Notes: generated by a model from the sequence alone, not told the origin. Counted from the first letter of the stretch, positions 1 through 37,230 are shown. The stretch: DNA of 37,230 nucleotides from a virus (IMGVR_UViG_3300034682_000022:1-37230), one strand, 5' to 3'. Numbers and translations are program-made.

Positions 1-1
1 G

Positions 2-253
2 ACAGTGGCCGACTTGGTGAAGAAGATCGAGGCCCCCAACGGCTACCCCGCCAGCCTGTTCCAGCCCCTGGTGGAAGCCGTGCAACGCAAGCTGGGCCAC
101 CAACTGCCGCCCGGCAAGATGATCGTTGACCGCCAAAAGCTCGCCGCCGTCTGGTCTGACCTGGGCAAGCTGCGCAACCGCATCGACGGCCTGGGCATGC
201 TGGAGTCTGACCTGCCGCCCTCCTGGTGGCGCCAGCAGCAGATCAGTGCCTGA
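2..253 (+). CDS. Hypothetical protein, probably the C-terminal part of a gene entering from the left edge
   Basis: The frame is open from the window edge to TGA at 251-253 and converges on the giant gene, with a palindrome between them. Confidence 0.55.
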   Translation, partial: TVADLVKKIEAPNGYPASLFQPLVEAVQRKLGHQLPPGKMIVDRQKLAAVWSDLGKLRNRIDGLGMLESDLPPSWWRQQQISA

Positions 254-275
254 TTGCCACTGGCCACGCTACCGA

Positions 276-330
276 ATTGATAGCTGCTAGCGCTTGTTGC
301 ATAAGCGCTAGCAGCATATTTTCTATCAAT
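276..330. repeat. REP-like palindrome / possible bidirectional terminator between convergent genes
   Basis: Perfect 13-bp inverted repeat GCTGCTAGCGCTT (283-295) / AAGCGCTAGCAGC (303-315), plus outer ATTGATAG/CTATCAAT. It resembles intergenic palindromes of Acidovorax/Comamonas (recalled, not searched). Confidence 0.7.
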
Positions 331-3300
331 CTACCACCGCAAACCGCCCCGCCTCCATCGCATCGCGCCGGTTCTTGGGCAGGTACACCCCGCCCTCGGC
401 CTGGTCGATGCGCTTCTGGCGGTTGCGCACGCTTTGCAGCACGTTCAGCGGGGTGATGCGCTGGCCAGGATTCTTCTGGTTGAAGCGCTGGATCTCCTGC
501 ATTGCTTCGGCCCGTGCCTCGGCATCCTTGGCCATGGTGGCGCGTGCTGCCTTGGCCAGCAACTCCTGGCGGCGCTCGCCCAAAGCACGGTCCTGCTGGT
601 AGATCGCGCTCTTGCCCTCAGTGGCATTGCGCACTTCCGAGGGCGAGAAGCCCAGGAACTGACCCGCCACTCCAGCCAAGCTCACCTCATCCTGGATGAC
701 CACTCCGGTTTTGTCCTGCACGCCCTCGGACTCGTAGCGAATCGCTTTGATTGGCCCTCGCAGTGCTGCGGGCATCATGGCTTCCAGCCCGCGCGCATAT
801 TGCCCCTGGGACATATCCTGCAGGCCCTTGAGCACGTTGATGCCGATACCAGCCACCGGACCCAGCGCTGCAGCCATAGCGGCTTCACCCAGGCGCTGCC
901 CTTCCAGGCCCTCCTGCACGTCAGGGAAGATCAGCCGATCCAGGCCTACCCGGCCGGAAATGTCCCATGGCGTCAGGCGCGACAGGCCATGCGCCAGAAC
1001 TTCTGCTGGCTTCTGGCCCAAAGTGTCGGCCAACATGTTCTGTAGCGCCACCTTGGCATCCCATGGCTCGTCGTCATCCCCGCCAATCATCGAGGCAGCC
1101 GCCAGCAAGGTTGTCACCATGGGCAGGCCCAGCACACCGGCAGCTGCGGCATGGGTGGCCAGCAACCCGCCCAGCGCCTTGCGCGCCTGTGCACGGACTT
1201 CTGGCGATTCGCCCTTGATGGCCTGCTGCGCATTGCGTGCCAGGGTATAGACCATGTTCTGGCCATACTGCTTGAACAGCAACAGGACCTTGGCCACATT
1301 GCCTTGCATGAACCGTGGGCGATTTGCCGCGCCGTAGTCGAAGTGGCCATCGTAGGTTGCCTTCGTCGCTTGCTCAAAAGCCGCTTTGTGGTCGGCACCC
1401 GCCTCGCGCGCCAGCCGGTAGGCCGCCACAAACGTCACCTGGCGGTTGAAGCGCTCGGCGTGGTGGAACAGGAACGATGCCCAGCGCATTACTGGCCGGA
1501 TCTTCCACATCACCCCCATGTCCTCGCCCTGGGCGATCCCGGCCAGGTCGTGCGCCATGGTCACGTCGATGGTGCCCGCGCGCACCGCCTCGTTGTAGGC
1601 CGCCAGCTCGTCGGCATTGAGCGATGCCGTGATGTCGTTCTTGCCCTTTGCCGCTTCGGCACTGGCCTTGAGCAACGCGGCGCTGGCCTTGCCATACCCC
1701 CACTTGGCCCCCATGATCGGGTACGCCACCAGCGCCGTCTGGCTCAGGTTGACCATGGCCGATGCGGGGGACAAGCCCAAGTGGAACACGAACCCCAGGC
1801 TGGTCAGCGCTGTGGAAACCGGGTTGCTCTTGGGGTTCATCAGCGACTCATGGCGCTTGTTCATCTCGTCCACCACACGCTGGGCACTGTTCTGGTCGAA
1901 GTCCTCCACCTCGCGCCAGTCGTCCACATGCCGCTGCATCGCAGCCAACTCGTCCTGCATCAGGTCCGAGTAGCGCAGCTTTGCCAGATACCGGGCGCCG
2001 TGGAACATGTTCTGCGCGAACGCCCGGCGTGCGTCCTGGCTGAACCCCGGCGTGCCCTTGCGGTGAATGCCGTGCTTGGCCCAGCTCAGGTCAGGCAGGC
2101 TCGACAGGTACAGCTGGCCCAGCGTGTCCTCCAGCTCTGCACGCTGTGCCGCGTCCATGTCCTGCTTATCCAGCACCTGGTACAGCTCGGTCATGAAGCC
2201 GCGGCCCACCGCGTCACGGTCAGCGATGAAGTCCTTGGACAGCATCACCCGGCCCACGGTGAAACCTTTGTCGCGCGGGAAGGCCGACAGCAGGTTATTG
2301 CGCAGCGCCTCGGCCTCGGCCTTGGTTTCTGCCCGGCTCACGCTCTCCACCTTGCCGTCTGGCCCCTTCACCGTCACCGCATACTGGCCAAAACGCGCCA
2401 GAGGGAAGTACACCCCCTTCACCGCCTTGAAAAACTCGTCGTCCATCTGCTTGAGCAGCGCCGCCTTGCGCTCGCCCTTGATCTCGCTGCGCTCGATCCG
2501 CTCCTTGATGGCGCTGCGCACCTTGGCGTGGTGCGACTTGTAGGAATCCCGCGTATCGGCGTAAACCTTCTTGGCATCGTCGCTCAGCAGGTTGTACTTG
2601 CGCCGCAGCTCCAGGTACTTGCCCTTGTCGTCGCCATCCACCAAATCCTCGGCAGGGTCGATCTGCGCCAAGGTGGCATCGTGCATCAGGTCGGCCAGCT
2701 TGGCCTCGTCGTCCAGCTTGGCCCAGCGCGTCACCAGCTGGTCAGCCTCAGCCCCGCCCTCGTTCTTGTCAGCTTCCATCTGCTGCACCAGCCGGTTGTA
2801 CTCGGCCAGCGGCACCAAGTCGCCGTAGATGTCCACGATCTGGCGGCGGCCAAGCGCCTGCAGGCCAATGCCCAGGTAGTCCGTCAGCTTGAAGCCAGCG
2901 CGCTGCTTGATGTGGGTGGCCGTGATGGACTTGAGTGTGTCACCCACAGCCTTGGCTGCGTCGGTGGTGCGGCTGAAACGAATGTCGGGGTTGGCGGGGT
3001 CGAAGTCGCCATTGTTGCCTATGGTGGATTTGACCTGAGTATTGTCGAAGACAACATACACATCAGTCAGCGCGTCACCACCATCCACGTACCCGGCATC
3101 GTATGTGCTGCGCAGTATTACGCCATCATGGCCTGCTGCTTTGGCCTCTTGAATCACCTCGGCGTATGTGCGGTCCCGGTAATCGGCCCCTGCGTAGTCA
3201 ACGATCTTGGGGTTTTGCAGGGATAGGTAAACTGGCATCACGTTGCCGCCAGTGTTCTTGGCAGTTTTGCCAACCAGCCGCAACACCCCTTCGCTGAATG

Positions 3301-6300
3301 GCTCAAACGCGCCAAAGGTGATGCGCTGCATGAACCTTCCCAGCTTCGTGTCGCGGTACTCGTCAAAGGTGTTTGCGTAAGAGCTGGCAACTGCCGGATC
3401 ACTAGCGAAGAAGAAACCCAACTTCGCGCTTTGCGCGCCTGACGCCTTACCCAGCTTGTTCGGGTCAAAAACAGAAATGTCCGCGTTCGTCCCGTGGTAC
3501 ACCACCAGCGGCTTGCCCTCGGCATCCACCACCTTGCTCCCCTTAAACCAGCGTTTGAACGCATCGGTTTGGGTCTGGTCACCTGCAGTGCGGCTGTAAA
3601 GGATGCCGTTCAGTCCCGCAGGCGCCCCGCCATCAAGGCGGCCCAGCGTTTGCCCGATGGCCCGGACTGCCGCAGCGTCGCCAGGGCCACGACCACCGCG
3701 TTCTTGCCTGTCAGCGCCAGTCGATGCACTTGGTCCATCGGAAACGGCCCTTGCGACAGAGGCCGTGATTGCATAGCGGATAGCCGTAGTGCGGCCCACG
3801 CCTGTACGGGATGGCTGTAAAGCGACACCGGCGAGGGATCGCGTTGCATCTTGCGCACCAGCATCCAGGTCGCCCAAAGGAACCGAAGATTCCAGACGAC
3901 GGTTACGCAGTGTTCCGCCCACGACTTCGAGGTCGCGGAGCGCGGGCTCCCGCATTCGCGCGATCTGGGCAGAGGCTTCAATAAGATGCTGAACATTTGT
4001 TGCAATGGTAGCGGCGCCATCGCCAGGCGTCCACAGTTTTTCCTTGATCGCCTCCAGCTCACCGTGCAGCTGCGGGTTGCCGCTGTAGTGCGTGTCCTCG
4101 GGCTCAGCCCCCAGGCGGCGCGTAGTCGGCGCCAGCGCAATGTACTGGTCAGCGTGTGGCTCCAGGTGCCGCGTCGTGCCAAACCGCAATGCCGACGAAA
4201 TCATGGCCTCGCTACGGCGCAGGCGGTTGATGACCGTCAGCCCTGCGGGGTCCGGCCGCATCGTCTTGCCATTGTTGTGCGCCCAGGCAAAAGCAATCTG
4301 GTAAGCCTTCGCGCCGCCCTTGTCCTGCCCTACATCTGAATTGCCAATGACAACAAAGGGTCGGCCGCTGTCTGCCTCGAAAATGTCCAGCAGCTTGTGC
4401 TGCTCACCGTCCAGGCCATCGGTGTAGAGCGCAAGTGTTTTCTTGCGTGTACCACGGTGCAGCGCTGTGCTGGGGCCTGCAGTGAATTTCGCTGCTTGCG
4501 TCACGCCCTCCTGCATGTCCTGGGCAATGTCGGCCAATTCAGTCGCATTACTGCCGCGCAGCTGGAACGCATCGCCAAACCGCGCCAACTGGCGGAATGC
4601 CTCATAAAGCGGCGTCTTGGCTGGTGATGGCGACATGGGGGCCAGCCCACCTGACTGCATGCCGCCAGCGCCCAGGCTGAACGCAGGGTCCAATGCCCCC
4701 ACCGCTGCACCACTGGCAACGCGCCCACGCTCCACAAAGCCACGCGCAGGCAGGATGTAGCTGCGGATGATCTCGGCGTCCGTCAACGCCAGGCGCTTGA
4801 AGCCCGGCACATTGGCGCGAAGCCATGTGCGAATAGCGGCAATGGCGCGCTTCACATAGCCCAGCTCGGGCTTGGTTTGCGCCATCTCGGCCAGCACTTC
4901 CTCAGCGGCCTGCAGGCGCTGGGCCTCGTTCGCCATGTCCAACCCGTATTCTTGGGCTTTGGCTTGCACTGCGGGCTTGTGCAGCGCGGCCACTTGCTTG
5001 AGGATGGGTGTCAGCGCATCGCCAAAGGCGCCGTGCAGGCCGTAGTGACCCAGCACCTCATGGAATAGCACCTCGGCAACATCGCGTGCACCGTTGAGCT
5101 GTTCGGACAGCAGGTACACCTTGCCCTTGTAGATGAACCCGCGGGCCTCGCCAGTGGCGCCCTGGCTCTTGAGCGTGGTGTCGTAGTCGCGCACCGCTTG
5201 CGGGATCTGGTCGTCCTGCATGTTGCGGGCCACGATGATTTCCGGGGCCTTCGACCACCGCTGCCGCAAACCAGTGACCATGCGCTCGGCAGCAGACTTG
5301 CGCTCGTCGCTCATGCGGCGATCCGCACTGCTGGCCTCCGGTGACGCCGGGTTGGCGGCGTTGAACATCGCCACCGCTTCATCTGCGGTTAGGCCAGCAG
5401 GGACGCGGCTGAACATGGCCACATTCCCGGCGTCATCCTCCTTGGTTTCAACCGTCTGGAAAAAATGGTCAAACCCAGCTCGGATGGCTGGGATCTCGGC
5501 CGCAGTCGGGTATGGATAGCTGCCGTCGTTTTCCATGCCCAGGGCCGCCATCGCATCCCACGTCTTTTCGCTCACAACGTTGGCAAGGTAATCGTTGGAT
5601 GCGTCCTGGTCCTGCAGCTTGGAAATCAGGTACGACTCAAAGGCGCGGGCAGACATTTCCTCGCCGGTCGTCCAGTATTCCTTGGAGCGCTTGCCGTCCA
5701 GCTTGGCAGCACGGGCCTTCATGGCTGTCTGGTTGATGGCCTTCACCACCGCCCCGAAGGCGTCGATCATCTCCTGGCGAATTCCGCCCTCGTAGTAATA
5801 ATCCTTGCCGCGAGCAGCCAGGCCCACATCGGTCCCGGTTGTCATGAAGCTGCCGCGGTTCACCTTGCGCTGCTTGGCAAAGTAGTTGTCCAGCGCGTGC
5901 CACCACTCATGGCCCAGGCTCCCGGCCCCCTCTTTCTTGGTGAGGTTGATGACCACGCTGTCAGGCTCGTAGTGGGCGGCCGCAGGGTTGACGCCGCCGC
6001 TGCCACGCGCGCCGAAAGCCAGGCCAAGTTTTCCATTCAGCGAAATTGCCTTGGTTGGAATGTCCAGCACCGCAGCCATGTCCATAAGAGCGTCGAAGGC
6101 ATCGTTTAGATCCTTCTGCCGGCGCTTTTGCTCCACCCAGTTGCCAAACTCCACCCCCCGGAAGCCGAACACGTCGCTAAACATCTGCGGCGTAACGTCC
6201 TGGCCGTTTCGCATGTCCACGCCCACGCGAGGTTGGTTCACATCGGCACGCTCGCGGGGGATCTCCTTGTACTTCTCCAGCTTGGCTTCCAAGGCTGGGA

Positions 6301-9300
6301 GATTGTTCTGGCGGTACTCGCGCGCTTCCTTCACCGTAGCGAATGGACCTTCCAGCTTCGCGTAATTGCGGCCGATCTTCTTGCCGATGAAGAAGCCATT
6401 GCTGGTGCGCTCGCTGAAAATGTCGAACGATGCCTTGCGCACCGCGTTCTGCAGGTCCAGCGAGTCGTACTTTTCCCGGAACGCGGCCAGCGCCTGCTCC
6501 TTGGTGTCGCCAATGGCAATCTCTCGCGGCCAGTTGCTGAACGCCGAAGCTCCCGCATCTTTCTCGACCACCCACAGATTCACGTTTTCGCGCCCACGGT
6601 AGAGCGTGTAATGGTGCTCAGCGAATCGCACACCCTCCAGTGACTTAGCGTGTCCCACCAGCTCATACAGCTCGATGCGCCCCATCATCCCGCGCAGGCT
6701 GGTGCCCTTGTTGGCCCCCATGCGCTCCATGTCCTGCACGGTGATCTTGCCGTCCATCACATCATTGGCCAGCCCGCGCAGGGTCTTCACCTGCTCAGCC
6801 CAGCGCTTGACCTTCCAGGCGGCACGCGGCTTTGCGGGCACCTCGTCGCGCAGCGCGCGCACGGCGGCCACGGCCTTCGCATCCATGCCTGCGTCGATGA
6901 GTTTCTGATAGTCCGGCGCAGGCCACACCTTGGCCAGCGGCTGCCCGGCAATGTCATCGTCCATCACCTTGTTCAAGTCGTCCTTGAACCCTGACCACAC
7001 ATCCTTGCGCGCGCCGCCGATCTTTTGGCCGAAGTCAGTGATGGGAGCACCAGCCGTTGCGGTGGCTGCTGGTTTCGCGGCAACCGTTGGCTTTGTTGCC
7101 CCCTGCTCCACAAACCCATCAGCCACAACCTTGGCCATGCCCACTTCCTCAGCCAGCTTCTTGGCTTGCGCCAGCGCTCCGAAAGTCTTGTCCTCGCCAT
7201 CCACCATCCAGGCGGTTGCACTGCGGTCGCCCTTGGAAGCCTTGGCAACGATCATCCGGCCACGCTTGGCGTCCTTGTCTGCCTGCGATTCGTAGAACGT
7301 CAGCGCGTGGGTTTTGACGCCATCCTTTTGGCCCAGGTCTTCCCAAGCCATCAGGGACTTGGCTTCGGCGGGAGTCAGTTTGGGGGTGTCTGGTTGCGCT
7401 GCTGGCTTTACCAACGAACGTGCACCGTTCGGCTTAGCCGCTGTAACAACTCCTTCGCGCTCCATGCGGTCCAACAGCGCATTGACTTCAGCATAACTGA
7501 CACCAAGCGCGTCCTGAATAGCCGGGCGCTTGACCTCACCTGTGCTGCGCACAAACTCCACTGCTCTAGCGTAGGGCCCCTCTTGTTCGTCGTTAGCCTG
7601 ACCAGCTCGGGGCGCAGCACTGGGCGAATTCTTCACCGCCTCCAACGCCTGCTCCACCGGCGCATCCAGCACGATGGCCTTTACGGGCTTGCCTTCTTCG
7701 GCAGCTGCCAGAGCTTGGTGGTGACCGTCGATGATGTGCCCATCGCTGGAAACAATCACGGCCCGGTCACCTGCAGCAGTCTTGGCGGCTTCCACCTTGG
7801 CGGGGGAATACTCGGCCTGTGTGGGCTTCAACTCGGCCGCTTCAACCATCGTGGTTTCGTGGGCGATACCCTGAGCATTCAGGTGCTTGACCAAGCCGCC
7901 ATGCGACTGGCTTGGGATCTGCGGCATTTCGGCGCGTGGTATGCCCAGCGTGCCAGTTTCAGGCGCAAATTGCTGCTCGTCGCCAACTGGCACGGACTGA
8001 GGCTGCGGCGTGTCATTTGCTACATTTTCAATAGCTGCTTGCGCTTTATCTGTGTCGGTCTGCGGTTCTTTTTGTGGACTTTTCGCAGTTACCCCAGCGG
8101 TTTCCACGGCGCCGGTTCCGGCTGCGGGTGCAGTGGTGGCTGGGCCTGCGGGCTGTGCTCCCACAGCTTGCGCCGCTTGGCCTGGCTGGCTGACAGCTGC
8201 GGCTGCTTGAGGTACTTCGGGTGCTTGCGGTACGTCTTGGACATTCACTGGCTCCTGGGGGCGAACAACAAAGCCGCCTTCCACCGGCACCACGGCGCCG
8301 GGCGTCTTCTTGGCGGCACGGTCTGCTGCCATGCGGGTCTTGAACGGCTCACCGGCCGGGTTCAGGATGTCGGTGGGCGCTGGTGTGGCCATGCCCTGGG
8401 CTGCTGCGCGGGCCAAGCGGTCTGCCACCGGGTCGGTCTGCGCTGGCGCCTCGGCTGCAGCGCGGGCAATGCGCTGCTCTGGTGTCAGCCCCCGCTCAGC
8501 CTGCATGCGCTGCTGCACATCGGCGGGAGTAATCCGGCCAGCGTCAAAGTCGCGCACGTAGGCCCGAGCTGCTGGCGTGTTCACGCCGCGCAGGTTGTCC
8601 AGATAGTTCTGCGCCGGGTCTGTTTGCAGATCCAGGCCCACACCATCCGTGCGGGTGCGTGGTGCGCGCTCCACGGGCGCAGCGTCTGCCTGCTGCATGC
8701 GGGCAATCGTTTCTTTCAGCCGGGCCTCGCCCTGGGCGGCCATGTCTGGCGTCACCCAACTGGGCGGAACCAGCACGAAGCCACCGCCAGGATGCTCGGC
8801 CACTGCCAAATCCAGCCCACGATTGCGGGCTTCGTCCAGCATTCGCGCTGCATCGCTGGCGGGCATCGGTGGACGCCGCTCGGCCACATTGGCCACATTC
8901 GTGATGCTGTTGGCCTGCGCTTCATTGTTCATGCCCAGCGCGCCAGCCAGCGGGTCGGCCCGCCCGGCCATGCCCCCACCGCCCAGCATGGAGCCCATGT
9001 CGGTTTCGGTCAGGCGCTCACCCAGCACAGGAGGCGGCGCATTCTCCGCCAGCAGCCGATCCAGCAATTTGCGGTTGTACTGCTGCACACCCTTGGCCAC
9101 GTCTGTTCTGTTCACCACAGCGTAGGCGCGCAGCGCGTCTTGGCGGGCACCATCCGGCAATGCCAGGATCTGATCGCGCACGGGGTCGTCCACCGCCTCG
9201 GGCGCTGCCTCGGCCGTCTGCTCTGATCCCGGCTGGATTGGCACTGGCGCGCCAGCTTCCACCGCTTGGGCTTTGGCCTCCACGCCTGCGTTCACAGCCT

Positions 9301-10348
9301 TGGTAAGTGCGCCAGACTCGGGCACCTTCTCTGTGGCGCGGATGGTGTCGGCGGCAGCTTGTGCAGGGGTACTCATGCCCTCAACGCCACCGGCCACGAT
9401 GGCACCAGGCCCCGCACCAATCGCGGTTTCCACCATCGTGCGGCCCAAGTCGTCCGTCAAACTGCGCGCCGGGTCGATCTTCCCGGCTTCGTAGTTCGTG
9501 GTGAGCTTTGGCGCCACTTCCTCGATCTGTTCGCCAGCAAGTTCTGCACCGAACGCTCCTGCAGTCCGTCGCAGCGCAGTTCCTGCTCCTGCACCTGGCT
9601 GACCTAGCAAAGCCTTCTCCAATCCCAGCTTGCCAGACACTGCGCCTGCCACTCCACCAACCACACCCGGCATGATGGAGCCGTCAAGCGCAACCTGCTC
9701 AGCCTGCTCAGCAGACATGCCCTGGGCCAGCGCGGCCCGCTTCAAGTCTTCATAGGCCTCACCGCGCGCCCCGCCTGCGTTCAGTGCAGCATTGGTGGCC
9801 ATCGCCGTGCGCGTGCCGTACTGCGCAGCCAGCGCTGCCTCGCCAGCAGCGCCCACACCGCGCGCGGCGGCCACACCCTTTGCCGCAGCACCTGCCAACG
9901 CCCCCGTGCCCAGAGTGGCTGCCATGCTCGGCAAGTTCGTCGCCACCAGGCGTGCCGCCTGCGCAGGGTCGTTCCAGTATTCAGATGCAGCGGTCCCGAT
10001 CTGGGACATCACACCTTCTTTGCCTGCCTCTTGAATGCGCTGATCGGTCGCAGCAATGCGCTTCTTGAGCACATCGCTCTGCTTGTCGCGCCAGTAATCG
10101 GCGTTGTCGCGGAAGAACTCCGCCGTGGCCCCATCAGGTGCAACGATGGATGGAACTGCACCAAGGGTGGTGTTTACGCCCTCGGCCAGCTGTACCACCG
10201 TATCGCCCACAGCCTGGCCCCAGGTGCGCTTTTCTGGCTCTGCGGCTGCAGTCGCCTCCGTTGACTCAGGTGTGTAAGCGATTCCCTCGTTGATGAGGTC
10301 TTGAATCGAGTAAGCGCGCTGCGGCGCCGCCTTTTTCTTTGTTGCCAT
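326..10348 (-). CDS. Giant polyvalent internal virion/ejection protein (3340 aa) with ParB-like, FtsK-gamma-like, LPD, two HExxH/HExxxH zincin, ART-PolyVal and PLxRFG domains
   Basis: Motifs: IVSSDGHIIDGHH (ParB-like, ~7625-7960); ITDFGQKIGGARKD; FGFRGVEFGNWV...GSLGHEWWHALD (~5890); HEVLGHYGL (~5050); VVYHGT...GFFFA...VMPVYLSLQNP...GHDGVI (ART-like, 2980-3575); YFPLARFG (~2400). ATG at 10348; alternative GTG at 10372. Confidence 0.9.
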   Translation of the reverse strand: MATKKKAAPQRAYSIQDLINEGIAYTPESTEATAAAEPEKRTWGQAVGDTVVQLAEGVNTTLGAVPSIVAPDGATAEFFRDNADYWRDKQSDVLKKRIAATDQRIQEAGKEGVMSQIGTAASEYWNDPAQAARLVATNLPSMAATLGTGALAGAAAKGVAAARGVGAAGEAALAAQYGTRTAMATNAALNAGGARGEAYEDLKRAALAQGMSAEQAEQVALDGSIMPGVVGGVAGAVSGKLGLEKALLGQPGAGAGTALRRTAGAFGAELAGEQIEEVAPKLTTNYEAGKIDPARSLTDDLGRTMVETAIGAGPGAIVAGGVEGMSTPAQAAADTIRATEKVPESGALTKAVNAGVEAKAQAVEAGAPVPIQPGSEQTAEAAPEAVDDPVRDQILALPDGARQDALRAYAVVNRTDVAKGVQQYNRKLLDRLLAENAPPPVLGERLTETDMGSMLGGGGMAGRADPLAGALGMNNEAQANSITNVANVAERRPPMPASDAARMLDEARNRGLDLAVAEHPGGGFVLVPPSWVTPDMAAQGEARLKETIARMQQADAAPVERAPRTRTDGVGLDLQTDPAQNYLDNLRGVNTPAARAYVRDFDAGRITPADVQQRMQAERGLTPEQRIARAAAEAPAQTDPVADRLARAAAQGMATPAPTDILNPAGEPFKTRMAADRAAKKTPGAVVPVEGGFVVRPQEPVNVQDVPQAPEVPQAAAAVSQPGQAAQAVGAQPAGPATTAPAAGTGAVETAGVTAKSPQKEPQTDTDKAQAAIENVANDTPQPQSVPVGDEQQFAPETGTLGIPRAEMPQIPSQSHGGLVKHLNAQGIAHETTMVEAAELKPTQAEYSPAKVEAAKTAAGDRAVIVSSDGHIIDGHHQALAAAEEGKPVKAIVLDAPVEQALEAVKNSPSAAPRAGQANDEQEGPYARAVEFVRSTGEVKRPAIQDALGVSYAEVNALLDRMEREGVVTAAKPNGARSLVKPAAQPDTPKLTPAEAKSLMAWEDLGQKDGVKTHALTFYESQADKDAKRGRMIVAKASKGDRSATAWMVDGEDKTFGALAQAKKLAEEVGMAKVVADGFVEQGATKPTVAAKPAATATAGAPITDFGQKIGGARKDVWSGFKDDLNKVMDDDIAGQPLAKVWPAPDYQKLIDAGMDAKAVAAVRALRDEVPAKPRAAWKVKRWAEQVKTLRGLANDVMDGKITVQDMERMGANKGTSLRGMMGRIELYELVGHAKSLEGVRFAEHHYTLYRGRENVNLWVVEKDAGASAFSNWPREIAIGDTKEQALAAFREKYDSLDLQNAVRKASFDIFSERTSNGFFIGKKIGRNYAKLEGPFATVKEAREYRQNNLPALEAKLEKYKEIPRERADVNQPRVGVDMRNGQDVTPQMFSDVFGFRGVEFGNWVEQKRRQKDLNDAFDALMDMAAVLDIPTKAISLNGKLGLAFGARGSGGVNPAAAHYEPDSVVINLTKKEGAGSLGHEWWHALDNYFAKQRKVNRGSFMTTGTDVGLAARGKDYYYEGGIRQEMIDAFGAVVKAINQTAMKARAAKLDGKRSKEYWTTGEEMSARAFESYLISKLQDQDASNDYLANVVSEKTWDAMAALGMENDGSYPYPTAAEIPAIRAGFDHFFQTVETKEDDAGNVAMFSRVPAGLTADEAVAMFNAANPASPEASSADRRMSDERKSAAERMVTGLRQRWSKAPEIIVARNMQDDQIPQAVRDYDTTLKSQGATGEARGFIYKGKVYLLSEQLNGARDVAEVLFHEVLGHYGLHGAFGDALTPILKQVAALHKPAVQAKAQEYGLDMANEAQRLQAAEEVLAEMAQTKPELGYVKRAIAAIRTWLRANVPGFKRLALTDAEIIRSYILPARGFVERGRVASGAAVGALDPAFSLGAGGMQSGGLAPMSPSPAKTPLYEAFRQLARFGDAFQLRGSNATELADIAQDMQEGVTQAAKFTAGPSTALHRGTRKKTLALYTDGLDGEQHKLLDIFEADSGRPFVVIGNSDVGQDKGGAKAYQIAFAWAHNNGKTMRPDPAGLTVINRLRRSEAMISSALRFGTTRHLEPHADQYIALAPTTRRLGAEPEDTHYSGNPQLHGELEAIKEKLWTPGDGAATIATNVQHLIEASAQIARMREPALRDLEVVGGTLRNRRLESSVPLGDLDAGAQDATRSLAGVALQPSRTGVGRTTAIRYAITASVARAVSDGPSASTGADRQERGGRGPGDAAAVRAIGQTLGRLDGGAPAGLNGILYSRTAGDQTQTDAFKRWFKGSKVVDAEGKPLVVYHGTNADISVFDPNKLGKASGAQSAKLGFFFASDPAVASSYANTFDEYRDTKLGRFMQRITFGAFEPFSEGVLRLVGKTAKNTGGNVMPVYLSLQNPKIVDYAGADYRDRTYAEVIQEAKAAGHDGVILRSTYDAGYVDGGDALTDVYVVFDNTQVKSTIGNNGDFDPANPDIRFSRTTDAAKAVGDTLKSITATHIKQRAGFKLTDYLGIGLQALGRRQIVDIYGDLVPLAEYNRLVQQMEADKNEGGAEADQLVTRWAKLDDEAKLADLMHDATLAQIDPAEDLVDGDDKGKYLELRRKYNLLSDDAKKVYADTRDSYKSHHAKVRSAIKERIERSEIKGERKAALLKQMDDEFFKAVKGVYFPLARFGQYAVTVKGPDGKVESVSRAETKAEAEALRNNLLSAFPRDKGFTVGRVMLSKDFIADRDAVGRGFMTELYQVLDKQDMDAAQRAELEDTLGQLYLSSLPDLSWAKHGIHRKGTPGFSQDARRAFAQNMFHGARYLAKLRYSDLMQDELAAMQRHVDDWREVEDFDQNSAQRVVDEMNKRHESLMNPKSNPVSTALTSLGFVFHLGLSPASAMVNLSQTALVAYPIMGAKWGYGKASAALLKASAEAAKGKNDITASLNADELAAYNEAVRAGTIDVTMAHDLAGIAQGEDMGVMWKIRPVMRWASFLFHHAERFNRQVTFVAAYRLAREAGADHKAAFEQATKATYDGHFDYGAANRPRFMQGNVAKVLLLFKQYGQNMVYTLARNAQQAIKGESPEVRAQARKALGGLLATHAAAAGVLGLPMVTTLLAAASMIGGDDDEPWDAKVALQNMLADTLGQKPAEVLAHGLSRLTPWDISGRVGLDRLIFPDVQEGLEGQRLGEAAMAAALGPVAGIGINVLKGLQDMSQGQYARGLEAMMPAALRGPIKAIRYESEGVQDKTGVVIQDEVSLAGVAGQFLGFSPSEVRNATEGKSAIYQQDRALGERRQELLAKAARATMAKDAEARAEAMQEIQRFNQKNPGQRITPLNVLQSVRNRQKRIDQAEGGVYLPKNRRDAMEAGRFAVVD

Positions 10349-10389
10349 GTGCCGGGCCTTGTGGCGGCCCACCGCGGGCCGTACCGGCT

Positions 10390-10419
10390 ACTCTGGCCCC
10401 GGTTTCCTCGGAGTCAACG
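10390..10419 (-). promoter_or_regulatory. Putative phage late promoter (CGTTGACTCCG box) for the giant gene
   Basis: CGTTGACTCCG at 10419-10409; TTGACT-16 nt-CAGAGT; intergenic. Confidence 0.7.
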
Positions 10420-10425
10420 TAGCCA

Positions 10426-12276
10426 TCACCGGCCAAAGACGATGCGGCGGATCTGCGCCTTCTGCTCCGGCGGAAGCGTGCCAAAGCCAGGCATGCTCTG
10501 CACTGCTTGGGCTGCGGCTGGGTCACCGCTAGCAATGGCGGCGCTCGCGGCATCCGTCACAGCCTTGATACGCTGCGCCTCCTGCTCCATTGATGCCGTG
10601 CGCGCCGCCTCGCGCGAAGCCTGTGCTTTCCCGGCTGGGCTATCTGCTGGGGGTGTGTAAGGCTCAGCCTTCTTTGAGACGCCCCCGCCCATCGTGGCCA
10701 AGACTTTGGGAGCCGCCGGGCCGCCCTCCGCCCCCTGCCGCGCACTAGGCGCAGGTGCAGCGCCTTGCCTGGCGCCAGCCGGGGCCTTGAAGCCCATGCC
10801 CTCCAGCGTCTTGGCATCCATCACCTGCAGCGCCTCGGAATAGGATTTGGCATAGGCTGCTGGGTCGCTTCGCGCAGCGCGCAGTTCGGCCCCCACGGTT
10901 GCGGCCACATGGCGATTTCGGTTTTCCGTCGCAAAGGCGTCTTCCATGCTGCGGTAAATCTGCTGGGCACGTTTCCCCTGCTCTTGGGGCGACAGCGGCC
11001 GGCCCTTGTCGTCCACCGCTGCAGCAGCCTGCTCAAACGCTACCGCCTGGGCTTTCTTGCTGTCGAAGTTAGCCAATGGGTCAAAGGCCTGCGGGGTGTC
11101 GCCGCCAGCTGCAGCGCGGCCACCACCACTACCACCACCGCCACCATTTGCCCGCGCTTCCAACGCACCCAGGCGCCGCTCGGCAATATCCGCCTGGCGC
11201 TCGGAAACAGCAGTCCGGCGCTCGTTCAGGTTGAACGTGCGGTTCTTGTCGAAGCGGTTGAAATAGCTCTCTGCCTGCCCAATGGCGTCCAGCTCAGACA
11301 GGGCGTTGATCGTCTGCACGTTGCCGCTCTGATCGCGCACCTTGATGACACGCGCAGGCACGCCGTCGGCACCTGGCACCATCTGGTCAGACACCACGGC
11401 AGCCGGGTCCAGCTTCACGCTGCCCGTTTGGTTGAACTGCTCAATCACCTTCTCCAGCGGCGCACCGCCCTGGGCCAGTTTCAGCGCTTTGCCATAGCCT
11501 TCTTCCGTCACCTTCTGGAATCGCTCGGCATACTGCAGCAACTCTGCTGGGTCAGCCTTCCCCTTGGATGCTTTGTACGCCAACAGCCGCCCGTTGTCCG
11601 CCAAAGACTCGGCCACAGAATACGCTGGGCGCTGCGGCATGGGCGGCGGCGCCCCAAGAGTCTCAGGTGCGGCGCCACTCTTGAGCTTTGCCTGGTACTG
11701 CTCGTAGGCTTGCATCTGCGTGGCGTAGTCTCCTATGCGCTTGCCATAGGCCGTCTGTGCAAATTCTGCCTGCAGTCCCCTTTTGTACTCGTCATCTTCG
11801 GTCGCCTGCTTGTCTTCCCGCTCCCAGCGCTTGTCATCCCGTTCACCTTGCTTCGCCTCGCGCTGCATGCGCATTCCCTGAAGAGGGTCATATTTCGAGA
11901 CAACATCGGCCATGGCCTTGAACTTGGCGCCGCTCACTTGTTCTGGGGTCATCGACCCTTCAATGCGTTTGCCAAGAAACTCCGTCATAGGCCGCGCGCG
12001 GGCGACCTCCACGGGCTGGGCTGGCCCCATTTCATCCTCTGCCAGCTTTGGCGTGGCCATGTAGGCCTTCGTACCCTCGTCGTAGCCAATCTGCTTGGAT
12101 GAGTCTGCTGCAGCCGCCTGCACCTTGGCGCTGTCCTCGTCCGTCAGCTCCTCTGACTGCACTGGCTTGGCATTGGCTACGTTAGCAATCTCATAGGCCT
12201 GCCCAACCTGGCGGGTGGCATTGAATGCGGCGTTGAAGTTGTTTAAAAAGTCCTGCACCCCAGATCGTCGTGCCAT
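10426..12276 (-). CDS. Putative internal virion/DNA ejection protein (616 aa)
   Basis: Ala/Gln-rich, helical-looking protein directly upstream of the giant gene, the usual position of podovirus ejection proteins. Confidence 0.7.
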   Translation of the reverse strand: MARRSGVQDFLNNFNAAFNATRQVGQAYEIANVANAKPVQSEELTDEDSAKVQAAAADSSKQIGYDEGTKAYMATPKLAEDEMGPAQPVEVARARPMTEFLGKRIEGSMTPEQVSGAKFKAMADVVSKYDPLQGMRMQREAKQGERDDKRWEREDKQATEDDEYKRGLQAEFAQTAYGKRIGDYATQMQAYEQYQAKLKSGAAPETLGAPPPMPQRPAYSVAESLADNGRLLAYKASKGKADPAELLQYAERFQKVTEEGYGKALKLAQGGAPLEKVIEQFNQTGSVKLDPAAVVSDQMVPGADGVPARVIKVRDQSGNVQTINALSELDAIGQAESYFNRFDKNRTFNLNERRTAVSERQADIAERRLGALEARANGGGGGSGGGRAAAGGDTPQAFDPLANFDSKKAQAVAFEQAAAAVDDKGRPLSPQEQGKRAQQIYRSMEDAFATENRNRHVAATVGAELRAARSDPAAYAKSYSEALQVMDAKTLEGMGFKAPAGARQGAAPAPSARQGAEGGPAAPKVLATMGGGVSKKAEPYTPPADSPAGKAQASREAARTASMEQEAQRIKAVTDAASAAIASGDPAAAQAVQSMPGFGTLPPEQKAQIRRIVFGR

Positions 12277-12278
12277 GC

Positions 12279-13007
12279 TCAGCTCCTTATTTCGGCGTCA
12301 AGTTCATCTAGGTGCGACTGCAGCGCAAGCCTCATCGACCGCAGACTGTTTTTGTGCGAATCCAACAGGTGCGGGTGCTTAGCCCGCAAATATGCAGATT
12401 TCCCATCTCCCCACCAGGCCGTGCAGCCCATGCACTCGGGGGCACTGATCTTGTGGAAGTGGTCATAGATAGCGTTCTTTGGCGCGCCAACCTGGGCCAA
12501 ATAGTCAAAAACCTGTTGGTGCGTCCAATGCTTGATGGGGAGTAACACGTCATAAAACGGTGTCACGCCCTCAACAGGGATCTTCCCGCCATCGCAGACT
12601 TTGGTGCCGCGAATGACAGCATCCACACCATCGTCCACCATGCGGCGGTGCAATGGCTCCATGATGTTGTGATAGCAGCAGTCAAAGCGGTTGGTCAGCT
12701 GCACATCACCAAGACCATGCAGCACCCCTATGAAATGGGAGTTGGCTGGCAGCAAGTCGGTAGGCTGGCCATACGTTTCGCGCCACGCCTTCACATCCGA
12801 TCGCACCTCGATGAAGTTTGGAATCCACTGGCGCACCTCATCCACTACCGCCAGCGTTTCGGGCGGAGTTTCCCCGGCGTTCAGCCAGTACACAGCCGTC
12901 TTGTCCAACTGGTCGCGCAACAAATAAAGGCAAGCCAGCGAATCCTTCCCGCCAGAAAACTGCAAAGCAGGCGCCTTGAACCGGCTTAAATCAATTTGTG
13001 CCATCAC
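12279..13007 (-). CDS. PAPS/APS reductase family (PP-loop) protein with a CC-X80-CXXC motif
   Basis: FSGGKDS PP-loop, DAVIRG, PIKHWTHQQVFDYL, C110-C111 and C192-x-x-C195. Confidence 0.85.
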   Translation of the reverse strand: MMAQIDLSRFKAPALQFSGGKDSLACLYLLRDQLDKTAVYWLNAGETPPETLAVVDEVRQWIPNFIEVRSDVKAWRETYGQPTDLLPANSHFIGVLHGLGDVQLTNRFDCCYHNIMEPLHRRMVDDGVDAVIRGTKVCDGGKIPVEGVTPFYDVLLPIKHWTHQQVFDYLAQVGAPKNAIYDHFHKISAPECMGCTAWWGDGKSAYLRAKHPHLLDSHKNSLRSMRLALQSHLDELDAEIRS

Positions 13008-13858
13008 ATCAGTGACCCAACACCCATAGCCAAGCCACCCAGTCCGCCCATGATCCCGCCTGCGGTATCTCCCGACTGGCCGTAATAGTCCCGCGACTGC
13101 GTGCCATACATACCGGTGGCGTTCTGGCCCATCTGCCCAGCCATACTGCCAGCCATGCCATACCCCGCCGTGCGCCCTGCCGCAGCAGAATTCATCAAAG
13201 CAATCCCATTGCCACCAATCTGCGCGCCGCTGCCCGTGGCGCTCATGCCCATGGCGGGGTAGCCAGCCAGCGCATTGCTTGCGCGGTCGGTCAGCGCTCG
13301 GCCCTCGGCCCGCGCCGCTTGGCGTGCGCCGCTTTGAATGCTCGCCTTGGCCGTTGCCTGGGCCATGCTCATTTCTGCATCCATAGCAGAGGAGCGGCCT
13401 GAATTGGGGTTGATGCCCATGCGCGCCATGGCGCGGCCGGATGCCTGGCGCTGGTTGGCAAAGGCCTGCTCAACGTCTGCCCCCGCTTGGGCCGCCAGCT
13501 CAGCGCCGCGATTCTCCGCATTGAAGTCGCGTGCCTCGCCAATCATCTGGTCCTGCAGGCCTGTCAGCTGCCCACGGCGCTCCAGCGCGTACTGCCTGTC
13601 TGCCTGCGACTGCTCAAAGGCTGTGCGGTTGGCATCCAGCCCAAACCGCATTTGCTCCTCTTGCAAGGGCTGCATGGCTTCGGCAGACGCCACGATGCGG
13701 CCGATCATGTCGTCCTGAATGCCCATGGAGCGGATTTGCGCCTCAACCAGCCGCGGATCTGGGGCTGGCGCGCTCTGGCCCTTGCCGCCATACAGCCGCA
13801 TGCCACCGCCTGGCTTGGGCTCAAAAGCACCCAGTGGCAACATCAAGTGTTCATACAT
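13004..13858 (-). CDS. Putative ejection/DNA transfer protein (284 aa)
   Basis: GGKGQSAPAPDP N-terminal motif, coiled-coil middle and Gly/Met/Ala-rich C-terminus, typical of pilot/ejection proteins. Confidence 0.7.
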   Translation of the reverse strand: MYEHLMLPLGAFEPKPGGGMRLYGGKGQSAPAPDPRLVEAQIRSMGIQDDMIGRIVASAEAMQPLQEEQMRFGLDANRTAFEQSQADRQYALERRGQLTGLQDQMIGEARDFNAENRGAELAAQAGADVEQAFANQRQASGRAMARMGINPNSGRSSAMDAEMSMAQATAKASIQSGARQAARAEGRALTDRASNALAGYPAMGMSATGSGAQIGGNGIALMNSAAAGRTAGYGMAGSMAGQMGQNATGMYGTQSRDYYGQSGDTAGGIMGGLGGLAMGVGSLM

Positions 13859-14273
13859 ACCGGCAATCCTTTCGCCACATCACGTAAATCAGCACATCGC
13901 CGCCATCCGGCGCCGCGCCTTTTAAAGTCGCCTCCACCTGGTAGCCAAAGTGCTCATTCAACCGCCGCGCTGCCAGGTTGGAAGAATTCACATAGCCGCT
14001 CAGGCGCTGCACCCCGCACACCAGGAAGGGGTACGCGAAACCGGCACGCAAGAAATCGCGCGTCATCCAGCGCTGCCCAGGCACGCCAGCCAGGTGCACC
14101 CACATGTTCTGCCCGTTGAAACCCTCGTACACGGCAGCCGCTACCAGCTCGCCGTCTTTGCGCAGGCCAATGCAACGCATGCCATCTGTGCGGGCAAGAC
14201 CAGGTATCAGGCTCTGCGTGAATGGCAGCACCTGCTCCAGGTCGTAATCAAAAGATTGGGATGGATCAGACAC
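13851..14273 (-). CDS. GNAT-fold acetyltransferase-like virion assembly protein
   Basis: IGLRKDGELVAAAVY...FAYPF...GYVNSSNLAARRLNEHFGYQVEATL is a GNAT pattern. It precedes the ejection genes as in other podoviruses. Alternative GTG start at 14294. Confidence 0.8.
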   Translation of the reverse strand: MSDPSQSFDYDLEQVLPFTQSLIPGLARTDGMRCIGLRKDGELVAAAVYEGFNGQNMWVHLAGVPGQRWMTRDFLRAGFAYPFLVCGVQRLSGYVNSSNLAARRLNEHFGYQVEATLKGAAPDGGDVLIYVMWRKDCRYV

Positions 14274-14310
14274 ATCTTCCCCGCGTAGGCCCACTGCAGG
14301 CCTGCCGTTT

Positions 14311-14340
14311 ACTGTCGGGGAGGATTTGCCGGAGTCAACG
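14311..14340 (-). promoter_or_regulatory. Putative phage late promoter (CGTTGACTCCG box) for the GNAT/ejection module
   Basis: CGTTGACTCCG at 14340-14330; TTGACT-16 nt-GACAGT; intergenic. Confidence 0.7.
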
Positions 14341-14346
14341 CAAGAT

Positions 14347-14784
14347 CTAGGCGCTGATGGGTGGCATGCTTGCCACGGGAGTCGGCCACTTGATAGCGGA
14401 TGGGTCTGGTTGCTTGGTCACATCGCGCAGGGCTTGGCGGTATTCCAGCCACTCAACTTCCACAGGAACACCGGTTTCTGCAGCGCGAAGCAGCCGCCAA
14501 TCTGTAGCCGTTAGCAGCCTGTCACGCTCAGCGCGCACGGCAGCCCATGCCTTCTCTACTGAAAGGTTCCAAGCCTTGGCCTTGTAGTCAAAGGTATGCT
14601 GCGGGCCCGGCCGGGGCGGCATATCCAAAAGCTGCCCACCATCCACATACTGACCACCATGGGACGCCTTCCCTTTTGCCAGCGTGAGCCCAGGTTTGCG
14701 CTGCAGATCCAGCATGCTCTCTGGGCACTGGCCCGCCATCACGATACGGCCGTCATCGTCGTACAGGTAAAAATCCACTGTCAT
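14347..14784 (-). CDS. Tail fibre assembly chaperone
   Basis: WAAVRAERDRLLTATDW...WLEYRQALRDVTKQP...WP signature; ATGA overlap with the upstream gene. Confidence 0.85.
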   Translation of the reverse strand: MTVDFYLYDDDGRIVMAGQCPESMLDLQRKPGLTLAKGKASHGGQYVDGGQLLDMPPRPGPQHTFDYKAKAWNLSVEKAWAAVRAERDRLLTATDWRLLRAAETGVPVEVEWLEYRQALRDVTKQPDPSAIKWPTPVASMPPISA

Positions 14785-16553
14785 CGCTTGACCCCCAAAA
14801 CCGTCAGGCCACAACTGCCATAACCAGTTTCCACCGTGGTGTAGATGACAAATGTGTGCACGCCTGGCTGAACGTCAACAAAACGGCTCATGGCTCCAAG
14901 CGTCCAGTCAATCGGGATCTCCGACTGTAGGTCCACGCCGTTGTGGCGTAGCAGCCATGGCAGTCGATTCCGACCATCTCCCTGCGTGAAGGTGCCCACA
15001 AGCATGAATCGGGTTGGGACATCCGTGCTCAACACCACCTCGGCACGGTAAGAGCCAAAAGCCCCGCCAGGAATCGTTACCGCATTACCTGCGATGTTGA
15101 TGGTGCTCACCGCATTGATGGCGTCCGCAGTCAGGGTGCCCGAAAAAGACCCACTCGCCGCCTGCAGCGCTCCCTTGAACGTACCGGTGGCTGCAGACAA
15201 CTCGCCTTTGAATGTGCCAGTGGCCGCAGCCAGCGCCCCGGAAAACGTGGCGTCCCCCTGGATGTTGAGCTTCGTTCCGCTCCATGTGAGGGCCGACCCC
15301 AGCGAAAACCGTCCATCGTTGCCCAGGTAGAACCCTGGCCCGACACCATAAGGGGCTGTTCTCAGGCCATCCTGGTCGATGGCAATGCCAGAAATCGCAC
15401 CGTAGTTGGCAAACACGCCGCCGCGTACAACCACCTCACGAAAGTCCGCAAGGCCATCGCCCGTGATGCGCCACCCTTTGGCGTTGGTGGGGTTGTAGGT
15501 TGTACTCTGGATGTACTGCCCGACAGCGATGGACCCGGCCTTGATCTTGTCCGCCGACAAGTCTTTGATCTTCGCGTTGTCGATGGCCGCATTGGCGATC
15601 TTGGCATTGGTGATCGTGCCGTTTTTGATAAAGCCGTCTTCGATGTAAACCCCGGCTGGCACATCCACGCCATTGATCGTTGTCGGCGTCGTCTGGACGA
15701 TGAACGGCCGGGTGGAGCTAATCGCACCATCGGTAGATGGCGCCCCCACATAGAACCTGTTGGCCAGCACCCCGAAGTCGATGCTGGGCCCGCGCTCTGC
15801 GCTGTTGGTCCCCATCAGGCCATAGCCGCCAATCAGCCGCCGCCCATCAGCCGCCACCTGCACGCGCATGCCGTACTGCGTGGCTAGGTACTTCACCCCC
15901 ACCATCGAGTCGTCGATGACTTGCGACAGCTCGGTGTTCAGCTCCGAGCCAGTGATTTGACCATTGAGCGCATCCAGCAGCCGCTGCACATCCTCGCCCG
16001 TGCGAACCTGCAGCCCATTGATGCCGCCCGCAGGTGTGACCGACTCCACGCCGTCGCGCGTGCGCCAGGTGATCCACATGTGCCAGATCGTGGCCGGGTC
16101 GGTGGGGTATCCATACACCTCACCAATAAAGTCGGCAATCTTCGCGGCCTGGGCAAAGGTCGGCAGCGGGTCGCCGCTATTGCGCTTGGCGCCATAAACA
16201 ATGGTTCGGTCATGGCCGCGCCCCTGTGTGTAGGTCGGGGCATCGTGCGAAATGAACACATTGGTAATCCCCGCCTCCAGCGCGAACCCAGTAGGTGTAG
16301 GCGGCGGGGTAAGGTCTTCCGTCTCGTCCTCTACGGGGATACGCGGATATACGATCCCTGGTCGAATGGTCGTGTTGGGCCCACGACCTCCACCATACTC
16401 AAGCAGCCCAATATCCGTCAGGTCGCGCAGAGTCAACCCCTTGTCCAGCGGGTCGCCGCGTGTGCCCATGTAGGTCTGCAGCGCTTCGCGCACCCGCGCC
16501 TCAAAGTTGGGCGAGCCAGGCGCCGGGATGTCTAGGCGTTTGTCCTCGCTCAT
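14781..16553 (-). CDS. Tail tip/fibre protein (DUF1983-like, 590 aa)
   Basis: FGVLANRFYV...PFIVQT...GVYIEDGFIKNGTITNAKIANAAIDNAKI pattern; 11-aa GxLxAATGTF repeats at ~15130-15250. Confidence 0.8.
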   Translation of the reverse strand: MSEDKRLDIPAPGSPNFEARVREALQTYMGTRGDPLDKGLTLRDLTDIGLLEYGGGRGPNTTIRPGIVYPRIPVEDETEDLTPPPTPTGFALEAGITNVFISHDAPTYTQGRGHDRTIVYGAKRNSGDPLPTFAQAAKIADFIGEVYGYPTDPATIWHMWITWRTRDGVESVTPAGGINGLQVRTGEDVQRLLDALNGQITGSELNTELSQVIDDSMVGVKYLATQYGMRVQVAADGRRLIGGYGLMGTNSAERGPSIDFGVLANRFYVGAPSTDGAISSTRPFIVQTTPTTINGVDVPAGVYIEDGFIKNGTITNAKIANAAIDNAKIKDLSADKIKAGSIAVGQYIQSTTYNPTNAKGWRITGDGLADFREVVVRGGVFANYGAISGIAIDQDGLRTAPYGVGPGFYLGNDGRFSLGSALTWSGTKLNIQGDATFSGALAAATGTFKGELSAATGTFKGALQAASGSFSGTLTADAINAVSTINIAGNAVTIPGGAFGSYRAEVVLSTDVPTRFMLVGTFTQGDGRNRLPWLLRHNGVDLQSEIPIDWTLGAMSRFVDVQPGVHTFVIYTTVETGYGSCGLTVLGVKR

Positions 16554-19252
16554 ACTGTTGCAAGCTCCTGAATGCTACCGGCCAAAATCACGGCTTGAAT
16601 CGCTGCAGCGCCAGTGCACTGCACTTCGATGGCCCAATCCATGGCCCGGAACCCCGCGGGCAGACGCAGCGGCTCACGGCTGTGCACCTCTGCAGAAAAC
16701 CGCTGCACCCCATCGGCCAGGACGGTCAGCCGCACCGGGTACGCGCTGGCCACCACCTCTGCGCAGGAGAACGTGGTCGGCTGTGGCTGCCTGAAGGTCT
16801 TGGACCGGAACGTGGCTGACATGAAACTCTCGGCCGCGTCCCATTTCAGGATTCGCGTGCCGCGCAGCACATACAACTGGTCTTGTGCGCTATCAAAGTG
16901 CGCAGCATCAAAGCCTTCACTCAGGAAGAAAATGCCTGCGCCACCTGCAGGATCTACCAAAAATCCCTTGCGCGGCGCCCCTGGTGATGGCTCATAGCTG
17001 CCAAAGTACAGGCCTTCGTACATTTGCCCGATGATGGTTTCAGGGCGCAGCTTGAGCCAGTCCTCGCGCAGCAGCACGCCGGCCGTCAACACCCGTGCAC
17101 CGCCTGCGCCGTACCAGCACAGCCCATCGTTCGATGCCCAGGCCACGCCAGCGCCCATGCTCACCACCGAGCTCGGCGCAATGCAACCCTGCGGGATGTC
17201 CAGGGGCGCCTGGTCTAGCGAGTCCGGGGAAGAACCAGACACCAGGATAGGCTTTCCAGTGGTCAGCACCAGCAGGTTCTGCCCAAACACCCCCAACCCC
17301 ACCGCGCGGCCGTCAGGTGGCACCGCGTCATAGCCAATCGGCCAGGCGTAAGGCACATAGGCCTCGCAGAATCGCACCGTTCCATTGGTGATGCCTGCCA
17401 GCATGCCGTTCCACATCGGCGTGAGGGTGTGCAGGTTTTGCTCTGTCAGATTGGTGGCGCCACCGCGCGGCACCCCTGGCGCGGGCAGCCACTTCTTGGT
17501 GGCCAGCACTTCGCCAATCTCCTGGCCTGTGTCCTTCACCGTGGCAACCGCCGCAGCCGCCTCCAGCAGAAAGAAGAAATCTGCATTGCCGGTTGTGCCG
17601 GCCTGGGTGCGGTACACACGCACGCGATTGATGTTGTATCCACCACCGGGGGGTGATGCCAGGTTGGAAAGAACCACCGTTTCGTCAATTGTGCGCTCCA
17701 CCGCGGCACTCACCGGGCTCGGCGCGCTCTCCCAGCCCCAGTCATTCACGTAGGTGTAAACGTAGAAGTAGTCCGCCACCTCTCGTTTTTTGGGGCCAAT
17801 GACCGTGGCAGCTGCCGCCTCGCCCCACACCTTGGTGGCCGCAGGCGTGATCTTCTTGATCGTGATGCTCGCCCCAGAGCCAATAGCCTCGATGCGAAGC
17901 TGGGTAGATCCGCCTGTAGATTCCTCTGTGGCGACGATTTTTGACACCGCAGACAGCGCCTGCTTGAGTGAGGCAGGCGTCACCGCTGGAGGGTAGGTGT
18001 TCGCCCCCGCCGTCAGGGTGATGGCGACTGGTGCCGCCTGGCCGATCTGCACCTGCCACTTGTCACCACCCTTGGCATTGGCGGCCAGCCAGTCCTGCGT
18101 GATGACCAGCGCGGCAGTCGCCCCCGATGATCGTTGAATCTCCACCGTCGCCGCGGTAGAAGTGGCCCCAACATTGATGCGCACACCACCAGGCTGCCCC
18201 TCGTAGTTCCCACTGGAGGATTCGCTGTAGTCAACAACTCCACCAGGGACGTAATCTTGCGCTGTGGCCTGCACGCCGCCAGCCGTCAGCGCGGCCACTA
18301 CACTGGAGCGGCTATTGCCACCGATGGTCACGCCAAAGCGGAAATTACCAGAAACCGTGCAGGTCAGCGTGTCTCCGGCCGCCAGGGTTTCCAGCATGGC
18401 GTCGGTGATGACGACATTGAACCCAGCGCTGGTGGTGGCCGTGGCTCGCAGCAGAGTTGCAGTTGGGCCAGAGTTCCCCACCGATGAAAACAGCTGCGTC
18501 AGCGTGGCCGCGCCTGCATCGTAGTTCTGCGTGGTGCCCGTCAGGCGCTCCAGCGTGAATGCCTTGCCCACTTCTGCGCCCGTCACCTTGACGCCCAGTG
18601 GTGCATCCTCGTCTTTTTCATCAGCGACAACGGCCTTGATACCCTGCAGAGCCGTGAGCGCCACTACCAGCTCAGCGGCCGACACCTTGCTGGTGGATGT
18701 GCCTGGGAGCGTGAACGTCTGCGCATCGCGCCCATCTACCGACAGGCGGTACTCACTGCCACCGGTCAGCGCGGCGATCTGCTTGGCGGTAATCAGCAGG
18801 CGGAACTTCCCCTCGTCTGGGTCTGGTGCGGGTAACACCACATTGGCAGACAGCGCGGTCGCGGGTGCTGGAAGTCCGAGCGGGCGACTGACCGATGGAT
18901 TGGTGGTCGGCTGATTGCTGCTCAGTGCTAGGTTGTCCGTCACCTTTGGGTGCCCTGACCCTGTGTATGCCGTGCGCTCAGTCGTGTCCTCCGCGTCAAA
19001 GCCCAGTGCGGTGTGCACCACATCCGGCCATGCCAGCCAGTACAGGCTATCACTGGGCGTGGAGCGCCCCATGCGGTAGATCGTCTTGGTGCCACCGGGG
19101 GCGCTGAATACCTGGGCGGGCTCGCGCCAGGGGCGCAGGTCCCCGCGGCCTGGCTTCTGGTTCAGCGATACGGTGCCTTGGCCTTCCGGGATCAGCTTGG
19201 GCTCTGCCGCGCGGTTCTCGCCCAAAAAACTGGAAATGGCGATGACTGTCAT
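16550..19252 (-). CDS. Tail nozzle/tubular-type structural protein (900 aa) with a central insertion
   Basis: YVYTYVNDWGWESAPSP, RVRVYRT, FCEAYVPYAWP and QGCIAPSSVVSMG...WASNDGLC motifs; GAGGAG SD. Confidence 0.75.
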   Translation of the reverse strand: MTVIAISSFLGENRAAEPKLIPEGQGTVSLNQKPGRGDLRPWREPAQVFSAPGGTKTIYRMGRSTPSDSLYWLAWPDVVHTALGFDAEDTTERTAYTGSGHPKVTDNLALSSNQPTTNPSVSRPLGLPAPATALSANVVLPAPDPDEGKFRLLITAKQIAALTGGSEYRLSVDGRDAQTFTLPGTSTSKVSAAELVVALTALQGIKAVVADEKDEDAPLGVKVTGAEVGKAFTLERLTGTTQNYDAGAATLTQLFSSVGNSGPTATLLRATATTSAGFNVVITDAMLETLAAGDTLTCTVSGNFRFGVTIGGNSRSSVVAALTAGGVQATAQDYVPGGVVDYSESSSGNYEGQPGGVRINVGATSTAATVEIQRSSGATAALVITQDWLAANAKGGDKWQVQIGQAAPVAITLTAGANTYPPAVTPASLKQALSAVSKIVATEESTGGSTQLRIEAIGSGASITIKKITPAATKVWGEAAAATVIGPKKREVADYFYVYTYVNDWGWESAPSPVSAAVERTIDETVVLSNLASPPGGGYNINRVRVYRTQAGTTGNADFFFLLEAAAAVATVKDTGQEIGEVLATKKWLPAPGVPRGGATNLTEQNLHTLTPMWNGMLAGITNGTVRFCEAYVPYAWPIGYDAVPPDGRAVGLGVFGQNLLVLTTGKPILVSGSSPDSLDQAPLDIPQGCIAPSSVVSMGAGVAWASNDGLCWYGAGGARVLTAGVLLREDWLKLRPETIIGQMYEGLYFGSYEPSPGAPRKGFLVDPAGGAGIFFLSEGFDAAHFDSAQDQLYVLRGTRILKWDAAESFMSATFRSKTFRQPQPTTFSCAEVVASAYPVRLTVLADGVQRFSAEVHSREPLRLPAGFRAMDWAIEVQCTGAAAIQAVILAGSIQELATV

Positions 19253-19253
19253 G

Positions 19254-19319
19254 TCACTCCTCTGAGTTCAACGCACGCTCTGTATCAACCTGCTTTCGCA
19301 GCAGCACTACTTCGTCGTT
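19254..19319 (-). pseudogene. Remnant of the original Rz/Rz1 3' end displaced by the HNH insertion
   Basis: Translates to NDEVVLLRKQVDTERALNSEE*, which aligns with the current Rz end DSEVNLLRSIIDADRALLAN*. Confidence 0.8.
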
Positions 19320-19393
19320 AAAATAGGCGAGCCCGCAAAGCTCTTGCAAAGCGATGTGGGCTCTAACCACAACAACCTGATTGAGAGGTCTTC
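19319..19393 (+). promoter_or_regulatory. Putative promoter and structured leader of the HNH gene
   Basis: TAAAAT at 19319-19324; hairpin GAGCCCGCA (19329-37) / TGTGGGCTC (19355-63); GAGG SD before ATG 19394. Confidence 0.5.
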
Positions 19394-19993
19394 ATGGCTG
19401 CACAGCATTCTACAGAGCCCCCTATTCCTGTTTGGAAAGCTATAGATGGATACGAAGGTATCTACGAAATCAGTTCATTTGGGGATGTACGCTCGCTTGA
19501 CCGTTTCATTTTGCAGTTGAGCCCATTGGGCCATGTTGTGCGGAGGAGCTATCCTGGTAGCACGCTCAAAGCGGTAGCGGACAATCATGGTTATATCCGT
19601 GTGAGCCTGGCAAAACCAGGGCAAAAAGCTGAAACCAAACGAGTCCATCATCTGGTCGCCATGGTGTTTATTGGTCCACGACCTGAAGGCTATTCCGTTT
19701 GCCACATCGACGGCGACAAAACAAACAACACTTTGTTGAATCTTCGTTATGGGACGCAATCGGAGAATGAAGCTGACAAACTTGCTCATGGCCGCCTAAA
19801 GCATGGCCAGCGACACGCTGAAGCAAAGCTAGATGATGAAACTGTAAGAAGACTTCGTTCCGATCTACAGGGCAAAACCCAAAGTTGGTGGGCGCACCAT
19901 TTGCGCGTCTCTGAGGCGGCGCTAAGTCGAGCTCTCTCTTGCAAAACTTGGCGGCACATCAATTCGCCAACAATGCGCGATCCGCATCAATGA
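19394..19993 (+). CDS. NUMOD4-HNH homing endonuclease (antisense to the late operon)
   Basis: WKAIDGYEGIYEISSFGDVRSLDR (NUMOD4); VHHLVAMVF...VCHIDGDKTNNTLLNLRYGTQSEN (HNH); C-terminal HTH; lower GC than flanks. Confidence 0.93.
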   Translation: MAAQHSTEPPIPVWKAIDGYEGIYEISSFGDVRSLDRFILQLSPLGHVVRRSYPGSTLKAVADNHGYIRVSLAKPGQKAETKRVHHLVAMVFIGPRPEGYSVCHIDGDKTNNTLLNLRYGTQSENEADKLAHGRLKHGQRHAEAKLDDETVRRLRSDLQGKTQSWWAHHLRVSEAALSRALSCKTWRHINSPTMRDPHQ

Positions 19994-20468
19994 TTGATCT
20001 GAGAAGATTCACCTCCGAATCGCGTCGGACAAGATCCTTTCGGAGTTCTCCGACCACTGCAACCCCCTCGACAAGCTGGCGGTCGAAGGCTTCAAGTCGA
20101 TCTGCAATACTGCTGCTGGCAGTGGTGCAGGCTTGGGCTTGCGCGCGATAAGTGGCGGCTCGGCGTTCGGCATCTGTGCGCAGCCGCTCAGCGCGAGTAA
20201 CATCAACGCGAGCAATGGCGTCACGAACAGGCTGCGATGTGGTGAATTCGTCAGAGTTTTTCGACGTGTTTGCGGCATGTGTCGATTCCTTCGATGCAGT
20301 TTGGATTTCGTCAGCGCGGGCGACTTCAGAGCGCTTCAGGTTGGCGGTGGCCTGCTTGCCCTGCATGTCGGCAATCTGCGCGTCATAGCGCCAAGCCTGG
20401 ATATGCCAGGTGGACGCAGCGGCAAGGGCCAGCCCAGCGATGAATGCGGCAACATTGGTGTAAATCAC
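19959..20468 (-). CDS. Rz-like inner-membrane spanin
   Basis: N-terminal TM segment followed by coiled coil; directly downstream of the endolysin. Confidence 0.85.
   Translation of the reverse strand: MIYTNVAAFIAGLALAAASTWHIQAWRYDAQIADMQGKQATANLKRSEVARADEIQTASKESTHAANTSKNSDEFTTSQPVRDAIARVDVTRAERLRTDAERRAATYRAQAQACTTASSSIADRLEAFDRQLVEGVAVVGELRKDLVRRDSEVNLLRSIIDADRALLAN
20009..20278 (-). CDS. Rz1-like outer-membrane lipoprotein spanin embedded in Rz (start uncertain)
   Basis: Alternate frame within Rz; signal peptide with lipobox LLALMLLALSGC, then Pro-rich PPLIARKPKPAPLP. Confidence 0.8.
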   Translation of the reverse strand: MPQTRRKTLTNSPHRSLFVTPLLALMLLALSGCAQMPNAEPPLIARKPKPAPLPAAVLQIDLKPSTASLSRGLQWSENSERILSDAIRR

Positions 20469-21094
20469 TGGAGCCTCCAGTCAGTGCAAATCTCGCCGTT
20501 GGAATCTCCGCGGATCTGGAGCCCTGGCAGCACCTGGAGCACGCCGTTCTTTGTACCCTTGTTCCATCGCGGGTTCTGTCGGCACGCTGCTTCAAGCTGG
20601 CCACGGTTGGCCAGGGTCAACATGGTGCTGCCCTCAAAGGCAGCCTCGCCTTTGTTCCAGATGAAGTCGATGAACGTGGCGCGGGCAAAGTCGTCGTAGC
20701 TGGGCCAGTACACCAGAGCGCGCATCGCTGCGGCCTCCGCCAACAGGTAGCGGCGCTTTTCAATCCGCATGCAATCGGCGGGCGTGTAGTACCGACCTGC
20801 CACCACCTCCGGCCCGGTGACTCCGTTGCACACGGTCAGGAGCTGTCCGCGCCCCAGCTTGTCCACATAGGGCTTGCCGATGTGCTTGCCGCTGCTCTCG
20901 TATTGGGAGCCCATGACCATGGCGATCTTCACCGCCATGCTGGTGCTGGTGTCTGCTGCCACGGCCCGGATGTACTCGTTGCCCAGCGCCTCGGGCGTGG
21001 GCTCTGCATTCTGGATGCTCACCCCAGCGGCCAGCATGACCAGGGCAGCTAGGGAGCCAGCCAGCGCTTTGGGGACTTTGGACTGCGCGGTCAC
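20465..21094 (-). CDS. SAR-type endolysin (GH24 lysozyme)
   Basis: E...PYVD...TVCNGVTG catalytic region; DFIWNKGEAAFEGSTML; LPGLQIRG; Ala/Gly-rich N-terminal TM (SAR-like). GTGA overlap with the holin; alternative start 21115. Confidence 0.9.
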   Translation of the reverse strand: MTAQSKVPKALAGSLAALVMLAAGVSIQNAEPTPEALGNEYIRAVAADTSTSMAVKIAMVMGSQYESSGKHIGKPYVDKLGRGQLLTVCNGVTGPEVVAGRYYTPADCMRIEKRRYLLAEAAAMRALVYWPSYDDFARATFIDFIWNKGEAAFEGSTMLTLANRGQLEAACRQNPRWNKGTKNGVLQVLPGLQIRGDSNGEICTDWRLQ

Positions 21095-21360
21095 TCGTCT
21101 GCCTCCGAGCGCCACGATGCGACCTGCCCAGCGCGGGCCAGATCAAGCTCATGTTTGAGCATCTGCTTGCGCATCTTCTTCATTGGCAGCTCATGCACAA
21201 GGTAGCCGTAAATCTGAACAGACAACCACGCTGCGGACAGCACCCCTACGGCGAGATTGACTACCCCGAGGAACGTGCCGATGCCAAGGAACGCAGCCAC
21301 CCAATTGACGAGCGCCTTCACTGTGTTCGTGTCCGTCTGATGCAACAGGTCGTTCTTCAC
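21091..21360 (-). CDS. Putative holin (89 aa)
   Basis: Long hydrophobic segment(s) followed by a basic C-terminus; directly upstream of the endolysin; GTGA-coupled start. Confidence 0.7.
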   Translation of the reverse strand: MKNDLLHQTDTNTVKALVNWVAAFLGIGTFLGVVNLAVGVLSAAWLSVQIYGYLVHELPMKKMRKQMLKHELDLARAGQVASWRSEADE

Positions 21361-21662
21361 TGGCAGCCTTGCTCGGTATGTTGTTGGTACTCGGCTGGTA
21401 GGTTCTTGCGTGCGCGCTCTTTGAGATACGCCTTGTAGCAATGGTCAGGCCCCTGCCAGAAGAACAGCAGGTTGATCGGCTTCATGGTCAGCTTGCCGAA
21501 AATTTTGCCGTCCCGGTACGCGCGGTAGCTGCGGGCTGACAGGGTTTCGTCGGCGTAGCTGATCGTGCCGTCCAGCGGAGGAATCAGCGCGTTGACCAGC
21601 TGGTCAGCAGCGATGAAAACCTGCTCAAAGTAGGCTTTGGTCAAACGTAATGCCTGCAGCAT
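21357..21662 (-). CDS. Conserved phage protein (DQLxN...DETLSAR family, 101 aa)
   Basis: IAADQLVNAL...DETLSARSYR...INLLFFWQ..HC motif, often found between fibre and lysis genes; GAGGAGG SD. Confidence 0.7.
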   Translation of the reverse strand: MLQALRLTKAYFEQVFIAADQLVNALIPPLDGTISYADETLSARSYRAYRDGKIFGKLTMKPINLLFFWQGPDHCYKAYLKERARKNLPAEYQQHTEQGCQ

Positions 21663-22284
21663 TTGCTTCCTCCTCGATGGATGTGGGCCAGCCAGTTGAA
21701 AAGTCGTAGTTCTGTGGTGCCGTGCTTGACTCCACCGCAATGCGGTGAACCTCGGCAGCAGTGAAGATGGCCGTGTCGCTGGCAGCCGTTGCGGAAACGA
21801 TGGCCTGGGCGAGCTGCTGCGTCATGGGCACGAAGACGGGCGGCGGTGTCAGGGTCAGCGTTTTCCACTGCAGACCCGCAGGGATGTTGGCCCCGAGCAA
21901 GACCAGCCCGAGTTGCTGGGTGCGGCTCTTTTGGTCACTGTGAAACCAGTGCTGGCCGACTTTCACGCCCAGGCCAGCGCGGCGGTCGCGCTCGACCTTG
22001 ATGGCCTCCCATGCAGCCTCGCGTGCGCGGGCAAGGTTTTGCACCACCTGCTCTTGCGGAAGCTGGTCGATGCGCCATTGCTGCGTCAACGTGCCGTCAA
22101 CGATGGTTGGCGCAACCTCCACCGCCACATGGGTGATTCGGTTGTGCTCGGGTGGATTGCCGTCCTGGTAGCCGACAAACTTCCCAATAACAGGGGAGCC
22201 TTCTGGGGCGGAGGTGTTTGCCCGCATGCACGCATCTTGGCGGGAGATGCCAAATTCGCCTGTAAGTTGGTAAAAATAAAGCAT
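21625..22284 (-). CDS. DUF4376-like tail fibre-associated/chaperone protein
   Basis: WEAIKVERDRR..GVKVG.HWFHSDQKSRTQQ...WKT...AEVHR...YDFSTGWP pattern. Confidence 0.8.
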   Translation of the reverse strand: MLYFYQLTGEFGISRQDACMRANTSAPEGSPVIGKFVGYQDGNPPEHNRITHVAVEVAPTIVDGTLTQQWRIDQLPQEQVVQNLARAREAAWEAIKVERDRRAGLGVKVGQHWFHSDQKSRTQQLGLVLLGANIPAGLQWKTLTLTPPPVFVPMTQQLAQAIVSATAASDTAIFTAAEVHRIAVESSTAPQNYDFSTGWPTSIEEEANAAGITFDQSLL

Positions 22285-22296
22285 ATTTATAACTTA

Positions 22297-22761
22297 TTAA
22301 ATATCATAATAATACCACCCACTGTTATTAGCATACCCAAGCGTAGTTTTTGCTTTTACAATCACATAATTAGTGCCGTCGTTTGATGCCTTGATCAAAT
22401 AATCAAATGGCCTGTATTGATACACAGCAAGGTAAATAGCCAACTTTGTAATTTTTTTAGGGGTATATAACTCTTGGATTATTATCGCTGGGTTAGCGTC
22501 TGTTAGCTGTTGATTTAGAATCCACTCTGTATTTGTATATCCATCAGTAGCCTTGTCAGCCGTGGCTGTTGAATAAGGATAATTTGGCGAAGTTGTTGTT
22601 CTTGGGGATTCTGGATATGCCTCGCCTTGCGCGTAAATCCTAACCTCTGCGATATACATAAAATTGTTGTACCCGCCGGACGGGAATTCAATTCTCCAGT
22701 ATTTATATTTCCCGTCGCCAGCCAATCCAGCGGCTGCCATAACAAGGTTGCGAATGCTCAT
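22297..22761 (-). CDS. Discoidin/F5-8 type C-like putative receptor-binding protein (154 aa, low GC)
   Basis: YKYWRIEF, IAEVRIY, ADKATDGYTNTEW and RPFDYLIKASNDGTNY; TAATG coupling to the fibre gene; AT-rich DNA. Confidence 0.7.
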   Translation of the reverse strand: MSIRNLVMAAAGLAGDGKYKYWRIEFPSGGYNNFMYIAEVRIYAQGEAYPESPRTTTSPNYPYSTATADKATDGYTNTEWILNQQLTDANPAIIIQELYTPKKITKLAIYLAVYQYRPFDYLIKASNDGTNYVIVKAKTTLGYANNSGWYYYDI

Positions 22762-23837
22762 TACTTCACATCCTTTCCAAGCACCAGGCCCGTCCAGGTA
22801 GTACCACCATCGTGGGTGAAAAAGCCGAGCACATCGCGCCCTGCAGCAGTCAGCGTCGGAACAGTGCCACCGGCCCACTTCATTCCAGCCCACCAGGTAA
22901 TCCCAGCACTGCCTCCGTTGGTCAGGTCGAGGATGAAACTGGCTGTTGTACCCGCCGCCGGAACGTTTGACACTGTGAGCGTCGTAGCGCCGCTGATGGT
23001 TTTGGTGAAGACATTGCCTGTGGCAAGGTCGATGTTGTTGGCGGGCAGTGCTGCGCGCACTTCTCGCAGGCCGGTAATGGTTGGCGTAGCGGTCGGGGCC
23101 TTTGCATCCAAGGCGCTTTGCAGGCCAGTGACGCTTGCAATCGCTTGCTCACCGGTATGGGTTGCGCGGTCACGCAACTGAGCATCCGTGCTGTTGGCTG
23201 TGGCCCCTGCAGCCACACCAGCGAGCTTGCTTTTCTCAGCGGTGGTGTAGTCCTCAGTGCTCAGCCCCTTGCCAGCAACCTTATCGACCTTGGTATCCAG
23301 CGCAGCCTGCAAACCGGACACCGTAGTAATCGCCTGTGTGCCTGTGTGGGTTGCACGATCCCGCAACTGAGCATCCGTGCTGTTGGCTGTGGCCCCTTCA
23401 GCCACACCAGCGAGCTTGCTTTTCTCAGCGGTGGTGTAGTCCTCAGTGCTCAGCCCCTTGCCAGCGACTTTCTGCACCATGCTCTCGGCGCTGCCCTTGG
23501 TGAAGCGCAGCGAAAGGTAGTCCCCTGAGACATAAGCCTGGGCAGTCGTCCCCTCCTGGGCTCGCTGAACAGTGATACGACACTCGCCAGGTATGGAGTT
23601 ATCCACGGCAGTGACGCGCATCACCTCAATGCTCGATTCAATGCTACCGGACCGCTTGTAGGCAGTGAGCACGTAGTAGTCGCCGCCAGTTGGATTGAGC
23701 AACATGCCCGCCGCACCATCAGACACGCGCAGAACACCGTAGTCCAGCTCGGTCGCTGGCGTACCGGTGGTTGGCGTTTCCTTCACCGCCGCAATGAACA
23801 CGGTGGTGAAGTTGTTGAGAAACAGTTGCTTGGCCAT
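22761..23837 (-). CDS. Tail fibre protein (358 aa) with an internal 63-aa duplication
   Basis: KGLSTEDYTTAEKSKLAG and RATHTG.QAI..V.GLQ.ALD fibre repeats; C-terminal IDLATGNVFTKTI...W..G.KWAGG..PTLT domain. Confidence 0.85.
   Translation of the reverse strand: MAKQLFLNNFTTVFIAAVKETPTTGTPATELDYGVLRVSDGAAGMLLNPTGGDYYVLTAYKRSGSIESSIEVMRVTAVDNSIPGECRITVQRAQEGTTAQAYVSGDYLSLRFTKGSAESMVQKVAGKGLSTEDYTTAEKSKLAGVAEGATANSTDAQLRDRATHTGTQAITTVSGLQAALDTKVDKVAGKGLSTEDYTTAEKSKLAGVAAGATANSTDAQLRDRATHTGEQAIASVTGLQSALDAKAPTATPTITGLREVRAALPANNIDLATGNVFTKTISGATTLTVSNVPAAGTTASFILDLTNGGSAGITWWAGMKWAGGTVPTLTAAGRDVLGFFTHDGGTTWTGLVLGKDVK
23173..23465. repeat. Direct repeat with 189-bp period and near-identical 104-bp cores
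   Basis: 23173-23276 and 23362-23465 differ at one position by eye. Confidence 0.9.
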
Positions 23838-24112
23838 CAGGTGTCCTTGATCCGAACTTTCAACTCGACTTCTTTGGCTCGCCCGTCATTGGTGTAGGCG
23901 ACCACCGTCACCTTGTAGGAGCCACCGGTAACGCCGTCCTGTAGCCACACTTTCACGCGGGGGTGCTGCAGTGCGTAGGTCACAGTCAGGCCAGCAGGCT
24001 CCACCGCAACGGTGGCCGCGACCACCGTGTCATCGAGCGGAAACCACTCGCCAAAGTCAATGTCGTAGTCCCGCACGTCGCGGGGCTGTTGGGTGATTGC
24101 TGCGAGTGCCAC
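23837..24112 (-). CDS. Small tail fibre adaptor protein (91 aa)
   Basis: QPRDVRDYDIDFGEW...VKVWLQDG..G.SYKVTV...T.DGR beta-rich pattern. Confidence 0.75.
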   Translation of the reverse strand: MALAAITQQPRDVRDYDIDFGEWFPLDDTVVAATVAVEPAGLTVTYALQHPRVKVWLQDGVTGGSYKVTVVAYTNDGRAKEVELKVRIKDT

Positions 24113-24114
24113 AG

Positions 24115-24732
24115 TTACCTCACAAAGAAAACGTTGTCCTCAAATGGGACAACAAAGGTCTGCGCATCCACTGCGTACTCGTCAAACTGCACGCGCTTTA
24201 CGGTGTTAGGGTTCGCGTCAATGTCTGCGGTAGCCGCCAGAGAGACAGGCGCTCGAAGTGCGGCCCTTGAAATGGCGCTAATTTGCACAGCGGCATTGAT
24301 GGAAACAGATGCAGCTGTGATGCGCGAGGCCGTGGCCATGGCATCTGCTGTGCCCGTTGAGGAGATTTGCGAAGCGCGAGCCACGCGCCCAACAACAAGG
24401 CTTGTCGCCCTGGCGTAGCACGCCACAAACACCTGCACAACCGGGCGCACCAGGGTGATCTGCGCAATAGCCTGCGCCACCTCTGCGGATCTGGCCAGAA
24501 TGCGAGCAACGATTGACGCATCAGCACGGGCCTGCGTCACGGTCGAAGATGACTTCACCACGCGCGCAGCAGCCTGCGCATCCAACTCAGCCTGTGCAGA
24601 AACCGCGCTCCTGCGGAACACGCGCCCTGACACCACGGCAAGGGCGTAAGCGCGGACAACCAGAAGCACCCGGACAGTTACGTCCGTTGCGCTCTCATTG
24701 ATCGCGGCTTCGTTGATGCCGTGGGTGTTCAT
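24115..24732 (-). CDS. Ala/Val-rich structural protein (205 aa)
   Basis: INEAAIN N-terminus and repetitive Ala-rich body; lies in the tail cluster. Confidence 0.7.
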   Translation of the reverse strand: MNTHGINEAAINESATDVTVRVLLVVRAYALAVVSGRVFRRSAVSAQAELDAQAAARVVKSSSTVTQARADASIVARILARSAEVAQAIAQITLVRPVVQVFVACYARATSLVVGRVARASQISSTGTADAMATASRITAASVSINAAVQISAISRAALRAPVSLAATADIDANPNTVKRVQFDEYAVDAQTFVVPFEDNVFFVR

Positions 24733-24736
24733 GGTC

Positions 24737-25153
24737 TTAAATCAGCGAAAGCGTGAAGTCACCAGAGCTACCCTGGCTGCGCACCGTGTAAATGTCGTTG
24801 GTGGTCAGGGTCTTGGGCTCGTCAAGCTGCTCACTGAACAGCAAGGTGGCCGTCGGGTCCGAGGGGCTTGAGCCTTCCACGATACCGATGTGCGTCACCA
24901 CCACAGGAGCGCCCACCACAGGGGGGAACTCCACATTGGTGTTGTTGTAGGAGGTGCCCGTAGAAGGCGCAGCAAACGCCCCCGTGGGCTGGCGCTGATA
25001 CCAGGCGGCGGACACCTCCGTGCCTGCCACAAACGCATCAGTTGGGTCTGCAGTGAACAAGGCAAAGTACGTGGTGCGAATCGTTGGAAACGCCTGCTGG
25101 CGCAGCACCGCATTGACAATTGCGTTGGCGAGGGATGTGGAAAAACCGGCCAT
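24737..25153 (-). CDS. Tail/virion structural protein (138 aa)
   Basis: YFALFTADPTD...EVS...YQRQ...FP...VTHIGI pattern; AGGAG SD. Confidence 0.75.
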   Translation of the reverse strand: MAGFSTSLANAIVNAVLRQQAFPTIRTTYFALFTADPTDAFVAGTEVSAAWYQRQPTGAFAAPSTGTSYNNTNVEFPPVVGAPVVVTHIGIVEGSSPSDPTATLLFSEQLDEPKTLTTNDIYTVRSQGSSGDFTLSLI

Positions 25154-25165
25154 GTGGCGCTCCTA

Positions 25166-25822
25166 TTAAGTTTGTGGGGCCACGGTGCTGGAGGCTTCCA
25201 GCTGAATGCCCGCGGCGTTGTTGAACAAGGCGAGATGGCTGGCAGCAAGCTGCGCATTGCCTGCGACTTCCGCGTCCTTTGAATAGGCGCGGTAGAGCAC
25301 GTAATTCAAAAGCGGGTTTGCCCACTCGTCTGGCAGATCAATGTTCCCGCTCACCGTTGCCGCCGCTGCCCCGCTGGCAGTCGCTGTGGCCGCGGGATAA
25401 GCGGAATACACCAACTCCAGTGCCGCTGTTGTAGCGGCAGGCGGGTATGTCAGGAACGCTCGCGGCTCGCGCAAGTCGTGCATGAAATGCTGGATTTCTG
25501 CAGCCGGGGCCATTCCTTGCCAGTCGCGCACCGTGGCATCCAGCAACACCTGGTCCACCTTGGTAATGGCACGCTTGCGGACTCCTGCGTTTCGCGGGAT
25601 GTCGATGAGAGAAGCCGCTGCTGCGGGCAATGTGTGCCGTGCACCTGCCGCAGCTGGTGTGAACGTCACAACAGTAGCCGTGGTGTCTGGTCGCATTTGC
25701 GCAATAGCGCGCTGCCCATCGTGCAAGTATTTCACCAGCTCAGTGGCCGGCCAGCGTGTGCCAGACACATCGAGCAGAGCAATCTGCACGTCAAGGATGA
25801 TGGACTGGGCGGTAGTGGGCAT
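25166..25822 (-). CDS. Head-tail adaptor-type protein (DUF6682-like, 218 aa)
   Basis: LLD....RW...EL..YL.DGQ.AI...RPD; F..YPP; L.NYVLYRAYSKDAE. Confidence 0.75.
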   Translation of the reverse strand: MPTTAQSIILDVQIALLDVSGTRWPATELVKYLHDGQRAIAQMRPDTTATVVTFTPAAAGARHTLPAAAASLIDIPRNAGVRKRAITKVDQVLLDATVRDWQGMAPAAEIQHFMHDLREPRAFLTYPPAATTAALELVYSAYPAATATASGAAAATVSGNIDLPDEWANPLLNYVLYRAYSKDAEVAGNAQLAASHLALFNNAAGIQLEASSTVAPQT

Positions 25823-25824
25823 GG

Positions 25825-25876
25825 TGCAATCGAGTTAACGATTGCAAGAATCCGCCATTTTTTCCCGGAGTCAACG
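25825..25876 (-). promoter_or_regulatory. Putative late promoter (CGTTGACTCCG box) plus leader hairpin
   Basis: CGTTGACTCCG at 25876-25866; TTGACT-16 nt-GATTCT; inverted repeat TGCAATCG/CGATTGCA at 25825-25846. Confidence 0.7.
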
Positions 25877-26485
25877 CTACAGGTACGTTGGCCTGCTGCG
25901 CATCTTGGCGGCTAGAACACCGCGGCTGTGCTTTGCCGCAATAGTGGACACGCGCGCCTCAAACATGGCCTGGTGCATGGGCGATGCAGCCAGGTCAGAG
26001 AACGGCTGATTCGGCACGCGCTTGAGGGATGCAATAGCACCGTGGGCAATGTCCTGCATGTGCTGTTGTGCCAGGGCATCATCCAGAGTGTTGGATGTGA
26101 TGCTAGGCGCCACTGCAACCTCGGCAATCACCTCAATGCCCGCTGGCTGGATGGGGTACACCACCAGCGTGCGGCCATCTTGTGTGAAGGCAAACTCACG
26201 GCCTGGGTTGGTGCGTGAAAGCTCCAGGCCGTGCGCTGCTTCCACTAGTGGGAAATCGATGTCACCCACAGTCACCGATTTGATCTTGATGATCTGCGTA
26301 TCCATTGGAGCTTCCAGCGGCACCAATGCGGTTCCTTCCGTCACCACTGGCTCTAGCACCTGCCGATATGACAGCGTGCGCCGGAAGAAATCAATGGCCG
26401 CCAGTTTGATGTGCTGGTCCATCACCGGCTGAGGGCAGCCGATCACATAGGGCAGCACATAGGGGCTGAAATCAGACCACTTCAT
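25877..26485 (-). CDS. Head-tail adaptor-type protein (202 aa)
   Basis: PYVIGCP...AAIDF.RRT...L.VYP.P...IAHGAIASL...P.QPFS pattern; position after the capsid genes. Confidence 0.75.
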   Translation of the reverse strand: MKWSDFSPYVLPYVIGCPQPVMDQHIKLAAIDFFRRTLSYRQVLEPVVTEGTALVPLEAPMDTQIIKIKSVTVGDIDFPLVEAAHGLELSRTNPGREFAFTQDGRTLVVYPIQPAGIEVIAEVAVAPSITSNTLDDALAQQHMQDIAHGAIASLKRVPNQPFSDLAASPMHQAMFEARVSTIAAKHSRGVLAAKMRSRPTYL

Positions 26486-26681
26486 CGTCGTACTGGCGGT
26501 GGGTCAGGTAGCGCAGCTGAACGCGGATCTTGTCGTCATCCATGCGCTCAACCTCCGAGCGAGCCAGCCCGCGGCGGTGGGCCAGCGCACGCAGATCACT
26601 GCCCGACAGCTTCTCGGGGTTCTCCCGGTCAGCCGCGGACAGTTCCTGCGCAGGCTCGGCAGCTTTGCGCGGGCGGGCCAT
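26472..26681 (-). CDS. Small hypothetical protein (69 aa), HeH/Rho-N-like
   Basis: TGATG-coupled start MARPRK; EKLSGSDLRALAHRRGL helix pattern. Confidence 0.6.
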   Translation of the reverse strand: MARPRKAAEPAQELSAADRENPEKLSGSDLRALAHRRGLARSEVERMDDDKIRVQLRYLTHRQYDDEVV

Positions 26682-27136
26682 CAGGCGATGCCTACAGTCA
26701 CGGGAAGGCAGATCAGCGTTGCGCGGATCGTCTGGCCGGCTGCGGGGTTCGCGCCCAGGAACTTGATGCCCCACCCACGCTCAGAAGCGCTGGATGCAAG
26801 ACCACTCACGTTCTTGGAACGGCGAATCACGCCAGCGGTAGCGGCGGCAGAGGCTGCGAAGAACTCGCTACCCATGGTGCGCGCGTTGTCGGCCTTGCCG
26901 TAGGTGCCACTGATAACGCCAGCGTCCAGCGTGGCCGAAGCGCCCAATGCGCCGTTGTCCACGATCAGGTCCACAGGCACGCAGTTCTGCGGGATTGCGC
27001 CGAACTCCACGATGTCATTGATGGCATCGCCGGTCACGGTCACGTACTCGCCAGTCACAGAGATGAGGTTAGCGGCTTGGGCCGCGGTAGGGGCAGGCAG
27101 ACCAGCCAGCACCTGCTTGGATTGTTTGAGGGCCAT
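26681..27136 (-). CDS. Capsid decoration/cement protein (151 aa)
   Basis: Beta-rich (NDIVEFGAIP...TLDAG) protein directly after the major capsid gene. Confidence 0.7.
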   Translation of the reverse strand: MALKQSKQVLAGLPAPTAAQAANLISVTGEYVTVTGDAINDIVEFGAIPQNCVPVDLIVDNGALGASATLDAGVISGTYGKADNARTMGSEFFAASAAATAGVIRRSKNVSGLASSASERGWGIKFLGANPAAGQTIRATLICLPVTVGIA

Positions 27137-27164
27137 TTTGGTATTCCTTCAGGTGAGGGTTGCG

Positions 27165-28274
27165 TTAGACGGCGGCGGTGTAGGCCGTGTCCACAGTGAT
27201 CTGGCCGTAGTCCAGACCGTCGAACTGGGACTTGTCAGCGCCGAAAATCATCTCGAAGAACAAGATGTGATCGTGCTTGCGGTCGTCCATGTCTTCGTCC
27301 AGGCTCACCGACATACCATCGGCCATACCCTTGGTGCCGTGCGCGATGGAAACAGCGTTGGCGCCCATGAACAGCGAACGGGCAGCAGCGACATTGCCGC
27401 CAGAGCCGTAGTCGTTGAACTTCACGCCCACTTCCATTTCGTCAATCAGCACGCCGTTGAACATCCCGGCGCCGCCCTTGAAGATCTCGGACTCTTTGCC
27501 CACAGCAGCGGTCAGAGCCTTCTGGGCTTCAAACCAGCCTTGTGCGCCCACATCGTCGCGGATGTCCTGCATCACTTCGGGTAGCACAGCCAAAATGAAG
27601 CAATCCTTGCCGCCCTTGCGAACGGCCGTCATCTTCACAGGCTTGTCCTTGCCGCCCAGCATCTTCTTGGCCTTGGTGCGCAGCTTGTTCACCGTGGCAA
27701 GAGTCATCTTGTCGGTGCCTGCCAGGGTGGCTTTGGCCTTGGAGCCATCCGCGCCCACAAACAAGTGGGCAGCATCAGGGGCGCGCAGGGCGTTGGGGTA
27801 GCCCGCGTAGTCAGCGCCGAAGTGGCTGATCTCATCACCCACACCGCGGGCGCCGGATGCAGCGGTCACGATGACCTGCTCATACAGCTCCTTGATGTAC
27901 TCGGTCAGCTTCTCGCGGCCCTGCTTCTTCAGGTTGTAGCCCACGCGCGACTGCTCGATGCGTGCACCGACGTTCACGCCATGGCGGAACTCGTTGATGC
28001 GCATCGTGTGTGCGGCGTGCTGCAGCTTGAACTCTTGGCCCGCGAGTTTCTGGCCCTCGGTGATGGGGGCGCCGCGCAGCTTGGCCACCAGTGCGGTGGT
28101 CACTTCATCGCCGGCGCCCTTTTCCAGTTCCGTCTTCTTGATGACGGCAGAGCGCGAGCCTTCTTCACCCACCAGGCGGGCGAAATACTGCTCTTGGGCA
28201 GCGTCGTTAGCTACTGCCGCTGCCCAGGCTTTACGCTTGTTCGGGTCGTTCGGCAAAATTGTCGTGCGGCTCAT
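27165..28274 (-). CDS. Major capsid protein, N4-gp56/DUF4043 family
   Basis: ELEKGAGDEVT..LV.KL.G.P..G...L.G.E; W.EAQK...IFKG..GM.NGVLI; DYGQITVDT; AAGGAG SD. Confidence 0.9.
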   Translation of the reverse strand: MSRTTILPNDPNKRKAWAAAVANDAAQEQYFARLVGEEGSRSAVIKKTELEKGAGDEVTTALVAKLRGAPITEGQKLAGQEFKLQHAAHTMRINEFRHGVNVGARIEQSRVGYNLKKQGREKLTEYIKELYEQVIVTAASGARGVGDEISHFGADYAGYPNALRAPDAAHLFVGADGSKAKATLAGTDKMTLATVNKLRTKAKKMLGGKDKPVKMTAVRKGGKDCFILAVLPEVMQDIRDDVGAQGWFEAQKALTAAVGKESEIFKGGAGMFNGVLIDEMEVGVKFNDYGSGGNVAAARSLFMGANAVSIAHGTKGMADGMSVSLDEDMDDRKHDHILFFEMIFGADKSQFDGLDYGQITVDTAYTAAV

Positions 28275-28279
28275 GTGTT

Positions 28280-28316
28280 ACTCCTTGTCCAGCACAGTGA
28301 CGCACTCCTGCGCGCC
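28280..28316 (-). promoter_or_regulatory. Capsid leader with AGGA-loop hairpin and CsrA-like site over the SD
   Basis: GGCGCGC-AGGA-GTGCGTC (28316-28299) and ACAAGGAGT (28288-28280). Confidence 0.6.
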
Positions 28317-28317
28317 G

Positions 28318-28342
28318 AAAAACCCCCAGCGGGATGCCAGGG
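28318..28342 (-). terminator. Weak intrinsic terminator/attenuator-like hairpin before the capsid leader
   Basis: CCCTGGC-ATCCC-GCTGGGG (two G-U pairs) followed by GTTTTT. Confidence 0.4.
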
Positions 28343-28344
28343 CC

Positions 28345-28551
28345 TTACAAAGCTGGCTCAGTTCGCCGCCTGCTCTCGGGCTTGCCCACCCTCACGGAAG
28401 GGCTTGCCTGAATACGCACGCGGGCCTTGCGTCCATCTTTGGATTCGAGTATTAGCACAATTTTTTCGGAGTCAACGCCATTGATTCCGCGCAGGCAAAC
28501 GGATTCGCCCTCGCGGATCTCAACCACCAGCCCCGGCTTGTTTTGGGCCAT
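28345..28551 (-). CDS. CsrA/RsmA-like small RNA-binding protein (68 aa)
   Basis: LVVEIREGESVCL...IVLILESKDGRKARVRIQASPSVRVGKPE aligns by eye with CsrA LILTRRVGETLMI...[29 protein letters not shown]; TAATG-coupled to the scaffold gene. Confidence 0.7.
   Translation of the reverse strand: MAQNKPGLVVEIREGESVCLRGINGVDSEKIVLILESKDGRKARVRIQASPSVRVGKPESRRRTEPAL
28448..28477 (-). promoter_or_regulatory. Putative late promoter (CGTTGACTCCG box) inside the CsrA-like gene, pointing at the capsid gene
   Basis: CGTTGACTCCG at 28477-28467; TTGACT-16 nt-AATACT. Confidence 0.65.
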
Positions 28552-29411
28552 TACTCGTCCAGCAAAGCTGCCTGCTGTGCGGGCGTCAACTTGGCATAGG
28601 CGGCCTCGTAGGCGGGTCCCTTGAGGCGTGCAATCTGCTCGATCACCCCGCCTGTGTTCGGCGTGGACGCACTGGGCAGGCTGCGCAGCGTCACTGGCAC
28701 ATCACCTGCAGGCTTGCGGTCGGATGCTGGCGCCTTGGCCTGGGACTGCACGCCACGCATAGCCTTGACCATCTTGTGCGCGTCCTCGATCAAGTCTGCG
28801 AAGTCCTTGCCAGCATTGGCAGGCTGTGCGGCCAGCACCTGCAGGCTGGTGTCGAACTGCTGCTGCGCCGTGGCATCCGTGGCATAGTCCACCTCGCCCT
28901 TGGTGTTCGCAATCAGCCGCTGAATGGCGCGGGCTTGGTACGCCTGCTGAGACTGCGCATTGGCTTCTTGCAAAGTCTCTGCACGGATGCGCGCTGCTGC
29001 CAAGTCCTCCAGCGCCTCTGACACACGGGCATCCTCGGCCGCGTAGGCTTCCGCATCAATCTCTCCGTCCATGAGTTGCTTCATGGCCTCGGCCTTGGCC
29101 TTCATCAGCTCTGCACGCTGGGCTTTGTAGTCTGGTGGCACCTCGGCTTTGTATGTAGGCAGCTCGGCTGCTTCGGTGCTAGCGGCAGCGGGGGCAGGAT
29201 CAGCTTCGGCCTGCTCTGCCTCGGCAGTCGGCGCATCGGCTGCGGCCTGCTCTGCTTCGGGTTCTGCTGCAGCCTCGGGCGCTGCCTCAGAGGCTGGCTC
29301 GTCTGCGTCAGCCTCCACGGTCAGCGGTTCATCATCGCCAAACGGGTCTTGGCCAGCGGCCTGCGCGGCGGCAATGGCTTCAAGTGCTTTGAGGTCTTCG
29401 GGTGTGCTCAT
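28551..29411 (-). CDS. Capsid scaffolding protein (286 aa)
   Basis: Acidic Ala/Glu-rich N-terminus and coiled coil, ending in P.TLRSLP...YEAAYAKLTPAQQAALL; lies between portal and capsid. Alternative GTG at 29420. Confidence 0.8.
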   Translation of the reverse strand: MSTPEDLKALEAIAAAQAAGQDPFGDDEPLTVEADADEPASEAAPEAAAEPEAEQAAADAPTAEAEQAEADPAPAAASTEAAELPTYKAEVPPDYKAQRAELMKAKAEAMKQLMDGEIDAEAYAAEDARVSEALEDLAAARIRAETLQEANAQSQQAYQARAIQRLIANTKGEVDYATDATAQQQFDTSLQVLAAQPANAGKDFADLIEDAHKMVKAMRGVQSQAKAPASDRKPAGDVPVTLRSLPSASTPNTGGVIEQIARLKGPAYEAAYAKLTPAQQAALLDE

Positions 29412-29415
29412 GGTT

Positions 29416-29429
29416 CTCACTCCTGCGAG
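29416..29429 (-). promoter_or_regulatory. AGGA-loop hairpin containing the scaffold SD
   Basis: CTCGC-AGGA-GTGAG, 4 nt upstream of ATG 29411. Confidence 0.6.
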
Positions 29430-29441
29430 GTTGGTGGTGGG

Positions 29442-29828
29442 TTATTGGTTAGCCAGCTGGCTGCGCAGCTCGTAGCCCATCAGCGGCCAAATCTTCTGCA
29501 CAGCGTTCTGGCGGGCAATCTTGCGGCCCACCTCGGCGTCGAAGTTCTCTGGGCTGGCGCAGGCGCTCTCGCCGGTCACGGTGAAGCCGTTGCGCAGGAC
29601 CAGCACGCAGAAGGTGAGAAGGCCCAAAGGCGCAAGATCGGCATTGCCCTCCACGGGACGCTCCCTGCCCACGTACGCCTCGTTTGTCAGCGCACCCAGC
29701 CTGCCGTCTCGGGCCGTGAAATAGTGCTCGCTGGCGATGTTCGCCTCAATGTCCGCAGGCGTCACGCGCGGCGCTGTCAGGCCCTTGGCCTGGATCTCTT
29801 GCTCGATAGTTTCGTTGATGGTGCTCAT
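29442..29828 (-). CDS. Gp49 family protein (N4 gp49/Sf6 gp66-like)
   Basis: APRVTP..IE...LTFCVLVLRNGFTVTGESACASPENFDAEVGRKIARQNAVQKIWPLMGY; GAGG SD. Confidence 0.88.
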   Translation of the reverse strand: MSTINETIEQEIQAKGLTAPRVTPADIEANIASEHYFTARDGRLGALTNEAYVGRERPVEGNADLAPLGLLTFCVLVLRNGFTVTGESACASPENFDAEVGRKIARQNAVQKIWPLMGYELRSQLANQ

Positions 29829-29872
29829 GTAAACCTCGGTGTTCATGGGTGGGATTGGTGAAATTACGCAGG

Positions 29873-30097
29873 TCATTGGCAGGCCTCACAAGTGCCATCG
29901 CCAGACAAGTCGCATGCCTTCCCTAAAGGGAAGTCGTCGGCCTGAGCCACCAGGTCCAGTTCGCCCAGTCGATGCAGCTGGGTCTGGCCATCCCATGCGC
30001 ACAGGGCCTGCTGGCCATCCAGGCTGGTGATGGTCATGTCTGGGCCGCCGCTCTTGTGGCGCACGGTGTCTCCTGTGGAAATTGGGGTCGCTGTCAT
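29873..30097 (-). CDS. YodC/DUF2158-like small protein with a C-terminal CxxC tail
   Basis: GDTVRHKSGGPDMTI...CAW; ends ACDLSGDGTCEACQ; ATGA overlap with the portal gene. Confidence 0.75.
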   Translation of the reverse strand: MTATPISTGDTVRHKSGGPDMTITSLDGQQALCAWDGQTQLHRLGELDLVAQADDFPLGKACDLSGDGTCEACQ

Positions 30098-32280
30098 TGC
30101 TGTGGTGGTAGTGGTTGCTCAATCAGGTTTTGCTCTACGCCATCGGCCATGGGTGTCTGGCTGCCCGCCATGGCGCCGTCCATCTGCTGCATGTCGGGGA
30201 TGGGCTCCTGCATGGGCGGCTGCATCGGCGCAGGTTGTGCTGCAGGCATTGCGGCCGGGTCAATCACACCCTGGCCATTCATGTCCTTGAACCCCACCGA
30301 CTTCAGCAGCTCGTCAGCCACGGGCGTGATCTGCGGCGCCATCGCCAGCACCTGCGCAGCCTGGGCCGACAGGTACAGCCCTTCCAGGCGCTTGGCCATG
30401 GCATCGGCTTCCAGCTTCTCACCCTTGGCCTGGGCTTCGCGAATCTGCGCTTGGAGTTGTGCCATCTGCGCCTCAAACTGGGCCTGCGCCATCTGCTGCT
30501 TCTGCTGCATCTCGGCTTGCTGCTCGGGCGTCATCTTCCCGGTGTCATCGGCCTGGCCATTCACCGAACGGATGCGCTTCAAGATTGCCTGCTTGCGCGG
30601 CAGGTTCGGATGCATCTCGAAAATCACGTCCAGCAGGTTGACCACGATTTGCGGCGCAGCGCTGGCCAGCTGGGTCATCACCTGCATCAGCTGCTCAAAG
30701 GCCGCTTCGGCAAAGGACTGTTTCCAGGCCTGCTCGCCCACGGTGAAGTGCGCCTGGCGCTGGGTGATGTCGTTCAGATACGTGCCGTCAGGTTGTGGTT
30801 CATTGATGCGCGTGTACTCATTGCGCCCGTTGTCGCCGCTGGTGCGCACCGTCATGGGCTGGGTAATGAACTGCTCAGCCAGGCTCAGCGCCATCTCGCC
30901 CTCCATCTGCCGGGCAAACAGCAGGTTGTCGAACAGCTCCATTGTCAGCAGACTGCCCTGCTCCTGCTTAGCCAGCACAGCGCGCCCACTGGTCACATTG
31001 GAGTCCAGCCCCCGGTTGTCTGGGGTAACGCCCGACATTTGCCGAATAGCCGACTGGTCGTATTGCGCCAGGTTCAACTGGAATTGGGCGCTCTGGTTGT
31101 TGTCCCGGTCGCGCACCTTGCCGCCAGCCAGCGCCCCACGGGCAAACACTGCCGTGCCGTGCGGGTCATCCAGCTCGCGCCGGATCTCGTCAATGTCCAT
31201 CACCTCGGGGTTGAAGGAGTCTTCTTCCATCAGCAGCTGGTTGGCGCTGGCCTCATACAAACTGCGGCTCATGCGATGGTTCAGCGCCTCCTGCGGCCCC
31301 ATCAGCTGGCAGATTGGGCTATACGGCAGGCCGGTGCGCTTGTTCCGGTAGGCCCAATACGGGATGAATGGGAACCGGTCATGCTTGAACGGGCTCCACG
31401 ACTCAATCAGCGTGTCCTTCTCCGTCATGATGGAGCACATGATGCGCCAGGTCATCGGGTCGGCAATGCCAAACGGCCCCGGCTCCTTGTTGTGAAAAGG
31501 CTCACGGCTCCAGCACTCCAGCAGCAGCACGCGCTCGCGGGTGTTGAACATGTCCACCGGCTTGGCCGTCAGGTAGTCCAGCTTGTCATCCTGGCTGCTG
31601 AAAGCATCCAGGCCAGCAATCAGCCCCGTGCCCAGCCAATTGCGCAGAATCTCCGCATCGTCGCCGTTCTGTGCGCAGGCTTCCAGCTTGTCCTTCTTGT
31701 CCGGGAACAGCGCGATAGCCACATCCAGGTCCACAACCTTGATGCGGAACAGGTAGCGGGCGTCAGACAGATCCCGCTTGGTGGCCATGCTGTCCCACAG
31801 GATGTTTCGCCACGATTCAGCACCGATATAGACCGGCGCGCCGTTCTTATCACCACGCAGGCCCACCTCAATCCAGCCGATGCCAGCCTTAAAAGCGTCC
31901 TCGGCTGCATAGCTGCGCTCAAAGCTGGCCCGGTTTGTCTCGTCCAGGTACTTGAGCAGCTTGGTCTTGAGCGTGGCGTCCGTGTCAGCTTCCTCGCCCT
32001 CGTCGTCGGCCACCACCAGAAAATCCACCCGCGTCTTGCGCTCGGTGCCGATCAGCCAGTCAATCGTGGGCTTGACCTCGTTGTAAACCACCACCGGCTG
32101 GCCACGGTCGCGCAACTCCTGGGCGTCGTCAAACTCGTACTGGTTGCCGTCGTAGAAGCTTTCCGAGCGCGCCATCATTGCTCTGTTAGCCGATTGCCTA
32201 GCGGCCTCAGCCAAAAACCAACTCCTTCGCTTGTCGTGTCGCTCCTGAACGGACGCTTCATCTTTTTTCAGGCCATCCAT
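30094..32280 (-). CDS. Portal protein (728 aa)
   Basis: FYDGNQY...RGQP..VYNE.KP..DW..G.E; G.GW; HDRFPFIP; PQ..LN.RMS; SGRA....QEQG; Gln/Met-rich tail. Confidence 0.92.
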   Translation of the reverse strand: MDGLKKDEASVQERHDKRRSWFLAEAARQSANRAMMARSESFYDGNQYEFDDAQELRDRGQPVVVYNEVKPTIDWLIGTERKTRVDFLVVADDEGEEADTDATLKTKLLKYLDETNRASFERSYAAEDAFKAGIGWIEVGLRGDKNGAPVYIGAESWRNILWDSMATKRDLSDARYLFRIKVVDLDVAIALFPDKKDKLEACAQNGDDAEILRNWLGTGLIAGLDAFSSQDDKLDYLTAKPVDMFNTRERVLLLECWSREPFHNKEPGPFGIADPMTWRIMCSIMTEKDTLIESWSPFKHDRFPFIPYWAYRNKRTGLPYSPICQLMGPQEALNHRMSRSLYEASANQLLMEEDSFNPEVMDIDEIRRELDDPHGTAVFARGALAGGKVRDRDNNQSAQFQLNLAQYDQSAIRQMSGVTPDNRGLDSNVTSGRAVLAKQEQGSLLTMELFDNLLFARQMEGEMALSLAEQFITQPMTVRTSGDNGRNEYTRINEPQPDGTYLNDITQRQAHFTVGEQAWKQSFAEAAFEQLMQVMTQLASAAPQIVVNLLDVIFEMHPNLPRKQAILKRIRSVNGQADDTGKMTPEQQAEMQQKQQMAQAQFEAQMAQLQAQIREAQAKGEKLEADAMAKRLEGLYLSAQAAQVLAMAPQITPVADELLKSVGFKDMNGQGVIDPAAMPAAQPAPMQPPMQEPIPDMQQMDGAMAGSQTPMADGVEQNLIEQPLPPQQ

Positions 32281-32282
32281 GA

Positions 32283-32783
32283 TTACGCCGTCCTTAGTTC
32301 TGGGTTGAATGTGTGATGTATGGCTTTGGCTGCCTTGTAGGCATCATGAGCCTCTTGTTCGGTAGCGAAATAGCCCAAATGCTTTTTCCGACCGCCTATC
32401 TGTATCTGCGCCGACCACTTCCCCGTCCGCGCAAGAAACGATGCACCAATTAGGCTGTTGGCGCCTTTTGGTGTCGGAGAGATGTTTTCCAGGTTCTGCG
32501 CATGCGTCGCTTCTCGTAGGTTGCAAAGGCGGTTATCCGACCTATTGCCATTGATGTGGTCGATCTCCCTTGGGAGTCGCCCATAAACATAGAGCCACGC
32601 TAGCCGGTGCGCGTACTTGTTCCCACCGTTCCAGTTCACCGTTTTGTACCCAAGCACTTTGTCGATGTGACCGACCTTCTCGCCAGCCTTTTTGCAGCGC
32701 CCATCAACTGCGCGGAAAAAGTCGCCCGTTTCAGGGTCGTAGCGCAATTCGTGGCGCAGCTTTTTTTGCAATTCAATGGTCAT
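32283..32783 (-). CDS. HNH homing endonuclease with AP2 domain
   Basis: LRYDPETG.F; YAHRLAWLYVYG..P.EIDHINGNRSDNRLCNLREAT; KWSAQI...KHLGYF.TE.EA..AY. Confidence 0.93.
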   Translation of the reverse strand: MTIELQKKLRHELRYDPETGDFFRAVDGRCKKAGEKVGHIDKVLGYKTVNWNGGNKYAHRLAWLYVYGRLPREIDHINGNRSDNRLCNLREATHAQNLENISPTPKGANSLIGASFLARTGKWSAQIQIGGRKKHLGYFATEQEAHDAYKAAKAIHHTFNPELRTA

Positions 32784-33280
32784 ACTTCGGCCTCGTTGAG
32801 CACCTTGCCGGTGTCTTTGTTAGTGGCTGTCACCTCCCACATCGCGGGTGTGTCCAGGGCTTGTTTGATGTACTTGGGGGTGGCCGGCATCAGCACCAGC
32901 TCTGGCGCGAACGTCACCACCACATCCACCAGCTCATGCAGCGCGGCTTTGTCGTTCACATCCTTGCCCAGCAGCGGCAAAGCCTCGCGCGCCTCGCGGA
33001 AACAGTGCTCCGACGGCCCGCCCGTGCATTTGTCGTCTTTGTTGAAGCCCACGAATTCAGTGATGCAGTTGCGGGTGATCGTCCAAATGCCCTGCCCTTC
33101 GCCGGTCACGAACACATTGCTGGCAGGCCAAATGCACATCGCAGCGCGGATGTGCTTGCCCAGGCGAATCCACTCAAGGCTCACAACGTAGCCATGCTTC
33201 ACTGCGGTTTTGTAGGCCTGGTTGCCACCCACGGAGAACATGGGCTCGCCGCTGGGCGACAGGACGGGGGAAATGTTCAC
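32780..33280 (-). CDS. Hypothetical phage protein (166 aa)
   Basis: ORF with phage-like codon usage that fills the gap between terL and the HNH gene; GGAG SD. Confidence 0.75.
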   Translation of the reverse strand: MNISPVLSPSGEPMFSVGGNQAYKTAVKHGYVVSLEWIRLGKHIRAAMCIWPASNVFVTGEGQGIWTITRNCITEFVGFNKDDKCTGGPSEHCFREAREALPLLGKDVNDKAALHELVDVVVTFAPELVLMPATPKYIKQALDTPAMWEVTATNKDTGKVLNEAEV

Positions 33281-33285
33281 GGCGG

Positions 33286-34569
33286 TTATCTCCAGCTACG
33301 TTTTCGGTTTTTGAATGCGGTCACGGAGTCGCTGACCGTGCTGGTCATCAGATCCACGGCTTGGCCCAGATAGCGGAAGGCGTCTGCGCCGTGGCTGTAC
33401 TCGTCGTGCAGCGGGGCGCCCGGCTCGTTCGTCTTCTGATTGATGTCGCGCCGGTAGCGTTTCAGGCACTCCACCAGACGCAATGTCTTCTCTTGGTCGA
33501 AGTAGCATTTGGGGAACAACAGGCGCGCGGCCTTGATTCCTTCCTCAATGCTGGTCTGCGGCAGCACATGCACCGTGCGGCCCATGTCTTTCAGCAGCTC
33601 CTCGGTGCTCTTGCCGGTCTGGAAGTTGCGTGTGCGCCCGTCGTGCGGCAGAAAGTCGGTGCCCCAGCGGTACGGGTTGCGCTCCAGCTGGCCCACATAC
33701 CAGTCCAGCGTGCGGTTGCTGTCCTCGATGTAGCCAATGACGCGCACCTCGCGCGGCCCGCGCTGCGCCAGGATGATGGTCATGGCGTCGTTCCAACCCA
33801 AGTCCCAGATGCTGTGCACAGGCAACTCCGGGTCGTAGGGCACCAGCCTCACGCGCTTGTCGGTGTAAAGCTGGTCAATCTCATGGCGGTAAATGGCGCC
33901 TTCGGCCACGCGGCGGGGCTTGCCTTCCCAGATGTGGTCATAGCTCACTGGGTCCAGCGCCTGCGCCTTCACCCGCTCTTGCTCCAGCACCGCAGGAAAC
34001 CAGGGGTTGTCCCGCCAGTTAATCTCACACGTCCAGGTGTCAGGGCTCGGCGTGGCAATGAAGCGCTGCCACGTCTCGTCCGTGTCCATGTCCGGGTTCA
34101 GCGTCAGCCATATCTCCGACTCAGGCTTACGGATGGTCGGGATCAGCGTGTCCCAGCTCTTTTTGCTCACGCCATGGGCTTCTTCCACCCACACGATGTC
34201 ACAGCCTTCAAAGGATTTGATGGAGTCCACCGTGTGCTCCTGCAGGCCAGTGAACAAGAACAACGACCCGTTAGCGCCACGGATTTCGTTGTCCAGGATC
34301 TCGAATTCATCGGTCAGGTTCAGCGCCACCACCTGGTCCTTGAGCAGTCGGTGCACCGAGTCGCGCATGGACTTTTGCACCTCACGGGCGCACAGGATGC
34401 GCAGCGGTCGGTCAGCGGCCATCAGCAGCAGCGCGCGGGCCACGGCCCAGGACTTGCCGCCACCCCGGCCGCCGTGCATCACTTTGTAGCGGCGCGGCTG
34501 GAATAGCGGGCGCAGCTTTGCCGGGAACTCGGCGCGGATTTCCAGCACGTCTGACTGCTCTGCAATCAT
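33286..34569 (-). CDS. terL: Terminase large subunit (PBSX/Terminase_3 type)
   Basis: GGRGGGKS Walker A, CAREVQKSMRDSV, VWVEEAH Walker B, LTLNP, WDLGWND and SHGADAFRY nuclease motifs. Confidence 0.95.
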   Translation of the reverse strand: MIAEQSDVLEIRAEFPAKLRPLFQPRRYKVMHGGRGGGKSWAVARALLLMAADRPLRILCAREVQKSMRDSVHRLLKDQVVALNLTDEFEILDNEIRGANGSLFLFTGLQEHTVDSIKSFEGCDIVWVEEAHGVSKKSWDTLIPTIRKPESEIWLTLNPDMDTDETWQRFIATPSPDTWTCEINWRDNPWFPAVLEQERVKAQALDPVSYDHIWEGKPRRVAEGAIYRHEIDQLYTDKRVRLVPYDPELPVHSIWDLGWNDAMTIILAQRGPREVRVIGYIEDSNRTLDWYVGQLERNPYRWGTDFLPHDGRTRNFQTGKSTEELLKDMGRTVHVLPQTSIEEGIKAARLLFPKCYFDQEKTLRLVECLKRYRRDINQKTNEPGAPLHDEYSHGADAFRYLGQAVDLMTSTVSDSVTAFKNRKRSWR

Positions 34570-35243
34570 TGCGGCTTGGCCTCAACATCAATGAAATCCA
34601 CCACGACACGCTTGGGGCGGCTGTCACCGAACCCCGCATCGTCTTCAATCCGATAGGCTTTGCGCTCGCCTTCTTGAATCTTGATGAACGTCTCGGCCAA
34701 GGCTTTGATACTGGAAATTCTGGAGTTGATTGACAGCGCCTTGCTGACTACAGCCCGCGCTTTGGACTCATCCGCAGGCTCTGCGCCCTCTCCTGCCAGG
34801 ATGGCTGCCAGCAGCTCCTGCTCTTGCGCTGCCAGTGCAGATGCAGACAACTCATGGAGAAGTGATGCAGCCACATCCCGCGTGGCGGACAGGTCGCGGC
34901 GATGGCCGCTCAGAACCTGCTTGTTAAGCTCTGCAGCCGCCAAGATCACATCAGTGACCTGCGTGTGACCTTCTGTGATCTTTTGCGCAACCGTCTCCTG
35001 CATCAGCAGGGCGTTGGTGGCTGCGCGAACTTGGGGGCCCAAGTCTTGCGCCCAGGCGGTCGGATCTTTGGCTTGTGCGTCTTTGCGGTGCCGCACAATG
35101 GACTCACGGGCAACCCCATGCTTTGCAGCCAGCTCGATGTCGGTGAACTTGCCGGTGCGGAAATCCCGCTCTACGGCTGCCCAATCTACTCGTCGTGCTC
35201 GCTTGCCTGCCGGTGCCGCACTCCTGCGCGGGCTTGATGCCAT
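34566..35243 (-). CDS. terS: Terminase small subunit
   Basis: DWAAVERDFRTG...ELAAKHGV.RESI HTH; C-terminal ERKAYRIED; ATGA overlap with terL. Confidence 0.82.
   Translation of the reverse strand: MASSPRRSAAPAGKRARRVDWAAVERDFRTGKFTDIELAAKHGVARESIVRHRKDAQAKDPTAWAQDLGPQVRAATNALLMQETVAQKITEGHTQVTDVILAAAELNKQVLSGHRRDLSATRDVAASLLHELSASALAAQEQELLAAILAGEGAEPADESKARAVVSKALSINSRISSIKALAETFIKIQEGERKAYRIEDDAGFGDSRPKRVVVDFIDVEAKPQ
35216..35231 (-). promoter_or_regulatory. AGGA-loop hairpin in the first codons of terS
   Basis: CCGCGC-AGGA-GTGCGG, with the same CGCAGGAGTG core as the scaffold and capsid sites. Confidence 0.55.
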
Positions 35244-35304
35244 GAAGAAACCCCGTTGAATTGACTATCTGCCAATTGCAACGGGGTTTTCTTCGGAGTC
35301 AACG
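35244..35304 (-). promoter_or_regulatory. Putative late promoter (CGTTGACTCCG box) overlapping a ~20-bp inverted repeat/terminator that abuts the terS start
   Basis: CGTTGACTCCG at 35304-35294; TTGACT-16 nt-TGCAAT; arms GAAGAAACCCCGTTGAATTG (35244-63) and CAATTGCAACGGGGTTTTCTTC (35273-94). Confidence 0.75.
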
Positions 35305-35332
35305 CATCAACAAAATGGGGACCCCGGCCACA

Positions 35333-35402
35333 GTGCGCGAATGGGGGATTTGAACCCTACCTCGCATATCTGCTCGCGCCACACACTAGCTTTCGCATGC
35401 AC
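35333..35402 (-). ncRNA. Degenerate tRNA-like element (pseudo-tRNA)
   Basis: GGGTTCAAATCCC T-loop and terminal pairing TGCGAA/TTCGCG; no clear D-arm or anticodon arm and no CCA. Confidence 0.45.
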
Positions 35403-35442
35403 ATTTGACTGTGCCCTGCAGCCGGAGTCCGTCAAATTTTAT

Positions 35443-35661
35443 TCACTCCACCCAGTATTTCGGCTGCTGCATACTCCCGCAGCTCTTGACCTTGCCCAGT
35501 TGGTACAGCCGCTCGATGTGCCTGCGCGCTTTGGTCTTGCTGCTGCGACAGGCGGCCACGGTGCATGGGTGGCGCTCGATGTCGCGGGCGGTAGCCGGGC
35601 CAATGGCGATGATGACCTGGCGGATTGTTTCTATGGCGCCCTGCAGGCGTGGGGTGGTCAA
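35443..35661 (-). CDS. Small winged-helix-like protein (72 aa)
   Basis: AAGGAG SD and TTGA-coupled start; IRQVIIAIGPATARDIE...ARRHIERLYQLGKV...PKYW. Confidence 0.6.
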   Translation of the reverse strand: MTTPRLQGAIETIRQVIIAIGPATARDIERHPCTVAACRSSKTKARRHIERLYQLGKVKSCGSMQQPKYWVE

Positions 35662-35951
35662 GACAGCTTCTCCTTGAGATTGGTGAGGTACTGTGGGTTG
35701 CAGCGCCCCTGGCGCGTCATCTCCAGGCTTTTCACCTGGGTGCAGTCGGCGCACATGGGGAAATCAAAATTGAAAGTGGCGGATCCATCCTGGGCGACGA
35801 GGATCACCACGGGCTCATTGCGCTGGTTCTGCGCAGCTGCAGCGCTCTGCAGGTACTGCATCCAGCCGGACCGGTTGAAAAAGCACGGTGGTGGTGGCGG
35901 GGCCAAGTCATCCACGGCGTCTTTGAGGTTGATGCGGCACTTGGTCGTCAA
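35658..35951 (-). CDS. Hypothetical Cys-containing, possibly Zn-binding protein (97 aa)
   Basis: PCF...W and CADCT...M...GRC; AAGGAG SD; TTGA-coupled start. Confidence 0.65.
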   Translation of the reverse strand: MTTKCRINLKDAVDDLAPPPPPCFFNRSGWMQYLQSAAAAQNQRNEPVVILVAQDGSATFNFDFPMCADCTQVKSLEMTRQGRCNPQYLTNLKEKLS

Positions 35952-36547
35952 TTGGGCGCTCCTTGCAATGCGGTGGAAATGGAATCAATGAGGGATGCGG
36001 GGACGAGGCCCATGGCCAGCAGGCGGCGCTGGGTGTCTGCAGCCCAAACAGGCTCCAGCTCACGGCGCACGGCCTTGGTGAACAGAGCGCCCTGGTCCAG
36101 CTTCGCGTGGCAACCCTGCTCTCCTGGCCGGGGGCCACAGGCTGGAAAACAGGTCAAGTCACAAGCCTTCATCCCCATGCCCTTGCCGGTATTCGCGTGC
36201 GCGGCCTGGCTGTAGCCGGGCACCCCGCAGATTGCGCACGGCAGCGTGGCCACCGCGCGCCGATAAGCCTCCGATCGCACGGGCGCGGCCTTCGGGATGG
36301 GTGCTGCTGCCGTGGTGCCCAAACCCATCGTTGCAGCCCTTGGCACTACAGAATTCATAGCACGTCGCGCTTTATCCATAAGGCGCTGCTCCCGTTCCAG
36401 CTCTGTTTCAGGGGTGGTGCTGGACCTTGCTGCGAGGAACTTAAACAAACGTGCGTTGCGTTCATCCGTGAGGATTTGGCTCACAGCTCCACGCAGCTCG
36501 GTCACAGTTTTGAACCCCGTGCGTTTCATGGGTGTGCGGCGCATCAT
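35948..36547 (-). CDS. HNH-like Zn-finger nuclease-family protein of the nin region (DUF968/DUF1364-like)
   Basis: RSEAYRRAVATLPCAICG...QAAHAN.GKGMGMKACD...PAC...CHAKLD; N-terminal MRRTPMKR. Confidence 0.75.
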   Translation of the reverse strand: MMRRTPMKRTGFKTVTELRGAVSQILTDERNARLFKFLAARSSTTPETELEREQRLMDKARRAMNSVVPRAATMGLGTTAAAPIPKAAPVRSEAYRRAVATLPCAICGVPGYSQAAHANTGKGMGMKACDLTCFPACGPRPGEQGCHAKLDQGALFTKAVRRELEPVWAADTQRRLLAMGLVPASLIDSISTALQGAPN

Positions 36548-37065
36548 TCGTTGAATCCCCCCAGGATCGTTTCGATCATCTGGATGCGCTGGCAATCGCC
36601 CAGGTGCTTCCACAGCGTCTTGCCCGCGTGCTCGGTACGCAGGAAGGCCACGGCATCGTTGTGGAACTGCTCCATGGCGCCCTGCTCCAACTTGGAATAG
36701 CTGATAGACCGGGGCACGGGGATCACGCCACCCTTAGGACCTGGATACCAGTCCACGAACGAGGCTCCCACCTTCAACCAAGTGCGGAAGCTCTCAAAGT
36801 CCTCAAAGCGCTCCTGCGCTTCAAAAACTGCCTGCTCCATCGCCATGTGCTTGCGGTGATACCAGCCCAGCCTCGGCTGCACCGTGGTGATTTCCACCAT
36901 CTCGCCGGGCTGCAGGCGCATGAGGCCATTCCAGAGGCGGCGCCACTGCTTGCGGCCACGCTCACCCAAGCCATCCACGATGCCAAAGAACACGCGGCGG
37001 GCGGCCTCGGCATCCTGGGGCGCGATGGGTGCAGCATCCTGGCGGACAAGAGTGATTTCAGGCAC
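36544..37065 (-). CDS. DUF1367 family protein
   Basis: PR..YHRKHMA...FESFRTWLKVGA.FVDW...PVPRSISYSKLEQ; GGAGG SD before GTG 37065. Confidence 0.75.
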   Translation of the reverse strand: MPEITLVRQDAAPIAPQDAEAARRVFFGIVDGLGERGRKQWRRLWNGLMRLQPGEMVEITTVQPRLGWYHRKHMAMEQAVFEAQERFEDFESFRTWLKVGASFVDWYPGPKGGVIPVPRSISYSKLEQGAMEQFHNDAVAFLRTEHAGKTLWKHLGDCQRIQMIETILGGFNE

Positions 37066-37230
37066 GGCGCACCTCCACACGCACCATGCCGCCCACGGTG
37101 TCGGCCTTGCTGATCGTCAGCGTCCAGTGCTTGTCGTCCACACCCAGCACATCGGCCAGCCCATCCAGACCGGACTTCATGCGCGCCAGGCAGTTATCCA
37201 GGTCATGCGCGCGGCGGTTGGGCGGCACGA
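37058..37230 (-). CDS. rusA: RusA-like Holliday junction resolvase, C-terminal part (truncated by the window edge)
   Basis: Manual translation: VPPNRRAHDLDNCLARMKSGLDGLADVLGVDDKHW...VRVEVRRA*, carrying the DxDNxxxxxKxxxD motif. Confidence 0.8.
   Translation of the reverse strand, partial: VPPNRRAHDLDNCLARMKSGLDGLADVLGVDDKHWTLTISKADTVGGMVRVEVRRA

Follow-up and report, generated by a model that had tools for sequence, protein, structure and literature searches.

A divergent CsrA-like protein and conserved RNA hairpins at the head and packaging genes of a phage: a candidate translational circuit

Introduction

The RNA-binding residues of CsrA lie in strands beta1 and beta5 (Leu2, Leu4, Arg6, Arg7, Val40, Val42 and Arg44). 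Translational operators in phages include the coat protein-replicase hairpin of MS2 and PP7, those of T4 RegA and gp32 and the scaffold autoregulation of P22, and in the N-boxB/nut system of lambda small hairpins with an invariant loop are repeated in phage transcripts downstream of promoters.

The canonical CsrA site is RUACARGGAUGU in a hairpin, with ACA and GGA 100% conserved and GGA in the loop, as described in the cited passages of the SELEX work (PMC4347634). With regard to phages, CsrA homologues are listed in ∼1% of phage genomes in the section of PMC7366521 cited here, and phage CsrA is discussed as a host-directed factor in the cited sections of PMC8310193 and PMC11879866, the latter of which calls its role in the phage cycle untested and describes that knock-down of one phage CsrA leads to smaller plaques. 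A cis-regulon on phage head genes was not found in the literature searched. A CsrA-like protein encoded between scaffold and capsid genes is already annotated in known phages: annotated family members are Bcep22 gp54, DC1 gp46, CSP3 orf23, GP4/NK-7, PEp14, Pavtok, Itty13, Parlo, SopranoGao and Skulduggery, and the gene occupies the scaffold-X-capsid slot in Bcep22, DC1, CSP3, NK-7, PEp14, Itty13, Parlo, SopranoGao and Skulduggery.

Results

The DNA analysed here (the window) is a stretch of 37,230 nucleotides from a virus (IMGVR_UViG_3300034682_000022). A first-pass annotation had proposed that a 68-residue protein encoded between the scaffold and capsid genes is CsrA-like and acts on three AGGA-loop hairpins at head and packaging gene starts. 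The gene is present where it had been placed, beside a capsid gene carrying the Phage_capsid_3 domain (csrL; Table 1), and its product, P0001, is MAQNKPGLVVEIREGESVCLRGINGVDSEKIVLILESKDGRKARVRIQASPSVRVGKPESRRRTEPAL. The scaffold stop and the csrL ATG overlap as TAATG, and the capsid Shine-Dalgarno (SD) reads ACAAGGAGT, as first reported, AAGGAG or AAGGA being retained in relatives. Wherever a related locus includes this region, the csrL slot lies between scaffold-like and capsid genes.

Table 1. Positions of genes, hairpins and other elements in the head-gene region of the window.
Feature	Position	Strand	Description and basis
Major capsid gene	27165..28274	-	Pfam Phage_capsid_3 at 1.3e-45; phrog_334
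Capsid Shine-Dalgarno	28281..28286	-	AAGGAG; sequence; second GGA, 22 nt past the GGA of the capsid-leader loop
Capsid-leader hairpin	28299..28316	-	GGCGCGC-AGGA-GUGCGUC; 7 bp with 2 G.U; in MFE and RNAalifold consensus
Putative terminator-like hairpin and U-run	28318..28344	-	MFE; between csrL stop and conserved hairpin
csrL (P0001), divergent phage CsrA-like protein	28345..28551	-	68 aa; translated ORF
Promoter-like motif inside csrL	28466..28475	-	TTGACTCCGA; codons for V-D-S-E, family-specific insertion
Scaffold-like gene	28551..29411	-	phrog_8246 and synteny; start is ATG 29411
Scaffold hairpin	29416..29429	-	CUCGC-AGGA-GUGAG; 5 bp; sequence
Small terminase gene (terS)	34566..35243	-	phrog_1206 at 2.1e-29; first gene past promoter-like motif
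terS (first-late-gene) hairpin	35216..35231	-	CCGCGC-AGGA-GUGCGG; 6 bp; codons 6-9 of terS
Promoter-like motif upstream of terS	35293..35302	-	TTGACTCCGA; sequence match

P0001 has 106 close homologues, none of them bearing a name, and tblastn of this protein against 50,697 phage records gave nothing at E ≤ 1; a query with one sequence does not reach across the divergence of this family. In Pfam, a match of P0001 to CsrA (PF02599; curated cut-off 27 bits) is absent at E ≤ 1, and 11 of 32 members of its close family match this domain weakly (best E 0.0029), none of the 32 above the cut-off. Among the syntenic proteins of relatives, 12 of 18 match Pfam CsrA and five exceed 27 bits (L077, 30.3; Bcep22, 32.3; NK-7, 29.1; Itty13, 29.8; Parlo, 30.4). 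When 1.84 billion proteins were searched with the family profile (A1), 104 cluster representatives were obtained at E ≤ 1e-3, and PF02599, present at E ≤ 0.01 in 30 of the 103 matches scanned, was the sole recurring family. P0001 itself matches phrog_8397, "CsrA-like regulator", at E 0.0089 and 17 bits, with no single stretch passing alone. In hhalign comparisons the A1 profile aligned with nine named phage CsrA-like proteins at 95.9% (P 5e-9) and the same nine with 24 CsrA proteins at 97.0% (P 1.1e-10); the direct comparison of the window family with CsrA was weak (31%, P 5e-4, residues 8-59 against 2-46), and the family alignment, run as a profile against PDB sequences, returned three unrelated rows and no CsrA. 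Judged from these profile comparisons, P0001 belongs, as a divergent member, to the phage CsrA-like family and is bridged through that family to CsrA.

Modelling with AF2 on a broad alignment gave a pLDDT of 81.3, a result that is circular since 7 of the 34 rows of that alignment are CsrA. With this model, CsrA, RsmA or RsmE made up 10 of the 12 top Foldseek rows (prob 0.96-0.97, E 0.4-1), and in a wide VIA search CsrA ranked first and second of 48,161 chains (Z 5.8 and 4.7, the next being 2.9), the best chain, 1vpz_A, having an rmsd of 3.5 over 54 residues and a Z below the safe level of the tool. On the close-family alignment alone, AF2 yielded one beta hairpin at pLDDT 69.5, for which Foldseek found nothing related. 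At the residue level (alignment A6), L8 and V10 of beta1 match L2 and L4 and the invariant R13 matches R7, I12 standing at the R6 position so that R6 is lost, and in beta5 V53 and V55 match V40 and V42 while K57, which is K or R across the family, matches R44. The lysine noticed by eye stands at the Arg44 position in this alignment too. At the profile level the similarity to CsrA extends from beta1 to beta5; CsrA chains match the P0001 model best, and the C-terminal helix is not predicted in it. CsrA-like fold and homology, on which the first-pass proposal depended, are supported by orthologues that pass PF02599, by the two-step profile bridge and by the structural matches.

With respect to the hairpins, the 10-mer CGCAGGAGTG occurs, as had been claimed, exactly three times, always on the minus strand (28303-28312, 29418-29427 and 35219-35228), and at all three sites its flanks do pair around an AGGA loop (Table 1). 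This word is expected 0.23 times and none of 100 shuffles reaches three; however, 229 different 10-mers occur at least three times in this window of 61% GC (200 shuffles: mean 62, maximum 84), and by itself the triple occurrence is unremarkable. Each hairpin region folded no better than its own shuffles (z 0.00, 0.23 and 1.19), and the terS hairpin is missing from the MFE of its own 66-nt context. A structured motif, defined post hoc as CGC-[AT][AG]G[AG]-GTG plus at least two outer pairs, is found three times in the window where 0.087 are expected, and none of 300 shuffles reaches three. An Rfam gathering scan of the window and ARAGORN were both empty, and no sponge RNA was seen. The scaffold SD (AGGAG), 8 nt before the ATG, is formed by the loop and 3' arm of the hairpin at that site. 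The AGGAG of the terS site was also considered as the SD of a later start and rejected, as no in-frame ATG, GTG or TTG lies downstream.

In relatives, 99.1% of the cells of the capsid-leader hairpin are paired (33 distinct relatives, 17 cells changed on both sides), as are 98.6% in the scaffold hairpin (14 distinct sequences, 11 cells) and 93.9% in the terS/first-gene hairpin (14 distinct sequences, 13 cells), and none of 500 shuffles equalled any of the three. Each of the three site classes combines an invariant C-G/G.U/C-G core with covarying outer pairs, the hairpins are conserved in the relatives that bear the gene, and the first-late-gene hairpin is present regardless of the protein family encoded there. 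The excess of the structured motif, together with this covarying conservation at homologous places, sets the hairpins beyond chance, and the three are real conserved RNA structures. Their G.U pairs point to RNA of the coding strand, on which all 60 copies of the structured motif in 26 family loci are found, the opposite strand having none. Alternatively, the repeats could serve a DNA-binding protein as an operator in the DNA, or an SD-like word could simply recur by chance, in view of their imperfect inverted symmetry, the SD-like AGGAG and the many 10-mers that recur in the window. This reading, already disfavoured, is highly improbable: the G.U pairs, the invariant one among them, would be mismatched in DNA and on the opposite strand, the strand bias is 60 to 0, covariation preserves RNA pairing and the positions are conserved among relatives.

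The capsid-leader hairpin alone is general, and the scaffold and first-gene sites are restricted to the subfamily of the window. GGA is missing from 7 of 33 capsid-leader loops, with AAGA, AUGA, AAGAC or AUGAC in several, also in phages that keep the gene (L009, L082, L089, PEp14, Itty13 and Parlo), and AAGA or AAGG stands in the loop at 7 of 14 first-gene sites. The capsid-leader hairpin was found in all nine named CsrA-like phages examined, and it is absent from the three capsid relatives Stx2a_WGPS9, Vibrio D60 and RHph_Y1_10, which have homologous capsids and no CsrA-like gene in the whole record. In L074/75 the csrL slot is replaced; the hairpin persists there without the gene nearby, with AGCA as its loop, and the scaffold SD lacks the hairpin core. 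The co-occurrence that the first-pass annotation had suggested checking is thus seen, loci without the gene lacking the hairpin or having it in degraded form, and these genomes indicate an association of capsid-leader hairpin and CsrA-like gene through few independent events. A Rhizobacter genome with a related prophage has no CsrA, and the circuit would therefore be self-contained there. In L005-7, L060 and L086 the hairpin and the capsid SD are separated by an HNH (homing-endonuclease) gene, which argues against a strict requirement for their proximity.

It could be proposed that the hairpins are cis-acting RNA served by no dedicated protein, namely a stabiliser or processing signal at the 5' end of late mRNAs and a loop-presented SD that sets the initiation rate, the CsrA-like protein acting on host mRNAs. 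The hairpin of L074/75, the GGA-less loops and the tolerated HNH insertion agree with this proposal, the place of the hairpin in the capsid mRNA, at its 5' end and just past the promoter in the named phages, would suit a stabiliser, and the cited sections of PMC8310193 and PMC11879866 treat phage CsrA as host-directed. However, a generic stabiliser needs no invariant core and purine loop shared by three sites, and core and loop are common also to phages whose capsids are only ∼35% identical. The hairpin is moreover missing from gene-less capsid relatives, and the hosts of the subfamily, as in the Rhizobacter genome, and Burkholderia, according to the cited section of PMC7366521, are without CsrA networks to hijack. 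We consider this explanation unlikely.

In the promoter-like motif inside csrL, GTT GAC TCC shows zero synonymous variation in 17 sequences, and in L074/75, which have lost csrL, this motif stands at the head of the capsid leader. The hairpin lies 66-136 nt downstream of the first-gene motif in the window and 14 loci. The terminator-like stem is retained with differing sequences in relatives, and a U-run comes after the conserved hairpin itself in Parlo, PEp14 and Itty13. This arrangement would also suit sites for a different, transcription-acting factor (nut/boxB-type antitermination or attenuation), the CsrA-like protein being that factor or unrelated, since two of the three hairpins follow the promoter-like motif, a U-run terminator-like hairpin directly precedes that of the capsid leader and the HNH insertion would be tolerable if the target were the transcript and not the capsid SD; the U-runs of the three named phages fit as well. 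As in lambda N-boxB, small hairpins of an invariant loop type are repeated past promoters, but one site of the window is an SD, the regulator gene is inside the late operon and there is no boxA-like partner. Furthermore, no promoter or terminator is near the scaffold hairpin, three other TTGACTCCGA/G sites (25874, 14338 and 10417) have no such hairpin, and the hairpin of the window comes after, not before, the terminator-like structure. A transcription-acting factor is an unlikely explanation.

Contigs from RNA libraries (four runs) include relatives of the capsid-csrL-scaffold region at 88-99% likeness; such contigs do not show transcript starts, strand or level, and carried-over DNA may contribute to them.

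Discussion

The reading that we favour, with a probability of roughly 0.55, is that the divergent CsrA-like protein binds, as a dimer, CGC-(A/U)GGA-GUG hairpins and thereby tunes the translation of head genes. The csrL protein would recognise the loop and the C-G/G.U/C-G core. Binding to the scaffold site would cover the SD and, because the csrL start overlaps the scaffold stop, would also reduce the csrL protein by negative feedback. At the first late gene it would fall within the ribosome footprint just past the AUG. A single dimer could bridge both GGA elements of the capsid leader, in the loop and in the SD, or the protein could alternatively act on transcript fate beside the terminator-like hairpin; the capsid mRNA likely also starts at the promoter-like element within the csrL coding sequence. 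As the first-pass annotation did, we infer a circuit that would set the scaffold:capsid:terminase stoichiometry.

Compared with CsrA, RsmA and RsmE, P0001 is likewise small and beta-rich and aligns over beta1-beta5 (LxVxxRxGE ... VxVx[K/R]), and the window has purine-loop GGA hairpins at or near SDs, with two GGA 22 nt apart in the capsid leader. It differs in an 8-residue insertion between beta2 and beta3, in the lack of the C-terminal helix and in the Lys at Arg44, and its candidate targets are the phage's own head genes and no global host regulon. The hairpins are built in parallel to the SELEX site, a 3-bp stem closing a 4-nt RGGA loop in the cited passages of PMC4347634. GGA stands in the 4-nt loop at the three window sites, but all sites have CGC/GUG for ACA/UGU and GGA is changed to AGA or UGA at some sites of relatives. 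Of the first-pass interpretation, the CsrA-like homology and fold, the conserved hairpins and the GGA in the loop are retained; the site is not the canonical one, CGC standing in the place of ACA, and GGA is not invariant. As with the operators of MS2/PP7, RegA, gp32 and P22, a late phage protein would repress through a start-site hairpin, with autoregulation, although those proteins have another fold and csrL would have several late-region operators and is itself non-structural.

The phrog_8397 phages share with the window the order portal, scaffold-like, X and major capsid, and the CGC-loop-GUG capsid-leader hairpin in all examined. In contrast to them, the window subfamily is more divergent (the E of 0.0089 above), has its capsid promoter-like motif within the gene rather than after it, and carries two extra hairpin sites, one at the scaffold SD and one at the first late gene. 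A more tentative proposal, which we hold at slightly less than even odds, is that the CsrA genes of the whole Bcep22-like supergroup are the trans-factors of a phage-autonomous Csr-type circuit and not host-manipulating accessories. The ancestral operator would be a CGC-NNGA-GUG hairpin at the 5' end of the mRNA for the capsid; in the subfamily of the window the circuit would since have extended to the first late gene and the SD of the scaffold, and the capsid promoter would have moved into the regulator frame.

The capsid-leader hairpin is a specific candidate target for phage CsrA genes, and regulation through it would be their first concrete job. Phages that can be cultured carry the hairpin, Skulduggery (Pseudomonas fluorescens SBW25) and Parlo among them, which makes the proposal bench-testable. 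Binding as proposed would make csrL a Csr-type protein with a changed putative operator (CGC stem, relaxed loop) in hosts lacking CsrA. Also, csrL illustrates how a promoter-like element can lie within the coding sequence of a regulator and constrain it.

A short upstream ORF from a conserved GUG/AUG past the capsid-leader hairpin was considered and dropped, as its frame, length and stop vary among relatives. The GUGC(U/C) that follows this hairpin is conserved.

Conservation of the three hairpins

The first-pass annotation was exact on the 68-aa ORF (csrL), on the triplicate CGCAGGAGTG and on the hairpin formed around each copy, and the observation is confirmed. The triple 10-mer is by itself not rare in this window: three copies were found against 0.23 expected for this specific 10-mer, and 229 different 10-mers reach at least three copies in these 61% GC nucleotides (shuffle mean, 62). 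Folding of the three hairpin regions was in no case better than that of their own shuffles, and the MFE of the terS context does not include its hairpin, so the case rests on structure and conservation. When the hairpin requirement is added, the window has three sites against 0.087 expected and none of 300 shuffles gets three, for a structured motif that was defined post hoc. Over the 278 kb of 26 family loci, some of them nearly identical, all 60 sites of this motif lie on the coding strand.

All three hairpins were found again at homologous places in related loci, which were drawn from IMG/VR and two bacterial genomes. The inner pairs C-G, G.U and C-G are invariant in all three, and the outer pairs covary (in the scaffold SD, UA, GC and AU at one pair and CG and AU at another). 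The covariation check that the first-pass annotation had suggested gave double-sided changes in every site class, and the signal was gone in all of them when the 3' partners were slid by 1 to 3 columns. The capsid-leader hairpin was also recovered independently by RNAalifold. With G.U invariant and all 60 sites on one strand, the hairpins are an RNA element of the coding strand rather than a DNA operator; the latter reading, together with chance, is in our opinion very improbable.

Pairing, covariation and loops of the three hairpin classes in related loci
Site	Distinct sequences	Cells paired	Changed both sides	Shuffles	Loops
Scaffold SD	14	98.6%	11	0/500	AGGA 10, UGGA 4
First late gene	14	93.9%	13	0/500	AGGA 7, AAGA 6, AAGG 1
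Capsid leader	33	99.1%	17	0/500	GGA-containing 26/33; AAGA 2, AAGAC 2, AUGA 1, AUGAC 1, AGCA 1

The first-gene hairpin lies 9-15 nt after the AUG, always encodes Arg-(Arg/Lys)-Ser and is retained even where the product of the first gene is a different protein. As the first 8-10 codons, which contain the hairpin, are common to these otherwise differing genes, recombination with a boundary directly behind the hairpin is suggested. In two of the related loci (L002, 602-1901; L019, 1946-3195) an unrelated ORF of 182-222 aa stands ahead of the terS homologue. The scaffold-SD hairpin is limited to the subfamily of the window, being missing or altered in loci L009, L026 and L087 and absent in 11/11 phages at greater distance. 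The capsid-leader hairpin is the only general one of the three. A GUGC(U/C) element (window 28290-28298, minus strand) follows it by 2-5 nt and is conserved in most relatives with variable spacing; its reading as an upstream ORF fails across relatives.

According to the ligand description in PMC4347634, ACA and GGA are fully conserved in the canonical CsrA site, with GGA in a hairpin loop. The phage site resembles it in having a 3-bp stem that closes a 4-nt purine loop, but it lacks the ACA, and its first G can be replaced by A or U. From its sequence, it is a putative operator related to the CsrA ligand and not a canonical one.

The CsrA-like protein

The csrL product (P0001) has no CsrA hit in Pfam and matches phrog_8397 "CsrA-like regulator" weakly (E 0.0089), and none of its 106 close homologues has a name or a precomputed Pfam domain. 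Weak PF02599 matches appear in 11 of 32 close-family members (best E 0.0029), and the family profile places residues 8-59 on residues 2-46 of 24 proteobacterial CsrA proteins with P 5e-4 and a probability of only 31%. In phages with homologous capsids, 12 of 18 same-slot proteins match CsrA, five of them above 27 bits, the Pfam cut-off for CsrA. Furthermore, in nine named phages (Bcep22, DC1, CSP3, NK-7, PEp14, Itty13, Parlo, SopranoGao and Skulduggery) the gene immediately preceding the major capsid gene is annotated as "CsrA-like regulator" or as "carbon storage regulator"; the family of the window matches these nine proteins at 95.9% (P 5e-9), and they match CsrA at 97.0% (P 1.1e-10). Searching 1.84 billion representatives with a profile gave 104 matches at E<=1e-3; PF02599 was matched (E<=0.01) by 30 of the 103 that were scanned (P0069 was left out), and no other family recurred among them. 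Because the relatives match Pfam CsrA and the profiles bridge to P0001, the CsrA-like assignment of the first-pass annotation can be considered settled in spite of the missing direct Pfam hit, and by sequence comparison P0001 is a new and divergent addition to a phage family that had been annotated before.

The support for a CsrA fold from structure prediction is weaker than that from the relatives. An AF2 model from a broad alignment (27 phage rows and seven CsrA rows) had a pLDDT of 81.3, and the seven CsrA rows make its support partly circular. CsrA, RsmA or RsmE chains were 10 of its 12 top Foldseek rows (prob 0.96-0.97, TM 0.5-0.7, E only 0.4-1), and a Foldseek-independent search of 48,161 chains put CsrA at ranks 1 and 2 (Z 5.8 and 4.7; next, 2.9), whereas a poor model with no structural matches resulted when only the close family was used. 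Compared to CsrA, P0001 has an 8-residue insertion between beta2 and beta3, no C-terminal helix and a Lys at the Arg44 position (Lys or Arg in the family).

Gene setting and promoter-like motif

As an IMG/VR viral contig, the window has an estimated completeness of 61%; its morphogenesis genes are on the minus strand. The scaffold-like gene and csrL overlap in a TAATG stop-start, and the order scaffold, csrL, capsid is unchanged in every related locus containing the region.

Features of the window and of related loci, in the order of the morphogenesis genes and then by class
Feature	Position	Strand	Remark
Small terminase (terS)	35243-34566	-	phrog_1206; first morphogenesis gene
Large terminase		-	second, after terS
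HNH gene	32283-32783	-	between large terminase and portal
P22-type portal		-	after HNH gene
DUF2158 protein		-	after portal
gp49-like protein		-	between DUF2158 protein and scaffold-like gene
Scaffold-like gene	29411-28551	-	phrog_8246
csrL (68-aa ORF)	28551-28345	-	between scaffold-like and major capsid genes
Major capsid gene	28274-27165	-	Phage_capsid_3
cgTTGACTCCGA/G copy	35293-35302	-	precedes terS
cgTTGACTCCGA/G copy	28466-28475	-	within csrL, Val-Asp-Ser-Glu codons of family-specific insertion
cgTTGACTCCGA/G copy	25865-25874	-	
cgTTGACTCCGA/G copy	14329-14338	-	
cgTTGACTCCGA/G copy	12292-12301	-	right before SD and ATG
cgTTGACTCCGA/G copy	10408-10417	-	
305-aa gene in csrL slot	L074 1899-2816	-	strand of locus
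Inserted HNH gene	L005-L007 about 4860-5410; L006 3390-3947		

Six copies of cgTTGACTCCGA/G lie on the minus strand, where 1.4 are expected and none of 100 shuffles gets six; the reverse complement of cgTTGACTCCGA is one of the 10-mers repeated most often in the window. A weak -10-like hexamer lies 17 nt after each copy, and the six are likely the predicted late-promoter set of the phage; the copy at 12301 may not be a promoter. The csrL-internal copy is present in all complete close-family csrL genes, and three of its codons have no synonymous change in 17 sequences while the adjoining codons vary, a result that is partly circular, the motif having served as the anchor for these sequences. 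At the corresponding place, distant csrL genes have GGTTGACTTCGG, and where csrL does not adjoin the capsid gene a TTGAC or TTGCA element is found in the intergenic leader instead. In L074/75, two contigs without csrL, the motif stands directly at the head of the capsid leader. The embedded motif is a candidate promoter. In the window and in 14/14 loci carrying the TTGACTCCGA motif, the first-gene hairpin follows it by 66-136 nt. An inverted repeat or hairpin lies between this motif and the first-late-gene ATG (window 35244-35292, minus strand), overlapping the -10-like region; L013, L016, L019, L020 and L026 have one at the same place with a different sequence.

Co-occurrence and proposed mechanism

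The capsid-leader hairpin accompanies the gene in 9/9 named CsrA-like phages that were examined, where it closely follows a sigma-70-like promoter. Neither the hairpin nor a CsrA-like gene (whole record) was found in Stx2a_WGPS9, Vibrio D60 and Rhizobium RHph_Y1_10, which have homologous capsids; this co-occurrence, another check proposed earlier, is counted over few independent events. Phages with N4-gp56-type capsids account for 362 records, and 58 have the gene. In L074/75 the csrL slot is occupied by an opposite-strand gene and csrL is reduced to its promoter-like piece, a GVDSEK-coding remnant; the CGC/GUG core is gone from the scaffold SD, and the capsid-leader hairpin is retained with an AGCA loop, in contigs that are fragments and could have a csrL copy elsewhere. 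It is rather unlikely, in our view, that the hairpins are an RNA element working independently of the protein.

We give a probability of about 55% to a phage-autonomous, Csr-type translational control of the head genes. The interpretation of the first-pass annotation, in which a scaffold:capsid:terminase circuit was proposed, is partly supported. The CsrA-like protein would likely bind the hairpins as it accumulates and mask the scaffold SD, which would also limit its own synthesis through the overlapping stop-start. The first late gene, at its early codons, and the capsid leader would be further targets, and candidate steps at the capsid leader are initiation, transcript stability or read-through of a terminator-like hairpin; the effect may be of either sign. 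In some relatives (L005-7, L060 and L086) a homing-type HNH gene (about 185 aa) directly follows the hairpin as an insertion, some 570 nt ahead of the start of the capsid gene; since it separates the hairpin from the capsid SD, a strict bridging of both is disfavoured. A transcription-level site, like nut or an attenuator, would be an explanation less probable than the protein-independent RNA element.

Phage csrA alleles have been catalogued (GP4, DC1, Bcep22, BcepIL02, PEp14, Pavtok and Skulduggery among them) in PMC7366521, according to which Burkholderia hosts have no chromosomal csrA and in which the word "capsid" does not occur. The position upstream of the capsid gene was noted for CSP3 (in PMC10269572), and a review links the DC1 copy to biofilm (according to PMC8310193). 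According to a 2025 study (PMC11879866), the role in the phage cycle is untested and knock-down of the homologue of another phage leads to smaller plaques. No CsrA was found in the Rhizobacter genome carrying a related prophage. Literature searches on phage CsrA and capsids gave no description of a cis-regulon. What appears to be new is the set of conserved hairpins of operator type, the way they accompany csrL, and the promoter-like motif embedded in it; all of these are open to direct testing.

Two other features of the window were observed. A GGTTCAAATCC stretch (about 35340-35375, minus strand) resembles a tRNA T-arm and 3' half; ARAGORN finds no tRNA there, and the stretch could represent the core of an attachment site. 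A single 3348-aa ORF (326-10372, minus strand), which a TTGACTCCGA motif precedes, recalls the giant polyvalent proteins of Bcep22-like phages.
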